A stretch of 64,000 bases of DNA, from positions 124,001 to 188,000 of IMG/VR virus record IMGVR_UViG_3300015261_000001. The stretch is one strand, 5' to 3'. The notes beneath the pieces are model-generated. The model searched no databases and was not told where the DNA came from. It saw nothing but the letters and a program-made list of their open reading frames with translations. How positions within the stretch are numbered: the stretch's first letter is position 1; every line of letters begins with the position of its first letter. The translations under genes and the position numbers were made by a program. Positions 1-64,000 of this stretch are shown piece after piece.

Positions 1-49
1 TTCGTCCATAACCAACAGGATCTGGCTACTGCGGCTTGAGGACTGAAAG

Positions 50-952
50 ATGACAACGAACAACACGAACTACCCTCACCGTACGGCTACCACGTTGCTT
101 CCAGCAACTGATGCCTTCGTTGAGGCGCTGGACCTCCAGGAACGGCCGGTCATTAACGCCGAACAAGGTGGTCAGTACGGTTGGGCAGGTAACGTTTTCG
201 AATACCTGACCGCGCAGCCGCATGTAAGCCAGCTTGGCTGGTGCATCATGTTGTCCTCGCCAGCCGCGTTCTCGCGGTTGCCGGGGGGCACCCAACTGCA
301 CTCCCTGTGCAAATCCTGGTTCGAGAACCGTTCGCAGAGCTTCGAAGGTCTGCGTAACTCGATCGAATTCAGCTTCGGCACCATGGAGTGGACTGGTCAC
401 GTGCTGTCCATCCCGACTGGCGCGACTCGTTCGCAAGGTCAAGTCAGCCACACCGGCTACGATGTTGAAGGTGAAGTCTTCACCAAGATGTTCGACATCT
501 GGGGCCGCTGGCTCATCATGGACCCGGAACTGCTCAACGCCAAGATGGTTATCTTGGACGATCCAGGTCCGATGCTGCTGGACGACCAATCGGCCGCTTG
601 CATCTACTTCGAACCGACGCGCAACATGCGGGACGTTGCTCACGCCGCGATCGTCGTGGGGATCATGCCACGTACCAACGTGCCGATCGAGATCAAGCGT
701 AACAAGGCCGACGAAAACCAGATCCGTCAGATTCAGATGGAGTTCACTGGTCTCGTCGAGTTCGACACCCTGGCGGTCAAGCAGATTGCTCGCCAGATGT
801 TGAAGCTGCTGCCGCTGTACAACCCTGACGCAGTTTCTGCGCCTGCTGGCTTCCAGAAGCGTTCTGCTGCTGTGGCTGGCGCGAAGTCGGGTACCGTGGA
901 ACGCATGACCGCTCAAAAGGCGACCGTGACGAACGCGAACTACATGGGCTAA
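50..952 (+). CDS. Tail tube protein (phiKZ gp30-like)
   Basis: 300-aa ORF; N-terminal HRT...LDL.ERPVINAEQGGQYGW and QPHVSQ segments match my recollection of phiKZ-family tube proteins; followed by a strong terminator. Confidence 0.75.
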   Translation: MTTNNTNYPHRTATTLLPATDAFVEALDLQERPVINAEQGGQYGWAGNVFEYLTAQPHVSQLGWCIMLSSPAAFSRLPGGTQLHSLCKSWFENRSQSFEGLRNSIEFSFGTMEWTGHVLSIPTGATRSQGQVSHTGYDVEGEVFTKMFDIWGRWLIMDPELLNAKMVILDDPGPMLLDDQSAACIYFEPTRNMRDVAHAAIVVGIMPRTNVPIEIKRNKADENQIRQIQMEFTGLVEFDTLAVKQIARQMLKLLPLYNPDAVSAPAGFQKRSAAVAGAKSGTVERMTAQKATVTNANYMG

Positions 953-975
953 TCACCCAAAGCAAAAGTAAGCCA

Positions 976-1005
976 CCTACCCCACCCCTTACGGGGTGGG
1001 GTAGG
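976..1005. terminator. Intrinsic terminator between convergent genes
   Basis: Perfect 13-bp stem CCTACCCCACCCC / GGGGTGGGGTAGG with a 4-nt loop (GUAA GNRA on the minus strand); A-run on the left and GGTTT on the right. Confidence 0.85.
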
Positions 1006-1018
1006 GGTTTATGCCGGT

Positions 1019-1423
1019 TTACGGTAATTTACAGAGTTTGCCATCGACACAGGATAAAGCATCATTCCCGTGGATCATGACTTCCCGGTAAATCTCCAAG
1101 TCCTTGGAGTGGGGGGTCTTGCCTGAGTAAGGTGGGTCGTTGCGTAGCAAGAATGCATCCACCTCCTCATCGCTATACGCCATGGGGAATACAATCTCCC
1201 ATCCGTCGACATGACGGGCAAACCAAGGAACCACGCAACTTGGCCTGCGGACAATCCGTACCTTCCCTGCGTACATACCCAATGTAAAGCTAAAAACACG
1301 ACCCTCGGGGACCTTAGTCAACGAATAGGAAATGCCCTTAGCTTCCCAATGACGCCGTAGCAGCATCAGTACGATCAACACGTAAAGAACCCAGACAAGC
1401 AAATTGGCTGCGATATCTTTCAT
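1019..1423 (-). CDS. Hypothetical protein with N-terminal transmembrane helix
   Basis: 134 aa; hydrophobic LLVWVLYVLIVLMLL followed by RR; GGAGA RBS upstream. Confidence 0.6.
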   Translation of the reverse strand: MKDIAANLLVWVLYVLIVLMLLRRHWEAKGISYSLTKVPEGRVFSFTLGMYAGKVRIVRRPSCVVPWFARHVDGWEIVFPMAYSDEEVDAFLLRNDPPYSGKTPHSKDLEIYREVMIHGNDALSCVDGKLCKLP

Positions 1424-1437
1424 GGTGATTGTCTCCT

Positions 1438-2109
1438 TTATGACGAATGACTTCCTAGCACTGATTTAATCTTCCGTTTAAAGAGAGAAATCTCAGAAGC
1501 GAAAACACCCTTGGCTGAATCCGAGATGGTCTCCCATAGATTACCAGTGGGTCCGTAGTAATCCATAAAGAGATTCTGGACTTCCTCCAAACTAGTACCC
1601 CGGTAATGACGCTCAAGAAACTCGTCATAGACTTTCTGGTAATTCTGATTAACCACATCAGTCAAGCGTTTGGTGTTGTGTACCACCAGTTGGAGGCGGG
1701 TGCGGAAAGAAGGACGCAAGCTTTGAGGATTCAGCGGTTTACACGACTGAGTAATAAAGCGTTGCTCTTCTTTACTGAACACCTGGTGTGCATGAAGCCT
1801 CAGGAACATCCATGCAACGCCCGGAGAGGCGTCGTAAGGATAAAGGCTGGTCAATGGATGGCCAGTCTCAAACAACGCTACAATCGCGTACACGAGGCTC
1901 TTGTCGTGCTCCGAGAATTGAGTTGCTTCATTGTTGATGAGCGCTTCGGCTACTTTCAGCGAGTCCCTCAAGTATTTGTGGTCATAGTCATCCTCATCGT
2001 TGCTCCTCATGTGTTGGATAACCACATTGATGAACCCTTCGCGGAAATACGGACTCAGGATTTCGTGGATCTCGCGGCACAGTGTCATATCCCTTAAAGT
2101 GTTTTCCAT
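1438..2109 (-). CDS. Hypothetical protein, possibly a degenerate HD-domain fold
   Basis: Likely start MENTLR at 2109 (223 aa). The pattern ND..Y.H.....L.VA..L.....AIVALFETG resembles HD phosphohydrolases, but the HD dyad reads FE. Confidence 0.45.
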   Translation of the reverse strand: MENTLRDMTLCREIHEILSPYFREGFINVVIQHMRSNDEDDYDHKYLRDSLKVAEALINNEATQFSEHDKSLVYAIVALFETGHPLTSLYPYDASPGVAWMFLRLHAHQVFSKEEQRFITQSCKPLNPQSLRPSFRTRLQLVVHNTKRLTDVVNQNYQKVYDEFLERHYRGTSLEEVQNLFMDYYGPTGNLWETISDSAKGVFASEISLFKRKIKSVLGSHSS

Positions 2110-2143
2110 TGGCTTTGACCCAAAAAAATAATGGTAAGTGGTC

Positions 2144-2161
2144 GGGGGTGATAACACCCCC
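2144..2161 (-). terminator. Putative intrinsic terminator
   Basis: GGGGGTG-TTAT-CACCCCC hairpin followed (after ~12 nt) by a T-run on the minus strand, directly after the stop at 2168. Confidence 0.55.
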
Positions 2162-2167
2162 TAACCA

Positions 2168-2602
2168 TCAGTCGACGATGGTGAAATTATCAAACAGTCC
2201 TTTCGCAGAGAAATCCACGTGGAACGATTTGGTTTCACAATCCCCATAAGCTGCCTGTTTACCATTTTGCATCTCTTGAACATACCCGTTGATCTCAGTC
2301 CCGCGTTCACGCGAACCCAGTACGTAATACGTCTCGGCCGTGTCAACATAGATCTCGGTAATGGCAGTATTCACGGCAGCGTGGATCTCAGAACTCGCTC
2401 CCATGTTGTTGCCGCTCTTGGTAACCACTAAAGGCTGTTTATTGGGTTCAGTTTTGGTCATGGTCCAAGTATCGGACTTAGCCTCTCTTTCGAGCTTCAC
2501 TTCCGTCCCGCTTTTCAGCGAACATTGAAAGATCAGATCGTCTGCCTGAGCTGGTACAGCAAACATCACCAGCAAAGGAAGTACAACCAACAACTTCTTC
2601 AT
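2168..2602 (-). CDS. Secreted/periplasmic protein with Sec signal peptide
   Basis: MKKLLVVLPLLVMFAVPAQA|DD signal with an A-x-A cleavage site; two Cys in the mature domain; GGAGG RBS. Confidence 0.7.
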   Translation of the reverse strand: MKKLLVVLPLLVMFAVPAQADDLIFQCSLKSGTEVKLEREAKSDTWTMTKTEPNKQPLVVTKSGNNMGASSEIHAAVNTAITEIYVDTAETYYVLGSRERGTEINGYVQEMQNGKQAAYGDCETKSFHVDFSAKGLFDNFTIVD

Positions 2603-2720
2603 GCAACCTCCAAATGAGGATTAGAGTTCACTTGACTTCGTATATAGAAACCTCGAAATCAAGCAGCCGCGGTATTGCCCCAGCCAAACAGTTTATTCAA
2701 CAGACCGTTCGACTGGGTTG

Positions 2721-3200
2721 TTACTTTGGGCTTTCAACTACCTCCTGAACGCGAGGTTGGTTGGTTGGGTGCGAACGGCGATCCATCCGGCCGTACAGGT
2801 TCTGCAAAGAAACACCGATGTTTTGATCGATATCAAAGTCGGTGACTACCAAGCTGAACCGTGCGATCGAAAGGAAGCTGCCACCCAGCAAGAAGTCCAG
2901 AGCAGCGTTCGCGTTGTAAACCAGCGAGAACGATTGGGCTTTGCTGTTAGGAGCGTGACGTTCGTAAACCACCACGGTATCCAAACCAGTGCCGACCATG
3001 ATCAGTCGACGACCGCTTTCAGGATCACGCGATTTAACAACCTTACCAACAGCCAGTTTGTAATTTACAGCGCCATCGTAGTTGTCGCCATTGCCACCGC
3101 GCCAGTAGTCCTGGAAAGCCACGGACTCCTGGATACGGCCCAGAACGTTTTCAAAACGTTTAGCGAGTTCAAGACTTTCATCCAAAACTTTCAGGCTCAT
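2721..3200 (-). CDS. Hypothetical phage protein
   Basis: 159-aa ORF with GGAGA RBS, 45 nt downstream of the promoter-like motif at 3245-3254. Confidence 0.65.
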   Translation of the reverse strand: MSLKVLDESLELAKRFENVLGRIQESVAFQDYWRGGNGDNYDGAVNYKLAVGKVVKSRDPESGRRLIMVGTGLDTVVVYERHAPNSKAQSFSLVYNANAALDFLLGGSFLSIARFSLVVTDFDIDQNIGVSLQNLYGRMDRRSHPTNQPRVQEVVESPK

Positions 3201-3244
3201 GATGTATCTCCTTATAAAGAAATATTAGTAACTAATACACCATG

Positions 3245-3254
3245 GTAATATAGG
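3245..3254 (-). promoter_or_regulatory. Putative phage early promoter (CCTATATTAC)
   Basis: Intergenic exact copy of the motif also at 32755 and 58219; contains TATATTAC, the phiKZ early-promoter consensus as I recall it. Confidence 0.6.
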
Positions 3255-3326
3255 CCTGAGACCTTCTAAAAGTTAAAATAAAAACAACTACCCAGTACGC
3301 ACCTTACGGTGCGTACTGGGCGTGTT

Positions 3327-4043
3327 TCATGGCTGGGTAACACTATGATCTTTGATGCCGTTGTTAACGACTCGACCCGGAACAATGTTGTTAAAAACGC
3401 TTTCCCCTTTGTGCAGTTTGGACAAACGCCGCAGTTGGGGAAGCATTCGAACAAATACTTCTTCTGGTGGTTGTGTGGCATCGATGACTTCATAACGATC
3501 TACGTCACTAGCCGCCAACTCCAGATATTTCTGACGCATCTTTTCTTGCATCTCAGCGCCGGCCCGATCGAATTGATCGTTATCCTTCTCCCAGCCCGAG
3601 ATACGAGTCATGGCAACTTCAGCAGGAGCATCCAGCAGGAAGGTCATGTGCGGGTAACGATCAATTACCAGTTCATGGAGGTCCACCAGCTTGTGCATCT
3701 CTACACCGTTATAAATGTTCTGGTATGTGAAGGTGGAATCACAGAAGCGGTCACACAGAACAATCTTGCCGGCATCCAAAGCAGGCTGGATAACCTTACT
3801 CATGTGGTCGGCACGCGCTGCGTTAAACAGCAAGGCTACCCCCATTGGGTCAAACGGACGATCGTCCATCGGGAACCCTTTACGCACCAGCTCACGCAAA
3901 TGCTCGGCGGCCGGAGTACCACCCGGTTCACGAGTCAGTACTACTTCAAAACCCTGACCGCGGAACAGGTCAGTCATCTTTTCCTTGACGGTGGACTTGC
4001 CTACACCACCGATACCTTCAATAACAATCAGTAAACCTTTCAT
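3327..4043 (-). CDS. tmk: Thymidylate kinase (dTMP kinase)
   Basis: P-loop IVIEGIGGVGKST, TREPGGT, LLFNAARADH and LCDRFCDST motifs. Confidence 0.95.
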   Translation of the reverse strand: MKGLLIVIEGIGGVGKSTVKEKMTDLFRGQGFEVVLTREPGGTPAAEHLRELVRKGFPMDDRPFDPMGVALLFNAARADHMSKVIQPALDAGKIVLCDRFCDSTFTYQNIYNGVEMHKLVDLHELVIDRYPHMTFLLDAPAEVAMTRISGWEKDNDQFDRAGAEMQEKMRQKYLELAASDVDRYEVIDATQPPEEVFVRMLPQLRRLSKLHKGESVFNNIVPGRVVNNGIKDHSVTQP

Positions 4044-4064
4044 TAGTCGCAGACTTCCGTATGG

Positions 4065-4250
4065 TTAGTCGGGTTTGATGTCGAATTCGAAATGCCGAGG
4101 CTTTTCGTTTTGCTTCAAGATACCGGCTGAACCTTCGGGGCGATTGAAATCGTAAGGTCTGCGCTCCGGTGGAACATGGTCATAAATGCGTGTCCCCAGT
4201 TTTTCAAGTGTCTTTGGATCAATCTTCATTTCTTCTTGGGTGTTCTTCAT
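4065..4250 (-). CDS. Small hypothetical protein
   Basis: 61-aa ORF with GGATGGAG RBS, co-oriented within the cluster. Confidence 0.5.
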   Translation of the reverse strand: MKNTQEEMKIDPKTLEKLGTRIYDHVPPERRPYDFNRPEGSAGILKQNEKPRHFEFDIKPD

Positions 4251-4295
4251 GACTCCATCCTCAAGTTAGTTAAACCGTAGGATGGAGTAATGTTG

Positions 4296-4739
4296 TCAGG
4301 TCCGCGGTGCTAGCTTCATTCCGCGATTACCTTGTTTGTTCTTCTGAGCCTGAGCGACAGGTGTGGTGCTGTAAAGCTGCTCGTACGTCATACGAGTATC
4401 AGCACAACACGCTTGATCACGTTTAACCATGGCGGCATGAATAGTGCCGCGCATATCCGCAATGATCCGGTCTTCGGAAACATAATGGTCGCCAGCGCGA
4501 AAAGAATCTTTGAACGGATGAAGAATCAAGTAGGCGCCGTCGTTGGATAATTCCGCCACAGGTTGAGGTGAGTTCGAGAATAGGTAGAAACGAACCCGGT
4601 AAGGGGCTACGTCATACACTACTGTCGTTAATTCATTCACGCCAGTGGCGAACACGGTAGTGATCGGATAAGAGCGGATAACGTCCATCAGCTCTTTGTA
4701 AAGAGCTTCTAACTCTGGAGAACTGTTTTTCGTGCGCAT
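4296..4739 (-). CDS. Hypothetical protein
   Basis: Likely start MRTKN at 4739 (AAGGA RBS), immediately after the ligase stop; 147 aa. Confidence 0.6.
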   Translation of the reverse strand: MRTKNSSPELEALYKELMDVIRSYPITTVFATGVNELTTVVYDVAPYRVRFYLFSNSPQPVAELSNDGAYLILHPFKDSFRAGDHYVSEDRIIADMRGTIHAAMVKRDQACCADTRMTYEQLYSTTPVAQAQKNKQGNRGMKLAPRT

Positions 4740-4746
4740 GTTGTCC

Positions 4747-6084
4747 TTAACCTTCAATCAGTACATGAGGAATGAAACGCTCATTACGGACACCCAGCAC
4801 CGGCGAGTCAAACTCACGAATGCACAACGTGGACGCCGTGGCTTGTTTAATGGAGTTGTAATCAGTAGCTTGGTCAGGAACCATGAACATACCGATAATA
4901 AAGTTGTGACGACCCTCTACTTGATATGGAGGGGTGTAAGCCTGGTACACTTTGTCATCGTTGTAAGGACCATCAGTGCTGAACTGCACCGAGCCATCGG
5001 AGTTGTAGATATCCACGTTGGTGGACATACGACCGACCTTTGGTTTCGAAACGTACTGCTCGCCGCGGGCTTGGAAAATATCCGCACCATCAACATAGGT
5101 TTCGATGGTTGGCAGGTGACCGTACTTGTTAGCAAACACCGAGTCGGTCTGCATCAGGTTGGTAACATACGCCCAGATACCTTTGTTGGAAACAAACCAG
5201 CGCCACGCCGGTTCCAGCATGGTGGTGTAACCAGCCCAGTTCTGCCACTCTTTGTAAGCTTGCGGGAATGTGTCGACCATCTCTTCCCACGGCACCAGCG
5301 CAAAGATCACCGACAGATGATCATCGCCAACAACAAACGGGTTAGTCTTGTTGTTGAAGTCGTACTCGATGTCGTGAACATCGGCAAATAGACAGGTGTT
5401 ATGTTCACCCATGACCTGTGCGATGACTTCACAAGTAGCGGTGTCTTCGAAGCACTTGCTCTCGTGAATAACCGCCGCCGTCCCAGGAATCTCACCCATT
5501 TCTTCAAACAGTGCTTGCAGATTTGGGTAGAAGCTGTTCAGTTGCATTTCGTGTTCGCCGGTAATCGCTTTGCACACAGCGTTCTGCACAGCTACCGATT
5601 CAAACAGCATGGTCGGTGTGTCACCGTTGAATTCGTAAATACCGGTAACAGACTCAGTCACCGGATCGAAAGCGGCGTCAAAGCGGCCGTAGATCGCCTG
5701 ACGGGCACTTCCCATGTCACGGTAGGTGAACTTGGCGTAATCAATGAAGTATGGATGCTTACGCAGGAAATCACAACCCATGTAACGCATGATGGCGTCG
5801 TTGGACAGGTTGAACAGACGACCCACGGCTTCAACCAACATGGCGTAGGCTTCTTCGAAGACCGTTTCGATCTGCGCGCAGGAACTCAAATGCAGGTTGT
5901 ACACCGGCATGTTGGCGCTGTGTTCCAGAGGGAAAGCGAAGTATTCCTTCACGTCCTCAAAGAACTCGCCGTCGGCTTGCGATTCAGGCTTTGGCATCTC
6001 GCGGTAAAACGCTTGAGTCCAAGGCAGTTCCTCGATCATCAGTTTATTCAGATCGAAGTTGATGTTGTGGTAAGTGCAATGCAT
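4747..6084 (-). CDS. Glutathionylspermidine synthase-family ATP-grasp ligase (YgiC/YjfC-like, no amidase domain)
   Basis: Motifs IYGRFD, YEFNGDTPTMLFES, FALVPWEEM, LEPAWRWFVSNKG, YVSKPKVGR, VYQAY, CIRE and RFIPH occur in the order of the Gsp-synthase C-terminal family. Confidence 0.9.
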   Translation of the reverse strand: MHCTYHNINFDLNKLMIEELPWTQAFYREMPKPESQADGEFFEDVKEYFAFPLEHSANMPVYNLHLSSCAQIETVFEEAYAMLVEAVGRLFNLSNDAIMRYMGCDFLRKHPYFIDYAKFTYRDMGSARQAIYGRFDAAFDPVTESVTGIYEFNGDTPTMLFESVAVQNAVCKAITGEHEMQLNSFYPNLQALFEEMGEIPGTAAVIHESKCFEDTATCEVIAQVMGEHNTCLFADVHDIEYDFNNKTNPFVVGDDHLSVIFALVPWEEMVDTFPQAYKEWQNWAGYTTMLEPAWRWFVSNKGIWAYVTNLMQTDSVFANKYGHLPTIETYVDGADIFQARGEQYVSKPKVGRMSTNVDIYNSDGSVQFSTDGPYNDDKVYQAYTPPYQVEGRHNFIIGMFMVPDQATDYNSIKQATASTLCIREFDSPVLGVRNERFIPHVLIEG

Positions 6085-6117
6085 GGAAAATTTCCTTATA
6101 AATGAAAGGGTTACGTA

Positions 6118-6786
6118 TTAGCCGCCTGAACTGCTGCTACCGTGGGAAGACGCACGGGAACTGCTGGAGCTGGCCATGACTGCCTTTGCACGCGAGGCAG
6201 CGGCTGCCTGATAAGTAGCCGGTGCGCTAGTAGGGGAAGAGCGCCACTGAGAAACACGGCTGGTCATGTTGGAACGATAGTTCGGCGAGGAAGTCACGGC
6301 CGAACGGTTGTTGTTCATCAGCATGGAAGTGTACGCAGCGCTGCCAGTGTTGCGGCGTTTGCGGCGTTCTTCTTCGTCATACTGTTGGGTCATCAGTGGA
6401 CGGTTGTTCTGTTGGTATTGTTGGTAGCCGCCGTTGCCGTTCATCATCTTGGCCAGAGCATAGCCACCGAGCGCGGCGGCACCGACACCAGCAACCATCG
6501 GCCATACGGAATCGCTGTTCTGACCACTGGCTTCTTCACGAACGACGTGCATTTCTTTCTGACCGTTGGAGCCGACGGTGTAGTACACGTCTTTAACAGA
6601 TGGGTCTTTGCTTTGCAGTTCACGCAGCGCAGCTTGCTGATCTTTCTCGTCTTCCGCCAGTTGTTGCCGAGTAGCTTGACCAGCCTGTTCGTTGATATAC
6701 GCTTGTTCTTCTTCGTAGTCAGGCTGATCGTCACAGCCGGTCAAGAGAACCATAGCAGAAGCCAGAACTACCATACTCTTTTTCAT
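6118..6786 (-). CDS. Lipoprotein, YgiB/YjfM (DUF1190)-like, ending in Gly-Gly
   Basis: Lipobox MKKSMVVLASAMVLLTG|C; central WPMVAGVGAAALGGYALAKMM hydrophobic/Gly segment; Ser/Arg-rich tail ending SSSSGG; directly upstream of the YgiC-like gene as in bacterial ygiBC. Confidence 0.75.
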   Translation of the reverse strand: MKKSMVVLASAMVLLTGCDDQPDYEEEQAYINEQAGQATRQQLAEDEKDQQAALRELQSKDPSVKDVYYTVGSNGQKEMHVVREEASGQNSDSVWPMVAGVGAAALGGYALAKMMNGNGGYQQYQQNNRPLMTQQYDEEERRKRRNTGSAAYTSMLMNNNRSAVTSSPNYRSNMTSRVSQWRSSPTSAPATYQAAAASRAKAVMASSSSSRASSHGSSSSGG

Positions 6787-6835
6787 TTAGTCTCATTCCT
6801 AACGGTAGGGAAATATCAAGTTGCGCAATAAAGGC

Positions 6836-6853
6836 AGCGGGCCGAAACCCGCT
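6836..6853 (-). terminator. Putative terminator hairpin
   Basis: Minus strand AGCGGGT-TTCG-GCCCGCT (UUCG loop) followed by GCCTTTATT, just after the NUDIX stop. Confidence 0.55.
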
Positions 6854-6863
6854 ACCCAAGGAT

Positions 6864-7682
6864 TTACAGCCCTGCGACTGCTTTGATGGTGCCAACAACT
6901 TCAGCGATGTTCTGAATGATCATTGTCGACCATGGCTCGAAGAACGCGCCTTCAGAGATCGACTGAACGCCATTCACGTGATCCAGCAGCTGCACCGCGC
7001 TGGCCCAGCCGATTGCCGTGTTGTGTTCTTCCTTCATTTCGAACGTGGTGTCCGAATAAGGAATGTAGGAAGCGAAGATCGCGCCGAAGTGGATGTTGCC
7101 GACGAACTTCGGATCAGGCTTGCTGTCCATCACAAACCCGATCGGGTAAGCGTTGTCAGTAGCCACTTGCTCCAGCGCTTGGCGTACTTTGCCGTTGTGC
7201 TCGTCGCTGTAGGCTTGGGAGGTCAGTTCTACTTCTTCACCGAACTCACGGCCCAGATTGTGGTACAGGGTTTCGGTCAAGCAGATGATTTCCGTTTCCA
7301 GTGGATCACGGTCCTCATCAACAGTGAAATAGTTCTTCACGTCAAAGTTGGTTACGTGGCCGGCCGGAGCCAACGACAACTTCATGGTCAATTGGCCTTC
7401 GTTGTTCAGCTTGTTGCGCTGATAGACCAGGAACAGAACGGTGCCGTCGGGCGCAAACTTGTAGGGCAGGTTGTACGCGATCGCTTGGCGCAACAGGTTC
7501 AGCTTCTGGTTCAGAGAACGAACCGAACCCATCATACCGCCGTCCAGCTTCTTCAGGAAAGCCTTGGCGGTGCTAGGGTCCATGATAGTCGCTGCGTTGT
7601 CCTTGATGTGTTCAGCCATGTAACCGGCGTGCACGCCGTAAGTGAACTCAGCGTTTTCTTCGAACTTTTCTTGAATAGACAT
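6864..7682 (-). CDS. NUDIX-family hydrolase (COG4112/YmaB-like predicted phosphoesterase)
   Basis: Likely start MSIQEK at 7682 (AAAGGA RBS; 272 aa). YQR...E..L..K.SL...GH, REFGEEV, GFVMD...VGNIHFGAIF and EPWS motifs. Confidence 0.75.
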   Translation of the reverse strand: MSIQEKFEENAEFTYGVHAGYMAEHIKDNAATIMDPSTAKAFLKKLDGGMMGSVRSLNQKLNLLRQAIAYNLPYKFAPDGTVLFLVYQRNKLNNEGQLTMKLSLAPAGHVTNFDVKNYFTVDEDRDPLETEIICLTETLYHNLGREFGEEVELTSQAYSDEHNGKVRQALEQVATDNAYPIGFVMDSKPDPKFVGNIHFGAIFASYIPYSDTTFEMKEEHNTAIGWASAVQLLDHVNGVQSISEGAFFEPWSTMIIQNIAEVVGTIKAVAGL

Positions 7683-7692
7683 GAGTCGTCCT

Positions 7693-7992
7693 TTAGTGCT
7701 TGGTTTGAGTGGCGGTTGCCAAAGAGATGCGAGTTGCAATAGCATCGCCAATCAACAGCATGGCTTTCTCTGCATCCTTGCGACCGAAGATTTCAGGTTG
7801 TTTCAAACGCAGTTCAATACCGGTCTTGGTACGGACAACCGACGCCAATACAGAGTCCAGCTTGTCTTGCCGGGCAATGTTGAATTGACGGGACGAAATG
7901 CGCTTACCCACCTTCTTCGGGAAATAGACGAGAATGACCGGGGTATTCGGGTCAGACTGTAACGCCATTTCAATTTCAATGTTTTGGTCCAT
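7693..7992 (-). CDS. Hypothetical protein
   Basis: 99-aa ORF tightly co-oriented with the NUDIX gene. Confidence 0.6.
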   Translation of the reverse strand: MDQNIEIEMALQSDPNTPVILVYFPKKVGKRISSRQFNIARQDKLDSVLASVVRTKTGIELRLKQPEIFGRKDAEKAMLLIGDAIATRISLATATQTKH

Positions 7993-8026
7993 GAGTAGCC
8001 TAAGGCAAAAAAGAAAATGCGGAATA

Positions 8027-8060
8027 AAAGGACAGTCAGGTATTACCCCAACTGTCCTTT
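8027..8060 (-). terminator. Putative terminator
   Basis: AAAGGACAGT ... ACTGTCCTTT 10-bp stem with TTTTCTTTTTTGC downstream on the minus strand. Confidence 0.6.
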
Positions 8061-8080
8061 CTCATTTGACCGGGCTTGGA

Positions 8081-8521
8081 TTAACCGAAGAGCTTGGCCG
8101 CGAGTTCCTGGCTGGAAGTACGCTGAGTTTGCAGCCATTCGGCCGCTTCTGGCGAGTGAACGTAGTCGACGGCGGTGGTAGTTTGACCGTACAGGAATTC
8201 TTCGCCGACTTGTTGCTTGAGGTGGTGCTGGGTGTTGATGCTGAGGGACCCCAGGTTCAGGGTACCGTCGACGGTGGTGAGCTTGTTGTTTTCTTCGAAC
8301 TGCTGGCGAGCAACTTGCGCGTTGGCAACTTCGACTTGCGACGACAGGTTGTTGATGAAGTTGACGTGGGCGCCGAGGGAGTCAGGAGTGACGCCTTCCG
8401 GGTATTGCAGTTCGTCGGCATTGAACACGACGTGAGCGGTCGCCTTGTTGAATTCGGCACCCTTAACCAGGCTATCTACACCAGCTTGCATTTCTTCGCC
8501 GAAATCGTTATTTACAGACAT
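8081..8521 (-). CDS. Hypothetical protein, probably a conserved jumbo-phage gene
   Basis: 146 aa; strongly biased C-ending codons; GAGG RBS; has its own promoter-like motif, structured leader and terminator. Confidence 0.75.
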   Translation of the reverse strand: MSVNNDFGEEMQAGVDSLVKGAEFNKATAHVVFNADELQYPEGVTPDSLGAHVNFINNLSSQVEVANAQVARQQFEENNKLTTVDGTLNLGSLSINTQHHLKQQVGEEFLYGQTTTAVDYVHSPEAAEWLQTQRTSSQELAAKLFG

Positions 8522-8550
8522 GTTGACCTCTTCGTTCTAAAAAGTAATAA

Positions 8551-8623
8551 GGTGACCAGTTAATCAGGCAAGCAAGGCGAGTTTGTTACTCACCTCGTCA
8601 GGTTGTTCCTGATGTTGGTCACC
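8551..8623 (-). other. Structured 5' leader / candidate cis-regulatory RNA
   Basis: Nested complementarity: 8551-8558 with 8616-8623, 8563-8568 with 8608-8613, and 8575-8582 with 8588-8595 (the last has a U.G pair only on the minus strand). Confidence 0.45.
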
Positions 8624-8626
8624 CTA

Positions 8627-8636
8627 AGAATATAGG
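8627..8636 (-). promoter_or_regulatory. Variant of the early-promoter motif (CCTATATTCT)
   Basis: Shares the + strand context AATATAGGTTT(G/C)AAATA with the 58219 copy. Confidence 0.5.
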
Positions 8637-8667
8637 TTTGAAATATTTTGGCTCAAACCCGTTGGTG

Positions 8668-9414
8668 TTACTGGAGTGCGCCGGCGTTGCGTTGAGCTTC
8701 GTACACGGCTTCAACTGCTTTGTAAGCCTCTTTGTACTCTGCATTGTGCTGGCAGGCGTAGCCGAAAGTCATTTCCAGCAGATCAACACCTTCGACCTCA
8801 GCATTCATGTAGGTTTCCGGCTCGCTGAAGTAGGCATCGCCTTGGCGCAACAGTTCGGTGTACAGCGCAGCATCGACGAGGTTGCGTTCAGTCAGCGCAG
8901 CGATGTACAGAACCAGATCACGGTAGACATAAGTCGGGTCATCGACCAACTCGTCTTCCGCGTGGGACAGGTAGGAAACCACGTGCTTGGCCATGTCGAA
9001 CGTGGTGGTAGCCAGAGCGGCGTCCAGCAACACGCTATCGATGCCAATGATGCGACCGGCCACTACACGGAACAGCTGTTCGTTGGTTTTGTAGGTGCCG
9101 ACGGCGATCCGCTCGATAATCGCTTTGGTCAAGGTGTTTTCAGCGGTCAGCGTGTGTTTGGTCCACGCGCTTGGCTGAGTACCCAGACTGTTCAGGTACA
9201 ACTTGACCAGTTTGTTGGTGTAGCTACGCACCGAGTCGGTCTTTTCGCCGCTGGTCAGCACGCCATCGATCAGGTGGTCGCCGGTGTTGGCGTTCTTGTA
9301 ACGCTCCCAGTCGACTGTCGAGAAGTCGTACAGCGCCTTGATGATCTTTAGGCCACCCAGTGCTTTGCGCAGCTCCATGACGTTGGTCATGTGATTCAAC
9401 TGTTGGTCTTGCAT
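8668..9414 (-). CDS. Hypothetical (possibly virion-associated) protein
   Basis: 248-aa helical ORF with GGAG RBS, just downstream of the protease block. Confidence 0.65.
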   Translation of the reverse strand: MQDQQLNHMTNVMELRKALGGLKIIKALYDFSTVDWERYKNANTGDHLIDGVLTSGEKTDSVRSYTNKLVKLYLNSLGTQPSAWTKHTLTAENTLTKAIIERIAVGTYKTNEQLFRVVAGRIIGIDSVLLDAALATTTFDMAKHVVSYLSHAEDELVDDPTYVYRDLVLYIAALTERNLVDAALYTELLRQGDAYFSEPETYMNAEVEGVDLLEMTFGYACQHNAEYKEAYKAVEAVYEAQRNAGALQ

Positions 9415-9490
9415 CTCTTGCTCTCCTTAGTAAAGCGATTTTCTTGCGTCAATACCAATAGCTCAGGCTGACATAAAAAAGTGTGGGGTA

Positions 9491-9526
9491 ATACCCGAGC
9501 CTGGGGTTGCCCCCAGACCCAGGTAT
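9491..9526 (-). terminator. Intrinsic terminator after the protease gene
   Basis: 16-bp stem that pairs fully only on the minus strand (3 G.U pairs), GCAA GNRA loop, then TTTTTT. Confidence 0.75.
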
Positions 9527-9537
9527 ATGATTACCAC

Positions 9538-10398
9538 TTAACGGAAGATGTCCAGCGAGTTGCTCGTAACCAATTGGATACGGGTTTCCTTGCGTGGAGC
9601 ATTCTTTTTCAGCTGGTCCAGCATGTGGCGGACACGGTCGAAAGACTCGGTGCCTTGGTAACGCTGCATCACTTCCGGCGCCTTCATCTTTTGATCACAC
9701 ACGAAGAAGAGTTCGTCCAGAGTGGTGTTGGTAACCGAAGACTCCAGATCCGACGGCACGTATGCCTCCAGAAGGCTCTCCAAGCCCGCAGACAGATGTT
9801 TGCAAGCGCGGTAGATACCTTGGTCGATAACGGCGTCGTACGTGCTCCAGTAATCCACCTCGCGGTTCTTGTCGCCGAGCTTTTGAGGCTTGGTAACGGT
9901 GCGGATGGAAAACGCGGTGTTGACGTCAGGGTTCGGGAGACTCATCTCCAAGAACTCTTTCTTCAGACCGAACGGAATCACTTCGATGTCGTTGTAGACC
10001 GGGCCAGTGTCACCGTGTTCCATGATCCAGTGAATCTTGCGAATGTGACCACAGACATTATCCATGTCGATGGTGCGCAGACGGTTGATCCACTCGAACA
10101 GATCAGTGATCATCTTCCGCACAACCTGACCGTTAACCAGCAGGTTGTAATGTTGAGGAGGATGACCCAGTTCACAGAAGACTTGACCCTCGTTTACACG
10201 GCGATCCAGGTCCGAGCCCTTACGCATACATTCACGCAGGTACTGGTTGATGCCGTAGGTCACGCCGTGGCGGTTGGGGATGTTGAAACCCCCAGCGTTG
10301 ATGCGGTAGTAACCCGAACCGTCAGCCATGGGTTTGAGGTTGCCCTTAACCTTGGCACCCCCGAGGAGCGTGTTTTCGAATGTGATGATGTCACTCAT
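9538..10398 (-). CDS. Prohead (head maturation) protease, phiKZ gp175 / T4 gp21-like
   Basis: NRHGVTY, CELGHP (His), AFSIRT (Ser) and STYDAV motifs; position at the end of the gp175-gp182-like block. Confidence 0.85.
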   Translation of the reverse strand: MSDIITFENTLLGGAKVKGNLKPMADGSGYYRINAGGFNIPNRHGVTYGINQYLRECMRKGSDLDRRVNEGQVFCELGHPPQHYNLLVNGQVVRKMITDLFEWINRLRTIDMDNVCGHIRKIHWIMEHGDTGPVYNDIEVIPFGLKKEFLEMSLPNPDVNTAFSIRTVTKPQKLGDKNREVDYWSTYDAVIDQGIYRACKHLSAGLESLLEAYVPSDLESSVTNTTLDELFFVCDQKMKAPEVMQRYQGTESFDRVRHMLDQLKKNAPRKETRIQLVTSNSLDIFR

Positions 10399-11120
10399 CG
10401 TGGAACCCCTTTGACGACTTGTTCCAGGTCAGTCACTTTTGTATCCGGGTTAATGATAGCGGCCACCGTGTTGTCTTGCAGGTAACCACCAGTGAGGAGA
10501 GAGAACGTCCCGTCGATCAACATCGATCCATTGTTCAACCCTACGATCACCGGAGGCCGACCTTCCAACATGGCTTTGCTGTTGCGATACGCGTTGTCCA
10601 GATTGTCAGGATCCCGCATCATTAAGGAAGCATAAATCCGCATGTGCTGAGGCGTGCTACCCATTTGACCGCCAGACTGCTGAGCAGCGTGGTCGTACAA
10701 CGATGTGAAATCCTTATCGGACATGAACCAAGGTAACTTGGCGTACAGGTCGAACTCCATGAAGTAAGAGTAGTTCTTGTTGGGGTCCTGAATGTAACGC
10801 AGGTTTTCAATGAGAGTATCACCCTCTTCAAATTCCATGATCACATACTGAACACCATTAATCGCTGCCTCACGAACACCCATAGGTGCCATGGTCACGT
10901 CCACCAGTGCCAACCAGGGGGAATAACACTCCCCCGGTATCACCAAACCAGCCACCAACGTGGTGGTCACCTTATCCCCGATGATCGCCATACCGTTTTC
11001 GGTAAAACGTTTCGGGATGTGGATTTCAATGAGACGATTGGCGGTAACCGAGTAGTCTTCATTGATGGTGTAGGCTTTGCGGATCTTCGCCCTGTCGCGC
11101 TTCAGACCACTGACATCCAT
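10395..11120 (-). CDS. Virion protein in the phiKZ gp176 position (candidate vRNAP-associated factor)
   Basis: 241 aa; overlaps the protease start; assignment by synteny. Confidence 0.6.
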   Translation of the reverse strand: MDVSGLKRDRAKIRKAYTINEDYSVTANRLIEIHIPKRFTENGMAIIGDKVTTTLVAGLVIPGECYSPWLALVDVTMAPMGVREAAINGVQYVIMEFEEGDTLIENLRYIQDPNKNYSYFMEFDLYAKLPWFMSDKDFTSLYDHAAQQSGGQMGSTPQHMRIYASLMMRDPDNLDNAYRNSKAMLEGRPPVIVGLNNGSMLIDGTFSLLTGGYLQDNTVAAIINPDTKVTDLEQVVKGVPR

Positions 11121-11125
11121 ACCGC

Positions 11126-12688
11126 TTATGCCAGCATCTTGGAGGCGAGGAACTCGATCAGCGCGCCGTGCATGCGCTCACGCTTGCCGTGCAGGTTGTC
11201 TTCGACTTCCGCAGTGACGAAGGTCAGCTCCAGGATGTCGGCCGCCAGCTCGCAACCCAGGAGGCGCAGGAAGATCGGCACCAACTTGGTTTTCAGCACG
11301 GTGTCAACGCAGGTTTCACGGTACGGGTCAGGAGAACCGTCAGAGGTGATTGCCACTTCGTTGTCGAAGGTGCGCTTTTCGTTGGCGAACAGGTAGTAGA
11401 GCTTGTCGATGTCGCTGGTCAGAGCTTCACGGATTTGCGTCAGTACCGAAGTGTCGCTGTCGCCGCTGGTGCGCACCAGTGCTTCTTGAGCCGCCGGGTT
11501 CTCGTTGACGAACTTGGCAATCGCGCGCAGGGAGCTGCTAACGAAGTACTCGTAGGACTTGGCATCCAGCGAGTTGTGCAGCAGGCTGTGGTAGTTACCC
11601 AACACTTCCTGTACCTTCGCCTTGTTGCCCAGCAGTTCGACCAGACCCAGCGATTCGCCAGTAGCCAGACGGCTGTACAGCGCAGCCAGAATCACGTCAG
11701 CCAGAGCGACGCCGTTGGCTTCGGCTTCTTTCACACACTCGTTGGTGAAGTAAGCAGTCACGTCACCGGAAACCACCTTAACCACGACGCCCAGTTCTTC
11801 GTTGGGGGTGTAGTCAGACAGCGACGGGGTAACGTTATCAGCCACCACCAGTTTACGACCACGATACAGGTTCATGGTCGACTTGAGGGTGATCAGGTAA
11901 GCAGTCAGACCGTTCCACAGCAGTTCAACGAACTCGCGGTAATCTGCCAGGCTACCTTTCTCCAGCCACGGCACCGGCTGCTCGGAGCTGTACATCTTCG
12001 AGATAACGATGTACGACTTCAGCAGGTTGTCGATGTCGATCGACTTGATGCGAGTGAAGTTGTAGGCTTCGCCGCTGTGGAAGAACATGTTGCCCAATTC
12101 TTCCAGGTTGGTCAGGCCGTAGAAGGCGTATTCCAGGCTGCCTTCTTTGGAGTTGATGATCTGAAGGACTTCTGGATGGTTGGTAGCCAGATATTCCTTG
12201 ATCTCGTCGGAGTCAGCGTATTTGAACTCCAGACGCTTGATCACGTCCAAACCGATCGAGTCGAAACCCAACGCCTTGTTCTTCACTTCAGTCGGGAAAA
12301 TCGCCGAGTTGAAGAAAGGGTGATCGATGTTGGCAAAGCGAATGCGCAGTTCACCGCTCGACAAACGGCTCAGCTGGTTCGGGGTGTAGAGGATGCTGAC
12401 CGCGTCAGCAATGGCAGAGGCCAACGGCACGCCGTAGGTCTTGACCATCTCGAAACCACCACGGATGATTTCAGCCATCCGATCGGAACCTGCTTCCAGC
12501 ACCGCAGTGTGGGAAGTGACTTCGCTGGTGACTTCGACGATCTCAGCACGCCAGTTGTCGGAGTAGCCCAGAGCGCCGTAGCTTTCTTCGTTCAAACCCA
12601 TCAGCAGAGGGCTGGAAGGAACGACCGCGTCTTCCGCCATACCGATGGCAATGTTTTCGCCGAGTGCAATGCTTTCTTTACGGATCAT
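11126..12688 (-). CDS. Head/virion protein in the phiKZ gp177 position
   Basis: 520 aa with strong codon bias; assignment by synteny. Confidence 0.6.
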   Translation of the reverse strand: MIRKESIALGENIAIGMAEDAVVPSSPLLMGLNEESYGALGYSDNWRAEIVEVTSEVTSHTAVLEAGSDRMAEIIRGGFEMVKTYGVPLASAIADAVSILYTPNQLSRLSSGELRIRFANIDHPFFNSAIFPTEVKNKALGFDSIGLDVIKRLEFKYADSDEIKEYLATNHPEVLQIINSKEGSLEYAFYGLTNLEELGNMFFHSGEAYNFTRIKSIDIDNLLKSYIVISKMYSSEQPVPWLEKGSLADYREFVELLWNGLTAYLITLKSTMNLYRGRKLVVADNVTPSLSDYTPNEELGVVVKVVSGDVTAYFTNECVKEAEANGVALADVILAALYSRLATGESLGLVELLGNKAKVQEVLGNYHSLLHNSLDAKSYEYFVSSSLRAIAKFVNENPAAQEALVRTSGDSDTSVLTQIREALTSDIDKLYYLFANEKRTFDNEVAITSDGSPDPYRETCVDTVLKTKLVPIFLRLLGCELAADILELTFVTAEVEDNLHGKRERMHGALIEFLASKMLA

Positions 12689-12858
12689 TACTGAGCCTCC
12701 TTGGTCACACGCTTGCTCAGCGCTTTACTGATCTTTTCGTCCTGAACGGCTGGGTCCAAGGGAGCGATGTATTCCAGACCGACCTTACGGATCGTCTGTT
12801 TGATGAATTCGGCAGCGTTTGCCAAAGCCACCACGTTGTTAACAAGATTCTTGCTCAC
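12688..12858 (-). CDS. Small conserved-looking protein not in the ORF track (56 aa, GTG start)
   Basis: Hand translation MSKNLVNNVVALANAAEFIKQTIRKVGLEYIAPLDPAVQDEKISKALSKRVTKEAQ; GGGGA RBS; TAATG overlap with the next gene; fills the gap exactly. Confidence 0.7.
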   Translation of the reverse strand: MSKNLVNNVVALANAAEFIKQTIRKVGLEYIAPLDPAVQDEKISKALSKRVTKEAQ

Positions 12859-12871
12859 AGTAATTTCCCCT

Positions 12872-13768
12872 TCAGGAACGCACTACACGGTTTGCCGTGT
12901 CCATGCCTTGGTAATAAACGTCGTAGACAGTAGTGCAGATTTCACCGATGGTGATGACACCGTCTTTGTTCTTGTCGAAGCCGTTGTTCTGGAGGAACGC
13001 TTTGGCTTCCATGCGATCGGTCGAGTCTTGGCGGAACAGCGTTTCATCCGCTTTACGACCGACAGCAGCAGGGTAGAAGATCGTCAAGTAGAAATCTTCC
13101 AACTGGGTGTAGCGCTTACCGCGCTTCTGCCACATGTCGAAATACTTGAAGACGTATTCCAGCTGCTCCAGCTGAGTCATGGCTTTCAGCTTGGCCAGGG
13201 TAGTCCCCAGATCCGCTGCCGCCATATCGCCGAACTGGATCAGGCCGAAGTAGTTCGACCCACCGTTGTTCTGCTTGGCAGGATCGAAAGTACGGCCCGA
13301 TTCAAATGCCATGCACCCCATCAGCCAGTTAGCAGCAGAGGAAGGCCAGCTGCGCTGAGTGCAACCCACCACAACCTTCTGAGCGAATTCAGCAGGCACC
13401 AGTTTGCTCCAGCACAGACCGAAGCTCGGAGTACGGTTCTTGGCAACGTAGATGCCGAAGGCGTTTTGCAAACCACCCATCGTGCCGTTACCCCAGACAC
13501 CGTCCACTTTAGCCGTGTACAAGCCGAGATTACCCATGACTTGTTGCAGAGCAGTGACCGCCGCTTTACCGTCATCACCACCTTTAGCAGGCAGTGCATT
13601 AACGTCTGGCAAAGGACGACCAATATGATCGGCGTACGAGCGTAATAAAGTGACAGCTGCGGAGGCCGTTCCCGACCCCCACGCGCCGTCAATCGTTCCG
13701 CCGTACAAGCCCAGTTCTTTCAGGAGCACTTGCATGTCCCGAAAGCCGTTCTTAGTACGGAAGTTCAT
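12872..13768 (-). CDS. Modular endolysin: two peptidoglycan-binding repeats plus lysozyme-like/transglycosylase domain
   Basis: LYGGTIDGAWGSGT and LYTAKVDGVWGNGT PG-binding motifs; catalytic region MAFESGRTF...GLIQFG...QLEYVFKYF. Confidence 0.85.
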   Translation of the reverse strand: MNFRTKNGFRDMQVLLKELGLYGGTIDGAWGSGTASAAVTLLRSYADHIGRPLPDVNALPAKGGDDGKAAVTALQQVMGNLGLYTAKVDGVWGNGTMGGLQNAFGIYVAKNRTPSFGLCWSKLVPAEFAQKVVVGCTQRSWPSSAANWLMGCMAFESGRTFDPAKQNNGGSNYFGLIQFGDMAAADLGTTLAKLKAMTQLEQLEYVFKYFDMWQKRGKRYTQLEDFYLTIFYPAAVGRKADETLFRQDSTDRMEAKAFLQNNGFDKNKDGVITIGEICTTVYDVYYQGMDTANRVVRS

Positions 13769-13770
13769 GG

Positions 13771-16700
13771 TTACTTACCTCGGTAAATGGCGATAGCCTG
13801 TTGAGTGACCTGGTAGCCCAATTCGTTGGTCACCAGCTTGTTCCTGAAGCTGAGTACCATCCGGTTGAACATACCTTTAAAGGAAGCCTTGATATCGACC
13901 ACTTGCCCGTCCTTCGTTTTCAGTGGCTTGTCCATGATCCGACCCACGGTCGCTTTCATCTGGTTACCCAACACGTATTTGTCCGCGTTGGTGGAAGCAT
14001 CCAGAGATTCGATGTAGACCATCACGTAGGCTTTGCCTGGAGCAAGCACAGGACGGTTCACGTTAAAGGCGTTGCTGATAGCACCATTCTCCACTGGGGA
14101 ACCTTCAATGCCCGCAGCCCGCTTACGCTCCTTGTCTTTCTTGACAGTGAACGCCCGCAGGTTAGCCGACATCTTGTCCAGTGGGGAGTTGTAGATCACT
14201 TCGATGTGAACTATCTTCCCGTGGTGCTTAGCGCGAATTTGTTTGATGCCGAGTTTATTGACCTCTTCCTTAAACAAATTCGATTTGTCCTCTTCGCCCA
14301 GATGGGCGTCCTCGATATTGCATAAAATCGCATCTTGCTCGATGGAATCACCCACCTTCACCTTCATATCCAAGATCTGTTCCACCTCCATTGGGAACCC
14401 GTTGATCTTGATAAAAGGTGTCCGCGCTTCCATGGCCAACTCTTTCGAAATAGCGATGGAGTCTTCATACACGTCTTGGTCTTCCACCAAGGCAATCCGG
14501 CACATCTTGCCAGCCTTAATAGCCACCTGTCCTGGGCAGAACGGATCACGGGTAAACCAGTTGTCATCCCAACCCAGCACATCACCCTTGGCGAACTTAT
14601 CCCCTACCTTCAAATCCGTAGTCCGAGTATGACGATGGTATTCACCGCTCGCTTCCCCGATCTTCAGACCCAGCGGGTATTTATCCGTCGAGCCATCAGC
14701 GTAAGTAACCGTGAGGCAATCATCGACCAGCTCGGTGACCTTACCAGCGTCCTTGGCCACCTTGCTGTACAGCTCTGACGTGCGGTGAGCCACAATGTTC
14801 TCGTAGCCGGTCCGCAACGTGTTGATCTGGTAGTTCTGAGCACTGACTGCCTGACTTGCTTGAGTCGAGGTAAACGAAGCACGTTTCGGGTCATCGTGAG
14901 TCCCTCCGTACATCAGGTTCATGGTTACCGAACTATCACCAGTAGGCGTACGCTTCTTGTTCAGATCGATGTTGCCCCGGTAGTCAATGATCGCCGGGTC
15001 AGAACTCAGGTAGGTAACGAAACCTACTTTCGAACTGTCCTTGTTGGCCTCAGAGATAATACCTTTATAGCTATCGAGCTGCACCCGAGCGCGTTTAACC
15101 ATGGTGATCTCGCTACGACCGCCATCGCCACCGAAGGTGACTTCTTCCTGATCCTTGAGTTGGTGAATTGGGTTCACTTCCTCGACCAAGTTAACCGACG
15201 TGTCTTTACCGATGTTCAGGATGACGGCGTCAGGGTTGAAGTCCAGCTTGTGCTTACGGCCCTTACCTTTGTTCCGGTATTGGCGAATGGAGCGACACAG
15301 CTCGGTGTAGACGTGACCCGCAAAGCGCTCATAACCAACGATCCGCTGTTCCTCGATTTCCACCTCATGGCGAGCAAAGTCTGTTTCCAGTGCTTTGGCT
15401 GCATCAATCAACAGATAGTGGAAAGAGTTCGACAGACCCATCTTCTCCAAGTCTTCCTTGGTGATCGGATCAATAAACATGTCGAACAGGTTCTTCATTT
15501 CCTGGAACTGCGAAGGCCGTACCCGTGGATCACCCATCAACGCAGGCCAGATGTCCTGCTTGTTGAGATCGCGCATGGAGAAGTTGCCGATGTTGTTCAA
15601 CTTAGGCATGCCGCCGAAGATCAGCGTAGCCAGCTTTTCCCGACGGTTAAAGATCAGGTACTGGTCGTTGAACTGAATAGCGAATTCATCGCTACCCAAT
15701 TTAGGCTTAGTCCCAATCGGTACAGTCCGAGTCGTAGCCTTGGTCACCTTCAACAGCTTCTCGATACCGAAGTAGAAGCACAGCACCACACCCAGAGGGA
15801 ACTGGTAACCGCTGACGTTAATGACAGCATGCTCCAGTGGCGCTTTCTTCAGATCGATGCCCAGCAAACCTTCCAGCGTGCCGATGTCAGTTTCCCCTTG
15901 GTAGAGGTTACCGTAAGCATCGAGCAGCAGTGGCTGTTTATCCTTCACCCCGACCAGGAAACGATCTTTCTTGGTGTACTGCTTGAACTCTGGATGAGCC
16001 TTCAGCAATTCGGAGATCTGGAAATCCAGCTTGGTGTCGCCTACCTGAATAAACTTGTACTGCTTCGCCAGCAACGAGTACAAGCGAGGACTATCGAAAG
16101 CGCGCTCGTACGCACTACCTTTACTGAAGGTGTAACCCCGGGCCTTGGCTTGCAGACCGATCTGCTTCACCATGAACATACCCAAGTTGTCCACGACCTT
16201 CTTGCTGCGCTGTACCATCAGCTTACGATCATAGTAGCTAACCAAAGCGACCTTATCCGGGGCAATCTTGCGGAAAGGCTTTTCACGGCGCTGGTTCTGC
16301 ATGTGTTGCTTCACACCGTCAACCACAAAGGTGCCATCTTTCTGCACAGTGGGTAGACGAGGGTGAATGGTGGTCTGTTCGCCGTTAACGTCATGCACCT
16401 GCACGCTATAAACGTCATAGCTGCCTTCAACGCTGGTGTGGTTCTCCATCTTGAAGTCGTTCATGGCGAAGCCAGCGTTCTGCACACCGAGGAACATCTT
16501 GGCAATGTCCTTCTGGAGGAACTTCTGAGCGTACAACGTCTTCAACTCAGTAGCCCGGCTTTGCAGCATGCTTTCATCGAGCACGGTGATGAAGTTACCT
16601 TCGATCTTTTTCCCAAGGTCTTTCAACTCTTCAGGCTTGATCTGGATAAATTCTTCAAACGTTTGCCCGTTCGGCATTTCGATGTGCTGGTAGCGCATCG

Positions 16701-18108
16701 CTTTACGCATGTAGAACTCTTGTTCCGCGACGGTCAACACACCATTGCGAGCTTTCTCTTCCAGAGCCGCTTTTACACCCGACTCAGGGGTAGGGAATGC
16801 ATCCTTGTTGGTGTTGATTTCAGCCGTAACCTTTTCAACCTCCAACAAAGAGTCATCTACCGCAGAGTTCCATTCTTCAGTACTCTGATTATCGCCTCCC
16901 GCTGCCGGTCCTCCTTCGGTTTCAGGAAGTCGTCCGTCACTCGACGTACCGCTAGCGAACACATCAGCGACAGTACGAGGACCAGGATTAGCACTAGCGG
17001 GTGCATTCTTGCCAGTAGCCTTCCCTGCTTCTCCGTTACCGTCTTGGGATTCTTTTCTTTCTGCGCCTTCCTTTCCGCCAGCCACTTGGGCATTGGCATC
17101 CGTGCCCTGATCGTCGGTTTCCGATCCTTCAGGGGTTTCATTGATCCTTTCCTCTTTAACGATTTCCTTCTCAGGAACGAAATTCCGAGAAAGACCCATC
17201 AAGGCTAAGTAGAGGCGTTTAACAGCGTTCATCCGCGGCGTGGCTTTGACTGCGTTGAACTCATCGCGCGCCGTTCGGTGGTCTTTTGCTTCACGTGGAC
17301 CCGCCTCGTCCAACCAGCCCTTCAACAGACCCATGTTCAGCACCAGAGCCTTACTTTGGAAGGTAAAGATCAGGTGGGTGTGTTCGAGAGCTTTAGCGGA
17401 CAGCTGGTTCCACTGACTGTACTCGTACTGACCAGCCCAGAAGGCCAACATGTCGAGCAGCCAATAACTGCTTTCTGCTTTGGTGCTTTCCACGATCTGT
17501 GGGGACAGCACCGGCTTACCGTCTTTGAAGCTCATGATCCACTTGATGTAATCTTCAGCGAGATCAGTGAAGGCAGGCATGTTCAGCGGCAGTTCAATAC
17601 GCACGTATTGCTGCTTGATACCTTTCTCGGCTTCCATGTTGATGTTTTGCATCATCAACTTGTTAAGGTTCCAGTACTTCTCGTAACTCATGTAAATACT
17701 GGGACGATAAACCAACCGTTGTGGGATCAATCCGTAGTTACGAACGATCAGCACGTTTTCTTTGTTGTACACGGTGTTAATGTCACGGGTCCAGTTGTAC
17801 TGGTAGTGACCAGCCCGGTAGCCCTGAATCGCACGCTTCATATCGAAGGTGTCAACCCGGCCATGACCCATGTCGAACTGCGGCAGCTCCTGCACGAAGT
17901 CAATGTAGACCTCAGCGGGGAAGTTGCTAATAAAAGCTTCACTGTTGCTCGGACCGTAGTCGCCTTGGTTCTTCGGCATGAAGTGCAACAGGCTGGACTT
18001 CGGCAATACGACTTCACTCACCCCAAAGAAACGAGGATTCACCAAGTCTTGCTTTTTGCGCAATACCGTAGCGCGGAAAAACTCGTTATACGTGATAGGG
18101 TTGGCCAT
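13771..18108 (-). CDS. Virion RNA polymerase beta subunit, N-terminal/main part (phiKZ gp178-like)
   Basis: 1445 aa; DGVK, EANKDSSKVG (ET...G), DDPKRASFTSTQASQ (DD.NR...QRQ), RTGYE, EDSIAIS and DKYVLGNQMKATVG (DK...R.G.KG) RpoB-like motifs. Confidence 0.92.
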   Translation of the reverse strand: MANPITYNEFFRATVLRKKQDLVNPRFFGVSEVVLPKSSLLHFMPKNQGDYGPSNSEAFISNFPAEVYIDFVQELPQFDMGHGRVDTFDMKRAIQGYRAGHYQYNWTRDINTVYNKENVLIVRNYGLIPQRLVYRPSIYMSYEKYWNLNKLMMQNINMEAEKGIKQQYVRIELPLNMPAFTDLAEDYIKWIMSFKDGKPVLSPQIVESTKAESSYWLLDMLAFWAGQYEYSQWNQLSAKALEHTHLIFTFQSKALVLNMGLLKGWLDEAGPREAKDHRTARDEFNAVKATPRMNAVKRLYLALMGLSRNFVPEKEIVKEERINETPEGSETDDQGTDANAQVAGGKEGAERKESQDGNGEAGKATGKNAPASANPGPRTVADVFASGTSSDGRLPETEGGPAAGGDNQSTEEWNSAVDDSLLEVEKVTAEINTNKDAFPTPESGVKAALEEKARNGVLTVAEQEFYMRKAMRYQHIEMPNGQTFEEFIQIKPEELKDLGKKIEGNFITVLDESMLQSRATELKTLYAQKFLQKDIAKMFLGVQNAGFAMNDFKMENHTSVEGSYDVYSVQVHDVNGEQTTIHPRLPTVQKDGTFVVDGVKQHMQNQRREKPFRKIAPDKVALVSYYDRKLMVQRSKKVVDNLGMFMVKQIGLQAKARGYTFSKGSAYERAFDSPRLYSLLAKQYKFIQVGDTKLDFQISELLKAHPEFKQYTKKDRFLVGVKDKQPLLLDAYGNLYQGETDIGTLEGLLGIDLKKAPLEHAVINVSGYQFPLGVVLCFYFGIEKLLKVTKATTRTVPIGTKPKLGSDEFAIQFNDQYLIFNRREKLATLIFGGMPKLNNIGNFSMRDLNKQDIWPALMGDPRVRPSQFQEMKNLFDMFIDPITKEDLEKMGLSNSFHYLLIDAAKALETDFARHEVEIEEQRIVGYERFAGHVYTELCRSIRQYRNKGKGRKHKLDFNPDAVILNIGKDTSVNLVEEVNPIHQLKDQEEVTFGGDGGRSEITMVKRARVQLDSYKGIISEANKDSSKVGFVTYLSSDPAIIDYRGNIDLNKKRTPTGDSSVTMNLMYGGTHDDPKRASFTSTQASQAVSAQNYQINTLRTGYENIVAHRTSELYSKVAKDAGKVTELVDDCLTVTYADGSTDKYPLGLKIGEASGEYHRHTRTTDLKVGDKFAKGDVLGWDDNWFTRDPFCPGQVAIKAGKMCRIALVEDQDVYEDSIAISKELAMEARTPFIKINGFPMEVEQILDMKVKVGDSIEQDAILCNIEDAHLGEEDKSNLFKEEVNKLGIKQIRAKHHGKIVHIEVIYNSPLDKMSANLRAFTVKKDKERKRAAGIEGSPVENGAISNAFNVNRPVLAPGKAYVMVYIESLDASTNADKYVLGNQMKATVGRIMDKPLKTKDGQVVDIKASFKGMFNRMVLSFRNKLVTNELGYQVTQQAIAIYRGK

Positions 18109-18113
18109 AAACC

Positions 18114-19730
18114 TTATTCCTCTAACCCACTTGTCGCCGACTTGAACATAAACAAGATGGGTTCGTTAATCGGGTCGTACAGAAAACGTCCTGTACCGCT
18201 GATGTAGTATTCACGCTTACCAAAGAGGTCGTGAACCTGTTCCTTGCTGTCTTCAGCGCAGACACTGTTGCTGTTGAGCTGGTCACCGTCGTGGTCAGAG
18301 TCCAAACCGGCTTCCCGGGAAGGGTCTACCGACATGGCGTCAAAGTAGTCAGGATTCTCTTCACGTGCAGGGTAACGATTACACACTTCCATTTCCGTCC
18401 AACCCATTGGGCTGCGGATAGTGCGTTTGGTAGCACCGGAAGTGGTGAGCAGGTTAACCTTGGCAGGGAAGATCGAACCGATACCAATGATCGGGTAACG
18501 TGTCTGCTGAGTCATCTGTTTAGCGATGGCGTCGTGACAAGACAGGTAGAACAGTTCCATGTACGTCATAGGACGGACATTCTTACGGCTCTTGTCTTCC
18601 GGCAGGTCGTTGATGTCATGCAGTACGCACACATCTTTACCGTCATCGTAGACCAGCGCCAGCCAGTGCCAATCGACCACAATCTCCTTGTTACGGAGCG
18701 AGGTGTCAGCGAAGCCGTTAAACAGCTTATTAAGGCCGGTGTAGGTGGTCCACTTTTCCACCGTAGAGGCAGCCACCTCGACGTACTCGTATTCCATGGT
18801 CTTGGTATTGACCAGTTTGGCTTGAGTCGAACCCTGAGTGAAGATGTTCATCAAATACTTGTTGATCATCGCGTGTACACAAACGTACTGGAAGTTCAAC
18901 AGGCACTGATAAAGTCCCATGTCTACAGAGTTAGGGTCAACACCGTTATCGTCGCGTAGCGTGGCTCTGGAGACCTTACGGGCGGTAATAACGTTACGTG
19001 TACCTGATGCAACGCCCCGAGTGGACATACGCTTCTGGATAATACCGCCTTTACCTTCCTGCAAACCGAACAGAAACTGGTCGATCTCGTTAAAGGCGTT
19101 CTGGATACCCCAACGCACGGTATCGTACAGAGGGTTCTCAGCATCATCCTTGGTTCCTAGCACGACCCGAGTACGGAAGATCAGGTTGCGGTACAGGTCG
19201 GTAATTTCCGGTTCTGTAGGCGCGCCGTTGTCCTGAAACTGGATATCCCGGAGACCCGCAGGAATAACCAGTACTTTATCGGTCAGGGCAATACCACGGT
19301 TTTCATCCACCAGGGTAACGCGCTGCTTCCGCTTATACGAATCAGTGCTGGAGAAGGCGATCTTTTTAAACATCCGGGTGAAAAAACTAAAGCCTGTTTC
19401 ACCCTCCAGGATGTTCGATTTTATGAAATCCTTCGTCTCCTCCTCCCAAACCCCGTATTCCGCCCCGCGCAGAATTCCCTGGTAGAGAGACTTGATCTGA
19501 ATGAGGGCTTTGAGGTAAGTGGGGTTGAAGATCGGCAGCTTCACATCGATGTAAGCTTCGGTATCATCCCGCTCTTTGCTTCCCAACTTACCGAATATTT
19601 CGAGAGAATACAGTCCGTCGTCGTTGAGGTTTTGAGTCATCCCCTCAAAGGCGTCAGTCGAGGTCACTGGTTTGAAGACTCCCGGAACTATTGTCCGGGG
19701 GTCTAATAGAGCTAAGTTGGTAGGCTTCAT
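18114..19730 (-). CDS. Virion RNA polymerase beta' subunit fragment with catalytic site (phiKZ gp180-like)
   Basis: GLYSLEIFG, VIPAGLRD, RYP and the metal-binding DHDGD motif at 18282-18296. Confidence 0.92.
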   Translation of the reverse strand: MKPTNLALLDPRTIVPGVFKPVTSTDAFEGMTQNLNDDGLYSLEIFGKLGSKERDDTEAYIDVKLPIFNPTYLKALIQIKSLYQGILRGAEYGVWEEETKDFIKSNILEGETGFSFFTRMFKKIAFSSTDSYKRKQRVTLVDENRGIALTDKVLVIPAGLRDIQFQDNGAPTEPEITDLYRNLIFRTRVVLGTKDDAENPLYDTVRWGIQNAFNEIDQFLFGLQEGKGGIIQKRMSTRGVASGTRNVITARKVSRATLRDDNGVDPNSVDMGLYQCLLNFQYVCVHAMINKYLMNIFTQGSTQAKLVNTKTMEYEYVEVAASTVEKWTTYTGLNKLFNGFADTSLRNKEIVVDWHWLALVYDDGKDVCVLHDINDLPEDKSRKNVRPMTYMELFYLSCHDAIAKQMTQQTRYPIIGIGSIFPAKVNLLTTSGATKRTIRSPMGWTEMEVCNRYPAREENPDYFDAMSVDPSREAGLDSDHDGDQLNSNSVCAEDSKEQVHDLFGKREYYISGTGRFLYDPINEPILFMFKSATSGLEE

Positions 19731-19759
19731 GAAAGTGACCTATTTAAAGGAGTTAGTAG

Positions 19760-22700
19760 ATGGCTAGCAGTTATGATGACGATTACGATTGGGGGGACGA
19801 TCCCTTTGCCGGTGACATTGATTTTGATACCGATTTCGACAAGGCCAACAAACATGGCTTCTTGCGTTCTGTTGCAACCGGTTTCTTATCTGGCGTAGTT
19901 GAAAAGACCGTCGGCGACACCGATGCTCGTATCGACACCATGAAGATGGTTCTTCCTCGTACGTGGACCAGTGCGTTTAGCACCATAAGCGACATCAATC
20001 GTCGCCGTCGCGCCCTCGTCGATGAAATGAAAGGCGAAACCTTTGGCGTAATGGAAGACCTGCAATACCTCGCTAAGCGCGCGGCTGATAAGGTCAACAA
20101 AATCGCTCCTAATAAGATCGCCGACCAACTGACCCGCTTCAGTGAGAACGATTTTAGCAGCTGGGAAAAGGCTGACAGTGGTAGCGGTGAACAACCACTG
20201 CGTGTCGAAGGTGTTGAAGAGAGCGAAGTTAACGATCTCCTGAACAGCGAGCAAGTTAACAACATCCAACAACGTGAAACTGCGATCGAAGTGGGTCAAT
20301 CCATTACGACCATGATCACGGAAGTGGGTGGTCGCACCATCGGTGGCTTGAATACCCTCAACATGGGGATCAACCGTTCCAACATGTTGCTGGAAAACAT
20401 CGTTGAGTATCAGCGCAAGGTACAGCTGCGTAACGACTCGATGAAACTGAACTTGATGGCTCGCCAGTTCTTGGTGAGTTCGCGTTACTACAAGTTCCAA
20501 GAAGCGGCTCAGCATCGTGTTATTAAAGAGCTGCGTTCGATCGCTACCAGTTCGGCGAAGTCGGACTACGAAAAGACTACCCACAGTCAGGCTATTCGCA
20601 AGACAATGCGGGAGTCGGTGTTCAATACCGTTAAAACGTCTTTTGGTGGGGTTGCTGACTATATCAAGGAACGTGTAGGTAAGGATGCCCGTACCAGCAC
20701 CATCGGTGATATCGGTGAGGCGGCTAGCGGTCTGCGCATGGCGCTGGAAATGACCGAAGGGATGGACCTCAATCTGGGGACTATTCTCGGTAACGCCGCA
20801 GCGGGCATGTTTGTCAACAACTTACCGCGCATGGTCAAGTCGACTAAAGGCCGTCAATACGTCGATAAGTTCAAGAAGCAATTTCCTGATCTGTCGAAGT
20901 GGGCTGAAGAAGCTTACAAACGTATCGAAGACTTGGGTAACGTCGCGTCGTATGGTTTGGGTAACGCCGAAGGTATGGTTAACACCCTCGCTGAGTTCTA
21001 TCAGGGTGGTTTCCACTATGATGAAGACCAGACCTACGAGGAATACGTCGATTCCCTGCCAGCCGGCCAGAAGGCTGTTCCTAAGGTACACTGGGCGTTG
21101 GCTAAAGCAGGTCGTTCGGGCGTCAACAAGCTGAACGAATCGGTTATGAATGACATGTATCATTCGACCGGCACCAGTTACAACCTGCAACGTCGCACTT
21201 TGAAGGATGGCTGGGAGCAAACGCATTGGAGCAAACGTTCTGATCGCACGCTCAACGAAATCCTTCCTGAGTGGTTGAGTCAGATTCACCTGTCGCTGGA
21301 AAAGCTGCGTACCGGTGACGACACCATGAAGGCGCAGTCGTACGACTACGTCCGTGGTGAGTTGGTAGGTCATCAGCAGAAGGTTGCCGATACCTTTAAT
21401 CGGGTGTTTGACCGCCAGCAGTTCCGTAGTCAGGCCGATGCTTCGATGCGTGTGGCTAATTCGTTGGATGATGCTCAAGAGCTGTCCGATGAAGCCAAGA
21501 AAGTCTTGGCGATGCAGTTGGCTAAACATGCTGACAAGAAGAAGGGTTTCAGTCCTTACCTGTACATGAACTTGGAGACCAAAGGTGTAGAGCCTCGAAT
21601 CGCCCAAGAGATCAAAGCTTTGATGCAGCGCAAGTTTGGCATCACTGACGAGATCCACAACGAGTTCAAGGAAGGCGACGATTTCCAACGTAACCTGAAG
21701 ATGATCTACCTCCCTACTGAAGAAGGTCGGGAACGTGCGGCTAAAGTGTTGGGGGATGCAACTAACCTCGGTAACTTCGCGCCAGACATCTCGGAGAACT
21801 TGGACGTCCTGCGTTCCAATGGTTACTACAAGCAGTTGTTGGAGGCTGGGGTAATCACTCGGGTGAATGGTCAGGATCAGGTGAACGTTGACCTGATGTG
21901 GAAGACCCTGCAAGACTTCATCGATGACCCTGAGCGTAAGACCGTTAAGGGTGCTCCGCAAGATGAACCTTTCCGCCGTAGCCGTCCGTTTGGTGGACCT
22001 CGTGGTGATCGTCCTAAAGACGAACAGAACCCGAACCCTCCAGCACCTTACCTACCGGCACCTATTCCACCTGCTCCGCCTCAGGCTGATCCTAAGCCTA
22101 CAGGTCCAGCGCCGTGGTCGGGTCCTTCTGCCGATGCGCCTCTGTCGGTTAAGGGTGAGTACAAAGACGTCATGGAAAGCAGCGGTAAAACGCTGGTGGA
22201 GATTCGGGATGCGATTAACGGTATCGGTGAACGCCTGCGCAAAATGCCGCTCGGTGGTGGCAGTGGCTTAGACCTCACCCCACTGGTCGATAAACTGTCT
22301 GAGCAGAACGACAAGGCTAACACCTACATGGAGCAGATGCTTGCTCTGGCCACTACCCGTAACGACACGCTGACCAAGCTGTTGGAACGTACCCCTATCG
22401 AGGAGAAGTTAAGCCCTCGTGAAGAAGCGGAAATCAAGAGTCAGAAAGCGGGTCTTCTGGACAAGCTGAAGAACACCTCGTTCCGTGACTTCTTTAATAG
22501 TGGTGTGAATAAACTGCTCGATCATGAACCACTGATTCTTGGTGGTCTGTTGGGCGGTATCGCGGGTATGGCGGTGTACAACCCGAAAGCGGCTGCTCTA
22601 GTAGCCGGTGGCTTCGCGGTAGCCTCGGTGTACGGCAAGGTGCGCTCTATGGCCTTCGCTCGTCACGCTAAAGACACCATGGACCTTTATGAGGAAGGTG

Positions 22701-25700
22701 CGGATGTTCCGATCCTCGAAGTGTTCAAACTGCGTCGTGGTGATTACTACGACATGCTCTCCAACCGCGTCATTGACAGTTGGGAAGGCATCACCGGTTC
22801 AGTGAAGGACCTCAGTAACGGTGCAGTGATCGGTGCTAAGCGTCTGTCCGGTAAACTCTTCACAGAAGACAACAAGGAAGTCTTCCTCAAAGGGCTGGAC
22901 AAGATCCGTGAGTGGGCAGTCAAAGCCTTCAAGTGGTTCGATCCGTTCGGTCGTTTGAAAGGCATGACCGACAAAGTCACCAAGCGTTTCTACCAGATGG
23001 ATGTTTACGTCGAGGGTGAAGAAGAGCCTGCGCTGTTCGGCAAGAACTTCAAAGACGGTCACTACTTCGTTAAAGATGAAACCGGGCGCTTGGTGCAAAT
23101 CAACGGCTGGAATGAAATCACGGGGGCGGTGTACGACAAGGATGGCAACACACTGATCTCTGAAGAAGATTACGATCGTGGCCTGAAGACATCCATGGGT
23201 GCTTCCATTAACAAAACTCAAAAGACTTTGGGGACGGTTAAGAAGTGGGGTGTCGATCTGTTTGGTATGTTGAAAGACAAAGCAGCTCCTCATGCCAAAG
23301 GTGCTCTTGATAAAACGAAGAAACACTTTAAGGCGGATTACACCCCTATCGTGTCTTCGATCGATCGCATCTACCACCTGCTGTTGAAGCACTGGGGGTA
23401 TGAGGAAGAAGAGAAGCCTGTGCCGTTTGCTTCACCTGAGTCGGACGTTGCTAAGCCCGACCCAAACAAACCCACAGAGGCTGCTGTTCTCTCTGAGGAG
23501 GATAAGAAGAAGGAAGAGGAGGCGTTGATTGAACGTCGTCGTCTGGCCAAACTTCGTCGTAACACAAAAGGAACTCCGCAAGACTTGGTGGACAAAGCCG
23601 ATCCGCCTAAGGATACTCCTTTTACTCCTCCTGCAAATGAATCGATACACGTATCCCCGTCTGGCTCCCCCGAAAACACTGGGGAAAACGCTAGTGGGGT
23701 GAAAAGTCCGACTAAACCATCGGATTATTCCAAACACGGTATCGAGGGCTTCGCTAAGCGTTATCCTCACATGAGTAAAATCTTTGGTTCTCAGACTGGG
23801 AAGATGGATGCCCAGCAAGAACGTGAGGAAGAAGAGAAGAAGAATACCCCACACACCAAAGCTGATGCTGGTGATGAAACTCGTGCTAACTCTGTAGCTG
23901 ATCGGGCTAATCAGAAGCAGAAGAAGAAAGACGGGTTGGTTCAAGATGCGATTATTAACATCGCTGAGAACTTTGGCTTTGGGCAGAAGAACAATGATGA
24001 ACTGGCTAAGAAGAAGTCGGTTGGTTTGTTCGGTTTGTTAGGTGGGATGTTTAGTGGTATTGCTTCGGGTATTGCTACTTTAACTTCTTTCTTTACCAGC
24101 AAGATCTTGTGGAAAGGTTTGGGCACCCTGTTTAAGTTTAGCACCATGGGCTTGAAAGTATTGCCGGCCATTGGTACTGGTATTGCTGCATTGGTTACGG
24201 GTATTACTACTCTGATCAAAACTGGTAGCTTGGGCAGTGCAGGTGCTGATGCTTTGGATGCCATGAGAGGTCGTCGTGGTCCGGGTAGCCGTCGTAATGG
24301 TCGTCGTGACCGTCCTACACCTGGTCGTCGCTTTGGTGGCGGTATGGGTAAGTTGGGTGCGGGTATGGCTATTACCGCTGGTGCTGGTTACCTGATGGAC
24401 AATGGGGTGATCGACGAAGACAGTGGTATGGGTCAAGCGTTGGAGGTGGCGGGTACTGCTGCGAGCGTCTACGGCGCTGGTCAGATGGCTGTAGGTGCGG
24501 CAGGTGCCTTGGGTGTGGATATCGGTGTAGGTACTCTTGCAGCGGGCGCTGGGACGGTTGCAGCGGGTGTTGCGGGTACAGCGATGTTCGGTGGTCTGGT
24601 TAACATGGGGATTGCAGCGGCTCCTTTGCTGATGAACCCTTATGTGTTGGCTGCTTTGGCTGTTGGTGCTGCGGGTTACGGGATCTATCGGTTCATTAAC
24701 CGGGGCGGTGGTAAGCAGATCGAGATACGGATGACGCAGTACGGTCTTTCGGATCCTGAGGGTGATCTGGCTACTAAGATCCGTCAAGCGGAAGACATGC
24801 TGAAGGATCACGTGGTGATCGGCAACGGTCGTGCTTCCTTGTCGAAGAAGGCTCCGATTGAACAGGTAGTACGACTGTTCATGACTGACCCGACAAGCAA
24901 GAAGGAACTGGGTGATGTCTTTACTTGGTTCAACGGTCGCTTTAAGCCGGTCTACATGACTTACATGGCGTGTTTGGATGTGGTGAAGATTAAGTCGTTG
25001 AAGGAGTACGACGAATCCAAGTCACAAGACGTCTACAAGGTCGCTAGCCAAGCGCACACCGGTATCAGTGGGATCATGCCACTGCCTTACGACATCGTTG
25101 CTAACATCGATCGTGAGAACCCGCTGCTGAATGCGAAGAAGACGATCATTCGGGTGAACAACCTGCTTGATGAGTTGAAGAAGTACGTAGACCGCCAGTC
25201 TGATTCATCTGAGCTTTCGCCTGCTGATGTCACTACAGGTCAGAGTAAAGAAGGGCTGGAAAAGGAACGGATGAACCTGGAAGCCAAGTTGGCTAACCCC
25301 AACACGGAATGGACCCGGGACAACACCAAATGGAATGCCATGGATCGTCTTAAAGACGTCAATGGTGAAATCGCTAAGCTGAACTCGATCTACAAGTCGG
25401 GGGAAATGGTTACGCAGATCTACATCAGTGATCTGTTGCCAGATGGCAAACCGATGGACATGCTGACTGCTATTCGGGTCGCTGCCTATGGTAACGATGA
25501 AAACATTCCGTGGCGTGTGGAGGCAGTGCTGAAGTTGGAGCGGCATTGCGAGACTCTGTTCAAAGTCACCGGGGATAAGGCAGTTTTCACTGGTGAAGTA
25601 GGTGACTTGTTCAACCGCTTCAAAGAAGCCTTCCGTGTTGACGAGAAGTATGCGGACGATTGGTGCATCTGGTTCCGTGATCGGTTCTTGCCGGTTCTGA

Positions 25701-28108
25701 CGAACTACATGGTGTTGATGCAGAAGTACCGTCGTGGGCGTCCTGGCTTGGAATGGCAAACGCTGTCGGTAACTGCGCGCTACGAGATTGCTAAGGCGTT
25801 GATCGAGACTCAGGTCAAGATCGGTGTACTGGAAGTTTCGGTATGGCGTGTGACCAGTTCTCCTTTCGGCACTGGTTGGTCGACGCGTAAGTCTGACAAA
25901 GTCGACAAGATGTTGAACATATTGGCTGAGGCTTCTACCACAGCGAAGTTGAAAGACCCTGAGTTGGAAGCAGGCAAGACCAACAGCCAATCTTGGGCTA
26001 AAGCTATCAGTCCTCACAAGACAGGTGGCGAGTACACCGACAAGTATGCCAATACCCAAACGGCGGATCAATACAAGTCGCGGCGAGACACATTGGTAGG
26101 TGGCCAGTTCGGCACCAGCGGTGGTGGTACAGGTAATAGCTTTGGTCCGAACGGCGCCATGATGACGCCTGAGAACAAATACGGCTATCAACCGATTACG
26201 GGTGATTCGGATACCAGTCATTTGGATATGTCTGGTGTCTCGGCGAATGAAGGGACTGACAGTGGTGTTGCTGTTCCGAAGAAGTTAGCGGAGCAGTTGA
26301 TCATCCGTGAGATGTTGAAGCAGGGCTTTACTGATCCACGAGCAATCGCGGAGATGTTGGCACTGACCAACTACGAATCGGGTGGTTACAAGAAGACCAC
26401 TGAGAACATGAAGTACACCAGTCCTGAAAACTTGATGAAGACTTTCAGGGAAGTACGAAGTCTGGATCAAGCCCGTCAGTTGATCTCTCAGGGTGAGGTA
26501 GCAATCGCTAACACCGTTTACGGTGGTGGTAAAGGCGCGTCGCTGGGCAACACTCAACCTGGTGATGGTTACAAGTATCGTGGACGTGGGATGGTGCAAC
26601 TGACCGGTCGTGCGAACTACCGGAAGATTGGTGCAGAGTTGGGCATCGATCTGGAAGGCAATCCTCAGTTGGCCAGTACAGATCCGAACGTGATGGCTGC
26701 CATTGCGGTTAACTTCTTCAAGAACTCTAAGCTGTTGCAGAGTATCTCGACGACAGGTGACTTTGGTACTGCGGCTACAGGTCTGAACGGCGGCAACGCT
26801 CTGCCAGGCATGAGTCAGCGTTACAGCATGTACCTTGACTACCTGAAACAACTGCAAGGTGGTGAACTCAAAGCGGATGACTCGGCGATCACCGGTGATG
26901 TGGGTGCTCAAACGGGAAGTTCGTTGTATCGGAATACCCCAGGTTCCGCACCGGCTCCAAGTGGTGGGGGTTCTTCGACAGGCGGTGGGGGCGGCAGTGC
27001 TCCAATGATTGGTGGTGGTAACACTCCTTCGTTGGCTCCTCCTGCTGTAGGTGGTGGTCAGTACACGACACCACAGTCGATGGGTAGTGGCGGTGGTTAC
27101 GACGGCGGTGCAGACGCTGGCGGTGGTTTGGTTAACTCCAACTCCGCAAACGGGTCTGGTCTGAGGCTGAAAAGCTCTGAGACAATTGCCGGTGGTAGCC
27201 ATCACCCTGGTCTGGAAGCTTTGTGCAACATTATCCAGTCCCGAATCCCTGGGTTTAAACAGTTTACTGCTTTGAACGACGCATACCACGTGAAGAAAGG
27301 TTCCAAAGGCGGTCACCCGAAAGGATTGGCAGCTGACTTCACCTTGACTACGGGTATTGATGGCAGTGATCAGGCCGCTGGCATGGTTACGCAGATCTTA
27401 CGTCAGGCCGGGCTAGCCCCGAGCGAGTTCATCGTACTCAACGAGTACAAGCGGAAAACTGCGTTGGGCACAGGCGGTCACGTTCACGCAGGCTTTAAGA
27501 CTCCCGCGGCAGCCCAGAAGTTCTTGGATGCTTCCGGTGGTACTCAGCCTAACGGACAAGACACAACAGGTGCTGGTGGTGGTCCAGTTGCTCCAGTAGA
27601 AGCTTCGGCTGACGGTGGTGCAGCAGCGGAGCCACAAGGCATTCAACAGCCGGCCGGTGAGGCAGCGCAAGTTCCACTGCAACCTGTGTTGCGTCGCCCT
27701 CCACCCAACATGACCAACCCTGCTTACCAAGCTGTTCCATCTAACCCGGATGACGACAAGGGTGGACCAGATGAAGAAGAGGAAGGGTTCCCACAAGTCT
27801 CGCAAGAGCCTAAGGTTCAACGCCAACAGACGCAGTTGCCTCTGCCTGCTAACGGCCCAAGCTCTGGACCTCAACCGTTGCCGGAAGGCTACGAGAAGAA
27901 CAAAGAGCGGTATGCCGGGAATAACCCTATGGAGTCGTTGTCTGACATCCTTAGCGGCTTTAAGGATGAAGTGGCGAACGTCAGCAAAGCCGACGAAGAT
28001 CACTCCGGGTTGTTGGCGGGGATGAACAAACGTCTGGACAAGCTGATTGAGCTTCAGACTAAAGCGGTAGAAGGCAGCGCTAAAGATGGTGCTGTGCGCA
28101 TGAACTAA
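19760..28108 (+). CDS. Tape-measure-like tail protein with muralytic domains (phiKZ gp181-like)
   Basis: 2782 aa, divergent from the vRNAP genes; GH19-type segment YESGG...YRGRGMVQLTGRANY (~26350-26840); H-x6-D and H-x-H zinc-peptidase-like segment (~27160-27500). Confidence 0.85.
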   Translation: MASSYDDDYDWGDDPFAGDIDFDTDFDKANKHGFLRSVATGFLSGVVEKTVGDTDARIDTMKMVLPRTWTSAFSTISDINRRRRALVDEMKGETFGVMEDLQYLAKRAADKVNKIAPNKIADQLTRFSENDFSSWEKADSGSGEQPLRVEGVEESEVNDLLNSEQVNNIQQRETAIEVGQSITTMITEVGGRTIGGLNTLNMGINRSNMLLENIVEYQRKVQLRNDSMKLNLMARQFLVSSRYYKFQEAAQHRVIKELRSIATSSAKSDYEKTTHSQAIRKTMRESVFNTVKTSFGGVADYIKERVGKDARTSTIGDIGEAASGLRMALEMTEGMDLNLGTILGNAAAGMFVNNLPRMVKSTKGRQYVDKFKKQFPDLSKWAEEAYKRIEDLGNVASYGLGNAEGMVNTLAEFYQGGFHYDEDQTYEEYVDSLPAGQKAVPKVHWALAKAGRSGVNKLNESVMNDMYHSTGTSYNLQRRTLKDGWEQTHWSKRSDRTLNEILPEWLSQIHLSLEKLRTGDDTMKAQSYDYVRGELVGHQQKVADTFNRVFDRQQFRSQADASMRVANSLDDAQELSDEAKKVLAMQLAKHADKKKGFSPYLYMNLETKGVEPRIAQEIKALMQRKFGITDEIHNEFKEGDDFQRNLKMIYLPTEEGRERAAKVLGDATNLGNFAPDISENLDVLRSNGYYKQLLEAGVITRVNGQDQVNVDLMWKTLQDFIDDPERKTVKGAPQDEPFRRSRPFGGPRGDRPKDEQNPNPPAPYLPAPIPPAPPQADPKPTGPAPWSGPSADAPLSVKGEYKDVMESSGKTLVEIRDAINGIGERLRKMPLGGGSGLDLTPLVDKLSEQNDKANTYMEQMLALATTRNDTLTKLLERTPIEEKLSPREEAEIKSQKAGLLDKLKNTSFRDFFNSGVNKLLDHEPLILGGLLGGIAGMAVYNPKAAALVAGGFAVASVYGKVRSMAFARHAKDTMDLYEEGADVPILEVFKLRRGDYYDMLSNRVIDSWEGITGSVKDLSNGAVIGAKRLSGKLFTEDNKEVFLKGLDKIREWAVKAFKWFDPFGRLKGMTDKVTKRFYQMDVYVEGEEEPALFGKNFKDGHYFVKDETGRLVQINGWNEITGAVYDKDGNTLISEEDYDRGLKTSMGASINKTQKTLGTVKKWGVDLFGMLKDKAAPHAKGALDKTKKHFKADYTPIVSSIDRIYHLLLKHWGYEEEEKPVPFASPESDVAKPDPNKPTEAAVLSEEDKKKEEEALIERRRLAKLRRNTKGTPQDLVDKADPPKDTPFTPPANESIHVSPSGSPENTGENASGVKSPTKPSDYSKHGIEGFAKRYPHMSKIFGSQTGKMDAQQEREEEEKKNTPHTKADAGDETRANSVADRANQKQKKKDGLVQDAIINIAENFGFGQKNNDELAKKKSVGLFGLLGGMFSGIASGIATLTSFFTSKILWKGLGTLFKFSTMGLKVLPAIGTGIAALVTGITTLIKTGSLGSAGADALDAMRGRRGPGSRRNGRRDRPTPGRRFGGGMGKLGAGMAITAGAGYLMDNGVIDEDSGMGQALEVAGTAASVYGAGQMAVGAAGALGVDIGVGTLAAGAGTVAAGVAGTAMFGGLVNMGIAAAPLLMNPYVLAALAVGAAGYGIYRFINRGGGKQIEIRMTQYGLSDPEGDLATKIRQAEDMLKDHVVIGNGRASLSKKAPIEQVVRLFMTDPTSKKELGDVFTWFNGRFKPVYMTYMACLDVVKIKSLKEYDESKSQDVYKVASQAHTGISGIMPLPYDIVANIDRENPLLNAKKTIIRVNNLLDELKKYVDRQSDSSELSPADVTTGQSKEGLEKERMNLEAKLANPNTEWTRDNTKWNAMDRLKDVNGEIAKLNSIYKSGEMVTQIYISDLLPDGKPMDMLTAIRVAAYGNDENIPWRVEAVLKLERHCETLFKVTGDKAVFTGEVGDLFNRFKEAFRVDEKYADDWCIWFRDRFLPVLTNYMVLMQKYRRGRPGLEWQTLSVTARYEIAKALIETQVKIGVLEVSVWRVTSSPFGTGWSTRKSDKVDKMLNILAEASTTAKLKDPELEAGKTNSQSWAKAISPHKTGGEYTDKYANTQTADQYKSRRDTLVGGQFGTSGGGTGNSFGPNGAMMTPENKYGYQPITGDSDTSHLDMSGVSANEGTDSGVAVPKKLAEQLIIREMLKQGFTDPRAIAEMLALTNYESGGYKKTTENMKYTSPENLMKTFREVRSLDQARQLISQGEVAIANTVYGGGKGASLGNTQPGDGYKYRGRGMVQLTGRANYRKIGAELGIDLEGNPQLASTDPNVMAAIAVNFFKNSKLLQSISTTGDFGTAATGLNGGNALPGMSQRYSMYLDYLKQLQGGELKADDSAITGDVGAQTGSSLYRNTPGSAPAPSGGGSSTGGGGGSAPMIGGGNTPSLAPPAVGGGQYTTPQSMGSGGGYDGGADAGGGLVNSNSANGSGLRLKSSETIAGGSHHPGLEALCNIIQSRIPGFKQFTALNDAYHVKKGSKGGHPKGLAADFTLTTGIDGSDQAAGMVTQILRQAGLAPSEFIVLNEYKRKTALGTGGHVHAGFKTPAAAQKFLDASGGTQPNGQDTTGAGGGPVAPVEASADGGAAAEPQGIQQPAGEAAQVPLQPVLRRPPPNMTNPAYQAVPSNPDDDKGGPDEEEEGFPQVSQEPKVQRQQTQLPLPANGPSSGPQPLPEGYEKNKERYAGNNPMESLSDILSGFKDEVANVSKADEDHSGLLAGMNKRLDKLIELQTKAVEGSAKDGAVRMN

Positions 28109-28116
28109 ACTTGGTG

Positions 28117-28147
28117 GGGGAGTACTCCGGTGCTCCCCTTTCCTTTT
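28117..28147 (+). terminator. Terminator/attenuator between gp181- and gp182-like genes
   Basis: GGGGAGTAC-TCCG-GTGCTCCCC (G.U pair on the + strand) followed by TTTCCTTTT. Confidence 0.7.
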
Positions 28148-28166
28148 AACCATAGAGACTTTAAAC

Positions 28167-30353
28167 ATGGCTCAGGTTACTACACGAGATCGGGACATCA
28201 TCACGAAGTCGTTCCGTATGCTGACCCGCGGTATTGCCCCGAGCGAAGCATTAGACATTCTTGATTGGGACAAATACTTCAACGTCTTCAGCAGTGCAAC
28301 AGGTGACAACCGTTATCTGAACCCAATCGCTCAATGGAGTCCTGCCACTGACCCGCGTTACGGTCGGTTGATGCAGACGCCTGAAGGTGGGTTTGGTTCG
28401 CTGTACAAAGAGATGTACGATGACAACGCAACCCTGCTGACCCTCACCCCTGGTGTGGCGCAGTTCTCAGGCTTGCTGAGTTTCATCACGAACATGTTCT
28501 CGCCAACCGCCGCGATCATTGCGAACAAGGGTCGGGCACCCGGTCTGGCGTTCTACATGGGTCAGGCTATGGGGTCGATTGCGTTCTGGCCAATGCAGCT
28601 TATCAGCATGGGTACACAGTTCCTGCAATTCCTCATGGACTCTCCCCGTCACAACTTCTACACCGTTAAACCAGCGATGGGTGCTTTCACCATGGCGGCT
28701 ACCGGTGTGCTCAACGACCTGATGGTGAAGCTGGGTTACATCGACCCACTGCTGCCTAAACGGGCTCAAGAGCAAAGCGACCCGCTGTACGGTTTGAAGC
28801 CAGACTACGACAACAGCAAGGCGGTCTCTGAACTGAGTCAGCTGATGCCCGACGTAGTAAACGCCGACGGCACCATCGATCTAATGCGTTTGGTCATGAA
28901 AGGTACGCGTAAGCACCGTGTCATGGTCAAGCGTTTGGCAGAGATGGACAACGATACAAACTTGGCAACGGTTGAGGACAAACTCTCCCGGGCTAAGCAG
29001 ATCATTCAAGAAGTCACATTCGACCAGAGTGTTACCGCTGGTAATCCTTCTCAAGATTTTGTTGAAAAGGAAATGGGTACTGTTGGTAAGTACCGGGGTG
29101 ATGGCGAAGCGATGTACATTGAACAGGACAGTGCGTACCTGAGTCAGTCAGCGTACGAGAACATTAACAACGCAGATCAAGGGTTAGGTGGTTTAGGTGG
29201 CAGTACAGGTGGTGGAAGTACGGGCGGCGGCAACACAGCCGGTGGAATGCAAGATATGGGAACGGCTGGCACTTATGGTACTGGGACTCCTCCTATAAAC
29301 CCTAACGAGCGAGCAGGGCGTCCGGGTATGGCAACACCGGATGGTTCCAACAACCCCAACGTGAATGGTGGTAGCCAGATCTACTACGAAGACAACCCGA
29401 ACAACCGTACTTGGGCTGGCGACGTATTCGACTTGGTGAACACTGCTGTGCACGGCGGTATGGACGCGATTACTTTCCGCGTGGAAGGTGGTAGTGGTTC
29501 AGTACGTGACAGTTTCTCTAACGGTCACACTCAGTCCCCTATGGCCGAGAAGTTCAACTCGGTGGTTCGCTCAGCGAACGACTTCCGCTTTGACGTAGCG
29601 GCGGGTAACATCGGTAACGCTTTGATCGACGGTATTGTGAACACCATCAAAGAAGGTGCGATCGGTGCGTTGTCGGGTTCGGTGATTGGCAACATCCCGC
29701 TGGCGTTGGCGAACAACTCCTATGTGAAGATTCCTGATCACTGGAGTGAGTCGAGCAGTAACCTGCATAAAGAAAGCTACACCTTCCACTTCCGTTGCAA
29801 CTACGCTCACCCGTATGAGCAGGTTGTTAAGTTGTGGGTGCCATTCTCGTTGTTGCTGACGATGGTGGCTGGCTTTACTGCGGGTGGTTCGACTTACACC
29901 TCGCCTTTCTACATGAAAGCGTTCAGTAAGTCGCGTACTGTGATCCGTACCGGACTGTGTACTCAGATGGACTTCGAGTTCGGTTCGGGTAACGCGGGTT
30001 GGACTAAAGATCGTAAGCCATTGAACTTGACAGTGAACGCAACTTTCACTGACTTGGAACCTCTGGTAACGGTACCAATCGATCGTTCGATCAGTGTGTT
30101 GGACTTGACCAACCCGAATGCTCTGCTGCAACGGATCTTGTCGGATGATACGGCGTTCACCAACTACCTGACTCGTTTGGCGGGTGTGGATTACTTGGAT
30201 ACCGTGTTGAAGTACTCCCGACTGAACCGTCAGTTGACTCAAACCTTGTTGGGGATTAAGCAGAGCTATCGTGCAGATAACTTTGCTTCCAAGATCAGTG
30301 ACTCCATCGTGGGCGACTTGTCGCGGATCTTCATCAAGCCGATGGCACGTTAA
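28167..30353 (+). CDS. Tail/baseplate structural protein (phiKZ gp182-like)
   Basis: 728 aa directly after the tape-measure-like gene; Gly-rich linker; assignment by synteny. Confidence 0.65.
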   Translation: MAQVTTRDRDIITKSFRMLTRGIAPSEALDILDWDKYFNVFSSATGDNRYLNPIAQWSPATDPRYGRLMQTPEGGFGSLYKEMYDDNATLLTLTPGVAQFSGLLSFITNMFSPTAAIIANKGRAPGLAFYMGQAMGSIAFWPMQLISMGTQFLQFLMDSPRHNFYTVKPAMGAFTMAATGVLNDLMVKLGYIDPLLPKRAQEQSDPLYGLKPDYDNSKAVSELSQLMPDVVNADGTIDLMRLVMKGTRKHRVMVKRLAEMDNDTNLATVEDKLSRAKQIIQEVTFDQSVTAGNPSQDFVEKEMGTVGKYRGDGEAMYIEQDSAYLSQSAYENINNADQGLGGLGGSTGGGSTGGGNTAGGMQDMGTAGTYGTGTPPINPNERAGRPGMATPDGSNNPNVNGGSQIYYEDNPNNRTWAGDVFDLVNTAVHGGMDAITFRVEGGSGSVRDSFSNGHTQSPMAEKFNSVVRSANDFRFDVAAGNIGNALIDGIVNTIKEGAIGALSGSVIGNIPLALANNSYVKIPDHWSESSSNLHKESYTFHFRCNYAHPYEQVVKLWVPFSLLLTMVAGFTAGGSTYTSPFYMKAFSKSRTVIRTGLCTQMDFEFGSGNAGWTKDRKPLNLTVNATFTDLEPLVTVPIDRSISVLDLTNPNALLQRILSDDTAFTNYLTRLAGVDYLDTVLKYSRLNRQLTQTLLGIKQSYRADNFASKISDSIVGDLSRIFIKPMAR

Positions 30354-30372
30354 GGCAAAAAAAAACCCTATA

Positions 30373-30402
30373 CCTACCTTCCCGGTCACCCGGGAAGGTA
30401 GG
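30373..30402. terminator. Intrinsic terminator between convergent genes
   Basis: Perfect 13-bp stem CCTACCTTCCCGG / CCGGGAAGGTAGG; GUGA loop on the minus strand; long A-run on the left. Confidence 0.85.
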
Positions 30403-30409
30403 GAAGGAC

Positions 30410-31507
30410 TTATAAGAGGTTGATGGGTGCATCGGGGAAAGAACCGCTGAGTGCAGCCAACGCACTGCCTTCGCTAAACATACCGCGTGTACACAGCAGA
30501 GGAATCAACTCTTCAACCGGACTGAGTAGAGTAACCATGTCAGGACTGATACGAGAAGTAATCCCCAGATTATAAGCCCGCCCAAATTCCGTTTCACGAT
30601 AGTACCAGTTAGGTCCAATAACAACGTTGAGGAGGTTCAACAGTTTGGTACGCAGTACCGGGTAGTCTTCCGGGTAAGCGTCATCAGCAAAGGTGAACTT
30701 GGAAAACAAGGTAGCCACAAAAGTAGGGTACTTGTTCAACAAAGCGTTACGACCCTGCACATCGAGCATAGCCACAACAGCATCTACGCTTTCGATGTCA
30801 CCGTTGGTGATCATGTGTTGCATGGCTTGAATGAACGCATCCTGACGCAAGCCGACGTAAGGGTAATTGTCCCACAACGATTTGTAGGCGTCCTTCATAC
30901 CAAACAGCGCGGTGTTGTACAAGATCGAGTTGTACATTGACGACTTAACCGAAACATCGACAAAGTCGTCGAGACCAGTTAACTTCACCAACCCATCGAG
31001 TACGGCGTTACCCATGTTGCCACGCCAGTTACCGTTAACGCTAAACGTTTTACCGTTGGTCTGAATCAACTGCCCCACGTTTAAACCAGTGAGGCGCTTG
31101 AACTCGTTGGTAGCCATGTTAGCGATTTGCTGCATGGCGCCAGTTTGACCATACACCGGATAGCCGAGGTTGCCACCGACCGCGCTGATGATGTCGTCAG
31201 TGTCGAACTTGACACCGTCGGGACCGACCTTAATAGCCTTGGTCAGGTCTACCGTGTTGAGCAGACCACCAGAGAGTGCGCCAACAATACCGTCCAGCTG
31301 CTCAACGATGCTAGAACGATAGTTGGTAATACGACCCTTAACACTGGTGTCGTTTTGGTTAGTGAGCGCAATACCTTCTTGTAGGCGATTAGTGGTAACG
31401 TCGATTGGCGTAAGGACGTTCCCCTTGACATCCTGCATCGAGGTATTGGTACTTTTCTTAAACGATTGCAACCCCTTGTCGAGGTCAAATCCATCGAGAA
31501 GTCCCAT
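30410..31507 (-). CDS. Putative virion structural protein
   Basis: Likely start MGLLDG at 31507 (GGAG RBS; 365 aa); composition typical of phiKZ-like structural genes. Confidence 0.55.
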   Translation of the reverse strand: MGLLDGFDLDKGLQSFKKSTNTSMQDVKGNVLTPIDVTTNRLQEGIALTNQNDTSVKGRITNYRSSIVEQLDGIVGALSGGLLNTVDLTKAIKVGPDGVKFDTDDIISAVGGNLGYPVYGQTGAMQQIANMATNEFKRLTGLNVGQLIQTNGKTFSVNGNWRGNMGNAVLDGLVKLTGLDDFVDVSVKSSMYNSILYNTALFGMKDAYKSLWDNYPYVGLRQDAFIQAMQHMITNGDIESVDAVVAMLDVQGRNALLNKYPTFVATLFSKFTFADDAYPEDYPVLRTKLLNLLNVVIGPNWYYRETEFGRAYNLGITSRISPDMVTLLSPVEELIPLLCTRGMFSEGSALAALSGSFPDAPINLL

Positions 31508-31543
31508 GAATGTAAAACTCCAGAAAAAAAAATAGGTGACCAA

Positions 31544-31569
31544 GAGTAGGTGGGCATGCCCACCTACTC
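31544..31569 (-). terminator. Intrinsic terminator
   Basis: Near-perfect palindrome GAGTAGGTGGGC-AT-GCCCACCTACTC followed by T9 on the minus strand. Confidence 0.75.
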
Positions 31570-31575
31570 CTGCAA

Positions 31576-32130
31576 TCATTCTTTCGACGGGGCTTCATCT
31601 ACGATCAGTGGTTTCTTCAAGCGGGAGCTGCCTACTACCCGAATGTTTTCACTGACCTCAAATACTTCCCCGTTTTCGTCAACCACTTCAATAGTGATTT
31701 TGCAAGACTGCATCCGTATAATTGACAAGCCTTCCAGAAGTTTGTTGAAAGTCAACGTGTGCTTTTGGAAGTAAGTATCTTTAATGTTGCCTTGTCGAGT
31801 TACCCGTTCAATCTTGGCACGCTGTGGATCCTCTGTCGTGACCACGTAATCCAGATAGTCCCTTAAGTAAGCTGCCCATTTACGAGGGTTCATACCTAAT
31901 TTGTTCAGTATCCCACGGAATAAACGCGCGGGTGCATCGTGTAACTGATTATCTGGAACGTATTTGTGCGAAATGCCGTCCATACGCGCGGCACGTAGTT
32001 TGCGTTCTCCTGCTTGATTAGATGTTTGAGCGGCCGGTGGTTCTTCTGCGACGGTCTTGTGAGGAACTTTCTTGTCAGACCATCGTGACATCCTGCCCGC
32101 TACCGGAGTGAGTTGTCTTCCTTTTTCCAT
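31576..32130 (-). CDS. Hypothetical basic protein
   Basis: 184 aa; abuts the upstream gene (stop/start adjacent). Confidence 0.65.
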   Translation of the reverse strand: MEKGRQLTPVAGRMSRWSDKKVPHKTVAEEPPAAQTSNQAGERKLRAARMDGISHKYVPDNQLHDAPARLFRGILNKLGMNPRKWAAYLRDYLDYVVTTEDPQRAKIERVTRQGNIKDTYFQKHTLTFNKLLEGLSIIRMQSCKITIEVVDENGEVFEVSENIRVVGSSRLKKPLIVDEAPSKE

Positions 32131-32733
32131 CTACCCTCCCGTACGCTGTGTCAACACTACTATCAAAGATTGAATAAGATCCAAGATAAGTAGCCGGAAC
32201 CACTTACTACCAATAAAGGTTTCAGTGACTTCGTTACATTCAATTTCCTTCTGAGTAAACGGAATACCGTCCTCATCAGGTCCCCGAGGCACTTTACTGC
32301 AATACACATGAAGCAACCAGGTCATACCGCTAACGAATCCGTTGTACGAGAACTCGTTACTGAACCAATCCAGAAACTCGTCGCGTCGACCTGCCCCAAC
32401 CGACTTGAAGAATTCTTCGTGACTGACGTACACACCGTTAGTGAGTTTGTCTAACAGCTTGTGAGCGTCTCCAGAGGTCTTTGTGTGAGCAATCATGACG
32501 TAGTTATGAAAGTTACTCACATCGATGTCTAAAGGGGCTTTCAGGGCCTTTAAACAATCGTATAGATCATGTAGCTGGGTAGAGAACCGAACCGATGCAC
32601 TGGAGAACCGCGCTTCGATTGTTTCCAATCGGGTCAACAGCGATTTATCCAGTCTGGATTGAAAGTGATCCCCCACTACCGGCCAGCCACTCATTACTTT
32701 CAACATGCCGTGCTGCGTTAGTTTCATAAGCAT
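32131..32733 (-). CDS. Hypothetical protein
   Basis: 200 aa; AGGAG RBS; first gene after the promoter motif at 32755. Confidence 0.65.
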   Translation of the reverse strand: MLMKLTQHGMLKVMSGWPVVGDHFQSRLDKSLLTRLETIEARFSSASVRFSTQLHDLYDCLKALKAPLDIDVSNFHNYVMIAHTKTSGDAHKLLDKLTNGVYVSHEEFFKSVGAGRRDEFLDWFSNEFSYNGFVSGMTWLLHVYCSKVPRGPDEDGIPFTQKEIECNEVTETFIGSKWFRLLILDLIQSLIVVLTQRTGG

Positions 32734-32754
32734 CGCTCCTAATATTCTGTATTA

Positions 32755-32764
32755 GTAATATAGG
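32755..32764 (-). promoter_or_regulatory. Putative phage early promoter (CCTATATTAC)
   Basis: + strand ATTAGTAATATAGGTCTAAAATAC versus ATTAGTAATATAGGTTTCAAATAC at ~58215. Confidence 0.65.
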
Positions 32765-32775
32765 TCTAAAATACC

Positions 32776-33288
32776 ATGGACAACCAAGAGAAACCCAAGA
32801 AAGAATACAAAAAGGCCGAACCACTTGATATGGATAAAATGCAGAAGGTGCTTGAAGAGCTTCGCATTGCAATGGTCGGTACTGAAGAAGACGTGGATCA
32901 GGAAGCTCTGGTCAAGATGATCCAGAAGAACCGCGCCTTCCTGCTCGAGTACGCCATGGCGGCCTACCTGGACAACCCTCGGAACGGTGAACTGTTGGGC
33001 AGTGTGACCTCGATCATCGCTGCTCTGGAAAAGTGCGTTCGTGAAGATCGTAAAGAACGCATGAAGAAGAAGGACCAGGAAAACAACGCCATCGGCTTCA
33101 ACCAGATGATGGAAGCGCTGCAAAACATCTCCAACGGTGGTGTGCGCATGCCGGTGTTCGACTTCAAAGACTTCATCCTCGATCCGAACAAACCCATCAT
33201 GGAAACTGACGCTACGATGGACCCGATCAATGATGATGAGTTGGTCATGGGAAATGCGCTGGTCGATATAGATGGTCAAGCGGTATAA
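32776..33288 (+). CDS. Hypothetical protein
   Basis: 170-aa helical, charged ORF with strong codon bias. Confidence 0.7.
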   Translation: MDNQEKPKKEYKKAEPLDMDKMQKVLEELRIAMVGTEEDVDQEALVKMIQKNRAFLLEYAMAAYLDNPRNGELLGSVTSIIAALEKCVREDRKERMKKKDQENNAIGFNQMMEALQNISNGGVRMPVFDFKDFILDPNKPIMETDATMDPINDDELVMGNALVDIDGQAV

Positions 33289-33345
33289 GAAAAAATGAAC
33301 ATACTACTAACTGTGCAGGGTCGCCCCTGCACAGTTAGGTATGGG

Positions 33346-34119
33346 TTATTCATAGTCGTAGAACGACCGGTCAATCGGCACAACCTTGAAAACCGCCGCA
33401 ACGCCCAAGGAACAGGCAAAGATACGATCGCCAATGGAACCTTCGAATGCTTCGTTTTCCTGTACCAACAGATCTGGCACAATAAACGTAGTACCCGGAA
33501 TAGGTGGGCTGCCGATGCTGTCCATCAGAGGTTTGTATTCCTCGTTGAGCAGCAGGTCGTACTTAAACACGTAGTCGAACTGCTTGTAGTAGTTAACCGT
33601 AGCAGAACGCGTGTCAGCAGAGATCACCTTGACATCCACTCGACCGCCGAAGCGAGTCTTGCAGTGAGCCACCAGACTTTCGCTCAACGCATCGTCGAAC
33701 TCGTACGGGAACACGTTGATCGTCAACACCACACCCTTAATCGAGATCGGTGCTTCCGTCAACTGCTCCTGATCCACCACCACCTTCAAGAACTTGTTCA
33801 TGAAGTTAGTCGGGTAGTAACCGAACGCCCAGTCCTTGATCGAACGCTGTTTCACCAAGGCTTTCAGCTTTGCTTTGTCGAACTGAATGAATGGATACTC
33901 GAAAGTGTCCATCCGGCGTTGTTGATAGTTCCGAGCAACGTACAGATCCCACAGCTTGTCGCCTTCCAGTCGTCGGCGCTCATTGAACTCAGCCACTTCA
34001 TCTTCGGTGGCGTTGTCTTTGAGACCGGTCATGCCAGCAGTGATGAACTTCTGGATGAGAGCACGGCGGTAATCGAACAAACTGTCAACGTCAGCATACG
34101 CTTCAATCGTCTTGTTCAT
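33346..34119 (-). CDS. Hypothetical protein (phiKZ gp147-like position)
   Basis: 257 aa; overlapping operon with the vRNAP beta-C gene. Confidence 0.65.
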   Translation of the reverse strand: MNKTIEAYADVDSLFDYRRALIQKFITAGMTGLKDNATEDEVAEFNERRRLEGDKLWDLYVARNYQQRRMDTFEYPFIQFDKAKLKALVKQRSIKDWAFGYYPTNFMNKFLKVVVDQEQLTEAPISIKGVVLTINVFPYEFDDALSESLVAHCKTRFGGRVDVKVISADTRSATVNYYKQFDYVFKYDLLLNEEYKPLMDSIGSPPIPGTTFIVPDLLVQENEAFEGSIGDRIFACSLGVAAVFKVVPIDRSFYDYE

Positions 34120-34562
34120 TGATTACCTCCTTGACCGGCTTGTGGATCAGGCGGCAGTTCAGCGGTAGCCATCGGGAAGTCATCCAGATAGATACGGAAG
34201 GCCAGAGCAATCAAGAAACTGTAACGCTCGAAGTCTTTCGGATCCTGGATGTCCAACGCTTCACCACCTTCAGTCGTACCCACCACTTCTTTAAACATGC
34301 TGGCCAACTGTTTGATAGCGCCTTGTTCTTCGCCCAGAGCAGTGATCACACGCATTTGCACGTTCAACCACATGTCGTAGGTGTCAGACTTCTGTGCCAC
34401 ACTGTTAATGAAAGCAGTGTACGCTTCGTCGAAACGAATCAACGGGCGTTGCAGCAGACTTCTGAAGTTGTAGAGGATGCCGGGCCGGGCGGTATCTTTA
34501 ACCAGCTCGGCATAAACCTCTTTGATCACGATGCTTAAATGATAAAGCTTATCCATGGTCAA
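34116..34562 (-). CDS. Hypothetical protein (phiKZ gp148-like position)
   Basis: 148 aa; 4-nt overlaps with both neighbours. Confidence 0.65.
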   Translation of the reverse strand: MTMDKLYHLSIVIKEVYAELVKDTARPGILYNFRSLLQRPLIRFDEAYTAFINSVAQKSDTYDMWLNVQMRVITALGEEQGAIKQLASMFKEVVGTTEGGEALDIQDPKDFERYSFLIALAFRIYLDDFPMATAELPPDPQAGQGGNQ

Positions 34563-35239
34563 TCCTTCCGGTGGATGTTGGTGTCGATGTGGCGTCCCCG
34601 GAATAGACGGTGAACGGTATTGAGCACCTTAGTGCCTGAGCCTTTGCGCAGGCTACCGTTGGTGGTCGTACTCCCGACGGTAACCAAATCGTTCTTGTAC
34701 GCTTTGAGGGCGTCCTGGTCACCACCTTTAACGTTGTACAGCTCGTTGGCCATGGTGTGCAGCCCGAGGTTACGCAGTACCGTAATTTCCGGTGAACTGA
34801 TACCTGTACTTCGACTGTCACCCATCACCTGACCAGTCAGATCGTCGATCTGGTAGTCGTTCTTGGAAGCGCTGAACTTCTTCGCCCACATTTGGCGTTG
34901 CTTACGTGCTTCAGCGCGACCGACAATACCTTTGTTCGGGTTGAGAGACTTGATCCCGGTATCTTCATCGAAGACCACCAGTTGTTGCATGATCTCTACA
35001 CCGTACTCTTTACACAGCTTGAGCAAGTTGTCGTAGTCAAGCTTTTCTTTGGGGTCATAGTTACTCGCCCAAATTGCCAGCGCGTTCCCCTGTGCTAGCC
35101 ATTCAACCCACCCGTCCATTTGTTTATCGGACATGGTGGCGAAGATGCGTTCGTAAATGACCTTGTTACCGCCACCTCGGGTAACTTTAGCCATGAAGGT
35201 CAAGATGAAGTCTTCAAAACCCTTCCGATTGGTAGCCAT
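34559..35239 (-). CDS. Virion RNA polymerase beta C-terminal subunit (phiKZ gp149-like)
   Basis: RKQRQMWAKK...TGQVMGDSR...SSPEITVLRNLG...ELYNVKGGD parallels the RpoB C-terminal QP..G...GEMEV..L.AYG...E.LTVKSDD. Confidence 0.8.
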   Translation of the reverse strand: MATNRKGFEDFILTFMAKVTRGGGNKVIYERIFATMSDKQMDGWVEWLAQGNALAIWASNYDPKEKLDYDNLLKLCKEYGVEIMQQLVVFDEDTGIKSLNPNKGIVGRAEARKQRQMWAKKFSASKNDYQIDDLTGQVMGDSRSTGISSPEITVLRNLGLHTMANELYNVKGGDQDALKAYKNDLVTVGSTTTNGSLRKGSGTKVLNTVHRLFRGRHIDTNIHRKD

Positions 35240-35616
35240 TACGACTTCCTTGGATATCTGTAATGAGTGAACGTCTTGTTACCCGAAGTCACCACTTCCC
35301 TGGCGGACTCAATGTAAGGGTCTTTCTCGACGGTACTGATCGCCATCAACTCGTCAAAGAACATCGACGCGTTTTCCAGCGTTTGACTGAACAAAGTTTT
35401 GTTACGATCGTTGACTTCGATGATCGGGATGCTGTTGTCAATGTTGGCAATCCCGTACTTACCACTGACTGTATGAATCACAGCCGTGCCGTTGTGCAGT
35501 TCCGCTACCCGAACTTTCAGTGTTTCAACATAAGTGTGCGGGTCTTTGCACAGATTGATAAAGTTACTGTCAGCTACCACAAGGATGGTCGTGGAAGGTA
35601 CTTCAATTGGGTCCAT
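35239..35616 (-). CDS. Hypothetical protein
   Basis: 125 aa; TAATG overlap with the vRNAP beta-C gene. Confidence 0.65.
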   Translation of the reverse strand: MDPIEVPSTTILVVADSNFINLCKDPHTYVETLKVRVAELHNGTAVIHTVSGKYGIANIDNSIPIIEVNDRNKTLFSQTLENASMFFDELMAISTVEKDPYIESAREVVTSGNKTFTHYRYPRKS

Positions 35617-35643
35617 GGGGTGGCATTCCTTTTAATTATGGAT

Positions 35644-35680
35644 AAGTAGGGGAGACAAGCCTCAGGAGTCTCCCCTACTT
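35644..35680. terminator. Hairpin after the recombinase gene
   Basis: 13-bp perfect stem AAGTAGGGGAGAC / GTCTCCCCTACTT with an 11-nt loop. Confidence 0.6.
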
Positions 35681-35682
35681 AC

Positions 35683-37173
35683 TTAGGCGGCTTTCTTAAC
35701 GGCAGGCTTGACCGAGTTGGTAAACGGTCCTGGCTCACGGCCGATCCAGTAAGGCTCGCGCTCACCGATAGCGATACGAATCAATTCGTGGGTCGTAACG
35801 GTGTGTTTCTTGATGTCCGGGTTCGTGAACCAGTAGTCCACAGTGTTCTCCAGGATATCGTTCCAGTCCAAGCCGCGGGCGACGATCTTCTCGTACAATT
35901 CCTGCGGTGTAATCCGGTACTTCTTCTCCAGGTTCAAATGGAAGGTCTGCTGGAACCACATGTGGTAAAGAATGGTGTAAGCCCGCTCCATTTTGCGGTC
36001 TTCAACAATCTTGTTCCAGATAGTAGTACGACCCGCATTACCTTCTGGATACAGGATGCACCAGTGGTTACGATCAGAACCGTCCATGCCGAAGTACTTG
36101 TTAGTCTTCAGCGTGTGATACATGGTCAGTCCTTCCTGAATCCCCAGAGACTGACTGCCGATGAAGAAGGCGTTAATACCCGACATACCAGCCTTGTTAC
36201 GATACGGCTGATTGGTGTAGTACATCAAGTCAGGGATTTCTTTGGCGTCGGTAGAAATCTCGACGTCTTTACCAAACGGGTTTGGATACATCCATTCCTG
36301 TCCCTGCTTCATCTGACTGCCTTTGATGATCTCGTGACCAATCTGAGGCAGGCGCATCATCGACTTCGGCCCTTTCAACTTCTTGCCGGGACGAATGTAG
36401 ACGGATTCCTTTTCTTCTGGACGACCGGTCAGGTTGATCTTGTCAACCATCTGAGCAGTCCACATTTGGTACACACCGGACGTGCCACCCAGAACATCCG
36501 CATCTTCGTACACGATGCGACGCAGGTTACCGATGGCCAAGTCGCGCGTCTTCTTCGCACCACCTTCGTCGACCTCGCCTTCCTGGAAGTGTTCGGAAAC
36601 CTTCTGGAAGTGCATTTCAGAGATGGAGTCAACCACGGTGAAGATCGGAGTAATGATCTTCATTGGTTCGCCGTCGTTGCCCAAGTACGGGGTGGTGGTG
36701 TAAATGTCTTTCTTGTTCTTGATCTCTTCCTTGATCCAGCCAGCGATCGACTTGAACTTGTCGTGAACGAACGTACCGTCGCACGGGTTCTTGATGTCGT
36801 TGCGGGAGAAGTAGAAGAAACGCTTGTTGAGGATCTTCTCGCGGAAGTAGCCAGGGATACCGATCTCACGGTCAACTGCTTCTTCCAGACGGTCAACGTC
36901 GAAGGTGCCTTCAATGTCGAAGAAGAACACGACACTACCGTCGTAACGCACCAGTACCCGCACCATGGCCAATACTGTGAAACCGGTTTTCTGTGTGTTG
37001 TTACCACCTGCTACAGCGTTGTTACGGCACAGCCCACCGTTGTTGTAGCTGACCCCCATAGGTCCAATGGTGTTGTTGCAGTTCAGCATATCGAACACTG
37101 GTGAAAAGTTCAGTGTTGGAATCAAGGTATCCGAGGATTCTAAACCTTCTACAAAGCTAAAGGGCGTTGACAT
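35683..37173 (-). CDS. UvsX/RecA-like recombinase (phiKZ gp152-like)
   Basis: Walker A-like GGNNTQKT, FFDIEGT, Walker B VVDSISE and WTAQ motifs. Confidence 0.8.
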   Translation of the reverse strand: MSTPFSFVEGLESSDTLIPTLNFSPVFDMLNCNNTIGPMGVSYNNGGLCRNNAVAGGNNTQKTGFTVLAMVRVLVRYDGSVVFFFDIEGTFDVDRLEEAVDREIGIPGYFREKILNKRFFYFSRNDIKNPCDGTFVHDKFKSIAGWIKEEIKNKKDIYTTTPYLGNDGEPMKIITPIFTVVDSISEMHFQKVSEHFQEGEVDEGGAKKTRDLAIGNLRRIVYEDADVLGGTSGVYQMWTAQMVDKINLTGRPEEKESVYIRPGKKLKGPKSMMRLPQIGHEIIKGSQMKQGQEWMYPNPFGKDVEISTDAKEIPDLMYYTNQPYRNKAGMSGINAFFIGSQSLGIQEGLTMYHTLKTNKYFGMDGSDRNHWCILYPEGNAGRTTIWNKIVEDRKMERAYTILYHMWFQQTFHLNLEKKYRITPQELYEKIVARGLDWNDILENTVDYWFTNPDIKKHTVTTHELIRIAIGEREPYWIGREPGPFTNSVKPAVKKAA

Positions 37174-37282
37174 ACTCTATTCAATCCTAATGATATTTTA
37201 TGAACTTTAACCAAGGGCGTACCGCCCATTCCGAATGGGCAAACTCAGCCCCGCCTTAACTATACATATGCCGAGGTCAGTG

Positions 37283-38146
37283 ATGGAAAATTCCGATCAA
37301 AACTCGTTTGAAGCTGTTTACAAAGAAGCAGCTGAAGAACTTGAGGCAATGGGTTTCATTGCCGCCGTAAAGAGCCCTGACCGTTTGTCGGTAACAGGTG
37401 TCGAAGAACTGAGCATGAGCGAGAGCTTCAGCCAATTCTTCAAAGAGTTCTCGATCTCGATCGACCGTAAGTTTGCATCGTTCTCGCGATCGGTACATCA
37501 GGTTGACAGTGATGCCTTGCGCCGCGCCGTCAAGAACCGCAACATCGTTTACCTCAAGAACACCGGCATCGATATCGCTGTGCCAGCCAACTATTCGCCC
37601 GGCATCGCCAATATGATGATGCACGTCAAAGGGGTGACCGAAGGTGTGTTCCTGATCAGCTGCCTGAAAACGGAAGCAGTAAGGCTATACGATTGGCTTA
37701 AGCAGATTGTGAAGAAGGGTCGCCCTGACACTCAATTCCGCTGGTCGGTGTCCAACTTCGATGTCGCTGTGGATCGTGGTGCTGACTTCATCCGCGGCCT
37801 GCCGGACGAGAACCGTCGTCATAAAGCCCCTCTGGGTCAAGTCTACGTCAACTTCGAAGAAATGTTCGATGTGATGGACTGCTTCAACTCCGTCGCCAAG
37901 CAGTTGGGCGCACGCGATGCCGAGATCGCAGCCAAAGAGTTGCAGAACACTTACGAGATGGGTCAGCTGCTGATCGAAAAGATCAAGAGCAACGAACTCA
38001 CTTTCGACAAGGCAACCGTGCTGGATATCGAAGTGACCATCAACAACTTCGTCAACCTGGTCAACCTGTGTGGCGCAATGATGACTCTGTTGAACGAGTT
38101 GAGCGCTGTGCTGCGTGAACAGATCAACACCGTCACCAAGCTGTAA
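37283..38146 (+). CDS. Putative internal head protein (phiKZ gp153-like)
   Basis: Likely start MENSDQ at 37283 (GAGG RBS; 287 aa); G-V-E and S-x-E protease-type sites before SFSQFF. Confidence 0.6.
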   Translation: MENSDQNSFEAVYKEAAEELEAMGFIAAVKSPDRLSVTGVEELSMSESFSQFFKEFSISIDRKFASFSRSVHQVDSDALRRAVKNRNIVYLKNTGIDIAVPANYSPGIANMMMHVKGVTEGVFLISCLKTEAVRLYDWLKQIVKKGRPDTQFRWSVSNFDVAVDRGADFIRGLPDENRRHKAPLGQVYVNFEEMFDVMDCFNSVAKQLGARDAEIAAKELQNTYEMGQLLIEKIKSNELTFDKATVLDIEVTINNFVNLVNLCGAMMTLLNELSAVLREQINTVTKL

Positions 38147-38160
38147 AGCAAAAAGAAAGC

Positions 38161-38197
38161 TACCCCTACCCAGCCTGTAGAGGGCTGGGTAGGGGTA
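38161..38197. terminator. Intrinsic terminator between convergent genes
   Basis: 15-bp perfect stem TACCCCTACCCAGCC / GGCTGGGTAGGGGTA; GCAAAAAG on the left. Confidence 0.85.
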
Positions 38198-38206
38198 TAA
38201 CCGCAT

Positions 38207-39736
38207 TCACTCTGGAGTACGACCCAATTCACTCAACGTCAACACCCGCAGATTAGCAACAGCCGAGGTATGAACGTAAATGTAGTCGTCCGTCTCTACC
38301 AACGTGGAATACCGCACACCCAACTGATTACGTGTGTCTGTTACACACCACACACGCACCTTTGGATCTTCCACAGTGTTAAAGGAGTTACGACTAGGCA
38401 AGTCAAAGCCCACCGACAACTTGATTGGAACCGGCTTCTTCGAGTTCGGGTGATGAATCTTGACGGTGAAGGTCTCCTTCAACTGAGTGAACTCAGGATT
38501 GAGCTTGAGCTTCTCCACGCCCTTACCGTTTACTTCCTTCACGTAGATCAGGTCAGTGATATCGTAGAAGGTTGAGTAGCCGTGAACGTTTTCCTCGTTG
38601 CGATTCATGAACGCTTCAAGGATTACATCCATCCCCATCAAGTGGTCACGGATTCGATACGACATCATCACCGGGTTAATCAATTCGATCAACACAGTCT
38701 TGCTGTCTTTCTTATCCGGGTTAGAGTTCTTCCGTGTGAACGGAGACACCAACTTGGTCTTGCCATCGGGTACCGCCGGAACTTGATTGATCAACCGAGC
38801 AACATCTTTAGTCACGATGTTGTTTAGGTCACCTGCTGACAGATAACCATCCGGGTTGTCGATCTTTGTCCGAGTAAACTCGAACAGCTTGTCCAACAGC
38901 TCCAGTGGTTGCTTGGTGAATAACTTGGAGTAGGTGACGTCAGGAGTCAACTTACCGTAGTAAGACTTGTCCGGCTCCACTTTCCCGAAGTTATACACCC
39001 GATAACCATGATGAAGCTGGTAGAACAGTTCCGGGTTGTTGGTCTCGTAATACCAACGCGTGGCTTCTACCAATTTGTTGAACTGAATCTCTGGGTTCTC
39101 GTACTCCTTGCGAGGCACGCGACTCAGGTTCTGTTCTTTGGTAAAGCTCCACTGTGTAATCACTTCCGCCAGATCGAGCTGCTTGCTTGCCTGCCGGTTA
39201 CCCAGCCCACCTTCCGCAGAACCAGCCAAGTCGAAAATTACTCGACGTTTGGTTTCCTGCATCCAGGTCAACCGGGTGAGAATGTCTTCCAACAAAATAC
39301 GTTCTACTGGGTTCAGTAACTGACCGCCCAGCTTTACTTCTTCTGCCTTCTTAACAACGTCCAGCTTCAGCTTCGCCAACTGCTCGAGTTCTTTGTGCGG
39401 CGTAATCACACACAAGTTCTTCATGCACGGGTCAATCGAAAATACATCGAGGATTTCCAGATACCCGGCCAACAGCGCCTCGTTCTTGGAATCCTTGTTA
39501 GCGATGGTGAGGGAAACAATATCCTTCACCGTCACTACGGTGTTAGCTTTTTGTACGTTCCCGGCAAAATAACCGGACGAAGTCGGAACGTCCTTGACGA
39601 GTTTCTTCTTGCCTTCTTCGTTGATGTCGTAGGTGTAACCATGCCCACCGAGGAAATGGGGGTGATGCTTAACATGGTGTGACATACCGGCCATCAGATA
39701 AACCACCAAGTTTATCGTAGGAATTATTTCTTCCAT
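38207..39736 (-). CDS. RNase H-like protein (phiKZ gp155 position), apparently catalytically degenerate
   Basis: N-terminal beta/GxHGY pattern, NEA helix and GNRQAS helix fit the RNase HI layout, but the expected Asp positions read M/P/S; also synteny. Confidence 0.55.
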   Translation of the reverse strand: MEEIIPTINLVVYLMAGMSHHVKHHPHFLGGHGYTYDINEEGKKKLVKDVPTSSGYFAGNVQKANTVVTVKDIVSLTIANKDSKNEALLAGYLEILDVFSIDPCMKNLCVITPHKELEQLAKLKLDVVKKAEEVKLGGQLLNPVERILLEDILTRLTWMQETKRRVIFDLAGSAEGGLGNRQASKQLDLAEVITQWSFTKEQNLSRVPRKEYENPEIQFNKLVEATRWYYETNNPELFYQLHHGYRVYNFGKVEPDKSYYGKLTPDVTYSKLFTKQPLELLDKLFEFTRTKIDNPDGYLSAGDLNNIVTKDVARLINQVPAVPDGKTKLVSPFTRKNSNPDKKDSKTVLIELINPVMMSYRIRDHLMGMDVILEAFMNRNEENVHGYSTFYDITDLIYVKEVNGKGVEKLKLNPEFTQLKETFTVKIHHPNSKKPVPIKLSVGFDLPSRNSFNTVEDPKVRVWCVTDTRNQLGVRYSTLVETDDYIYVHTSAVANLRVLTLSELGRTPE

Positions 39737-39798
39737 TGGTAGTGAACTCTTTGAGGTGGGTGCATTCAGTAGAATACACCACCTGGTACATTAAAAAA

Positions 39799-40248
39799 TT
39801 AAGGCTTTTTGCACATGAGCAGCAGAACTTTATTGTTCTCCTTAAGAATCGCGTTTTCTTCCAGTACGTTGACCAGATGACGCTTTAAAAACGAGTTCTC
39901 ACCTGAAAGTGCAGTGGTCCTTTCTACCAACCAGATGTTCTGTTCTTTGATCATGTTCATTTGCACACTTAACGCATCGTTGATGCGAATGAAGCCACCA
40001 ATCGGGCCTCCCCCTCCTCCATCGAACAGCAAGTTGATCTTCGACAACCCCACATTAGCATCCGTTAATTCCATACGGAGGTTAAGGTTGGTAGTGGTCA
40101 GTGAAAAAATAATGAATAGCAGTACAGAAATCATTAAGACCGCCGCTTTAAGGGCTTTGGTCAATTGGTCCTCTACCGACTCTCCCTTGAAGAATCTAAG
40201 CACGAATTCTATGAATCTATCTGCCATCTCCTTTGCAATAGCGAGCAT
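39799..40248 (-). CDS. Single-pass membrane protein with coiled coil
   Basis: TM segment AAVLMISVLLFIIFSL, then heptad repeats and a C-terminal Cys. Confidence 0.6.
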   Translation of the reverse strand: MLAIAKEMADRFIEFVLRFFKGESVEDQLTKALKAAVLMISVLLFIIFSLTTTNLNLRMELTDANVGLSKINLLFDGGGGGPIGGFIRINDALSVQMNMIKEQNIWLVERTTALSGENSFLKRHLVNVLEENAILKENNKVLLLMCKKP

Positions 40249-40281
40249 AGGTGTTATCCTTACTTCAACGGTGAGCTAATC

Positions 40282-41628
40282 ATGAGTACGTCTTATCTTT
40301 CTTTTGCGAGTCTCTCGAAGTTACACGACAACAGTCTTCAAGTAACTTCCCCGATTGGCGAACTGTCCAACAAAGCTTCCAGTTACGCCAAAGACCCGGG
40401 TAAGTTCTCGCTTGCAGTGAATGTACCCAGCGCCACTGAACTTGTCAACTTCTTGAGCATGCAAGACACTCAAGAGATTGTAATGCCGCAGAACTTGGCG
40501 GAAGTTCAAATCAACATCTCGAACTGGTTGTACGACCAAGCGCTACAAGACAAGATCACTGACAGCCGCACCACGTGTTTGGCTCTGCTCGTTGCGACCT
40601 TTACCAACAACATCATTATCGATGGTGTTGGCGAGATGGTGACGAACAATGCCATTTGGCTCCCCAGCTTCGTGAAAGGCCGGCACATTGTTGGTGCCGA
40701 AGAGCACGAGTTCTATCTGTGGATGGCGGATGCCTATTTCCTCATCCAGTACCCCTATGTTAAGTTTACAGTGATTCATCCGTTGCCTCTCGGCAATGAC
40801 TTTGACTCACTGATGAATATGAACTACCAGCAGATCGCTGAACGCTTCCTCCTGGAAACTCCAGCAGTGGTTGCGCAACGTGAGCGCGTGGCTACCAACA
40901 ACTTTGCATGGCCTGGCACCGAGCGGAATATTTACGAGTTCCAGATCTTGGATCTGATCAACACTGGTAAATTCAACGTCGGTTCGTGGGTGGTCTGGTC
41001 GTGGGGTAACGGCGCTGACGCCGAAGATCAACTCTTCGATCAAATGCAACAGGAAATTCTGGATAATTCCCAGTACGGTCGCGACAAGTGGGAAGAGAAA
41101 ATCCCGGACCTGTTCAACCCGCTGGAGTTCTACGTGATCCCTCGTTTCGACAAACTGGGTATCATTAACCGCACCAATGGCGCGAGCACTTACTCCCCGA
41201 TTGTCGATCAAGAAACAGTCATGGACATCGCTGATGTTTACCTGGCACCCTCCATGCCAGCTGATCATCTCATAAAATCTTCCCAGACCGTCACGTTCCT
41301 TTATAAGTCGCTGCAAGCTCTGTTTGTATCGAAAGTAAACAACCGTGAAGGTATGAAGAAGGTTTCGGCAATTGTTCCTGATTACCAGTTGATTTCTTCG
41401 CTGGATCCTGACTTCGGCGACATGAGCGGACCGACCATGGAGTTCGTTCGTCAAATGGAGAACTTGTTCGCTGCGGCGGAAACTGTTACTCCGTTCTCGC
41501 TGCTGCCGATGGGTATCAGTCGCATTACCCGTTTGGGTAAAGTCTGTGTGGCCAAACGCATCGGTAAAGTGAAGTACGTTGTCTTCACTCGCTGGCAAAT
41601 GGTGCAAGACGGCTTGGTTGAGGAATAA
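40282..41628 (+). CDS. Virion structural protein (phiKZ gp157-like position)
   Basis: Likely start MSTSY at 40282 (448 aa); synteny. Confidence 0.6.
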   Translation: MSTSYLSFASLSKLHDNSLQVTSPIGELSNKASSYAKDPGKFSLAVNVPSATELVNFLSMQDTQEIVMPQNLAEVQINISNWLYDQALQDKITDSRTTCLALLVATFTNNIIIDGVGEMVTNNAIWLPSFVKGRHIVGAEEHEFYLWMADAYFLIQYPYVKFTVIHPLPLGNDFDSLMNMNYQQIAERFLLETPAVVAQRERVATNNFAWPGTERNIYEFQILDLINTGKFNVGSWVVWSWGNGADAEDQLFDQMQQEILDNSQYGRDKWEEKIPDLFNPLEFYVIPRFDKLGIINRTNGASTYSPIVDQETVMDIADVYLAPSMPADHLIKSSQTVTFLYKSLQALFVSKVNNREGMKKVSAIVPDYQLISSLDPDFGDMSGPTMEFVRQMENLFAAAETVTPFSLLPMGISRITRLGKVCVAKRIGKVKYVVFTRWQMVQDGLVEE

Positions 41629-41631
41629 TTC

Positions 41632-42288
41632 ATGACCATCAACAACATCATCCCGGGATTGAAGGCCGCTGGTAAGTTCGAAGCCAACGCGCCTTTCGAT
41701 CGGGTGGTAAACCCTGAAACCTTTTACTCAGTAGAAGCTCAGCGCACCATCCCTGAGATGCAGGGTCTGAACATCAACATCTTTGCTCGGGTGTTTGCGC
41801 CAGTTGGTATTCTGGAAGCTGACTATCCAGCGATGTTGGCGACTGCGGTAAGTGCCGGTGCGGTGGTTATCAGCCTGATCCCTCGGATTGGTGCTCCGGT
41901 GTATGTACTCAGTACGCACCTGAAGACTTTCCCGTTGGTAGATGGTTGGTCATATGAGCGGATGTGCTTAGTAGTAGACGTGGGTGCATTGGCCCCGGAT
42001 ATGAAAGAGTCGTTGGCTCAAGCTGGGGAACACTTCCAGCAATACGTGCTGGCGCACTACGGGATTGATGCCAAAGTACAGCTCGGTACGATCCCGGTGA
42101 TTGGTTACGTGTCGCAGTTTGAACACGAGACCATGGAAACCGTGCGGAAGAACCGTATTACCGACAACACCAATGATGTGGCAACCATTCGCAATCTGGA
42201 AGCTCAGATCGTGACCAAGGATGCGTACATCAAAGATCTGGAAGCAAGACTGCTGGCATTGACTCCGCCACCTACCCCGGATCCGTAA
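41632..42288 (+). CDS. Putative structural protein (gp158-like position)
   Basis: 218 aa with a C-terminal coiled coil; GAGG RBS; co-transcribed with the upstream gene. Confidence 0.6.
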   Translation: MTINNIIPGLKAAGKFEANAPFDRVVNPETFYSVEAQRTIPEMQGLNINIFARVFAPVGILEADYPAMLATAVSAGAVVISLIPRIGAPVYVLSTHLKTFPLVDGWSYERMCLVVDVGALAPDMKESLAQAGEHFQQYVLAHYGIDAKVQLGTIPVIGYVSQFEHETMETVRKNRITDNTNDVATIRNLEAQIVTKDAYIKDLEARLLALTPPPTPDP

Positions 42289-42304
42289 ACGCGTAATAAT
42301 CCCT

Positions 42305-42338
42305 TGCTCCAGGAGAGCCACACGGCTCTCCTGGAGTA
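42305..42338. terminator. Terminator between convergent genes
   Basis: 15-bp stem TGCTCCAGGAGAGCC / GGCTCTCCTGGAGTA with a 4-nt loop. Confidence 0.75.
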
Positions 42339-42352
42339 TCGGGGTCGGTTTG

Positions 42353-43531
42353 TTACGCCATGCGAATCGAACCAACGGCGTGACCATCGCTTTCATCGGC
42401 TTTAACCAGCCAGTGATAAGGTTTGACCACTTCGTTGTGTTGCAGGTCCATCAGGTAGCCCATCAGGTAGTTGGTGAAGCTTTCGGTGTAGCCTTCGAGG
42501 ATGATCTCCTGGAAGTTCACTTCAGGCAATTCACACTTGAAAGGCTCGCTGCCGTCTTCTGGATATTCCCACACGATCCAGCTGTTGACATCCAGACCGA
42601 TGTTCTTGGTCTTGGAGTTCAAACGAGCAGCGTACAGGGTGTCTAGGACTTCGTTAGCGACGCGTTCCAGCTCAGGCTTACCGTGTAGACCATCAAACGG
42701 ATACAAGCACTTGGTGAAGTGCGTAGCGGCGAACAGAAGGGTACGTGCCTCGATGTTGAACAGCTTGGTAGCAGCTTCACCGAATTTGCCCAGAGTCCGG
42801 TGTTTGACAATGTCCTTGTTGATCACACGCTCCAGAATTTTAAGGCGGTTCAGAACAGACTTCGACAGAACATCCGTTTCCAAGATGTCAGGAGTCATGT
42901 CTGGATTCGTCCCCAGAGTGAAACCTTCTTTAGGCAGCTTTGGGAACACCTTGTCAAAACGCAAGGAGAAGGTCAGTTTATCTTCCCCGACGATGTTGAA
43001 GGTCATGTACAGGTCATGATCCCGGCAGGTAGCTGCTCGCACAAAGCGATCTGCCTTACGGGTAATCTCGGCCAAGTTCTTTTCCATCTTCTTCCGAAGA
43101 GCCTCGATCAGACCGGTAACGTTGCGGTACTCTTCTTGAGTCACCTCGTCGAATTCACCCACGACGTCCAACCCCATGGTCAGCCACGCGGTAGGCATCT
43201 CGTAACGAGGACGGAAAATATCCCGGAGAATGTCTTCAGGAACCTGGTGCTTGTTCAGGAACACGTCGCCCAAAAGGCGCTTGGTCCAGAAGTTGTTCAG
43301 CAGGTAAGTGTAAGTCACATCACCCTTATCGTAACGCACCCAAGCTTCTTCGGACTTATTGCCCCACCTGTAGAAAACAAAGATGTTGATGTGGTCAGGC
43401 AGAATTGGTTGCAACCCGTCAGAAGCTAACGATGGGTCGAGTGAAACACCTTTGATATCTTGAGGCCACAGGTGGCTGTACAGCAACGTCAGGTTGTGGT
43501 GAGCTGCGGTGCCTTTTTCAATTTGTTGCAT
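42353..43531 (-). CDS. Hypothetical (possibly virion) protein
   Basis: 392-aa ORF divergent from the helicase with only a 29-bp spacer. Confidence 0.65.
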   Translation of the reverse strand: MQQIEKGTAAHHNLTLLYSHLWPQDIKGVSLDPSLASDGLQPILPDHINIFVFYRWGNKSEEAWVRYDKGDVTYTYLLNNFWTKRLLGDVFLNKHQVPEDILRDIFRPRYEMPTAWLTMGLDVVGEFDEVTQEEYRNVTGLIEALRKKMEKNLAEITRKADRFVRAATCRDHDLYMTFNIVGEDKLTFSLRFDKVFPKLPKEGFTLGTNPDMTPDILETDVLSKSVLNRLKILERVINKDIVKHRTLGKFGEAATKLFNIEARTLLFAATHFTKCLYPFDGLHGKPELERVANEVLDTLYAARLNSKTKNIGLDVNSWIVWEYPEDGSEPFKCELPEVNFQEIILEGYTESFTNYLMGYLMDLQHNEVVKPYHWLVKADESDGHAVGSIRMA

Positions 43532-43560
43532 CGGTAATTTCCCTTATTAAGGATGGAACT

Positions 43561-46413
43561 ATGTTCGGTTTGTTTTCGGTTCAAGCCAAGCCTACTGGAG
43601 ACTATGTGCACATCACAGGAGTTTCCTATTACGATCTTGCAAAGGACATTGAAAAGTTTTACAGCAGTACGTTGGTTACCAAGCACCAGATCAAGCGCGA
43701 ATCATGGGACACCATCAAAGTCCACAACTTCTTTCTGGTAGAATTGCACAACATACTGGGAGAGCTGCTTAAGATACGGAACCTGCGTAGTCGGCGCCGC
43801 GCTCTGAGTGAACTGAAACAAGTCCTGGAAACAGACACTTGGATCAAAGACACGATTAACCCCAGCGGCACTCCGTTCAACATGAAACGTTTGGCACGGT
43901 TTGAAACTAAGCCGTTCCCTAAGCAACAAGAATTCTTAGAGCAGTATCCGGTGATTACCCACAGTTACCATTTACGAGGTCTGTTACTGGACTCCGTACC
44001 GGGCAGCGGTAAAGCCATGCCGCTCAGCACTAAGGTCAAAGTACCCAACGGGTGGAAACAATTACGCGACCTTAAGATGCACGACCCAGTCATAACCCCT
44101 GATGGGAAGGTGGCTAAAGTCGTTGGTATTCACCCCCAAGGAAAGACCGAAGTTTACCGCTTCTTCTTTGAAGATGGGCGTTACGCAGATTCTCACCCGG
44201 AACATCTCTGGGCAGTCGATGAAGTCAGTATCGTCGACGATCAAGAAATGGCCAGCGTTGGTAATGTCACTACCACCAAGGACATTATCCAGCACTTCGG
44301 TGAATTCGAATACCGTATTCCTCTGGTAGAGAAAGTCGGGGGATTCAATTACAGTGAAACGGGCACGCCTCGCCACATGGCGACTCATTTACTGGAATCT
44401 GGTATAGCGATAGATGACACAGTATTAGAACTTCCGTACTCCGAGCGCTTTGCGATTATCCGGGCTATGGTGGAGTTCTCTGCGTTGCACATCGGCGACC
44501 ATCATCTGTCCCTGATGCATGAGAACAAACAAGGTTGCGACAACTTCCGCCAGCTCATGTGGTCTCTGGGCGGTATTGCTCACGAACCGCTTAACGTCGG
44601 TGGCCTGTATAAGGTGATCTGTAAGCACCGGGACGTGGACCGTTTAATCGAAGACCTCGTGGGTAAGACTCCTGAAGTCAAGAAGATGTTCAATACCAAG
44701 CAGTACAAGGACCTTAAACTGCGCATTACCGGGTATGAGCATCGGGAAGCTGAGGAAACCCTGTGTATCTCGATTGACAGTGCAGACAAACTGTACATTG
44801 TTGATAACTACGTGGTCACTCACAACACCTTTACTTCGATTGCTTGGTCGGCGCTGGTTAACGACGCACCTACGGTGATCCTGTGTCCTCTGAACATCGT
44901 GGATGAAGTGTGGGTCAACCAACTGAACCACCACCACAAAGAAGCCCCGTTCATCTGGACCAGTAAATCGAATATCCCGTTACGTGAAGGGTTCGATTTC
45001 TACGTCGTGCATTACGACTACATGACCTCGGGTAACGCAGCCTACCTCCAAAAGTTCCTCGCAGACCTGCAAAAGAAACATAAGGGTGGCGTAAAGCTGA
45101 TTATTGACGAATGTCACAACTTCAACGACCCTAAAGCCGCGAGAACCAAACGACTCATCGAGTGGGCAGACCAGAAACTGTTCGGGCATTACCTGCCGGT
45201 GTCTGGAACCGCGTTAAAAGCCCTAGGGAGCGAGATCTACCCCGTACTGTGCCTCTTGGACCTGTTCTTCGACAGCAAGGCCAGAGAGTTCTTTATGGCG
45301 TCGTATGGACGCAACCGTCCTGCCCTGAACGAACTCCTTGCCCACCGTATCGGCAGGACCAAGTTTACCATCCCTGAATTAACCGGTATGGGTAATCCAC
45401 CCCCTATTGAGTTGGTCAGGGTGAAAATCCCTAACTCTGACAAATACACCCTCGACGTTATCCGCTTAGAGATGCAGACTTACATTACCGACCGTGTGAA
45501 GTTCTATGAATTTCATATGCCGAAGATGTTGGAGTTCTATAACGACTGTTTACTGTCGTATGAATATTCCATTGGTAAGAACCTGCAAGCTCAAGAAGAC
45601 TTCGTTAAGTATAAGCAGATCGTCCACCGTTTCCGTACCCAGGGTTATAACAGCTTTACTGACGTACAAGACGGGATGTTCTGTAAACGGGTAGAGGAAG
45701 AGATTGAAAAGGGTCTACGGGGTCCAGAGCTAAAGGAATTCCGCAATATCAAGTCTGCTGTGAAGTACCTTGGTTTGAAACTGCGTGGAGAGGCACTGGG
45801 TAACGTCCTAGGTCGTGCTCGTATCAATGCGATTAAAGACACCATTGCCTATGCTGATATTCCGGGAATGATCGATGATGCGGAGAAGAAGACCATTATC
45901 TTCACTTCGTATGTTGATGCTTTGAAACTCTGTGAAGAATACCTCACCAAAGAAGGCTACCCCGTGGTAACCGTCTACGGGGAGAACAGTAAGGATCGGG
46001 ATGACGCGATTAAGCGTTTAGCTAACGACCCTCGGGTTAAAGCAGGGATTGCCGTCTTTGATTCGCTTAAGGAAGGCTACCCACTCCTGATGTGTAATTT
46101 GACCATCCTCCTGAACAGCCCTTTCCGCGACTATGAGTTGAAACAAGTCATTGCACGTACGTGGCGTACTGGGCAAGATGCCGAGTGCTTCTACAAGCTG
46201 CTGGATTTGGACACCGGGGATAAGCTCAATATCACCACCCGGAGTATCAACATCATGGAGTGGTCTCGTGAGCAAGTTGATGCTTTACTGTCACGGGAAA
46301 GTGGTCACGCTCTACTGGGGAATATCTCGGGGCAAGAAATGTTCGATATGAGCATGGAAGCCTTTACCCTCCCTGTCCGTATTAACCAAAACGCAATGTC
46401 CCTCTTTCGATAA
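43561..46413 (+). CDS. SNF2/DEAD-like SF2 helicase (phiKZ gp203-like) containing an intein
   Basis: Walker A PGSGK|T split by the intein; LIIDECHN (DExH), VSGTALKA, SLKEGYPL and QVIARTWRTGQ motifs. Confidence 0.9.
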   Translation: MFGLFSVQAKPTGDYVHITGVSYYDLAKDIEKFYSSTLVTKHQIKRESWDTIKVHNFFLVELHNILGELLKIRNLRSRRRALSELKQVLETDTWIKDTINPSGTPFNMKRLARFETKPFPKQQEFLEQYPVITHSYHLRGLLLDSVPGSGKAMPLSTKVKVPNGWKQLRDLKMHDPVITPDGKVAKVVGIHPQGKTEVYRFFFEDGRYADSHPEHLWAVDEVSIVDDQEMASVGNVTTTKDIIQHFGEFEYRIPLVEKVGGFNYSETGTPRHMATHLLESGIAIDDTVLELPYSERFAIIRAMVEFSALHIGDHHLSLMHENKQGCDNFRQLMWSLGGIAHEPLNVGGLYKVICKHRDVDRLIEDLVGKTPEVKKMFNTKQYKDLKLRITGYEHREAEETLCISIDSADKLYIVDNYVVTHNTFTSIAWSALVNDAPTVILCPLNIVDEVWVNQLNHHHKEAPFIWTSKSNIPLREGFDFYVVHYDYMTSGNAAYLQKFLADLQKKHKGGVKLIIDECHNFNDPKAARTKRLIEWADQKLFGHYLPVSGTALKALGSEIYPVLCLLDLFFDSKAREFFMASYGRNRPALNELLAHRIGRTKFTIPELTGMGNPPPIELVRVKIPNSDKYTLDVIRLEMQTYITDRVKFYEFHMPKMLEFYNDCLLSYEYSIGKNLQAQEDFVKYKQIVHRFRTQGYNSFTDVQDGMFCKRVEEEIEKGLRGPELKEFRNIKSAVKYLGLKLRGEALGNVLGRARINAIKDTIAYADIPGMIDDAEKKTIIFTSYVDALKLCEEYLTKEGYPVVTVYGENSKDRDDAIKRLANDPRVKAGIAVFDSLKEGYPLLMCNLTILLNSPFRDYELKQVIARTWRTGQDAECFYKLLDLDTGDKLNITTRSINIMEWSREQVDALLSRESGHALLGNISGQEMFDMSMEAFTLPVRINQNAMSLFR
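44014..44826 (+). mobile_element. Class 3 (Ala-start) intein, 271 aa, with degenerate LAGLIDADG remnant
   Basis: Starts AMPLSTKV after GSGK; block B HPEHLW (Trp); block F TLCISID (Cys); block G YVVTHN (Thr, His-Asn); +1 residue Thr. Confidence 0.9.
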
Positions 46414-46424
46414 GGAACCTAAGC

Positions 46425-47453
46425 ATGTCCGAACAACAAGATCAGCAAGACTTTCTCGATTCCGATGAAACCTACGAGTCCCTCCCGGAACCTGAACACG
46501 TTGAAATCATCATGAACGGGATGCTCGATTCCCTTGCGGGTAATGAAGGCTTGCCTCTAACCGATGCACAGATCTACCTCCAAGGTGCTCTGAATGCCTC
46601 CGGCGTGGTCTCCATGCGGGTATCCGGTACTGAGGGCTTCTTCTCGTCGATCGGTGCGGGTATCAAAGCGGCGTGGGACTACATCGTCAAGATGTTCAAG
46701 TCCATTTACAACGCAGTCTTCAAGAAGGACGTTAAAGACAAGGGTGAAAAGGTTGCAACGTCCATCAAGGAAGCTGAAGAAGCGATCAAGGCGGTAGAAA
46801 GCCCTAAAGTAACTCCCGCTAACGTGGAAGCTGTCCTGAAGAAGGTGGAAACCAAGGTCGAGCATTTCCCACCGAGCCCTCAAAAGACTAAACTGCTGGA
46901 ACACGTGGCGGCGGCTAAAGAAGCCCCAGAAGCGCAGAAGGTTAAATCGGTACTGGACATGCTGCCAGAAGTGTTCGACACCGCCCTGCTGGACGTCAAG
47001 CATCTGGAGAGCCACGCTAAAGCTCTTAAAGGTGCAGCTGGTCGTTTGCAAGAACGTAAAGAAGCCTACGACAAAGAAAACGACCAAATGGGGTACGACA
47101 TTCAGACTTACCTCAATGGGTTGATCGGACTGCCTGAACCTCACTCGGTCACTAACTTGGCTAAAGCTAAGGAATTCCTGCATAAAGCCAGTCGCTGTAA
47201 AGAAGCCATGGGCAACAGCTGGATGTCTTTGTGGGATACCGAGCAAAGAACCAAGAAACTGATCGATGACATGGGCGGTAAAATCAATGCCTATGCTGAA
47301 GGTCCTAAAGACAAAGAACTCAAGGAAGAGATCGAAAAGCTTAAAGCGTACCTGCAAGGGGTAACTGAAGTCAACAAGATTACTGACACGGTTACTTTGG
47401 CACTGATGGGTATGTGTGACGTGATCAAGAAAGCTTGTGTGACGGTGATTTAA
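46425..47453 (+). CDS. Internal head protein (phiKZ inner-body/gp162-163-type family)
   Basis: Acidic propeptide; G-N-E|G and G-T-E|GFF protease-type sites followed by the amphipathic helix SIGAGIKAAWDYIVKMFKSI. Confidence 0.7.
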   Translation: MSEQQDQQDFLDSDETYESLPEPEHVEIIMNGMLDSLAGNEGLPLTDAQIYLQGALNASGVVSMRVSGTEGFFSSIGAGIKAAWDYIVKMFKSIYNAVFKKDVKDKGEKVATSIKEAEEAIKAVESPKVTPANVEAVLKKVETKVEHFPPSPQKTKLLEHVAAAKEAPEAQKVKSVLDMLPEVFDTALLDVKHLESHAKALKGAAGRLQERKEAYDKENDQMGYDIQTYLNGLIGLPEPHSVTNLAKAKEFLHKASRCKEAMGNSWMSLWDTEQRTKKLIDDMGGKINAYAEGPKDKELKEEIEKLKAYLQGVTEVNKITDTVTLALMGMCDVIKKACVTVI

Positions 47454-47472
47454 AGCAAAAACGAAATAGACT

Positions 47473-47505
47473 ACCCTACCTAGCCTGTTAAGGGCTAGGT
47501 AGGGT
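47473..47505. terminator. Intrinsic terminator between convergent genes
   Basis: 13-bp stem ACCCTACCTAGCC / GGCTAGGTAGGGT; closely related to the 38161 hairpin. Confidence 0.85.
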
Positions 47506-47515
47506 TATGTCCGCT

Positions 47516-47884
47516 TTATGCCGGTACTGGTGTACCGTTCAGAACATCTTCAGGGATGTTGTATTCCTTGATCAGGTAATCCAAGGCAAGCTGCAAACTG
47601 GTAAAGGTGTGCATTGCCCCGATATTGTCCCCCAGATGGAGTGCCCAGTGAGGGTGTTCCACGGTCTTTTGTTCGATAATCACCATACCCAATTGGAAAC
47701 CGGTGTTATTGACCTTGTAACCACTGCGGATAGTGACCGGGATTTCTTGAGTGCTCAGGAAAGCCAGAATCTTCTCTACCTGAGGACGCAGGGCTTCACC
47801 CTCTGCTGCCAACTTGGCGTTTACCGCAGCAATGTCAGCCTCGACATTAGAAGGTTTGATTTGACGTTGTTTATTTGGCTTCAT
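47516..47884 (-). CDS. Hypothetical protein
   Basis: 122 aa, in a tightly packed minus-strand cluster. Confidence 0.6.
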   Translation of the reverse strand: MKPNKQRQIKPSNVEADIAAVNAKLAAEGEALRPQVEKILAFLSTQEIPVTIRSGYKVNNTGFQLGMVIIEQKTVEHPHWALHLGDNIGAMHTFTSLQLALDYLIKEYNIPEDVLNGTPVPA

Positions 47885-47887
47885 TGC

Positions 47888-48487
47888 TTATCCTCTCTCG
47901 CCCTTTACACCGGTAGGTTCAATAGGGTCAATCCCCAAACGCTCTAGGTGACTGTTAATGTTACCACAGGTCACCAAATAAGAGACGTTACTGAACCCAA
48001 AGACCAACCCCACCAAACTGGTCACTTCACCCAGCCCTTCATGAGAGGCCGCCCAATACTGTCTATCATCACAGCAGACAGTGACTTCTTCATGACGTTT
48101 CATTCCGCTAGGGGTGTAAATGACTCCTTTCTCCTCAATGTTGCTAGAGGAGTTCAACGTCAGGAGGTCTTCCCAACTACCGAATACAATCACCCCATTG
48201 ATACTGGTCACCATAGGGATAGTTTTCAACTCGTTACTGACCCAGTCTAACAACTCCTGTAGATCAGCACACCCGGCATGTTCCCTGCCAAAGGATTCAC
48301 TGTCTACCGTCCAATTGGATTTAGCCAATACAGGAATGGTCTTACCCAGATACTCCATATCCTGCATATGGTGAGTGCCACGGATCTCAAATGTGATACC
48401 GACCGTGGCGGCTTGTTTCTTAAGGTTGTCAATACGGGGTTGATGATACTCCCATTGACCACTCAGTACGCTGTAAGGGCAACTCAT
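47888..48487 (-). CDS. Hypothetical protein
   Basis: 199 aa; overlaps the upstream gene by 4 nt. Confidence 0.6.
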   Translation of the reverse strand: MSCPYSVLSGQWEYHQPRIDNLKKQAATVGITFEIRGTHHMQDMEYLGKTIPVLAKSNWTVDSESFGREHAGCADLQELLDWVSNELKTIPMVTSINGVIVFGSWEDLLTLNSSSNIEEKGVIYTPSGMKRHEEVTVCCDDRQYWAASHEGLGEVTSLVGLVFGFSNVSYLVTCGNINSHLERLGIDPIEPTGVKGERG

Positions 48488-48873
48488 GGAATCACATCCC
48501 AGGCAATGTTGGTATTACCCCGACCAATACCTTGATTAGGGTCTTCTTTGACCTTCTCTACGAACGAGTCGCACAGTTCACGAGCCAACTGAGGATCCAG
48601 AGGGCGTACATGAGCACCGGGGGCTAACTCAGTCCATACGCCCTCAACGATAGCCTTGATGTTCTCAGCGATCCCCATGTGCACCTCAGCCAACATCAAT
48701 GCCTCATCCAGACTGCGAGCCATGACTTGAGGAATAGGGTCCAATCCTTGATGACCCGGGTCGAAGTACACACAGAACATGCCATACGTGTCGTTAATCG
48801 ACAGTTGCATATTCACCTTGACTTCAGCAGCCTTCACTTGGAGGGCTTTAAAGCGTTCTTCAAGAGTTGACAT
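48484..48873 (-). CDS. Hypothetical protein
   Basis: 129 aa; overlapping cluster. Confidence 0.6.
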   Translation of the reverse strand: MSTLEERFKALQVKAAEVKVNMQLSINDTYGMFCVYFDPGHQGLDPIPQVMARSLDEALMLAEVHMGIAENIKAIVEGVWTELAPGAHVRPLDPQLARELCDSFVEKVKEDPNQGIGRGNTNIAWDVIP

Positions 48874-49411
48874 TTAAGCCACCCCGTGTAAAGAGTCGTT
48901 TAATCAACAACCACAACTTACGTGGTTTACTGGTGCGGACAAAGGGAGTGCCTTTACCGGTCATTTGGAGAGCCCCTCGTCCGTGGTATTTGAATGGGTC
49001 AATTTCTACAGGTTGTGCGATCGGGTAGTTATCCTCAACCAGGAAACCCCCTGCAAACACCTTCTTCGGTTCCGCGTGATGCGGGTGACCGGTATAAGCC
49101 TTGGCATCATAACCACGCCGAGACAGTTGTTTACCCAGTTCATCGAATTGATGACTGTTAACAGCGTAGACGGTCAAATAGCAACCGGCTAATGGAATAC
49201 GGAGTTGCAACCAGTTAAAGAACGACGCTGGTTGTTTGCAGTTACCCAGTTTAATCCCCAACAGCAATAACACCTCACGATGAGCGAGACATGGGATACC
49301 GTTTACATAGCCAACCATCAGCTTACCGTAATTGGTCACCAGTCCCAGGTGAGGATCACGAACAATAAGGTCTTTAATCTTGTGTTTACGATTTGGCATT
49401 ACTTTGCTCAT
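48860..49411 (-). CDS. Hypothetical basic protein
   Basis: Likely start MSKVM at 49411 (183 aa); the longer track start lies inside the terminator region. Confidence 0.55.
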   Translation of the reverse strand: MSKVMPNRKHKIKDLIVRDPHLGLVTNYGKLMVGYVNGIPCLAHREVLLLLGIKLGNCKQPASFFNWLQLRIPLAGCYLTVYAVNSHQFDELGKQLSRRGYDAKAYTGHPHHAEPKKVFAGGFLVEDNYPIAQPVEIDPFKYHGRGALQMTGKGTPFVRTSKPRKLWLLIKRLFTRGGLNVNS

Positions 49412-49462
49412 TATGTTGGTTAACACTATAACAATGGAACACAGGCAAAAATAAAGAGTAAA

Positions 49463-49491
49463 TACCCACCTCCCCATAAGGGAGGCAGGTA
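49463..49491 (-). terminator. Terminator after the lyase gene
   Basis: TACC..CCTCCC / GGGAGG..GGTA stem followed by TTTATTTTTGCC on the minus strand. Confidence 0.6.
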
Positions 49492-49502
49492 GTCGTAATC
49501 GG

Positions 49503-50498
49503 TTATTTCAGGAGATCTCGTTGCGCCATAGACCAGTAACGGACACCACGTCCCTTGGTGGGGTCTACCGTGGCCAGAATAGCGTCCAGTTTATCGAGGT
49601 TAGCCAGTGCGGTCTTCTTAGCCCCTCGGCTAATATTGCCCTGTATCTGAACAATCAACTTATTCACCACCTCTTGCAGTTCTTCAGGGACGTCAGTAAT
49701 CAGCACCCGCTCGTGACTGTCCAGAGCAAAGGTTTCCCCTACCCGCCAATAAGTGTCAGTATCGAGGTTAATAGCATCGAGTTCGATAGCGTCCCCGTGA
49801 TAGACGTCCAACTCAAACAAGACGATCTGTCCTTGACCTTCTTGCTGTTGTTCGTACGGCATGGTGATATCAGTTTGACAGTAGACCCCGGCTTTTGCAT
49901 AGAGACCGGTATCCTGACTGTAGGAACCGTCCATATTGATCGCTGTAGCCCAGGATTTAGCGTCTGCCTGATTCCAGTTAAAGGCGGCGATGAAAGTACC
50001 CTTATCAAAACCAAACAAAAGGTCGAAGATTTGCCCGCGTTTAACCCCTCTTACCAACACGTATTCAGTTTCCTTAGCCAAGAAGGTTTTGGCCACTTGT
50101 ACGTTCAAGTAAAACGAGTCATCTACCTTGTCGTAATACCACTGACCCTTTGCCAGAGGACGGGTGGAACTACCGTGCCACTGAATACTGATGGCTTTAC
50201 CCGCAGGACCGAGGTCCATAATGGCTTGACGTACCGCAATGGCGTTGAATCCGTGCTGATCAATCTTGATGGCGGTCTTACGCCCTGTAACGGGGTCAAA
50301 TTCCCGCAATTCAGAACGCCCGTATTTAGTGTTCTGGGTGGGTTGCAAATCTTCGCCCTTAGTAGGGCTGGTAGCGATGATCCGATCTTTCTTACTGGTG
50401 TCCCAGAACGCATTATTGAGTGTAGGTAGATCCGTTACCGATGTGGTGACGTTAGTAGGGTCGGTATGGTTGAAGCAATTGATCTTGGCGAAAGGCAT
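49503..50498 (-). CDS. Polysaccharide lyase family 7 (alginate lyase 2)-like protein
   Basis: All three PL7 signature segments in order: YGRSELRE, ISIQWHG and LYAKAGVYCQ; no signal peptide; extra ~70-aa C-terminal region. Confidence 0.8.
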   Translation of the reverse strand: MPFAKINCFNHTDPTNVTTSVTDLPTLNNAFWDTSKKDRIIATSPTKGEDLQPTQNTKYGRSELREFDPVTGRKTAIKIDQHGFNAIAVRQAIMDLGPAGKAISIQWHGSSTRPLAKGQWYYDKVDDSFYLNVQVAKTFLAKETEYVLVRGVKRGQIFDLLFGFDKGTFIAAFNWNQADAKSWATAINMDGSYSQDTGLYAKAGVYCQTDITMPYEQQQEGQGQIVLFELDVYHGDAIELDAINLDTDTYWRVGETFALDSHERVLITDVPEELQEVVNKLIVQIQGNISRGAKKTALANLDKLDAILATVDPTKGRGVRYWSMAQRDLLK

Positions 50499-50574
50499 AA
50501 CGCGTAATCCTCTAAAATAAACCTCCCTTCATAGGGCGGGCATAGGATCTGATGCAAAAAATAAAGGAGTACCA

Positions 50575-50596
50575 CCTACCCCCTTACGGAGGTAGG
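50575..50596 (-). terminator. Terminator of the early gene cluster
   Basis: Minus strand CCTACCTCC-GTAA-GGGGGTAGG (U.G wobble, GNRA loop) followed by TTTATTTTTTGC. Confidence 0.75.
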
Positions 50597-50612
50597 CAGC
50601 ATTCACAAGGTG

Positions 50613-50912
50613 TTATTTACGGTTGTTACGGTAGTGACGAATGAAGTTCAGCAGATCACCGTATACCCGTCTGCTGATAGAACGCAACTTCAGTTCTTCC
50701 AGCCTAACTTCTAGGTCCACTAACTGCGCCTGGCGGATCTTCAACGCCTCAGCGTACCACTCAGCCCGTTGGGTTAACTGGATCTGCAAGGCCGATTGGA
50801 ACTCCTTGGCGTTTTCAGCTTCGGTCACCATCCACGTATGCGCCTGAGTGAGGACTTTGATGGTCTCTTTCTGGGCATCGATTTTGGCTTGTAGCCAAGA
50901 ACGGTACATCAC
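50613..50912 (-). CDS. Hypothetical coiled-coil protein
   Basis: 99 aa; heptad pattern; overlapping cluster. Confidence 0.6.
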   Translation of the reverse strand: MMYRSWLQAKIDAQKETIKVLTQAHTWMVTEAENAKEFQSALQIQLTQRAEWYAEALKIRQAQLVDLEVRLEELKLRSISRRVYGDLLNFIRHYRNNRK

Positions 50913-51097
50913 AGGTGCATCTCCGCTTCCATGGACTCGATCATGCCTTCGAACGTTTCACTCGGTTCGGAGACATCCACGTCATCAATTGCACCATGCC
51001 AATAGCCGTCGACAAAGAAGAACTCCAAGCAGACGTGGTCATCGGTGCACGCTTGTTGAATAGCCAGTACGCGGTCCTGTATCGATTTATCACTCAT
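50909..51097 (-). CDS. Small acidic hypothetical protein
   Basis: 62 aa; 4-nt overlaps on both sides. Confidence 0.55.
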   Translation of the reverse strand: MSDKSIQDRVLAIQQACTDDHVCLEFFFVDGYWHGAIDDVDVSEPSETFEGMIESMEAEMHL

Positions 51098-51609
51098 TCC
51101 TTACCCTCATCCCACCAACCGTTAACCAGCAGTACTCGCTTGATCTTCAGTTGGCTAGCCAGTTGTTTATCGTGAACCGCTACCAAGTCCTCACGGAACG
51201 GGATAGCGTCATTAATCTCTTTCTTCAACACACTCAGCAGGTAGCCCTGACGGCGATACTCGTCCATCAAGGTTACCCGTGTACGCAATAACAAGGTTTC
51301 AGGTAAGCTGGTAGGAAGGGCGGTTAACAAATCACCGCTCTCTACCGCCTTTAGTAAAGCAGGGCGAAAGTTGCGGTCAGCATATTCCACCAATGCCTTA
51401 TCCAGCCGATCAATAACCCGTTGATACCGACCCCGGGCGTATTCACCAGCAGGTGCAGGGGAACTGTAATTCAAGTCCCCCAGTGCATCCTGATAACGGT
51501 GCAGCTCGGAGGAGTAAAACGCATACTCCTCCTGAGTGCCGATAAACAACTCATCTGAGTCTTCTTGTTTCTTCTTGCGGAACTCAGCGATACTGGTTAC
51601 TGTGCCCAT
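51094..51609 (-). CDS. Hypothetical protein
   Basis: Likely start MGTVTSIAEFRKKK (171 aa). Confidence 0.6.
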   Translation of the reverse strand: MGTVTSIAEFRKKKQEDSDELFIGTQEEYAFYSSELHRYQDALGDLNYSSPAPAGEYARGRYQRVIDRLDKALVEYADRNFRPALLKAVESGDLLTALPTSLPETLLLRTRVTLMDEYRRQGYLLSVLKKEINDAIPFREDLVAVHDKQLASQLKIKRVLLVNGWWDEGKE

Positions 51610-51884
51610 GGCGTTACCTTCCTCGATAAGCAATTAGGGTGACGCTCGTAAAAGGAGGCTAATTCCTTATCAGCCTGTTCTGCCAGTTGTTTGCCTTCGC
51701 TATGCAGGTGGTCAGCGATCTGAGGATCACGGTTCTGCATGGACAAAGCCAAGATACTACCGGCTTGATCGAACTTGTGTTCAATCGCCTTCAACTCACG
51801 TGCACGGTTCAATACAGCCTGTACATTTGGAACTTCCATTTCAACTTCTCCTTGATTAACACGCAGTAAAAACTGGGAACTCAT
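51597..51884 (-). CDS. Hypothetical protein
   Basis: 95-aa helical ORF. Confidence 0.55.
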   Translation of the reverse strand: MSSQFLLRVNQGEVEMEVPNVQAVLNRARELKAIEHKFDQAGSILALSMQNRDPQIADHLHSEGKQLAEQADKELASFYERHPNCLSRKVTPWAQ

Positions 51885-51909
51885 AAAACGTACCTTTGGT
51901 GAGACTTAA

Positions 51910-52299
51910 TTACTCACAACAAGCGCGGAACACTTTCTCCCACTCTTCTTCAGTGCCCTTATAACCGTTGTTGACAGCCACCTCGTAAGGGAACTCTCGC
52001 TGCGGTTGAGGAACTCCGTCGTAGTGGTACTCAAAGAAGTAATCCGGGAGACTACCGTCAGGCAGGATATGCACTTCGGTGGTCCCCAGATAACCGATCA
52101 GACCCAATGCGCAGGTATCAGGATCAGTCTTCTTTTTCTTCTTCGGATAGAGCACCACCCCCGGCTCCAGCGTGAACTGCTTGTGGAACTCGCGGTCTTG
52201 CTGGATACGGGTATTCAAAGACTTCGTACCCCGCATCACGGTGGCTTTCAAATGCAACGCCAGACGCAGGGTTCGGCTATTTGCTTTAACGAGCGGCAT
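51910..52299 (-). CDS. Hypothetical protein with a C-terminal tail-fibre-type helical motif
   Basis: 129 aa; ends PYEVAVNNGYKGTEEEWEKV. Confidence 0.6.
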   Translation of the reverse strand: MPLVKANSRTLRLALHLKATVMRGTKSLNTRIQQDREFHKQFTLEPGVVLYPKKKKKTDPDTCALGLIGYLGTTEVHILPDGSLPDYFFEYHYDGVPQPQREFPYEVAVNNGYKGTEEEWEKVFRACCE

Positions 52300-52684
52300 A
52301 GCTTTCCTCCTGAATCAACCGATCCACTTCCGCCCAGCCTTCTTCAGGCATTCCAGAGATGGTGTAGGCTTTGTGCAGACGCGACATCAACTGCAACACG
52401 TCCTTACGTTCGAATACCGCAAACAACTGGTGGTACGACTCGTCCCGTTCTTCGCAGTCCAGATCCAGGTTAAACGACTGACCGTCTTCCATGCGTTTGA
52501 TCAGAGTCAGGTTGCTATCCTCACCTTTGACCCCTTCCACTTCCAACAGAGGCTGGTAGTAGTAGCTCTGATTACCGCCGTTCTCACCCTTGATAGCAAG
52601 AGGATCGAAGTCAGTCGGGTAGAACTTGGCAAACACTGTACCCGCTGGCAGGTACAGGAACTCTTTCAGATTAACAATCCTCAT
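52286..52684 (-). CDS. Hypothetical phage protein
   Basis: 132 aa; AGGA RBS. Confidence 0.65.
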   Translation of the reverse strand: MRIVNLKEFLYLPAGTVFAKFYPTDFDPLAIKGENGGNQSYYYQPLLEVEGVKGEDSNLTLIKRMEDGQSFNLDLDCEERDESYHQLFAVFERKDVLQLMSRLHKAYTISGMPEEGWAEVDRLIQEESYAAR

Positions 52685-52689
52685 CCTAC

Positions 52690-53028
52690 TTATCCCCTTA
52701 TTGGAATGATTTCGGCTGATTCAGGAGTAATCAGTTTCCACTCCCCCTCTACCATCAGTTCGATGGTCCAGCCTGTCTCTTTACTGGCATGGTCCCGTGC
52801 AGTCGCTAACCAGCTCTCAGCCATCAGGCGGAGGTTCTTGCGGGTCATCTCCTGCACCATGGCAACATCGCAGACAACGGTATCGCAGTTCTTGAACAGA
52901 CGGTTACTCATGTCCAAGCACGTGGCAATACGTTCCTTACGACTCTGGCCATGACGCAACCAATGCTCCAGCGCCTCAGGGGACTCAAACTCCTTCCCCC
53001 ACACATCTTTACGAATCACTGTCCCCAT
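52690..53028 (-). CDS. Hypothetical protein
   Basis: 112 aa; overlapping cluster. Confidence 0.6.
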   Translation of the reverse strand: MGTVIRKDVWGKEFESPEALEHWLRHGQSRKERIATCLDMSNRLFKNCDTVVCDVAMVQEMTRKNLRLMAESWLATARDHASKETGWTIELMVEGEWKLITPESAEIIPIRG

Positions 53029-53524
53029 TACGTTCTTTCGCCTCTTTTAACTGTTGACGGAGAGAATCAGGCGTCTTATGACCCCAGCTATCCAACACGA
53101 TAGGATTCTCAGGATTGTCTTTCAAATGAGTCCAGTACAACCGAGCACTCATGGCGCTAAAGAAGAACCGAGTCAAACGACGATCGGTGCCGTACTTGAA
53201 CACCACGTAGTAATGATCCACCGTACCGATAGGTTCATCGATCTGATAGAACAGGTAACCCGCTTCGCTAGCAATCGGACGCATACCCTCCCGACGCTTA
53301 TTGAAGTACGGCAAGAGCACTTCATCCCACCAACGACCCCGAGTCTTAATCGTGTTGCGCAGGTCGTCGGTAAACAACCGATGGAAAGGACGGATCATCC
53401 CTTCGATGCAAGGACCCAACTGATACTCGTGCAAGGTCTCCTGCATCTTCTCTTCGGTAGTGGGCAAGAAGTTACTCACCCGTACCGCCAGCAACTTACT
53501 TAAACGCTTATGTTGCTTTGCCAT
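53009..53524 (-). CDS. Paralog-family protein 1 (N-terminal KQHKRL domain plus shared C-terminal domain)
   Basis: 171 aa; YYVVFKYG...TRFFFS..SARLYWTHL...SWGHKT. Confidence 0.7.
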   Translation of the reverse strand: MAKQHKRLSKLLAVRVSNFLPTTEEKMQETLHEYQLGPCIEGMIRPFHRLFTDDLRNTIKTRGRWWDEVLLPYFNKRREGMRPIASEAGYLFYQIDEPIGTVDHYYVVFKYGTDRRLTRFFFSAMSARLYWTHLKDNPENPIVLDSWGHKTPDSLRQQLKEAKERNGDSDS

Positions 53525-54053
53525 AAATCTTCCATCCTAAGAATTTGTAAATATCGAGGGTCGAACGGAACCCATACTCAGCCGTCCCCGGTACGCCCTT
53601 ACGTTCATGTAACCACGTCAGGTGTTCGAAGTAACGGTAAGCATGATCCTTCTGAATGAAGAAGAAGGTTTTGCTCTTGTTGAATCCTGTTTCAAAGACA
53701 ACAAAGAACCCACCTACTCGGTTGAGTTTCACCACAGGTGCCACACACATCGTGCCGGGGTGTAAAACTTCCGCTGGATACAACCGACTGTCCACCGGTT
53801 CCATGGGTTGATGTTTATCAAACCAAGGGATATCCACATACTCCCACCAGCGCCCACGACGTTCCATGGAGACGCGTACCTGAGTACGAATGGCTAAGTC
53901 AGCCACCCAGTCACCGAAGTCTTCACTGATAGCATTTTTCTTAAACGCTACCAGCGCTGCTTCAATCTCTTCTACGCTTTTGTAATCCCCGCAATGAACA
54001 TCACCATGTGCCCAGTACAGAAGTCTGACTAAGCGCTTGTGTTGTTTAGGCAT
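53508..54053 (-). CDS. Paralog-family protein 2
   Basis: Likely start MPKQHKRL at 54053 (181 aa); FFVVFETG...TFFFIQ..HAYRYFEHL...EYGFRS. Confidence 0.7.
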   Translation of the reverse strand: MPKQHKRLVRLLYWAHGDVHCGDYKSVEEIEAALVAFKKNAISEDFGDWVADLAIRTQVRVSMERRGRWWEYVDIPWFDKHQPMEPVDSRLYPAEVLHPGTMCVAPVVKLNRVGGFFVVFETGFNKSKTFFFIQKDHAYRYFEHLTWLHERKGVPGTAEYGFRSTLDIYKFLGWKIYGKAT

Positions 54054-54537
54054 CACGTTTGTCCTTAGGCTGATCGTAAACAATCCCAGCGTGAGTCACA
54101 CGACCGCCCTCAGCGTGGACCTTGTCGTAGAACGCTTGCGACATGGGTGGCATCTCATCCTCGATGGTGTCAGGAACCGAAGCCATAACGATTTCTTTCA
54201 GGTCATTCTTTTTCATGCTGTTACCCTCACCGGTTAATACGTAGTTAAGTTCTTCCAACGATTTACTTCCCCACACATCAGGGTTAGCAGGCGCTGGGGT
54301 TTCACCAATCAAGTACAGGTAATAACTCTTCGCCCCACTGTTCGTGATAAAGAAGCGAGTCTTCTCTTCATCGTCTCCCTCTTGGAAAACTACGAAGTAA
54401 CGGGGGTGGTTACCCACCTTTCCTCGGATACTGGCAAACACAATCCTGTGCTCGTCTACAAGGTTCACAGGAACTGTTGCAGCGAGCATGACAGTCATCA
54501 GTTGGTTCTTGTTGAAGCGTGGCGCTACCGCGTCCAT
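54046..54537 (-). CDS. Paralog-family protein 3
   Basis: 163 aa; AGGAG RBS; YFVVFQEG...TRFFITNSGAKSYYLYL...WGSKSLEEL. Confidence 0.7.
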   Translation of the reverse strand: MDAVAPRFNKNQLMTVMLAATVPVNLVDEHRIVFASIRGKVGNHPRYFVVFQEGDDEEKTRFFITNSGAKSYYLYLIGETPAPANPDVWGSKSLEELNYVLTGEGNSMKKNDLKEIVMASVPDTIEDEMPPMSQAFYDKVHAEGGRVTHAGIVYDQPKDKRDA

Positions 54538-54654
54538 AGGGACTCCTAGCCTAGGTTAAAATAAAAGCGCATACACGCACCCCCGTCCAGACCCCCTGAT
54601 TTCATTGGGTTTCGTAGGGGTACCCTATTTTTTCGCACTAAAAACAAAGCAAAT

Positions 54655-54885
54655 CTAATTCTTCTTCATATCCACTAGAAAACGAAGTCTTTCAAACAAC
54701 TTTGGCATATCACTTCCATACACCAGATAATCTTTTCCCTGCATTGAACAGATACAATTACGCCCAATAATTGCCTCCTTACTCAATGCTTCTAACAGAT
54801 CAATTAGACCCGGTAGAGTAATGTTGTTAATCAATTCTTCTATTTCTTTTTGTTCTCTGTCTCCCATGATGCTTATTACTCCCAT
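54655..54885 (-). CDS. Hypothetical protein in AT-rich patch
   Basis: 76 aa or slightly shorter; about 34% GC in the lines I counted. Confidence 0.55.
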   Translation of the reverse strand: MGVISIMGDREQKEIEELINNITLPGLIDLLEALSKEAIIGRNCICSMQGKDYLVYGSDMPKLFERLRFLVDMKKN

Positions 54886-55205
54886 AGTTGTTTAGTTGAT
54901 TGTTTAAGTTCATCTAAAGTTTGATAACCGTAGTTGTAGGGTTCTGGTTGGTTACCCGGTGTAAGCTGTCTTAAGTACTGAATGTATCCATCTGCTGTAT
55001 GTCTATCTACAAAGAACCTAAGCGTATTACTAGGTTCGTCTTGATGATAAGCGGCATACACCATATGGTCTGCACAACCTTCTGGGTTAACCATCCCTAG
55101 AAGAATACGTTGCTGACATTTACTCCTATTGAGTGAACACTTCCACCCATAAGGAGAATACTTGTTTAAGAGTATTATCTTGTTAAGATCAAAATTAATT
55201 GTCAT
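54876..55205 (-). CDS. Paralog-family protein 4 (AT-rich copy)
   Basis: 109 aa; VYAAYHQD...TLRFFVD..TADGYIQYL...NYGYQTLDEL. Confidence 0.65.
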   Translation of the reverse strand: MTINFDLNKIILLNKYSPYGWKCSLNRSKCQQRILLGMVNPEGCADHMVYAAYHQDEPSNTLRFFVDRHTADGYIQYLRQLTPGNQPEPYNYGYQTLDELKQSTKQLWE

Positions 55206-55229
55206 AGCGGGTATTCCTCTAGGGGTTAG

Positions 55230-55565
55230 TTAGAGCGCGTGTTTGTTGCGGAAGACTAGGATCTCTTCGAGGTTACTCCACCCCCACTCATTTAGATTAG
55301 TAGGGGCGTCGCCTGCTCTGAAGTTACGCAGGTAGTTAATGTAACTACGAGCGCCTGTGTTAGTGGTGAACAGTCTAGCGGTAGCTTCGTAGTTATCGCG
55401 TACGTAGACAGCGAAGACTTTAGAGCAGGGGGTATTGCCTGGTTGCAGTTGAGCGTACGTGATCTCTTGTATCGGTTGGGTGACATCACTCACGATAGAG
55501 TACACGTTACCGAGTACGGGAGCTGCGAGTACGAGTTCCTTAAGTTGCTCTGGGGTCATGATCAT
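55230..55565 (-). CDS. Paralog-family protein 5
   Basis: 111 aa; VFAVYVRD...ARLFTTNTGARSYINYL...EWGWSNLEEI. Confidence 0.7.
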   Translation of the reverse strand: MIMTPEQLKELVLAAPVLGNVYSIVSDVTQPIQEITYAQLQPGNTPCSKVFAVYVRDNYEATARLFTTNTGARSYINYLRNFRAGDAPTNLNEWGWSNLEEILVFRNKHAL

Positions 55566-55864
55566 TCCTTTAGGCGGAGGGTGTAGTTACCGTCAGTATC
55601 TTTAACGATTACCACGCCATGTTCTTTAGCGATCTTGTCTGCATCTTCCCTGTGCTTCATGGAGTTGATGACAGATTGTTCTCTGAGTCTAACTGTGCCG
55701 AGGTGGTGAACCTCTCGCATGGCTTGCTCAGACTTAAAGAGGAGTTCTTGTATCTGGATAACAGCTTCGTAAGGGATCCTAGGACCGCCTTTGCTGGTAC
55801 GCCGCTCGCGACGTTCAGACATCTTGCGATCTCTCCAGCCTTGCATCTGTACGACTTCGCCCAC
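55562..55864 (-). CDS. Hypothetical protein
   Basis: 100 aa (GTG start, AGGAG RBS). Confidence 0.6.
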   Translation of the reverse strand: MGEVVQMQGWRDRKMSERRERRTSKGGPRIPYEAVIQIQELLFKSEQAMREVHHLGTVRLREQSVINSMKHREDADKIAKEHGVVIVKDTDGNYTLRLKE

Positions 55865-55911
55865 GGCTTACTCCTTAAGGAGCTGCCCGGTTAAGAGCAG
55901 CTCGCGTAGGT

Positions 55912-56970
55912 TTACTCTGGTTGGTTAGGTTCGTCAGGCTTATCGAAGTCCTTGAGGCTTTCTACGGCTTCTTCGGCTTGACGGACGTGACGAGGTTTGA
56001 AGCCCGTGGTGTTAACGGCGTTCTCTGCTTGAGCACGGAGTTGGTCAGGTGTTAACTTATCCAGACCATCAGCCTCTGCATAAGCAAGGACTGTTTGTTC
56101 CACCGGCAGAGGCAGGTTCAGTGGTGGTACTTCCCCGGTAGGGTTTTCACGCATGAAGTAAGCCAGCTGAGCTTTACGGTGAGCGTACTCACCTTGGAAC
56201 GGACTGTCTAACACAGGGTCAGTCTTGTCCAAACCCTTCAGATCACCCGGTGTCAGATAGCTAAGGCCCGACGCTTTGATCAGCATACTTTCAACGTTGG
56301 CTTCACTGACAACACTGGGGGTATCGAGGTCACGGTACAAACGGGCACGGCTCAGGTTACTCCCCATGCCCGGACGACCAAAGCGACCACCACCGAGTAC
56401 AACGATATCATTCAGCGAACCGTCAGGGTTACGAGGTGCATCAGGATCAATGCTTACCTCTACACCCGGCTCACCCCTTGACCGTTTCCAATTTTCCATC
56501 TCTTCTACAGTCAGACGCTTCATTGCAGGGTTTGGTATCTCCCCATCAAGTTCAACGCCTGTCTTGCCAGCACCAACCTTCAGCCGACCGACGAACTGTT
56601 GGTTCTGCGGCTCATCAGCCGCGTTGTCAGCCTTGGCTTGGATCAGTGTGGTCATGTGGTCGCCAATGCTCACACGAGCTTCACCAGGCTTACGCAGTGG
56701 GTAAACACCGCCCAGCGCATGAAACGTGATGAACGCAGCCTCAGCGTCTGCGCCGTGCATCATTTCAACTACTTGCGGATACTTCTTGATGAAGTGACGA
56801 TTTTGGTAGCAGAAGTCCAACGTGTTAGCAATTTCTGCCAGCTTACTCACGTCACCTTGCATGTTGCGCCAGCACTCCACGAAACCTTCTACCGCTTCAT
56901 CGGTATGCTTGTGACCTTTGAAGTGGAATTGGTTGAGGAGTTTGGCAATACGGAGATGTTTCTTACGCAT
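55912..56970 (-). CDS. Hypothetical multi-segment protein
   Basis: 352 aa; the N-terminus MRKKHLRIAKLL resembles paralogs 1 and 2. Confidence 0.65.
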   Translation of the reverse strand: MRKKHLRIAKLLNQFHFKGHKHTDEAVEGFVECWRNMQGDVSKLAEIANTLDFCYQNRHFIKKYPQVVEMMHGADAEAAFITFHALGGVYPLRKPGEARVSIGDHMTTLIQAKADNAADEPQNQQFVGRLKVGAGKTGVELDGEIPNPAMKRLTVEEMENWKRSRGEPGVEVSIDPDAPRNPDGSLNDIVVLGGGRFGRPGMGSNLSRARLYRDLDTPSVVSEANVESMLIKASGLSYLTPGDLKGLDKTDPVLDSPFQGEYAHRKAQLAYFMRENPTGEVPPLNLPLPVEQTVLAYAEADGLDKLTPDQLRAQAENAVNTTGFKPRHVRQAEEAVESLKDFDKPDEPNQPE

Positions 56971-56982
56971 GACGAGTACCTT

Positions 56983-57300
56983 TTAAACTTGAATGAGAAT
57001 GCTGGAGAGATAAACGTCGTCGATAAAAGCAACTACCAAGCGCTGACTCTGCTTCAACTCTTGGTAGGCTTTCAGGACGTCCGAAGGATTAACCACAAAC
57101 AAATGAGCAGTGTCATCTGCACAGGGTACTTCCAAACAGAAGCCACGCACAAATTCATCTACTGGTTCATCTTTGAGGATGCACTCAGTACCGAATTTGT
57201 ACTCAACCATCCATTCACGGCCGATCAGCTTAATACCGCTGTCAAGCGTGAATACGACGCTATCGTTGTCATCACTGGGGGTTGGGAAGGGAGTACTCAT
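56983..57300 (-). CDS. Hypothetical protein
   Basis: 105 aa; overlapping cluster. Confidence 0.6.
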   Translation of the reverse strand: MSTPFPTPSDDNDSVVFTLDSGIKLIGREWMVEYKFGTECILKDEPVDEFVRGFCLEVPCADDTAHLFVVNPSDVLKAYQELKQSQRLVVAFIDDVYLSSILIQV

Positions 57301-57953
57301 ATCAGCCTCCTAGCGCCAACCCAGACGCTCTTGTACAGAGGATTAGGCTCACGCAGTGTCTTAACCACCTGAAACATGTCTTTCTCATCAAAGAGGAAGA
57401 TAAATGTCTCTACTGCGATGAAGATGTCGCCATCCGGTGCAGGTGCGAACACCGGCGTTCCATGATGATCCACCCACTTCATTTTGATATCAGGGCAGAA
57501 GCACAACGCGTACTCTTTCGAGAACGTAGCGATCTCCTGCTTGATCTGATAATCCCATCCCAAGGACAAAGCGTACAGCTCGTCCATCAGACACGTTATT
57601 CCCCCCACAGTAATCAATACCAAATTACCGTAGTTCTGCTCAATACCGCTGCGATCCTTCTGCACCACTCGGCGCGCCAGATCAGCAGCAGTAGGTTTGT
57701 ACCAATCGATCGGCTCGTCGACCGGCAGGTCTGGAACCAACTGGAGACTACGCAATTGCTCCAGACCTTCACCGATCATACCGCTTTGGTCACCGTGCAT
57801 CGAAACATGATGCTCAGTTTCCGTGATAACCTTCCGAAGACTTTCAGTCATATCGAAAGGCTTTTGGTTCAACGCTTTGGCTGCGGAAGGATTCTCCATA
57901 GCCGCATCGTAAAGACCCCCTAGTCCTTCGATCCCCTCGTTCTTATCAACCAT
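57297..57953 (-). CDS. Hypothetical protein
   Basis: 218 aa; overlaps both neighbours. Confidence 0.65.
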   Translation of the reverse strand: MVDKNEGIEGLGGLYDAAMENPSAAKALNQKPFDMTESLRKVITETEHHVSMHGDQSGMIGEGLEQLRSLQLVPDLPVDEPIDWYKPTAADLARRVVQKDRSGIEQNYGNLVLITVGGITCLMDELYALSLGWDYQIKQEIATFSKEYALCFCPDIKMKWVDHHGTPVFAPAPDGDIFIAVETFIFLFDEKDMFQVVKTLREPNPLYKSVWVGARRLI

Positions 57954-58191
57954 GTCTTACCACCCCTTGTTTGTTTTCGTTGGGTTCATATTGCAGTTTG
58001 TCGAGACGAGCTTGCATTAGTGCCGCTTTGTTACGAGTTTCCCGGCTCTTATCCCTCAGATAGCGACGCTCCCGAGTGCAAGTAGAAGCGCCCGCCATAC
58101 GGGAGAGCTTAGCTGCTTCTCGGGTAAGAGACGTGATCCGGGAACTCAACATCTTGACGAGTTCTTCTACCTTAGTCATCTGATTCACCAT
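57946..58191 (-). CDS. Small basic coiled-coil protein, first gene of the early cluster
   Basis: 81 aa, Arg/Lys-rich; starts 28 nt after the promoter motif. Confidence 0.55.
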   Translation of the reverse strand: MVNQMTKVEELVKMLSSRITSLTREAAKLSRMAGASTCTRERRYLRDKSRETRNKAALMQARLDKLQYEPNENKQGVVRHG

Positions 58192-58218
58192 TACAGAAAG
58201 TGATTGTTATTCAGATTA

Positions 58219-58228
58219 GTAATATAGG
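58219..58228 (-). promoter_or_regulatory. Putative phage early promoter (CCTATATTAC) driving the 50.6-58.2 kb cluster
   Basis: Exact motif in an AT-rich intergenic region; 22 of 24 flanking bases match the 32755 copy. Confidence 0.65.
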
Positions 58229-58361
58229 TTTCAAATACACTCCAAGTTAATGCAAAATCATACAAGCAGGGTCAAAAGGATAGAAAGCTTAGTTCTATTT
58301 TATTTGGCAATTTTATGGTCTCTGACCCCTCCACTCCTTTAGCAGCGCGGATAACCTAACC

Positions 58362-58943
58362 ATGGCCTTTCCAAATGATCAATTGTTCTTGGATCGGTTC
58401 ATCGCTTTCAACAAAAGGCGGTACGTCGATGAACCAGCATTCGTAAGTAAACTCAACTCCCTCACGCTCGACACTATCCAGTTTTCCAACTTCCGCAAGG
58501 TAGAGATCGAACCTGGGGTTGTGGCTCACCTCGTCGACGTTGACTCGGCCGGCATCCTCACAGGGGATGGGCAGCAGTACCTCCCTGCGGACTATGTCAA
58601 GAACGGTCCAGCAGAACTGGAAGAACCTGATCCCGTTGCCATGGATGCGCTTGAACGTAAAGGGGTACAGGGGATCTTCTTCCTCGGTGTAAGTCCTGAG
58701 GACACCGTGGGTGCGGTGCTTGTCTACAACGGCAAGAAAACACCAGAGAACATCAAAGCCATTGTCATGGAGAAGTGCTACTTCGAACTGACGGACGCGG
58801 ACATTACCATCGATGAGGACCTGACACTGGTCACCATTGACTCGCGCACTATTGGCGGTGTCCTTCAAGTAGTCGAAGGTCTCTACGACGACATCCCTCG
58901 TTATAACGGACAGTTCCGTTACGACGGCACCATTAGTTACTAA
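58362..58943 (+). CDS. Putative virion/tail-fibre-associated protein
   Basis: 193 aa, directly upstream of the fibre gene; ends YNGQFRYDGTISY, a motif typical of fibre/baseplate-associated proteins. Confidence 0.55.
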   Translation: MAFPNDQLFLDRFIAFNKRRYVDEPAFVSKLNSLTLDTIQFSNFRKVEIEPGVVAHLVDVDSAGILTGDGQQYLPADYVKNGPAELEEPDPVAMDALERKGVQGIFFLGVSPEDTVGAVLVYNGKKTPENIKAIVMEKCYFELTDADITIDEDLTLVTIDSRTIGGVLQVVEGLYDDIPRYNGQFRYDGTISY

Positions 58944-58954
58944 GCCAGAGGAAT

Positions 58955-61900
58955 TTGTATATGGCTCTCGATGACGATAGCGTAACACCCGGCGAGTTGC
59001 CGGCGATTGTAGAAGAAGCCGTATGGGAAGAACACCTTCCCGCGGTCGTCACTGGCGTTAAAGTCCGTGGCGGCGATGACGGCAAAGGTGCTGCTAACTT
59101 CCAGGCTCGAGTGTTGGACGCTCGTACCCGTTACCTGAAGGAAGCATTCCAGGCACTGGTGGTTGGTGGTCTGAACGTAATCGGTACGCTTAACAGCCAA
59201 GCCGAGTTGGACGCCATCCCAACCGAAGACCTGAACAAAGGTGATGCGTACTTTGTTGAAGGCTCTTTGTGTGTCTGGAACCTGACTGAATGGGTGAACT
59301 CTGGTTCCCTGCTCGGTCCACGCGGCATCACCCTGCTCGGCACTTGGCCTGACAACCAAGCACTGCCGGACCACACTCTGAACGAGGTAGGTGACGCCTA
59401 CATCTGGAAGAATGACATCTGGCTGCTCATTCCTCAGCCTGATGGCTGGGTGACGATTGGTTTGAAGGGTGATGCCGGTAAAGATGCTTACCAGATTGCT
59501 GTCGATGCTGGCTTCCAAGGTACTCGTCCGCAATGGCTCGCTAGCTTGGTAGGCAAAAGCACCTACCAAATCTGGTTGGACCAAGGCAACGAAGGTACCG
59601 AAGCCGACTTCCTGCTCAGCCTGAAAGGCGCTGCTGGTAGTGTTGGTTCGGTAAAGGTTCTCGGCACACTGAACAGTCAAGCTGAACTCGACGCTATCCC
59701 TACCGAGGGTCTGGCGGAAGGTACTGCTTACTTCGTCACGGGTTCCCTGCGCGTATGGAACGGTGTTGACTGGTCTGACTCCGGTTCTCTGTTGGGTGAC
59801 CGCGGTGTGACATTGCTGGGCACCTGGCCTGATGCGCAAGCACTGCCACCAGTCAATGCTGTTTCTGTTGGTGACGCTTACATCTGGAAAAACGACCTGT
59901 GGTTGTTGGTGCCAGGTGGCGACGGTAGCGACCCTGAGGCAGATCCTGTCTGGAGTTCTATCGGTCTGGAAGGTCCTGAAGGTAAGTCGGCGTATCAGGT
60001 ATGGCTGGATAACGGTCACGTTGGTACTCAGCCCCAGTTCCTGCAAAGCCTGGTCGGTAAGTCTTCTTACCAAACCTGGTTGGATCAGGGTAACACCGGT
60101 AATGAACAAGCGTTCCTCGATACGCTGAAGTCGACTACCAAAGGCGATCCAGGTCCTGAAGGTCCTGCTCGTTCTCCTTTCGAGGTGAAGGGTGCCAAGG
60201 CTGATGAGTCGCTGCTGCCTACTCCGGGTACTGCAACTGAAGCCTGGTACGTTGGTAGCCACCTGTACGTGTGGGTAACCGACCAAGCCCAATACGTGGA
60301 CCTCGGTTCGGTTGGTGGTCTGTCGGCCTACGACCTCGCAGTAGAAGACGGCTTCGGCGGTACGCTGCAACAGTGGCTTGTTTCGTTGAAGTCGACTGTG
60401 CCAGGTCCTGAGGGTCCGAAAGGTCAGAACTTGACCGTTAAAGGCACCGTGGCCAACGCTCCTCAACTGGGCAATATCCAAAACCCAGAAGAGCAAGATG
60501 GTTACGTTACTGCTGACGACGGCCACCTGCACATCCTTACCGAAGGCATTTGGGTGGATGTGGGTCCATTCCGTGGTCAGTCGACTTACCAGCTCTGGCT
60601 GGATAACGGCCACAGTGGTTCCGAGAACGAGTTCCTGGCTTCGCTGAAAGGGACTAACGGTACTAACGGCACCAACATCGTCATCAAGGGTTCGGTCTCC
60701 ACCTATGGATCCCTGCCGGCTTCTCCTGAAGAACAGGACGTCTACGCCGTTCGTGACACCAACACTCTGTACGCGCGCATCAATGCTGCCTGGGTAAACC
60801 TCGGTCAATTCCGTGGTGAAGACGGTAACGATGGTGCTCCGGGTGCCAACGGTTCTTCGATCACAATCATCAAGATCCTGACTGCCGAAGATGCTGATGT
60901 TCCCAACCCGGTAACCAACGGCGGTAAAGCCTACGTTGACCTGGACAAGCATCTCCAGATCTCTCTGGGTGGCGTGTGGGTCGATTGCGGTCCGGTTGGT
61001 GCTCCTGGTGAGCGCGGTATCCAAGGTATCGGTCTGAAGCTGCGTGGTACCGTTCCAGGTCCTACGTATCTGCCTCTCCCGGCAAATTCTGAAGAAGGCG
61101 ACGGTTGGTTCACTTCCAACGACAAGATGCTGTATGTCTTGACCGACGGCGAGTGGGATGGTCCGTACGACATCACCGGTCTTCCTGGTCCTCAGGGTAA
61201 CGATGGCGAGAAGGGTGAAGCCGGTACCTCGATCAACATCTTGGGCGCATACCCTACGCTGGCCGCGCTGGAAACCGCTGTTCCTACCGGTTCGCTGGGT
61301 GACGGCTATCTGGTTGGTGACAACCTGGCCATCTGGACTACCGCTAACGGCGGTGAGTGGATCGACATCGGTCTGGTTCGTGGCCCTCAGGGTATCCAGG
61401 GTGTTCCTGGTCCTATCGGCATCGGCAAGAAAGGTGACAAGGGTGAGAAAGGTTCGTCCTGGATCACTCTGCCTGCTGGTGTTGATGCCCCAAGCGCAGG
61501 TTTCACCGGTAACATTGGTGACTGGGCCGTATCCGACAGCTTCAAGGTTTACTACAAGTCGGCTTTGTCGGGCTGGGTATATTGGGGTCAACTGGTTGCG
61601 GGTGATGTTAACTCGCCACAGCTGTCCGCTGGTAAAGTGGTCCGTCTCGGTAACGAGTGGGTAATGCTGCCTGTTGACGAAGCTCCTGCCATGATTGCTG
61701 GCAAGCTGTATGTCCGTCAGTTGATCGAAGGTAGCGAAACCAACGAAGGTGAGTGGGTAGAACTGGAGTTCCCTCCTCAGTTCGACGAACCACCGGCTGA
61801 CAGCCAGCCGTACATGCGTGTGCGTCTCAACGGTCAGGAGGTCGGTTCCTGGGGTGCTTACAACGCTCCTACGATCGGTAGCTTGGGTGGTGTTCCACTG

Positions 61901-62761
61901 ACAGCTCTGGGTGTTACGGTAGCGACGCTTGTCAACGGTACTGTTCCAGCGGGTCAACTGCCGAGCTATGTCGATGATGTGTTGGAGTTCGCTAACCAAG
62001 CGGCCTTCCCTGCTACTGGTGAAACCGGGAAGATCTACATCTCCTTGGCCACCAACGCCCAGTTCCGCTGGACAGGTAGTGTGTACATCGGCCTGGTAGC
62101 TTCTCCGGGAACTACTGACGCTGTGCCAGAGGGTGCAACTAACCTCTACTACACGCCGGCGCGAGTGCGGTCTACTCCGTTGGCAGGTGTCAGCTTCGGT
62201 ACTGGTGGGGTTATCACAGCAGCCGACACGGTACTTACCGCGTTCGGTAAACTTCAGGCGCAGATCACTGCATTCGTACCTGGTTTCGCTGACGTTCCGA
62301 CGGATACCAACCTGTATCTGCGTAAGGGTGACAAGACGTGGGTGGTTTACACTGCACCTACTCCTGGTATCTCTGGCCCGGCTGGCGGTGCGGACAACAA
62401 GACGTACGTCTACAAAAACAACGCGTGGATCGAGTTCAACCGTTATGACTTGCCTATCAAGTCTATTTCGGCGACGGCCACCATCGATGCTTCTGTGGAT
62501 CAGTTCGTCCTCATCAACAACACCGGCGCTACTGCCAAAACCATTACCCTGAGCGATGGTCCGAAAGCTCCTGCCCGTGCAATGATCGTCGTAGTGAAGA
62601 TCAATGGCGCGGCGGGTGTTATCACGTTCGCTCCTACCGGTGCTACGGTGCTCGTGTGGGGCGGCGGTTCGCCACCTTCTCTGACGGGTAGCCGGACACA
62701 GATCACCTTCACCTGGGATGGTGTTGAGTGGACTGGCGCACCTGGTGCTGTGGTTCCTTAA
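58955..62761 (+). CDS. Long tail fibre protein with collagen-like Gly-X-Y and repeated modules
   Basis: 1268 aa; N-terminal GG..G.ANFQARVLDARTRYLK fibre anchor motif; GPQGIQGVPGPIGIGKKGDKGEKG; repeated SAYQ.W...G..GT...FL.SL.G and kGt.......Lp....GDaY modules. Confidence 0.85.
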   Translation: MYMALDDDSVTPGELPAIVEEAVWEEHLPAVVTGVKVRGGDDGKGAANFQARVLDARTRYLKEAFQALVVGGLNVIGTLNSQAELDAIPTEDLNKGDAYFVEGSLCVWNLTEWVNSGSLLGPRGITLLGTWPDNQALPDHTLNEVGDAYIWKNDIWLLIPQPDGWVTIGLKGDAGKDAYQIAVDAGFQGTRPQWLASLVGKSTYQIWLDQGNEGTEADFLLSLKGAAGSVGSVKVLGTLNSQAELDAIPTEGLAEGTAYFVTGSLRVWNGVDWSDSGSLLGDRGVTLLGTWPDAQALPPVNAVSVGDAYIWKNDLWLLVPGGDGSDPEADPVWSSIGLEGPEGKSAYQVWLDNGHVGTQPQFLQSLVGKSSYQTWLDQGNTGNEQAFLDTLKSTTKGDPGPEGPARSPFEVKGAKADESLLPTPGTATEAWYVGSHLYVWVTDQAQYVDLGSVGGLSAYDLAVEDGFGGTLQQWLVSLKSTVPGPEGPKGQNLTVKGTVANAPQLGNIQNPEEQDGYVTADDGHLHILTEGIWVDVGPFRGQSTYQLWLDNGHSGSENEFLASLKGTNGTNGTNIVIKGSVSTYGSLPASPEEQDVYAVRDTNTLYARINAAWVNLGQFRGEDGNDGAPGANGSSITIIKILTAEDADVPNPVTNGGKAYVDLDKHLQISLGGVWVDCGPVGAPGERGIQGIGLKLRGTVPGPTYLPLPANSEEGDGWFTSNDKMLYVLTDGEWDGPYDITGLPGPQGNDGEKGEAGTSINILGAYPTLAALETAVPTGSLGDGYLVGDNLAIWTTANGGEWIDIGLVRGPQGIQGVPGPIGIGKKGDKGEKGSSWITLPAGVDAPSAGFTGNIGDWAVSDSFKVYYKSALSGWVYWGQLVAGDVNSPQLSAGKVVRLGNEWVMLPVDEAPAMIAGKLYVRQLIEGSETNEGEWVELEFPPQFDEPPADSQPYMRVRLNGQEVGSWGAYNAPTIGSLGGVPLTALGVTVATLVNGTVPAGQLPSYVDDVLEFANQAAFPATGETGKIYISLATNAQFRWTGSVYIGLVASPGTTDAVPEGATNLYYTPARVRSTPLAGVSFGTGGVITAADTVLTAFGKLQAQITAFVPGFADVPTDTNLYLRKGDKTWVVYTAPTPGISGPAGGADNKTYVYKNNAWIEFNRYDLPIKSISATATIDASVDQFVLINNTGATAKTITLSDGPKAPARAMIVVVKINGAAGVITFAPTGATVLVWGGGSPPSLTGSRTQITFTWDGVEWTGAPGAVVP
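59183..59908 (+). repeat. Internal duplication in the fibre (82-aa modules at 59183-59428 and 59663-59908)
   Basis: GTLNSQAELDAIPTE...SGSLLG.RG.TLLGTWPD.QALP....VGDAYIWKND.WLL occurs twice, 480 nt apart. Confidence 0.9.
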
Positions 62762-62773
62762 CCGTTGAACACA

Positions 62774-62797
62774 GGGACCTCCTCTCGGGGAGGTTCC
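62774..62797 (+). terminator. Hairpin after the fibre gene
   Basis: GGGACCTCCT-CTCG-GGGAGGTTCC with G.U pairs on the + strand, followed by T-rich sequence. Confidence 0.6.
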
Positions 62798-62829
62798 TAG
62801 TGTTTACATTCTTTTAAAGGATCAAACAA

Positions 62830-64000
62830 ATGATCGAAGCCTTGCTTGGATTAGGAGTTAAACAAGGAGCCGCTGACAATTCTGACATACCTTTTCCAAC
62901 CGGTACGCCATTTAAAGGAATAACAAAGTCAGCGGACTTCATTTATGGAGATGGGCTAGCGGCACTCGTTGGTTTGTCGTCTGGCGCTCCTATGAACGTC
63001 GATGGCGGATGGCTTCATTTCATTGAAGATAGTGGGCTTGAGGTCTACATTGCCAAGAAACCTATTCGCTATGGCGCTACTCGTGAACAAATCATGGACG
63101 CCACGAATAATGGCGCTAAAGAAATTACAGTTCGTGGTGAAGTTTATATCTGCCGGCTTTTGACTGGCGCGATTTCTTCTGCGGCTGCCTCTACACCGGC
63201 TAACGCCGGCGGTGAGTGGAACCGTTACATGTACAACGTGTACGACAACACAGATCGAGGGGGTATTCCATCAGCCTTGATCTGGGGTAATTATACCCGA
63301 ACCATGTTGGGTCTTGGTGCTCCTGGCGGTACGGATCTGAGTGATGGTGTATTTACTATTTGTGCTGAACAATTAAGCAACGGTTTTTGTCTGCGGGGTA
63401 ACGACTGGCAGAATTCCAGTGGCAACCACCCAATCATGGGTATCTGGAACATGCCGGCAAACAACCCGCAAACGTATTACGGTTGGAGACCGATACTGAT
63501 CAAGAAATCTTCGATCCCTCCTACTCCGTTTAAAGGTGAAGTGGCGGGTGCTGACCTCATCACAGCCAATGACTTGGCGACAGCTCTGGGTATTACGGGC
63601 ACAGTGCCTCCAGATGCAAACCCAAACTGGCTGAAGTTTGTGGATAATGGTAAGACCCTGTACATCGCCAAGAAGCCGATGCGTACGGCAGTGTTGTGGG
63701 AAACACTTAATGCCGCAGGCGCTGTTAAAGGTAGCAAAATTATCACCATTGGTGGTAATCGTTACTCGGTTCGCTTGATGACAGGTGGCAATGGAGCAGA
63801 CCCAACCACCACTGGCGGTGGTGAGTACGATGCTTATTTCTCGCGTGTAACAGTTAACTATCCAGGCACTTCATCTGACCGTTGGGCTAACTACACTAAC
63901 GCGGATGTATACTGGTCAGGGAGTACAGGAAACGGGGAACTCACTCTTTGTCAAGAAATGTACTCCGGTAGTAATCCATTAACTCGGGGTTACCCTGGGT
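62830..64000 (+). CDS. Virion/tail protein with tandem phiKZ gp131-135-type domains (truncated by window end; absent from ORF track)
   Basis: Open frame from ATG 62830 to the window end; two copies of TPFKG...D.I....LA...G......N..WL.F......YIAKKP.R...RL.TG starting at 62905 and 63523; the first copy ends YGWRPIL. Confidence 0.8.
   Translation, partial: MIEALLGLGVKQGAADNSDIPFPTGTPFKGITKSADFIYGDGLAALVGLSSGAPMNVDGGWLHFIEDSGLEVYIAKKPIRYGATREQIMDATNNGAKEITVRGEVYICRLLTGAISSAAASTPANAGGEWNRYMYNVYDNTDRGGIPSALIWGNYTRTMLGLGAPGGTDLSDGVFTICAEQLSNGFCLRGNDWQNSSGNHPIMGIWNMPANNPQTYYGWRPILIKKSSIPPTPFKGEVAGADLITANDLATALGITGTVPPDANPNWLKFVDNGKTLYIAKKPMRTAVLWETLNAAGAVKGSKIITIGGNRYSVRLMTGGNGADPTTTGGGEYDAYFSRVTVNYPGTSSDRWANYTNADVYWSGSTGNGELTLCQEMYSGSNPLTRGYPG

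What the first reader, a model, noticed from the sequence alone, without database searches (positions are those of the whole stretch)
4296..6786. Phage-encoded YgiB/YgiC-like module: Gly-Gly-ending lipoprotein paired with an ATP-grasp amide ligase
Seen: a lipobox lipoprotein (LTG|C) with a second hydrophobic segment and a Ser/Arg-rich tail ending exactly in GG, followed 33 bp later by a full Gsp-synthase-type ATP-grasp domain without the CHAP amidase. A terminator-like hairpin separates the pair from the upstream NUDIX gene. Established: bacterial ygiB-ygiC and yjfM-yjfC have this architecture, the function is unknown, and E. coli YgiC is not a Gsp synthetase as I recall. Inference: the ligase may activate the lipoprotein's C-terminal Gly and couple it to an amine (polyamine, Lys side chain or cell-wall peptide), a ubiquitin-like conjugation that a jumbo phage could use to remodel the envelope, exclude superinfection or counter host defence. 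The ligase has non-canonical residues (FALVPWE for FKLYPWE, EPAWR for EPxWK, GRMS for GREG), which hints at a shifted substrate. This is my best candidate for an undescribed system here.
Basis: partly seen in the sequence, partly recalled or inferred. Interest (0 to 1): 0.8.

Follow-up and report, generated by a model that had tools for sequence, protein, structure and literature searches.

The report
Phage copy of YgiB–YgiC ligase cassette
A jumbo phage carries a diverged copy of a bacterial two-gene unit, a membrane lipoprotein plus an ATP-driven enzyme of the family that joins polyamines to peptide ends; the same pair turns up in at least six unrelated phage groups, which makes the unknown natural target of these enzymes easier to test, but the proposed Gly-Gly signal is not conserved in this phage's own clade.

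Summary
On the minus strand, a 222-aa lipobox lipoprotein (6118-6786) ending in GG lies 33 nt upstream of a 445-aa GSP_synth ATP-grasp ligase (4747-6084) that has no amidase domain. A terminator-like hairpin and a NUDIX-fold gene lie upstream.

The ligase keeps every invariant catalytic residue. Its closest solved relatives are E. coli YjfC and YgiC, which RefSeq now names peptide--spermidine ligases (Pederick 2023), so its family is no longer of unknown function.

The lipoprotein gets no Pfam DUF1190 hit. A profile-profile comparison still links its family to DUF1190 (98.5%, reversed control 1%), through the hydrophobic core and tail but not the ectodomain.

All 32 viral loci with this ligase type have the lipoprotein directly upstream. 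No flanking gene is conserved, so this is a mobile two-gene cassette. It occurs in EL-like, Lu11-like, phiPMW-like, PhiW-14, Vibrio and T4-like Aeromonas phages, and in Alcaligenes chromosomes.

Terminal GG holds in 87% of bacterial partners but in only 11 of 26 phage-type partners. The internal hydrophobic segment is too weak to be a clear membrane span, so it is unresolved whether the cytoplasmic ligase can reach the tail.

Verdict: a new variant of a known kind. The idea that the ligase modifies its partner's tail is plausible but unproven. Interest is moderate.

The parts
6118..6786 (-). Partner lipoprotein, 222 aa. It is a phage-type remote relative of DUF1190 (YgiB/YjfM), with an acidic N-domain, a Gly/Ala-rich hydrophobic segment and a basic Ser/Arg-rich tail.
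   Evidence: ORF and translation. phrog_13808, E=5e-43. No Pfam DUF1190 hit. hhalign of its family against diverse DUF1190: 98.5%, E=2.6e-15; reversed control 1.1%. AF2 model pLDDT 84 with no PDB fold match.
6733..6744 (-). Lipobox L-T-G-C (residues 15-18). Cys18 is followed by Asp-Asp; an acidic +2 residue is usual in the family.
   Evidence: a lipobox is present in nearly all homologues, mostly followed by D or E.
6439..6507 (-). Internal Gly/Ala-rich hydrophobic segment (residues 94-116). This is the best conserved link to DUF1190. It is a marginal membrane-span candidate.
   Evidence: BLASTP and hhalign local matches to the YgiB motif. Kyte-Doolittle 1.45. Approximate insertion energy +4.7, against -2.9 to +0.3 for true TM controls.
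6121..6195 (-). C-terminal tail motif (S-R-x-x-x-V-M ... A-S-S-H) followed by a short Gly/Ser tail ending in G-G. This is the proposed acyl substrate of the ligase.
   Evidence: Family C-termini. Low pLDDT for residues 205-222.
4747..6084 (-). Stand-alone GSP_synth-type ATP-grasp carboxylate-amine ligase, 445 aa, of the YgiC/YjfC-like peptide-polyamine ligase family. Phage-type subfamily with an N-terminal extension and inserts.
   Evidence: Pfam GSP_synth 2.3e-42. phrog_6215 8e-102. 25% identity to YgiC and YjfC over the full length. PDB sequence hits 7UK8 and 7UK6. Invariant residues R134, D136, E151, N153, D155, E267, K301, K347, R352, R423. AF2 pLDDT 90; best fold hit YjfC, E=1e-25.
6832..6857 (-). 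Terminator-like hairpin (11-bp stem, UUCG loop, U-rich 3' side) between the NUDIX-like gene and the lipoprotein gene.
   Evidence: RNA fold. Not listed by the consensus terminator scan.
4296..4739 (-). Orphan ORF of 147 aa from its ATG, 7 nt after the ligase stop and preceded by AAGGA. It lies inside the finding's coordinates but is not part of the conserved cassette.
   Evidence: No family hit. No homologue next to the pair in 144 other loci. Atlas: low-confidence model and no meaningful hit.
6864..7751 (-). Upstream neighbour: a divergent NUDIX-fold protein of 295 aa. It is context only and is not conserved beside the cassette.
   Evidence: No Pfam hit. phrog_8902. Atlas links to NUDIX clusters. 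Not syntenic elsewhere.

Best explanation
This is a horizontally mobile two-gene cassette. It is the phage variant of the bacterial DUF1190-lipoprotein / YgiC-YjfC-ligase module.

The ligase is an active cytoplasmic ATP-grasp enzyme. It uses ATP and Mg to form an acyl-phosphate on the C-terminal carboxylate of a peptide and then amidates it with a polyamine. In a pseudomonad host that would be spermidine or putrescine.

The most likely acyl substrate is the flexible Gly/Ser-rich C-terminal tail of the lipoprotein encoded 33 nt upstream. The reaction would turn the tail's terminal carboxylate into a polycationic end. It would take place either at the inner face of the membrane, if the protein spans it, or before export.

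The modified membrane-anchored protein would then alter envelope or membrane homeostasis during infection. This follows the membrane-stress links of ygiBC and yjfMC in E. coli.

What is shown:
- gene anatomy;
- family membership of the ligase, with intact catalytic residues;
- remote homology of the lipoprotein to DUF1190;
- strict synteny across phages and bacteria.

What is inferred:
- polyamine as the amine, from homology and a retained acidic pair;
- the partner's tail as the acyl substrate;
- the envelope role.

My confidence by step is about 0.9 for cassette identity, about 0.65 for peptide-polyamine ligation chemistry, and about 0.35-0.4 for the partner's tail as substrate.
For: Ligase:
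- GSP_synth at 146 bits.
- Closest solved relatives by sequence are YgiC and YjfC. By fold the best hits are YjfC (E=1e-25, TM 0.70/0.79), then GspS and YgiC.
- All family-invariant residues are kept in 10- and 30-sequence alignments. They map onto GspS R316, D318, E330, N332, K498, K533, R538 and R598.
- The acidic pair E391/E392 is kept as E213/D214. The GSH-site Cys338 is Met, as expected for a substrate other than glutathione (the residue roles are from my memory).
- YgiC and YjfC are named peptide--spermidine ligases in RefSeq. The literature held here says the physiological substrate is still unknown.

Coupling of the two genes:
- All 32 viral loci with the phage-type ligase have the lipoprotein directly upstream on the same strand, with a gap of -3 to 386 nt.
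- A partner was found in 48 of 80 bacterial loci by HMM. Most of the remaining loci have a shorter lipoprotein with the same R-G-G-F-G tail motif.
- No other neighbour is conserved.

Tail:
- Terminal GG occurs in 87% of bacterial partners and 42% of phage-type partners, against 4-7% expected, and in 46 of 84 family representatives.
- The last ~18 residues are predicted to be disordered.
- The family's founding reaction, Gsp synthesis, activates the Gly carboxylate of glutathione (established knowledge).
- Spermidine on a protein's C-terminal Gly-Gly has a eukaryotic precedent in SUMO and ubiquitin (PMC12270671).

Charge:
- The N-domain carries net -7 to -11 and the tail net +8 to +15 throughout the family. 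This fits a tail-inside topology.
Against: - Topology is unresolved. The internal hydrophobic segment scores about +4.7 on an approximate insertion scale, with a family median of +4.6, whereas neighbouring genuine TM proteins score -2.9 to +0.3.
- The AF2 model pairs strand 132-136 with the N-domain sheet, which suggests a single periplasmic body. A cytoplasmic ATP-dependent enzyme could then reach the tail only before export.
- In the window's own clade the last residues vary: GG, GS, SS, GT, GM.
- In many short bacterial partners the tail ends in AS, SS or GE. No exact terminal signal is therefore conserved.
- The only activity reported for YgiC and YjfC, as far as I could read, is on peptides in vitro. 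No held paper tests YgiB as a substrate.
- No expression or proteomic data exist for this phage. Only DNA runs from rhizosphere metagenomes hold the sequence.
Confidence: 0.42

Rival explanations
1. The ligase acts on a small soluble peptide or metabolite together with a polyamine, which would amount to polyamine buffering, storage or detoxification during phage DNA replication and packaging. The lipoprotein is not its substrate. It would instead be a membrane or periplasmic partner that senses, anchors or regulates the system, or that binds the exported conjugate.
For: - YgiC and YjfC activity is described as peptide-spermidine ligation, with the physiological substrate unknown.
- The terminal residues of the partner are variable in this clade and in short bacterial partners.
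- The hydrophobic segment is a weak TM candidate, and the AF2 model is compatible with a fully exported protein.
- The ligase has no signal peptide.
Against: - It does not explain why a lipoprotein with a conserved R-G-G-F-like motif and a short flexible tail accompanies the ligase almost everywhere.
- It does not explain why terminal GG is enriched 10- to 20-fold over compositional expectation.
- No transporter or further polyamine gene is conserved beside the phage cassette.
Confidence: 0.33
2. Ubiquitin-like conjugation. The activated C-terminal Gly of the lipoprotein is coupled to a protein Lys side chain or to a peptidoglycan peptide, tethering the lipoprotein covalently to an envelope target.
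For: - The protein ends in GG, and the tail is disordered.
- ATP-grasp enzymes can ligate protein C-termini. RimK and tubulin-tyrosine ligase are examples from established knowledge.
Against: - The nearest characterised relatives use polyamines.
- The acidic pair that I recall as the polyamine site in GspS is retained.
- Peptidoglycan lies in the periplasm, where there is no ATP.
- There is no beta-grasp fold and no E1-like enzyme.
- GG is not conserved in the clade.
Confidence: 0.07
3. The ligase serves DNA hypermodification or nucleotide metabolism, for instance by supplying or attaching putrescine as in PhiW-14 putrescinyl-thymine. The lipoprotein would be incidental.
For: - A homologue is present in PhiW-14.
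- In the window, a dTMP kinase (3327-4043) and a NUDIX-fold gene flank the cassette.
Against: - The flanking nucleotide genes are not conserved beside the cassette in any other locus.
- phiPMW, which has the cassette, was reported to be cut by the restriction enzymes for which it has sites (PMC5587285).
- PhiW-14 also carries the lipoprotein (gp89) upstream of its ligase. The constant partner is therefore an envelope protein and not a nucleotide enzyme.
Confidence: 0.04
4. The two genes are only neighbours. The lipoprotein would be an independent superinfection-exclusion or envelope moron, and the ligase an unrelated auxiliary metabolic gene.
For: - Phage morons often cluster.
- Lu11 has a Cor-like exclusion gene two genes downstream.
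- PHROGs files the ligase under 'moron, auxiliary metabolic gene and host takeover'.
Against: - Synteny holds in 32 of 32 viral loci spanning ligase identities of 30-100%.
- The same pairing occurs in bacteria from several phyla.
- In many loci the two genes are only 3-40 nt apart.
Confidence: 0.06

Closest known systems
E. coli YgiB-YgiC and YjfM-YjfC (DUF1190 lipoprotein plus stand-alone GSP_synth 'peptide--spermidine ligase'; PDB 7UK8/7UKA and 7UK6/7UK7)
   Same: - Same two-gene order, with the lipoprotein immediately upstream of the ligase.
- The ligase is 25% identical over its full length, with all invariant residues kept. YjfC is the best fold match.
- The lipoprotein shares the lipobox, the hydrophobic Gly-rich segment, the basic tail with an R-G-F-type motif, and an end in GG.
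   Different: - The phage-type lipoprotein lacks the 4-Cys ectodomain. It has a helix plus three-strand domain with a D-P-S-V-K-D-x-Y-Y motif instead.
- It gets no Pfam DUF1190 hit, and the N-domains show no profile similarity.
- Its hydrophobic segment is 8 residues longer.
- In its clade the tail ends in variable Gly/Ser and lacks the bacterial [F/M/W]-G-G.
- The ligase has an N-terminal extension of about 50 aa and several inserts, and usually lacks the FKL lysine.
Glutathionylspermidine synthetase/amidase (E. coli GspS) and trypanothione synthetase
   Same: - Same ATP-grasp fold and catalytic residues.
- The chemistry is amidation of a C-terminal Gly carboxylate with spermidine.
   Different: - No CHAP amidase domain.
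- The NCBIfam equivalog for the bifunctional enzyme scores 19.7 bits against a cut-off of 882.
- The GSH-site Cys338 is Met.
- YgiC and YjfC, the nearer relatives, lack Gsp synthetase activity (Sui 2012, as cited).
- The 'glutathionylspermidine synthase' label in phage annotations is therefore probably wrong.
Phage 'glutathionylspermidine synthase' genes already annotated: phiPMW gp102, Lu11 gp277, PhiW-14 gp91, T4-like Aeromonas phages, PHROG 6215
   Same: Same gene family. The window ligase is 61-66% identical to those of Lu11 and HRDY3, and 33-38% identical to those of phiPMW and PhiW-14.
   Different: - Published notes call the function 'unclear' and do not mention the partner (PMC5587285).
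- The conserved upstream lipoprotein (PHROG 13808) is annotated only as hypothetical in these records.
C-terminal protein ligations: RimK on ribosomal protein S6, tubulin-tyrosine ligase, and SUMO/ubiquitin-spermidine conjugates
   Same: - ATP-dependent activation of a protein's C-terminal carboxylate.
- The SUMO/ubiquitin case gives a spermidine amide on a terminal Gly-Gly (PMC12270671).
   Different: - RimK and TTL add amino acids, and they belong to other ATP-grasp branches.
- SUMO and ubiquitin use E1/E2 thioester chemistry.
- None of these involves a lipoprotein partner.
- For the present system the protein substrate is only inferred.

Membership tests
GSP_synth ATP-grasp ligases (Pfam PF03738), YgiC/YjfC branch | Significant match to the family profile over the full domain | tested here: met
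   146 bits against a cut-off of 29.3, covering profile positions 26-370 of 371. phrog_6215, E=8e-102.
GSP_synth ATP-grasp ligases (Pfam PF03738), YgiC/YjfC branch | Conserved ATP/Mg and acyl-phosphate residues (R-x-D, E-x-N-x-D, P-W-E, S-N-K, K-P-x3-R-x3-N, C-terminal R) | tested here: met
   R134, D136, E151, N153, D155, E267, K301, K347, P348, R352, N356 and R423 are invariant or nearly so in alignments A2 and A3. They map onto GspS R316, D318, E330, N332, K498, K533, R538 and R598.
GSP_synth ATP-grasp ligases (Pfam PF03738), YgiC/YjfC branch | Fold of solved members | tested here: met
   AF2 model pLDDT 90.3, pTM 0.92. Foldseek: YjfC 7UK6 at E=1e-25 with TM 0.70/0.79, then GspS and YgiC.
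GSP_synth ATP-grasp ligases (Pfam PF03738), YgiC/YjfC branch | Peptide-polyamine ligase activity | not testable with these tools
   This needs an enzyme assay. The RefSeq product name and the review statement apply only to the E. coli proteins.
Bifunctional glutathionylspermidine synthetase/amidase (GspS) | N-terminal CHAP amidase domain and an equivalog-level match | tested here: not met
   Only GSP_synth is found, in a 445-aa protein. NCBIfam PRK10507 scores 19.7 bits against a cut-off of 882.
DUF1190 (Pfam PF06693; YgiB/YjfM) | Match to the Pfam model | tested here: not met
   No hit at E<=10 for the window protein. Only 11 of 60 family members give weak hits, the best at 1.5e-5.
DUF1190 (Pfam PF06693; YgiB/YjfM) | Remote homology by profile-profile comparison | tested here: met
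   hhalign gives 98.5%, E=2.6e-15, over 184 collinear columns. Reversed control 1.1%. Core without signal peptide and tail 90.6%. For calibration, YjfM itself scores only 20 bits against a YgiB profile, while a phage-family member scores 25.6 bits.
DUF1190 (Pfam PF06693; YgiB/YjfM) | Cys-rich (4-5 Cys) ectodomain | tested here: not met
   There are 0 Cys in the mature N-domain of the window protein and most phage-type members, against 4-5 in bacterial partners. N-domain profiles show no similarity, 0.1%.
DUF1190 (Pfam PF06693; YgiB/YjfM) | Lipobox, and a position directly beside a GSP_synth ligase | tested here: met
   Lipobox L-T-G-C. 33-nt gap. Synteny in 32 of 32 viral loci.
DUF1190 (Pfam PF06693; YgiB/YjfM) | C-terminus [F/M/W]-G-G | tested here: inconclusive
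   The window protein ends S-S-G-G with no aromatic residue at -3. Bacterial partners end in GG in 40 of 46 cases, mostly with F, M or W at -3; phage-type partners end in GG in 11 of 26.
Ubiquitin-like / Pup-like protein conjugation | Beta-grasp or Pup-type modifier with an E1-like or PafA-like activating enzyme | tested here: not met
   The lipoprotein model is a helix plus three-strand sheet plus helices, with no UBL fold hit. The enzyme is an ATP-grasp ligase.
Thymidine hypermodification pathway (PhiW-14 type) | Linkage of the ligase to base-modification genes | tested here: not met
   No flanking gene is conserved beside the cassette. In PhiW-14 the neighbours are the lipoprotein and a small TM protein. 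The rest of the window was not searched for hydroxymethylase or kinase genes.
Known anti-phage defence systems (PADLOC) | Match to any defence-system protein model | tested here: not met
   No hit for the lipoprotein, the ligase, the 147-aa ORF or the NUDIX-like ORF.

The most novel reading that the evidence does not exclude
The cassette is a self-contained system for polyamine modification of a protein C-terminus. An ATP-grasp enzyme would install spermidine or putrescine on the C-terminal carboxylate of its own co-encoded membrane-anchored lipoprotein. That would be the long-sought physiological reaction of the YgiC/YjfC family. At least six unrelated phage lineages would have captured a streamlined version of it to re-tune the host envelope or membrane-stress state during infection.
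Probability: 0.3. Interest if true: 0.75.

Novelty: new variant of a known kind. Interest (0 to 1): 0.5.

Why it matters
The natural substrate of YgiC and YjfC, and the role of YgiB and YjfM, are still open. A 2025 TolC review says so explicitly.

The comparative picture assembled here narrows the question in four ways:
- the ligase almost never travels without a lipoprotein that carries an R-G-F-type motif and a short flexible tail;
- only these two genes move together;
- phages keep a minimal version of the pair;
- terminal GG is strongly enriched but can be dispensed with.

This points to a simple two-protein experiment in a tractable host. It also shows that the widespread phage annotation 'glutathionylspermidine synthase' is probably a misnomer. 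Finally, it shows that the partner gene (PHROG 13808, and PhiW-14 gp89 among others) has been overlooked.

If the tail modification is real, it would be a new kind of bacterial and viral protein modification.

Tried and rejected
- Megablast of the region against phage records found nothing. Protein-level tblastn was needed.
- Pfam DUF1190 gave no hit, even at E=10.
- Comparing the family profile with single YgiB or YjfM sequences was weak: 72% over 21 columns for YgiB, and nothing for YjfM. A diverse DUF1190 alignment built from surveyed loci was needed.
The ligase was used as the anchor instead.
- Contigs holding the bridging family members were too short to give context.
- A search seeded with YgiB returned only close enterobacterial orthologues.
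- The key papers are not held: Pederick 2023, Sui 2012, and Dhamdhere and Zgurskaya 2010. The peptide specificity of YgiC and YjfC, and any statement about YgiB as a substrate, could therefore not be read.
- Fold searches with the lipoprotein model found no solved relative. The only viral hit was PhiW-14 gp89, with a low TM score.
- PADLOC gave no hits.
- No RNA run holds the region.
- The DNA-modification idea suggested by the PhiW-14 hit was considered and set aside.
- The idea that the small TM proteins beside the cassette in other phages are DUF350-like got no Pfam support.
- A co-fold of the ligase with the tail could not be run, because the structure tool takes single chains only.

Full report
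**Anatomy**

All genes lie on the minus strand.

- The 222-aa ORF at 6118-6786 starts with a signal peptide and the lipobox L-T-G-C (Cys18, then D-D).
- Its N-domain (residues 19-93) is acidic, with net charge -11.
- A Gly/Ala-rich hydrophobic segment follows (residues 94-116).
- The tail of about 106 residues is basic, with net charge +10. It contains an R-R-K-R-R cluster, its last 60 residues hold 20 Ser and 5 Arg, and it ends in G-G.
- The 445-aa ORF at 4747-6084 starts 33 nt downstream, behind an AAGGA ribosome-binding site.
- A third ORF (4296-4739, 147 aa from its ATG) starts 7 nt after the ligase stop.
- Upstream, an 11-bp hairpin with a UUCG loop and a U-rich 3' side (6832-6857) follows the stop of a 295-aa ORF.
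- That 295-aa ORF has no Pfam hit. The protein atlas links it to phage NUDIX clusters by features (0.96) and by structure (TM 0.65-0.68).

**The ligase**

- It matches Pfam GSP_synth at 146 bits and nothing else, so there is no amidase domain. It matches phrog_6215 at 8e-102.
- It falls far below the equivalog model for the bifunctional Gsp synthetase/amidase, at 19.7 bits against 882.
- It is 25% identical to E. coli YgiC and YjfC across the whole domain. These are its best PDB sequence hits, ahead of trypanothione synthetase.
- An AF2 model built on 30 homologues (pLDDT 90, pTM 0.92) matches YjfC best (E=1e-25, TM 0.70/0.79), then GspS and YgiC.
- In alignments with phage homologues, YgiC, YjfC and the GspS synthetase domain, all invariant positions are kept: R134, D136, E151, N153, D155, E267, E291-P-x-W294, K301, K347-P348, R352, N356 and R423.
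- These map onto GspS R316, D318, E330, N332, K498, K533, R538 and R598. The acidic pair E391/E392 is kept as E213/D214. Cys338 is Met here and Ser in YgiC and YjfC. The functional roles of those GspS residues are from my memory of the 2006 GspS structure paper and were not verified.

- The FKL lysine is A, I or M in Lu11, phiPMW, PhiW-14 and VPMCC14, but K in HRDY3.
- E-P-A-W-R is a conservative K-to-R change.
- G-R-M-S resembles trypanothione synthetase's G-R-V-G-S.

The phage-type enzymes also share an N-terminal extension and several inserts. I conclude that this is an active stand-alone carboxylate-amine ligase of the YgiC/YjfC branch.

**What is known about that branch**

- Current RefSeq names YgiC and YjfC 'peptide--spermidine ligase'.
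- A 2025 review states that YgiC lacks Gsp synthetase activity, has peptide-spermidine ligase activity (Pederick et al. 2023), and that 'the physiological substrate remains unknown'. It adds that YgiB is a predicted lipoprotein of unknown function (PMC11762307).
- The PSP comparative-genomics paper lists DUF1190 lipoproteins with GSP_synth-like ATP-grasp ligases, DUF350 and PspA in conserved operons (PMC11237479).
- The primary papers are not held.
- No held paper tests YgiB or YjfM as the substrate.
- The phiPMW genome paper calls its homologue's function 'unclear'.

**The lipoprotein**

Direct tests against DUF1190 are weak:
- It has no DUF1190 hit even at E=10. It belongs to phrog_13808, of unknown function.
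- BLASTP against YgiB finds only the hydrophobic segment.

An exhaustive phmmer search found 83 representatives at the 50% identity level:
- Their consensus tail reads R-x-x-G-A-F-S ... S-A-R-S-x-x-Y-S-x-G-G.
- Eleven of 60 give weak DUF1190 hits.

Calibration and profile comparison:
- A YgiB-family HMM scores the bona fide DUF1190 member YjfM at only 20 bits. It scores a phage-family member at 25.6 bits over a collinear full-length alignment.
- Against a diverse DUF1190 alignment built from 50 partners found beside ligases in my survey, hhalign gives 98.5% probability (E=2.6e-15) over 184 collinear columns.
- A reversed template gives 1.1%. The core without signal peptide and tail still gives 90.6% (E=1.3e-6). 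The N-domains alone give 0.1% and the tails alone 5.5%.

So the family is a remote DUF1190 relative. It shares the lipobox, the hydrophobic core segment, the tail architecture and the overall order of parts. Its ectodomain is different: it has no Cys and carries a D-P-S-V-K-D-x-Y-Y motif, where DUF1190 has 4-5 Cys.

The structure models add little on function:
- The AF2 model is confident (pLDDT 84, pTM 0.73). It shows a long helix, a three-strand sheet, several helices and a disordered last ~18 residues.
- It has no PDB fold match.
- Its only viral match is PhiW-14 gp89, with a poor global TM score.

**Distribution and coupling**

Where the window comes from:
- The window's contig is a 238-kb IMG/VR viral contig (L013) found in rhizosphere metagenomes.
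- Its backbone is EL-like. The RNAP beta-like subunit is 66% identical to that of phage EL, and phiKZ-type RNAP and structural PHROGs are present.
- EL itself is not among the 17 Pseudomonas phage records that carry the ligase.

Where the cassette occurs:
- The nearest cassette relatives are in the jumbo phages HRDY3 and Lu11 (66% and 61%), then phiPMW-like phages (about 37%), PhiW-14, Vibrio phage VPMCC14 and T4-like Aeromonas phages.
- In PhiW-14 the unannotated gp89 is the lipoprotein.
- In Aeromonas phage 44RR2.8t the partner is a true 4-Cys DUF1190 protein.

Survey of 145 loci anchored on the ligase:
- All 32 viral loci with a phage-type ligase have the lipoprotein directly upstream on the same strand, with a gap of -3 to 386 nt.
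- Among the bacterial loci, 48 of 80 have an HMM-detectable partner.
- Most of the remainder have a shorter lipoprotein with an [S/T]-R-G-G-F-G motif and a variable tail.
- None of the window's flanking ORFs recurs beside the pair.
- Two Alcaligenaceae genomes carry the phage-type pair among housekeeping genes.
- GC content of the cassette equals that of the window, 51%.

This is a two-gene mobile cassette. It is not a lineage trait of EL- or phiKZ-like phages.

**The Gly-Gly end**

- E. coli YgiB and YjfM end in GG.
- Among 46 distinct bacterial partners, 40 end in GG, usually preceded by F, M or W, against about 4% expected from tail composition.
- Among 26 distinct phage-type partners, 11 end in GG, against about 7% expected. 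The rest end in GS, SS, GT or AS.
- Of the 35 closest homologues of the window protein, 11 end in GG.
- HRDY3 ends in GGGGM and Lu11 in GGSSS.
- Of 84 family representatives, 46 end in GG, 17 in GS and 10 in RR.

Terminal GG is thus a real, strongly enriched family feature, but it is dispensable, particularly in the window's own clade. The more constant features are an Arg-Gly-Phe-type motif 15-25 residues from the end and a short, small-residue, disordered tail.

**Mechanism**

The family's founding reaction activates the Gly carboxylate of glutathione and amidates it with spermidine. The nearest characterised relatives ligate spermidine to peptides. The acidic pair at the presumed amine site is kept, while the GSH-specific Cys is not.

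Taken with the near-obligate pairing and the conserved flexible tail, the most economical model is that the ligase amidates the partner's C-terminal carboxylate with a polyamine. A eukaryotic precedent exists: spermidine on the terminal Gly-Gly of SUMO and ubiquitin (PMC12270671).

The main obstacle is topology.
- The charge asymmetry fits a tail-in, bitopic protein: acidic N-domain, basic tail.
- The hydrophobic segment is weak. Its Kyte-Doolittle value is 1.3-1.7.
- The AF2 model pairs a strand from the 'tail' half with the N-domain sheet.

If the whole protein is exported, modification would have to precede export, or the soluble-peptide rival applies.

My estimates are about 0.9 for cassette identity, about 0.65 for peptide-polyamine chemistry, and 0.35-0.4 for the partner's tail as substrate.

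The biological role is inferred only by analogy with the E. coli membrane-stress links and the PspA/Band-7 contexts. Candidate roles are envelope or membrane homeostasis, exclusion and polyamine handling.

**Verdict**

The YgiB/YgiC analogy and the pairing hold. The 'unknown function', 'exact GG' and 'shifted substrate' points do not.
- It is a new variant of a known kind.
- Interest is moderate. The comparative data make the open question of the YgiC/YjfC substrate directly testable with two proteins, but no new principle is demonstrated.

Noticed in passing
window 13771-18108 and 18114-19730 (- strand), versus 4747-6786: The genome backbone is EL-like: the phiKZ-type RNAP beta-like subunit is 66% identical to that of phage EL. 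Phage EL lacks the cassette, and the nearest cassette relatives are in Lu11 and HRDY3. The cassette has therefore moved between unrelated jumbo-phage lineages.
   Followed up: partly
L009 3077-3998 (Delftia phage PhiW-14 gp89, gp90): PhiW-14 gp89, annotated as hypothetical, is a diverged member of the lipoprotein family and ends in Y-S-S-G-G. A 64-aa two-TM protein (gp90) sits between it and the ligase. A similar small TM protein lies between the pair in phiPMW (gp103) and just after the ligase in HRDY3 and Lu11. None has a Pfam hit, and the window has no equivalent.
   Followed up: partly
L011 1507-5008 (Aeromonas phage 44RR2.8t ORF098c-093c): This T4-like phage carries a true 4-Cys DUF1190 lipoprotein ending in GG and a YgiC-like ligase. 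A Band_7/SPFH lipoprotein lies two genes upstream and the rI lysis-inhibition gene just downstream. This echoes the bacterial PspA/Band-7/DUF1190 operon contexts.
   Followed up: no
L078 4268-6257 and L079 4247-6284 (Alcaligenes endophyticus, Paenalcaligenes hominis): The phage-type lipoprotein-ligase pair (ligase 35% identical) sits in bacterial chromosomes among housekeeping genes, including a SerA-like dehydrogenase, cytochrome c peroxidase, a LysR regulator, carbonic anhydrase and YchF. No phage genes lie within 5 kb.
   Followed up: partly
family representatives P0061, P0062, P0069, P0072, P0074, P0076, P0085, P0089, P0094, P0096, P0113: A subset of longer family members (about 240-340 aa) ends in R-R or R-R-R where the others have a Gly/Ser tail. 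This is a distinct tail class that the C-terminal ligation idea does not account for.
   Followed up: no
window 4254-4291: An inverted repeat with 9-bp arms (ACTCCATCC / GGATGGAGT) and a long loop lies between the 147-aa orphan ORF and the next gene, the 61-aa ORF at 4065-4250.
   Followed up: no
window 3290-3321: A strong bidirectional terminator-like hairpin (13-14 bp stem, 9 G-C pairs) lies just downstream of the dTMP kinase gene (3327-4043, minus strand).
   Followed up: no
window 19760-28108 (+ strand): A 2782-aa ORF matches a tail-fibre PHROG over nearly its whole length and has an embedded endolysin or chitinase-like domain at about residues 2180-2390. It is probably a virion-associated cell-wall hydrolase.
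   Followed up: no
window 2168-2602 (- strand): A 144-aa ORF with a classic cleavable signal peptide (ending A-Q-A) lies a few genes downstream of the cassette. It looks like another exported phage protein and was not analysed.
   Followed up: no
window 6864-7751 (- strand): This 295-aa protein is invisible to the Pfam NUDIX model, yet it carries a near-canonical Nudix-box core (E-x7-R-E-F-G-E-E-V-E-L) and atlas links to NUDIX clusters. It is a divergent phage NUDIX family (phrog_8902, function unknown).
   Followed up: partly

What the first reader, a model, noticed from the sequence alone, without database searches (positions are those of the whole stretch)
49503..50498. Stand-alone PL7 alginate-lyase-like gene with an unusual QWH centre and no signal peptide
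Seen: RSELRE, QWH and YAKAGVYCQ in the order of the PL7 motifs, the gene bracketed by terminators (50575 and 49463), and an extra helical C-terminal ~70 aa. Established: PL7 lyases cleave alginate; QIH versus QVH correlates with polyG versus polyM preference, and YFKAG is canonical. Phage depolymerases are usually beta-helical tailspikes, not PL7 jelly rolls. Inference: a lysis-released or virion-bound enzyme against Pseudomonas alginate/biofilm or another polyuronide, possibly with altered specificity. It also points to a Pseudomonas-type host.
Basis: partly seen in the sequence, partly recalled or inferred. Interest (0 to 1): 0.68.

Follow-up and report, generated by a model that had tools for sequence, protein, structure and literature searches.

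The report
Jumbo-phage PL7 alginate-lyase-like enzyme
An uncultivated giant phage from plant-root soil, probably infecting Pseudomonas, carries a small, well-conserved gene for a slime-cutting (alginate-lyase-type) enzyme. It has an extra three-helix tail and belongs to a rare phage-borne kind that usual depolymerase screens would miss.

Summary
Window 49503-50498 (-) encodes a 331-aa protein with RSELRE, QWH and YAKAGVYCQ in PL7 order. It has no hydrophobic N-terminus, and strong terminator hairpins lie on both sides.

- **Family:** Pfam Alginate_lyase2 scores 59 bits (cut-off 29.7).
- **Fold:** a confident AlphaFold2 model (pLDDT 93.9) is a beta-sandwich plus a C-terminal three-helix domain. 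Its best structural matches are the PL7 alginate lyases PA1167 of P. aeruginosa and A1-II'.
- **Active site:** ten PL7 signature residues, including Arg61/Arg65, Gln106, His108 and Tyr200, are invariant in 29 relatives.
- **Selection:** dN/dS against a 90%-identical ortholog is 0.05 in both domains.
- **Genome:** a 238-kb phiKZ-type jumbo phage with its own RNA polymerases, from rhizosphere metagenomes. Its closest cultured relatives are Pseudomonas phage EL and its kin.
- **Rarity:** the family is tiny (30 representatives among 1.84 billion proteins) and largely phage-borne.
- **QWH:** it recurs in 11 of the 29 relatives. The Trp should face the sandwich core, so it predicts no specificity.

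Most likely this is an active alginate-type lyase that reaches host exopolysaccharide after lysis, or possibly on the virion. Activity, substrate and delivery route are untested. It is a new variant of a known kind, of moderate interest.

The parts
49503..50498 (-). Complete gene for a 331-aa, 37.1-kDa two-domain protein (P0001), stop codon included
   Evidence: ORF and translation. N-terminus conserved from Met1 in 6 orthologs. dN/dS 0.051 against the L021 ortholog.
49803..50462 (-). PL7 (Alginate_lyase2) catalytic beta-jelly-roll, residues 13-232 by Pfam; the fold spans about residues 4-237
   Evidence: Pfam 59.3 bits. AF2 pLDDT 93.9. Foldseek 1vav E 1.8e-15 with TM 0.85, and 2cws TM 0.83. 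Atlas cluster TM 0.90, rmsd 1.7 A over residues 4-237.
50301..50318 (-). RSELRE motif (R61, E63 and R65 invariant)
   Evidence: Invariant in 29 relatives. Aligns to YPRSELREM of A1-II'.
50175..50183 (-). QWH motif (Q106 and H108 invariant; W107 is the variable middle residue)
   Evidence: Aligns to QIH of A1-II'.
49875..49901 (-). YAKAGVYCQ motif (Y200, K202, G204, Y206 and Q208 invariant); Y200 is the presumed catalytic Tyr
   Evidence: Aligns to YFKAGNYVQ of A1-II'.
49707..49793 (-). Inter-domain linker, residues 236-264. Orthologs carry a Pro/Thr-rich insertion of up to about 60 residues after residue 264.
   Evidence: Alignment A1.
49506..49706 (-). C-terminal three-helix module (residues 265-331; helices 272-290, 294-308, 317-330), pI 9.2, no known family
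   Evidence: AF2 model. Conserved in 8 orthologs, and present as a stand-alone 119-aa gene (P0016) at the syntenic site of a related phage contig. dN/dS 0.055. No Pfam, PDB or Atlas match.
50570..50601 (-). Upstream intrinsic-terminator-like hairpin (14 pairs plus T-run) that ends the preceding gene and insulates this one
   Evidence: Conserved in the L021 ortholog locus.
50540..50549 (-). GATCCTATGC, a conserved element 42-51 nt before the start codon. It is a candidate phiKZ-type TATG (late, non-virion RNA polymerase) promoter, at low confidence.
   Evidence: Conserved as GATSYTATGY in 4 of 5 orthologous upstream regions and in L021. The phiKZ late promoter is T(-3)ATG(+1) (PMC7598289). Against: it occurs once in the window, and TATG is only 1.35-fold enriched upstream of genes.
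50508..50513 (-). AGAGGA ribosome-binding site, 9 nt before the ATG
   Evidence: Sequence. AGAGG is conserved in orthologous loci.
49463..49491 (-). Downstream intrinsic-terminator-like hairpin (13 pairs plus T-run), starting 12 nt after the stop codon
   Evidence: Conserved in L021.

Best explanation
The gene encodes a catalytically competent polysaccharide lyase of family PL7, of the PA1167 / A1-II' alginate-lyase type, fused through a short linker to a small phage-specific three-helix module. It is an accessory gene of an EL-like, phiKZ-type jumbo phage from the rhizosphere whose host is probably a Pseudomonas.

Mechanism. The protein is made in the cytoplasm from its own terminator-insulated transcription unit and has no secretion signal. 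It can therefore meet a polyuronate only outside the cell. I consider release as a soluble enzyme at lysis the most likely route. Once outside, it cleaves the host's alginate-type exopolysaccharide by beta-elimination. Tyr200 abstracts H-5 and protonates the leaving oxygen. His108 and Gln106 hold the +1 sugar. Arg65/Arg61 neutralise the carboxylate and lower the Tyr pKa. Cleavage thins the matrix so that progeny can diffuse and adsorb. The C-terminal module is a separate binding or docking unit whose partner is unknown.

Shown: family, fold, conserved site, two-domain architecture, purifying selection, phage context, insulation. Inferred: activity, alginate as substrate, host genus, timing and route of delivery.
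For: Family and fold: Pfam PF08787 at 59 bits. AF2 pLDDT 93.9, pTM 0.85. The top Foldseek hits are all PL7 alginate lyases, led by 1vav PA1167 (E 1.8e-15, TM 0.85) and 2cws A1-II'. The best Atlas cluster is a 223-aa single-domain alginate lyase of Pseudomonadota (TM 0.90, rmsd 1.7 A).

Active site: R61, E63, R65, Q106, H108, Y200, K202, G204, Y206 and Q208 are invariant in 29 relatives that otherwise share 18% mean column identity. They align to the RSELRE / QIH / YFKAG motifs of A1-II'. His108 is kept, unlike the PL7 glucuronan lyase 7nde, which has no His in that stretch.

Selection: dN/dS is 0.049 in the N-domain and 0.055 in the C-domain at dS 1.1.

No export signal.

Insulated unit: two conserved terminators.

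Phage and host: split multisubunit RNA polymerase genes, with beta 73% identical to the EL group. The tail fibre's best hits are all Pseudomonas phages. The source is rhizosphere. A homolog is present in P. syringae phage Nican01.

Lysis link in a distant relative: in L020 the PL7 gene lies between the endolysin and lipase genes.

Location: the gene lies outside the tail module, in a block of small genes headed by an EL-type early promoter.
Against: No enzyme assay, and no RNA or proteome data; no RNA run holds the sequence. Identity to any characterised PL7 is only 20-23%, so the substrate cannot be read from sequence. The host is inferred, not shown; Erwinia phages RisingSun and Joad are also relatives at 61%. 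A conserved, autonomously occurring C-terminal module is not needed for a merely soluble enzyme and hints at docking to something. The candidate TATG promoter is weak evidence.
Confidence: 0.6

Rival explanations
1. Virion-bound depolymerase. The same active PL7 lyase is carried on the particle (tail fibres, baseplate or capsid surface), docked through the C-terminal three-helix module, and clears alginate at the start of infection.
For: The C-terminal module is conserved under purifying selection (dN/dS 0.055). In orthologs it is joined by a flexible Pro/Thr-rich tether. It also survives as a stand-alone 119-aa gene with the same upstream element at the syntenic site of a related phage, as expected of a docking unit that can lose its cargo. 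A TATG element like phiKZ late promoters lies upstream. The block lies within about 8.5 kb of the tail-fibre gene.
Against: The gene is not in a structural module and its neighbours are small ORFans. No partner was identified. The homo-oligomer test of the module gave no verdict. EL and RisingSun, which have the same virion plan, lack the gene. There is no virion proteome.
Confidence: 0.27
2. An active PL7-fold lyase whose substrate is another uronic-acid polymer rather than alginate (glucuronan, or a glucuronate/galacturonate-containing capsule or EPS), possibly in a non-Pseudomonas rhizosphere host.
For: The best single-sequence PDB hit is the PL7 beta-glucuronan lyase 7nde (E 0.0015). Identity to alginate lyases is only 20-23%. 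The clade has its own motif variants (NHTDP, QWHGSSTRPL, YAKAGVYCQ). Erwinia jumbo phages are also relatives.
Against: With the family profile, the alginate lyase A1-II' outranks 7nde. By fold, PA1167 and A1-II' are ranks 1-7 and 7nde is rank 9. The His of the alginate-type site is invariant here, whereas 7nde has no His in that stretch and PL7 glucuronan lyases are reported to use Tyr/Tyr (Vuillemin et al. 2024, title as cited in PMC11920209).
Confidence: 0.2
3. A non-extracellular or non-catalytic role: a cytoplasmic function during infection (acting on an intracellular uronate substrate or on host alginate biosynthesis), or a lectin-like binding protein that has kept the fold.
For: No signal peptide. 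The gene sits in an early-type accessory block headed by an EL-like early promoter. The nearest structural relatives, PA1167 and A1-II', also lack signal peptides and are cytoplasmic (own knowledge).
Against: All ten catalytic and substrate-binding signature residues are invariant over deep divergence, which argues for catalysis. Alginate polymer is formed at and beyond the inner membrane (established knowledge), so a cytoplasmic enzyme has no polymer substrate before lysis.
Confidence: 0.07

Closest known systems
PA1167 of Pseudomonas aeruginosa (PDB 1vav) and A1-II' of Sphingomonas sp. A1 (PDB 2cws): single-domain PL7 alginate lyases
   Same: Same beta-jelly-roll fold (TM 0.85 and 0.83 by target, rmsd 2.3-3.0 A). 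Same RSELRE / QxH / YxKAGxYxQ signature, aligned column for column. No N-terminal signal peptide.
   Different: Only 21-23% identity. Trp instead of Ile in QxH, Ala instead of Phe in YFKAG, and NHTDP instead of the usual W-x-L-T-x-P N-terminal strand. An added 67-residue three-helix module. Encoded by a phage rather than a bacterial chromosome.
Nican01_00117 (XAI70130.1) of Pseudomonas syringae phage Nican01, annotated as a hypothetical protein
   Same: The only homolog in 50,697 cultured-phage records. PL7 domain without a signal peptide, followed by a Pro-rich linker and a C-terminal helical module. Soil/plant Pseudomonas setting.
   Different: 27% identity. QIH and YFKIG rather than QWH and YAKAG. 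A 112-kb non-jumbo phage. Homology of the C-terminal modules is inconclusive (hhalign probability 24%, E 8e-4). It is uncharacterised, and the paper describing the phage does not mention it.
Classical phage capsule/EPS depolymerases (trimeric beta-helix tailspikes)
   Same: The presumed job: cutting the host's exopolysaccharide for the phage's benefit.
   Different: 331 aa rather than more than 500. Jelly-roll rather than beta-helix. No N-terminal virion anchor, and the gene lies outside the tail module. Standard screens that demand more than 500 aa, a tail annotation and a beta-helix (PMC13385381) would not find it.
Trichoderma parareesei PL7A beta-glucuronan lyase (PDB 7nde)
   Same: PL7 fold (Foldseek E 9.8e-13, rank 9). 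Best single-sequence PDB hit (E 0.0015).
   Different: It has no His at the QxH position and is reported to use Tyr/Tyr catalysis; the phage protein keeps the His. It is a fungal secreted enzyme.

Membership tests
Polysaccharide lyase family 7 (Pfam PF08787 Alginate_lyase2) | Sequence match to the family model above the curated threshold | tested here: met
   59.3 bits against a cut-off of 29.7, E 6.3e-16, covering 214 of 225 profile positions. All 29 relatives also match.
Polysaccharide lyase family 7 (Pfam PF08787 Alginate_lyase2) | Beta-jelly-roll (beta-sandwich) fold with a cleft | tested here: met
   AF2 pLDDT 93.9. The top 42 Foldseek PDB hits are PL7 lyases, the best at TM 0.85. Atlas TM 0.90.
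Polysaccharide lyase family 7 (Pfam PF08787 Alginate_lyase2) | Conserved R(S/T)E(L/V)R, Q(I/V)H and YFKAG(V/N)Y(N/P)Q blocks with the catalytic Arg, Gln, His and Tyr | tested here: met
   R61, E63, R65, Q106, H108, Y200, K202, G204, Y206 and Q208 are invariant and align to A1-II'. The non-catalytic middle residues differ (W107, A201, C207).
Polysaccharide lyase family 7 (Pfam PF08787 Alginate_lyase2) | Beta-eliminative cleavage of a polyuronate (alginate or glucuronan) | not testable with these tools
   Needs an A235 assay on defined substrates.
Polysaccharide lyase family 7 (Pfam PF08787 Alginate_lyase2) | CAZy/dbCAN subfamily assignment | not tested
   No dbCAN library or named subfamily reference sequences were on hand. 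The nearest solved members are PA1167 and A1-II'.
Virion-associated phage depolymerase (tailspike / tail-fibre type) | Beta-helix trimer with an N-terminal anchor, encoded in the tail module | tested here: not met
   Jelly-roll fold. 331 aa. Neighbours are small ORFans in an early-type block. The homo-trimer test of the C-terminal module gave no verdict.
Virion-associated phage depolymerase (tailspike / tail-fibre type) | Presence in purified virions | not testable with these tools
   Uncultivated phage, and no proteome.
phiKZ-type (EL-like) jumbo phage, as genomic context | Split multisubunit virion and non-virion RNA polymerase genes, a genome over 200 kb, and an AT-rich early promoter motif | tested here: met
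   RNAP beta-subunit PHROGs at 13771-18108 and 18114-19730. 238,193 bp with direct terminal repeats. 73% identity to the EL RNAP beta subunit. CTATATTAC occurs 11 times, each 17-82 nt before a gene except one at 650 nt, and resembles EL's annotated promoter.

The most novel reading that the evidence does not exclude
The 67-residue C-terminal three-helix unit is a portable docking module by which a group of Pseudomonas-type phages loads a small jelly-roll lyase onto the virion or onto a host envelope component. It can exist without cargo, as in the stand-alone P0016 gene. These phages would then represent an undescribed, non-tailspike class of phage depolymerase that current screens systematically overlook.
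Probability: 0.22. Interest if true: 0.6.

Novelty: new variant of a known kind. Interest (0 to 1): 0.45.

Why it matters
Sequence-defined phage alginate lyases are rare. Only one of 50,697 cultured-phage genomes holds a homolog, and that one is unannotated.

If active on acetylated Pseudomonas alginate, this 37-kDa signal-less enzyme (oligomeric state untested) would be an easily expressed candidate for biofilm dispersal. It would also be a marker of how rhizosphere jumbo phages cope with mucoid hosts.

It shows that phages carry small jelly-roll lyases outside their tail modules. Depolymerase screens that require more than 500 residues, a tail annotation and a beta-helix cannot see them.

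The conserved, separable C-terminal module is a concrete handle for asking how a non-tailspike enzyme is delivered.

The finding does not change what is known about PL7 chemistry.

Tried and rejected
- **PHROGs and NCBIfam:** no family for the protein.
- **Megablast of the 4-kb region against phages:** no match.
- **First AF2 run with 7 sequences:** pLDDT 57, unusable. It was replaced by the 29-sequence run.
- **Word-index protein search with the alignment:** added nothing beyond 6 orthologs.
- **The search for related loci with the 29-sequence alignment:** With the 7-sequence alignment it found no relative in 185,579 species genomes, though the patterns used were clade-specific.
- **C-terminal module:** nothing usable in Pfam, PDB profile search or the Atlas, only generic helical bundles. 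The link between the C-terminal modules of the two phage clades stayed inconclusive (hhalign probability 24%).
- **Complex prediction on three copies of residues 262-331:** score 0.00, controls not run, no verdict. This is not evidence either way.
- **Polyanion-binding idea for the basic C-domain (pI 9.2):** 8 of 9 close homologs are basic, but the wider family is not, so it was dropped as unsupported.
- **Extended GATSYTATGY as a genome-wide promoter consensus:** rejected. It occurs once in the window, and TATG is only 1.35-fold enriched upstream of genes.
- **Second TATG at 50529-50532:** not conserved in L021.
- **Opposite-strand ORF 49521..50429 (+):** rejected as a shadow ORF, because the Pfam match and the selection signal are in the minus frame.
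- **Neighbouring genes:** no PHROG hit and no Pfam hit above the curated cut-off for the ten genes flanking the PL7 gene on its strand.
- **Rfam on 47-59 kb:** nothing. **tRNAs in the window:** none.
- **Read laying:** not used, because all holders are DNA contigs of possible source samples.
Full report
**1. The observation.** The window holds an ORF at 49503..50498 on the minus strand, encoding 331 aa (P0001).
- Pfam-A gives one hit, PF08787 Alginate_lyase2: E 6.3e-16, 59.3 bits against a gathering score of 29.7, covering residues 13-232 and 214 of 225 profile positions. The resemblance is therefore not chance.
- The start codon is sound. An AGAGGA site lies 9 nt upstream, and the N-terminus is conserved from Met1 in all orthologs.
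- Terminator-like hairpins of 14 and 13 pairs, each followed by a T-run, lie on the gene's own strand at 50601-50570 and 49491-49463. In the whole 47.5-58.2 kb minus-strand gene block only one other hairpin of that strength exists, at the block's end.
- There is no hydrophobic N-terminal stretch. The highest 11-residue Kyte-Doolittle mean in the first 60 residues is 0.66, and the lyase domain starts almost at residue 1.

**2. Fold and active site.** A first AlphaFold2 run with 7 sequences was poor (pLDDT 57).
- After an exhaustive profile search I aligned 29 relatives (A2). The second model has mean pLDDT 93.9 and pTM 0.85. It shows a beta-sandwich from about residue 9 to 235, a linker, and three helices at 272-290, 294-308 and 317-330.
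- Foldseek against the PDB returns PL7 lyases down to rank 42. The best is PA1167 of Pseudomonas aeruginosa (1vav; E 1.8e-15, TM 0.85 by target, 23% identity), followed by alginate lyase A1-II' (2cws; TM 0.83). The PL7 glucuronan lyase 7nde is rank 9.
- The nearest ESM Atlas cluster is a 223-residue single-domain alginate lyase family of Pseudomonadota (TM 0.90, rmsd 1.7 A over residues 4-237).
- In the 29-sequence alignment the mean column identity is 18%, yet R61, E63, R65, Q106, H108, Y200, K202, G204, Y206 and Q208 are invariant.
- A profile-to-PDB alignment places these residues on YPRSELREM, QIH and YFKAGNYVQ of A1-II'. These are the blocks held to be needed for substrate recognition and catalysis in PL7 (PMC6165035; mechanism in PMC11920209).
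- His108 is kept. The PL7 glucuronan lyase 7nde has no His in that stretch, and its class is reported to use a Tyr/Tyr mechanism (reference 23 of PMC11920209). The site is thus of the alginate-lyase type.

**3. The QWH centre.** It is real, but it is not an oddity of this gene.
- Among the 29 relatives the middle residue is I in 12, W in 11, F in 4, V in 1 and C in 1.
- Residues 101-108 form a beta-strand in the model. Gln106 and His108 therefore share one face and Trp107 points to the other, towards the sandwich core. This is an inference; I could not read coordinates.
- The QIH/QVH rule for G versus M preference has several published exceptions (PMC6165035).
- I therefore see no basis for predicting specificity from QWH.

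**4. Is the gene functional?** Against the 90%-identical ortholog on contig L021, dN/dS is 0.051 at dS 1.14. It is 0.049 for the lyase domain and 0.055 for the C-terminal part. Both domains are under strong purifying selection. The two terminators, the ribosome-binding site and a GATCCTATGC element upstream are conserved between the two loci although synonymous sites are near saturation.

**5. The genome.** The window is bases 124001-188000 of a 238,193-bp virus record with direct terminal repeats.
- It encodes split multisubunit RNA polymerase beta subunits, a 2782-aa virion protein with a lysozyme-like segment, a 950-aa helicase and a 1268-aa tail fibre. This makes it a phiKZ-type jumbo phage.
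- Its RNA polymerase beta subunit is 73% identical to that of Pseudomonas phage EL and its kin, and 61% to Erwinia phages RisingSun and Joad.
- The fifteen best tail-fibre matches are all Pseudomonas phages, of both P. aeruginosa and P. syringae.
- The DNA is found only in rhizosphere metagenomes, and no RNA run holds it.
- A Pseudomonas host is therefore likely on evidence independent of the lyase, but it is not shown.

**6. Place in the genome.** A motif CTATATTAC occurs 11 times in the genome, always on the minus strand. Ten copies lie 17-82 nt before a gene start; one lies 650 nt upstream.
- It resembles the early-promoter type of phiKZ-like phages (PMC7598289) and the promoter annotated in EL at the head of its gp159-164 block.
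- One copy, at window 58226, heads the minus-strand block 58.2-47.5 kb that contains the lyase gene.
- The block lies between the tail-fibre and helicase genes, as in EL. It is 10.7 kb long here against 2.4 kb in EL, and EL lacks the lyase.
- The ten genes flanking the lyase gene on its strand have no PHROG hit and no Pfam hit above the curated cut-off.
- The lyase gene is thus an accessory gene in an expanded early-type block, but it is insulated from it by a strong terminator.
- The conserved upstream element contains TATG, the only conserved feature of phiKZ late promoters (PMC7598289). It is present in 4 of 5 orthologous upstream regions.
- The extended motif is unique in the window, and TATG is barely enriched upstream of genes. 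The timing of expression therefore stays open.

**7. Relatives.** The family is very small.
- The word-index search of 5.8 billion proteins found 6 orthologs at 44-90% identity.
- The exhaustive profile search of 1.84 billion representatives found 30 proteins at E <= 0.001 and 3 at E <= 1e-30.
- The orthologs sit on jumbo-phage contigs of 108-269 kb. On the 140-kb and 220-kb contigs the gene occupies the same block near the helicase; on the 269-kb contig its neighbours differ.
- They share the architecture of lyase domain, linker and C-terminal module. In several of them the linker carries a Pro/Thr-rich insertion of up to about 60 residues.
- A second clade at 22-27% identity has the same plan, again without a signal peptide. 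It includes Nican01_00117 of the cultured P. syringae phage Nican01, the only hit among 50,697 phage records. That protein is annotated as hypothetical and is not discussed by the authors.
- Other distant relatives lie next to an Acb1 gene, in the replication region of a 46-kb phage, or between the endolysin and lipase genes of a high-GC phage. One is bacterial with RTX repeats.
- In the viral structure library BFVD only giant-virus alginate lyases come close.

**8. The C-terminal module.** Residues 265-331 form three helices with pLDDT about 90 and a pI of 9.2.
- No Pfam, PDB or Atlas relative was found.
- In a related jumbo-phage contig (L008, seen in two samples) the syntenic gene encodes only a Pro-rich stretch plus this module (P0016, 119 aa). 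It keeps the same upstream element. The module can therefore stand alone.
- Homology to the C-terminal helical repeats of the second clade is suggestive but inconclusive (hhalign probability 24%, E 8e-4, colinear over 57 columns).
- A homo-trimer test gave no verdict.
- I read the module as a binding or docking unit with an unknown partner. That is inference.

**9. Mechanism.**
- Shown: a PL7 fold with a complete alginate-type site, two domains, no export signal, an insulated transcription unit, and purifying selection.
- Inferred: the enzyme is made in the cytoplasm and meets its substrate only outside the cell. Polyuronate exopolysaccharides such as alginate are polymerised at and beyond the inner membrane (established knowledge).
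- I favour release at lysis as a soluble enzyme, about 0.45 of the total. The gene lies outside the structural modules, a distant relative lies in a lysis cassette, and close virion-plan relatives do without it.
- Virion attachment through the C-terminal module is the main rival, about 0.27. It is supported by the autonomy of that module and the flexible tether.
- A substrate other than alginate remains possible, about 0.2. These figures answer different questions (route and substrate) and overlap, so they do not sum to one.

**10. Novelty.** The catalytic domain is a divergent new member of PL7.
- The new elements are the combination with a conserved, separable three-helix module, the restriction to a handful of phages, and the position in a jumbo phage's accessory block.
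- Published depolymerase screens ask for more than 500 residues, a tail annotation and a beta-helix (PMC13385381), so this kind of gene is invisible to them.
- I rate it a new variant of a known kind, interest 0.45.

**11. Limits.** There were no coordinates for measuring the cleft, no dbCAN subfamily call, no expression or proteome data, and no host proof.

Noticed in passing
window 3252, 32762 and 58226 (all - strand); 11 copies in the 238-kb genome: The motif (A/G)(A/C)CTATATTAC(Y) occurs 11 times, always on the minus strand. Ten copies lie 17-82 nt before a gene start; the copy at window 3252 lies 650 nt from the nearest crudely called gene. It resembles phiKZ-type early promoters and EL's annotated promoter AAACCTACATAATC.
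   Followed up: partly
L008:8001-8360 (also L009:2275-2634): In a related jumbo-phage contig the syntenic gene (P0016, 119 aa) encodes only a Pro-rich stretch plus the C-terminal three-helix module. The lyase domain is absent, and the upstream GGATGTTATGC element is kept.
   Followed up: partly
L020:6175-10928: In a high-GC 32-kb viral contig a 420-aa PL7 relative lies between an endolysin gene and a lipase (LysB-like) gene, that is, inside a lysis cassette.
   Followed up: no
L007:185-1799: A 326-aa relative (P0009) is directly followed by an Acb1 (anti-CBASS nuclease family) gene on a short phage-like contig.
   Followed up: no
window 47516-58191 (-) compared with EL 164075-166465 (L022): The early-type accessory block between the tail-fibre and helicase genes is 10.7 kb with about 20 small ORFan genes here. 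In Pseudomonas phage EL it is 2.4 kb with 6 genes.
   Followed up: partly
window 49400-49502 and 50499-50625, compared with L021: The intergenic flanks (both terminators, the TATG element, the RBS, and the next gene's upstream TTGTTATAGTGT) are much better conserved than synonymous sites of the gene (dS 1.14). This suggests functional regulatory DNA.
   Followed up: partly
window 4747-6084 (-): A 445-aa gene matches the PHROG for glutathionylspermidine synthase (E 8e-102), an auxiliary metabolic gene.
   Followed up: no
window 19760-28108 (+): A 2782-aa virion protein (tail-fibre PHROG over its whole length) carries an endolysin/lysozyme-like segment at residues 2183-2390.
   Followed up: no
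P0018 (415 aa, metagenomic protein): A relative with QFH and no signal peptide carries RTX nonapeptide repeats and a serralysin-type C-terminal domain. It is therefore probably a bacterial type-I-secreted PL7 enzyme.
   Followed up: no
genome-wide intergenic regions: Terminator arms share a recurrent GGGTAGG / CCTACCC core, 14-17-fold enriched in intergenic DNA. This includes the hairpins flanking the lyase gene and the one at 47505-47473.
   Followed up: no

What the first reader, a model, noticed from the sequence alone, without database searches (positions are those of the whole stretch)
53009..55565. Tandem array of five highly diverged paralogs sharing an unnamed ~55-aa domain
Seen by eye: five neighbouring early-cluster ORFs share [YF]xVx[FY]...tRfF.....A..Y..yL...(W/Y)G..sleel: YYVVFKYGTDRRLTRFFFSAMSARLYWTHL..SWGHKT; FFVVFETGFNKSKTFFFIQKDHAYRYFEHL..EYGFRS; YFVVFQEGDDEEKTRFFITNSGAKSYYLYL..VWGSKSLEEL; VYAAYHQDEPSNTLRFFVDRHTADGYIQYL..NYGYQTLDEL; VFAVYVRDNYEATARLFTTNTGARSYINYL..EWGWSNLEEI. 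No DNA-level repeat remains. Inference: an old, diversified gene accordion of the kind seen for anti-defence or host-interaction proteins, each copy perhaps tuned to a different host target.
Basis: partly seen in the sequence, partly recalled or inferred. Interest (0 to 1): 0.65.

Follow-up and report, generated by a model that had tools for sequence, protein, structure and literature searches.

The report
Orphan paralog family in jumbo phage
Five neighbouring small genes of an EL-like jumbo phage are true, ancient paralogs of a roughly 100-residue protein domain that no database names, sitting in a variable early-type operon; what they do is still unknown.

Summary
Five minus-strand ORFs (53009-55565) share one domain: pairwise BLASTP reaches E~1e-7, and leave-one-out HMMs recover each omitted copy as the best non-training hit among 2,521 ORFs of the 238-kb genome (E 4.5e-5 to 4.8e-14). 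There is no sixth copy and no DNA repeat. The domain is about 100 aa, not 55.

The genome is a complete jumbo phage from rhizosphere metagenomes. Its SNF2 helicase is 65% identical to Pseudomonas phage EL gp166.

Pfam, PHROGs, NCBIfam and PDB sequences gave no match. A confident model (pLDDT 86.6) has no significant fold match. A profile search of 1.84 billion representatives found 18 hits at E<=0.001, one of them spurious. Every member whose contig reached flanking genes lay at the same locus of EL-like phages.

Copy number is 0 (EL, Noxifer, L014), 1, at least 2, 4 or 5. Each window copy has a well-supported ortholog in another phage, so the duplications are old. Gene-wide dN/dS is 0.15-0.30.

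The array lies in an operon headed by an EL/phiKZ-type early-promoter motif. An accessory early binding-protein role (host takeover or counter-defence) is plausible but untested. "Accordion" in the recent-amplification sense is not supported.

The parts
53009..53524 (-). Paralog A (P0001, 171 aa), long form. An N-terminal basic helical module (aa 1 to about 80, MAKQHKRL...RGRWW) is followed by the core domain (aa about 75-167).
   Evidence: Its ortholog is P0009 in L001: 55% identity, tree support 100/100.
53508..54053 (-). Paralog B (P0002, 181 aa from the ATG), long form with the same N-terminal module as A. The canonical TNSGARSY loop has degenerated to QKDHAYRY.
   Evidence: Its ortholog P0021 is the only family copy in L007 (tree 100/100). 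B is absent from L001.
54046..54537 (-). Paralog C (P0003, 163 aa). The core is aa 1-110 and keeps the canonical TRFFITNSGAKSY...WG motif. A C-terminal add-on follows.
   Evidence: The L001 ortholog is 107 aa and lacks the add-on: 80% identity over 103 aa.
54064..54192 (-). C-terminal mini-module of C (aa about 116-158, ...PPMSQAFYDKVHAEGGRVTHAGIVYDQPK). It is a mobile peptide module found in other contexts in other jumbo phages.
   Evidence: It matches the C-terminal end of Noxifer gp015 at 71% identity, E 4e-7. It is a stand-alone 57-aa gene in L007 and an internal segment of a 461-aa protein in L008.
54655..54885 (-). A 76-aa ORF that is not a family member. It is the detached C-terminal module of D; relatives encode D and this part as one 182-aa protein.
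   Evidence: 81% identity to residues 112-181 of P0007. The sequence at the junction is shown. The same split state appears in contigs of two runs.
54876..55205 (-). Paralog D (P0004, 109 aa), core only in this phage. It is the most divergent lineage; the loop reads DRHTADGY.
   Evidence: Its orthologs P0007 and P0008 are 182 aa (tree 100/99).
55230..55565 (-). Paralog E (P0005, 111 aa; more likely 109 aa from the ATG at 55559), core only. It keeps TNTGARSY and WGW.
   Evidence: The structure model has pLDDT 86.6 and pTM 0.80. A minor co-existing variant in run X2 is heavily diverged across this gene.
55562..55864 (-). F1, a conserved 100-aa upstream neighbour (MGxVVQM...TVxLREQAVIxSM...). It lies directly before the first family member in 10 of the 12 loci that carry F1.
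   Evidence: No family annotation was found for it.
58219..58235 (-). Early-promoter-like motif TTTGAAACCTATATTAC at the head of the operon that contains the array.
   Evidence: It resembles the EL consensus WTTTYAAACCTACATTATY and contains the phiKZ motif TATATTAC (PMC7058600). In phages where transcripts were profiled, this class of motif marks early promoters (PMC7598289). The same motif lies upstream of the first cluster gene in 9 of 10 related loci.
50570..50601 (-). The first strong terminator-like hairpin downstream of the array on the coding strand (14 pairs followed by a T run). It is the probable end of the operon.

Best explanation
**What it is.** The five genes encode members of a previously unnamed protein family of about 100 residues. 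Every member whose genomic context could be read lies in an EL-like jumbo phage.

**Where it sits.** The genes lie in the middle of a variable operon of about 7.6 kb. The operon starts at an EL/phiKZ-type early-promoter motif, so the proteins are most likely made in the first minutes of infection by the injected virion RNA polymerase.

**Shown**
- Homology of the five copies.
- Old duplications, with orthologs in other phages.
- Purifying selection on each copy tested.
- Copy number of 0 to 5 at one syntenic locus.
- Modular fusion of the core to different N- or C-terminal add-ons.
- A confident alpha/beta model with no recognisable relative.

**Inferred**
- They are dispensable accessory proteins that act by binding rather than catalysis. 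The residues invariant across all copies (F, A, Y, L, G) are hydrophobic, aromatic or glycine, and are read here, without a structural check, as fold-maintaining.
- The single-copy "canonical" forms, and C and E here, keep a strongly conserved polar strand-to-helix loop (TRFFxTNSGA[RK]SY) plus WGW. This looks like a ligand site. A, B and D have lost it.
- The array therefore most likely holds functionally diverged binders used in host takeover or counter-defence.
For: - **Homology:**
- **Phage identity:** the helicase is 65% identical to EL gp166. The record is a complete 238-kb virus with direct terminal repeats.
- **No named family:**. No match to PDB sequences.
- **Fold:** pLDDT 86.6 with no significant fold match.
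- **Rarity:** 18 hits at E<=1e-3 in 1.84e9 representatives, one of them spurious.
- **Locus:** the members whose contigs reached flanking genes all lay between the ~1,250-aa/193-aa divergent genes and the SNF2 helicase.
- **Copy number:** 0 to 5.
- **Age:** ortholog pairs in the tree.
- **Selection:** dN/dS 0.15-0.30.
- **Early-promoter motif:** 16 of 17 genome matches are on the minus strand, and the exact query motif lies at the operon head. The motif is conserved in relatives. Literature: PMC7058600, PMC7598289.
- **Variable locus:** none of EL gp159-164 has a homolog in this genome.
- **Population variation:** divergence is concentrated in E and in the N-terminal module of B.
Against: - No expression data exist, because no RNA run holds the sequence. 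"Early" rests on a motif alone.
- There is no functional homology of any kind.
- Evolutionary rates are not higher than in neighbouring genes. This does not favour an arms race.
- The conserved loop could equally be a nucleic-acid contact.
- The structure is a prediction from a shallow alignment of 24 rows.
Confidence: 0.45

Rival explanations
1. The domain binds nucleic acid. It would be a strand-strand-strand-helix unit like the AP2 / integrase arm-type / WGR domains, and the proteins would be early regulators or protectors of phage or host DNA or RNA.
For: - A WGR cluster gives TM 0.51/0.63 in the Atlas search.
- Weak dsRBD and HicB rows appear in Foldseek.
- The long forms are basic, pI 9-10, with a K/R-rich N-terminal helix.
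- From my own knowledge, the strand followed by T/S-x-x-x-A-R-x-Y helix pattern resembles the AP2 "TFdTaEEAArAYD" segment. I did not test this.
Against: - The Pfam AP2 and WGR models find nothing in the genome even at E<=10. No member hits them in hmmscan.
- Several short forms are acidic, and the isolated core domains range from pI 5.0 to 9.6.
- The polar loop is lost in three of the five copies.
Confidence: 0.25
2. The family works as a two-part module with the conserved upstream protein F1, for example as a complex or a regulator-effector pair. The extra copies would be alternative partners of F1.
For: - F1 lies directly before the first family member in 10 of the 12 loci that carry F1, although most other cluster genes differ between loci.
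- The spacing between F1 and E is very tight, from a 4-nt overlap to a 2-nt gap depending on which E start is used.
- F1 is about as rare as the family.
Against: - All loci come from related, collinear phages, so adjacency may be inherited synteny.
- L014 has F1 and no family member. In L015 the member lies elsewhere in the cluster.
- No interaction evidence exists.
Confidence: 0.2
3. They are virion-packaged or inner-body structural proteins. Such proteins also form paralog families in phiKZ-like phages (my own knowledge).
For: Only the general precedent of paralogous head proteins in phiKZ-like phages.
Against: - The proteins are small.
- They lie in an operon headed by the early-type motif, not among structural genes.
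- They are absent from EL, Noxifer and L014.
Confidence: 0.05

Closest known systems
Variable early operon of Pseudomonas phage EL (gp159-gp164) and early operons of phiKZ-like phages
   Same: - Same syntenic place, next to the SNF2/DarB-like helicase gp166 homolog.
- Same strand logic.
- Headed by the same kind of conserved AT-rich motif (PMC7058600, PMC7598289).
   Different: - The gene content is completely different. None of EL gp159-164 has a homolog here, and EL has no copy of the domain.
- The cluster here is about four times longer.
Virus gene accordions and multigene families (poxvirus K3L amplification, ASFV MGFs, phage anti-defence islands); cited from my own knowledge
   Same: - Tandem paralogs in a variable region.
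- Copy number differs between relatives.
- The cluster is made of small proteins of unknown function.
   Different: - The copies are ancient: 19-30% identical, each with an ortholog elsewhere.
- No DNA repeat remains.
- Selection is purifying.
- No link to any defence system was shown.
AP2 / integrase arm-type / WGR beta-sheet-plus-helix DNA-binding domains
   Same: - A three- to four-stranded antiparallel sheet followed by a helix.
- These are recurrent weak structural hits for two paralog models.
   Different: - There is no sequence-level signal.
- The family has an extra N-terminal helix and a C-terminal WGW-helix element.

Membership tests
New family (EL-like jumbo-phage early paralogs, core about 100 aa) | Significant profile match over the whole core, including the invariant F, A, Y, L and G positions of the TRFF...A..Y...L...G motif. 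| tested here: met
   All five window ORFs match at E 5e-23 to 4e-36 against the 24-row profile. Leave-one-out E values are 4.5e-5 to 4.8e-14.
New family (EL-like jumbo-phage early paralogs, core about 100 aa) | Position in the variable operon between the ~1,250-aa/193-aa divergent genes and the SNF2 helicase. | tested here: met
   This holds for the window and for every related contig long enough to show flanking genes on at least one side.
Recent gene accordion (amplification of near-identical copies) | Near-identical tandem DNA copies. | tested here: not met
   No direct repeats longer than 20 nt. Protein identity is 19-30%.
Recent gene accordion (amplification of near-identical copies) | Copy-number differences between close relatives. 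| tested here: met
   Copy numbers of 0, 1, at least 2, 4 and 5. L014 and L002 differ by presence or absence of the gene, with 82-87% identical flanks.
AP2 domain (PF00847) | Match to the Pfam model. | tested here: not met
   No match in the genome at E<=10. No member matched in hmmscan.
AP2 domain (PF00847) | Fold similarity to solved AP2 domains. | tested here: inconclusive
WGR domain (PF05406) | Match to the Pfam model, or a clear fold match. | tested here: not met
dsRBD / HicB-N-like fold | Significant Foldseek or VIA match. | tested here: not met
   Foldseek E >= 1.1 and probability <= 0.13.
Known anti-defence proteins (anti-CRISPR, anti-RM and others) | Homology or fold match to a characterised inhibitor. 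| tested here: inconclusive
Early gene class of phiKZ/EL-like phages | Transcription from the vRNAP early promoter soon after infection. | not testable with these tools
   Only the motif is seen. No RNA run holds the sequence.

The most novel reading that the evidence does not exclude
The canonical members (single-copy forms, and C and E here) define a new fold class of immediate-early jumbo-phage effectors. Their invariant TNSGA[RK]SY/WGW site would bind one conserved host or nucleic-acid ligand. The degenerate copies (A, B, D) and the swapped N/C modules would retarget the same scaffold to other partners. That would make this a new counter-defence or host-takeover family that expands by assortment of ancient alleles between co-infecting phages.
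Probability: 0.2. Interest if true: 0.65.

Novelty: new member of a known kind. Interest (0 to 1): 0.4.

Why it matters
Nucleus-forming and related jumbo phages carry large blocks of early genes with no known function. These genes act before the phage is shielded, so they are candidates for host-takeover and counter-defence factors.

This work defines one such family cleanly:
- its boundaries;
- two architectures, a core-only short form and a long form with an N-terminal module;
- a conserved candidate site;
- a conserved neighbour, F1;
- a confident structure model;
- natural presence/absence and copy-number variants.

That gives experimenters a compact set of constructs and natural controls. 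It does not overturn any current view.

Tried and rejected
- **Family libraries.** Pfam, PHROGs and NCBIfam scans of the five proteins, of all 24 aligned members and of F1 gave only scattered hits. All were single-member matches at E >= 0.01.
- **PDB sequence profile.** Only haemoglobin, at E 0.29.
- **Fold searches.** Foldseek PDB, BFVD, ESM Atlas and VIA-wide on two models gave nothing above the chance level. The Atlas feature search scored 0.75, a lead only.
- **Phage DNA and protein searches.** Megablast of the region against phages found nothing. tblastn of C against phages found only the C-terminal mini-module, in Noxifer.
- **EL gp162 as a distant member.** It contains "VYTHFFTNRAELDSYIK", but the HMM gives E 0.44 and hhalign a probability of 0.9%. 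Rejected.
- **P0025.** A 129-aa metagenomic protein, borderline at hhalign probability 76.5%. Its contig is too short to give context.
- **P0026.** A 2,962-aa protein. The hit is spurious and comes from an identical 26-aa repeat.
- **N-terminal module of A and B versus the 352-aa ORF 55912-56970.** E 0.1-0.19, not significant.
- **Complex prediction of F1 with E.** The tool returned no verdict (score 0.03). This is not evidence either way.
- **The search for related loci.** The 24-row alignment was too diverse for pattern search. A narrower alignment found one IMG/VR genome with one copy.
Full report
**1. What is in the sequence**

The region 53009-55565 holds five minus-strand ORFs: A (171 aa), B (181 aa from the ATG at 54053), C (163 aa), D (109 aa) and E (111 aa). 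A sixth ORF of 76 aa (54655-54885) lies between C and D.

In a five-way alignment, F, A, Y, L and G of the shared core are invariant.

The similarity is well beyond chance:
- BLASTP at a nominal database size of 1e5 residues links the copies in the chain B-A-C-E-D, with E 1e-6 to 1e-7.
- I built HMMs from four copies and searched all 2,521 stop-to-stop ORFs (at least 40 aa, six frames) of the whole 238,193-bp genome. Each search returned the omitted copy as the best non-training hit, at E 4.5e-5 to 4.8e-14. The next ORF scored E 0.037 to 1.5.
- No sixth copy exists in the genome.
- No DNA repeat longer than 20 nt remains.

The conserved unit is about 100 residues, not about 55. A 108-position profile is matched over positions 2-107 in every copy.

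**2. Whose genome**

The window is bases 124001-188000 of a single 238-kb virus record with direct terminal repeats, rated complete. Its DNA is found in rhizosphere metagenomes. Megablast against phage genomes finds nothing.

The SNF2 helicase at 43561-46410 is 65% identical over its full length to gp166 of Pseudomonas phage EL. Gene order around it matches EL. So this is an uncultured EL-like jumbo phage.

**3. Transcription context**

The five genes lie in a run of minus-strand genes from 58191 downward. Just upstream, at 58219-58235, is TTTGAAACCTATATTAC.

- The three promoters annotated in EL read TTTTCAAACCTACATAATCAG and variants.
- A published table gives the EL consensus as WTTTYAAACCTACATTATY and the phiKZ motif as TATATTAC (PMC7058600).
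- A review states that such motifs lie upstream of presumed early operons. Wherever transcripts were profiled, they proved to be the early promoters used by the virion RNA polymerase (PMC7598289).
- In this genome the motif, allowing up to 4 mismatches, occurs 17 times, 16 of them on the minus strand.
- The same motif lies 40-95 nt upstream of the first cluster gene in 9 of 10 related loci.
- The first strong terminator-like hairpin on the coding strand is at 50601-50570.

I therefore read 58191 to about 50600 as one early-type operon of about 18 genes, with the array in its middle. This is an inference from motifs. No RNA run holds the sequence.

**4. Relatives**

No member hits Pfam, PHROGs or NCBIfam. 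The PDB sequence profile search was also empty.

- The word-indexed search found nine proteins at E <= 0.01, three of them the window's own.
- The exhaustive profile search of 1.84 billion representatives found 18 proteins at E <= 0.001. One of these (P0026) is a spurious repeat protein and one (P0025) is borderline.
- Every member whose contig reached flanking genes lies at the same place in a large EL-like phage contig (227-241 kb where complete). That place is between a divergently transcribed ~1,250-aa/~193-aa gene pair and the helicase. Other members sit on short contigs carrying the same cluster genes.

There are two architectures:
- Short, about 105 aa, core only.
- Long, about 157-181 aa, with an N-terminal basic helical module (MAKxxKRLxRLL...RGxWW) followed by the core.

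**5. Copy number and history**

| Locus | Family copies |
|---|---|
| EL, Noxifer | 0 |
| L014 | 0 |
| L002, L007, L008, L012, G001 | 1 |
| L010 | at least 2 |
| L001 | 4 (E-, D-, C-, A-like) |
| Window | 5 |

L014 has flanks 82-87% identical to L002, which carries one copy.

In a maximum-likelihood tree each window copy pairs with an ortholog from another phage: A with L001 (100/100), B with the single copy of L007 (100/100), D with P0007 and L001 (100/99), and E with P0010, L001 and P0017 (99/98). C groups with L001 and P0013 with weaker support (91/98). The duplications therefore predate the divergence of these phages, and single-copy phages carry different lineages. That pattern fits long-term birth-and-death with recombinational assortment. 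It does not fit a recent accordion.

Window-to-L001 ortholog identities are 54-80% for the family and 42-94% for neighbouring genes. Gene-wide dN/dS is 0.15-0.30 for the family and 0.02-0.45 for neighbours. dS is 0.65-2.7, so these values are rough. The genes are constrained and do not evolve unusually fast.

In one run (X2), however, a minor co-existing variant differs heavily. The differences are confined to gene E (55211-55618, including 161 nt replaced by 183 others) and to 53856-53985 in the N-terminal module of B, while the long flanks are identical. These are local hot spots in the population.

**6. Modularity**

- **D.** D is 182 aa in two relatives. In the window it is split into D (109 aa) and the 76-aa ORF, which is 81% identical to residues 112-181 of P0007. 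The split is the same in contigs from two runs.
- **C.** C carries a C-terminal peptide of about 40 aa that the L001 ortholog lacks. This peptide recurs in three other settings:
  - at the C-terminal end of Noxifer gp015 (71% identity, E 4e-7);
  - as a stand-alone 57-aa gene in L007;
  - inside a 461-aa protein in L008.
- **A and B.** They share the N-terminal module of the long forms.

**7. Structure**

E was modelled with a 24-row alignment and gave pLDDT 86.6 and pTM 0.80. The elements are helix 5-14, strands 17-22, 34-40 and 50-55, a short helix 56-62, strand 64-66, helix 69-79 and helix 99-110. In the A model the core is confident, with 10-residue block means of pLDDT 74-95. The N-terminal helices are not.

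| Search | Best result |
|---|---|
| Foldseek, PDB | E 0.54 |
| Foldseek, BFVD | E 0.088 |
| ESM Atlas, by shape | TM <= 0.51 by query |

All of these are below the level the tool gives for chance. Both paralog models retrieve the same weak set: AP2, a phage SPO1 capsid chain, 7eni_C and WGR. This suggests only a generic sheet-plus-helix arrangement. The Pfam AP2 and WGR models find nothing in the genome at E <= 10.

**8. Clues to function**

- The residues invariant across all members are hydrophobic, aromatic or glycine, and I read them as structural.
- The single-copy forms, and C and E here, keep a nearly identical polar segment at the strand-4-to-helix turn, TRFF(I/V)TNSGA(R/K)SY(F/Y)E(H/Y)L, followed by WGW. 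In A, B and D this segment has decayed.
- Long forms are basic (pI 9-10); short forms range from pI 5.2 to 9.5.
- There is no signal peptide, membrane segment or catalytic signature. I judged this by eye from the sequences.
- A conserved ~100-aa protein, F1 (55562-55864), lies directly before the first family member in 10 of the 12 loci that carry F1. F1 is equally unannotated. A complex prediction for F1 with E gave no verdict and counts as no evidence.

**9. Verdict**

The reading "old and diversified" is supported; "accordion" is not, in the recent-amplification sense; "anti-defence" is untested.

The most likely reading is a lineage-specific family of dispensable, early-expressed binding proteins whose paralogs have diverged in function. 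A nucleic-acid-binding role is the main rival.

The family is new to the databases. As a phenomenon, an orphan paralog family in a variable early region of a jumbo phage is familiar.

Noticed in passing
window 54655-54885 and 54876-55205 (-): Paralog D is split here into a 109-aa ORF and a 76-aa ORF. Two related contigs encode one 182-aa protein. The stop and frame change lie at about 54876-54885, and the same state appears in contigs from two runs.
   Followed up: yes
window 54064-54192 (-); L007 11449-11622; L008 5799-7184; L004 4001-4111: A peptide module of about 40 aa (PPMxQxFxDKVHAEGGRxTHxGIVYDQPK) is fused to C here. It is a free-standing 57-aa gene in L007, sits inside a 461-aa protein in L008, and lies at the C-terminal end of Noxifer gp015. 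Its function is unknown.
   Followed up: partly
window 55562-55864 (-): F1 is a conserved, unannotated ~100-aa protein found directly upstream of the first family member in 10 of the 12 loci that carry F1. One locus (L014) has F1 without the family.
   Followed up: partly
window 3245-3261, 8627-8643, 32755-32771, 58219-58235 (all -); 17 sites genome-wide: An EL/phiKZ-type early-promoter-like motif, TTTYRRACCTAYATTAY. Of 17 matches in the genome, 16 are on the minus strand. The motif is conserved upstream of the cluster in 9 of 10 related loci.
   Followed up: partly
window 55211-55618 and 53856-53985: Run X2 holds a minor co-existing variant. It is heavily diverged only in gene E, where 161 nt are replaced by 183 others, and in the N-terminal module of B. 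The long flanks are identical.
   Followed up: partly
window 49503-50498 (-): A 331-aa alginate lyase (PF08787, E 6.3e-16), 90% identical to its L001 ortholog, lies just after the operon's terminator-like hairpin. It hints at an alginate-producing host such as Pseudomonas.
   Followed up: partly
window 47888-58191 versus L003 (EL) 19960-22350: The cluster next to the helicase is about 10 kb here and about 2.4 kb in EL. None of EL gp159-164 has a homolog in this genome, so the locus is a replacement hot spot.
   Followed up: yes
L007 8521-9573: The 350-aa protein just downstream of the single family copy in L007 has an N-terminal stretch, FFAVFQDEGDSNAPKGYFFEKGRFFTERRYAKEFI, that resembles the core motif. 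The HMM did not detect it at E<1.
   Followed up: no
window 55912-56970 (-): The 352-aa ORF starts MRKKHLRIAKLL, which resembles the N-terminus of the long forms (MAKQHKRLSKLL). The HMM gives E 0.1-0.19 only.
   Followed up: partly
window 19760-28108 (+): A 2,782-aa ORF carries a glycoside hydrolase family 19 segment at residues 2269-2321 (E 7.2e-7). It occupies the place of EL gp183, which is annotated as a tail fiber protein.
   Followed up: no
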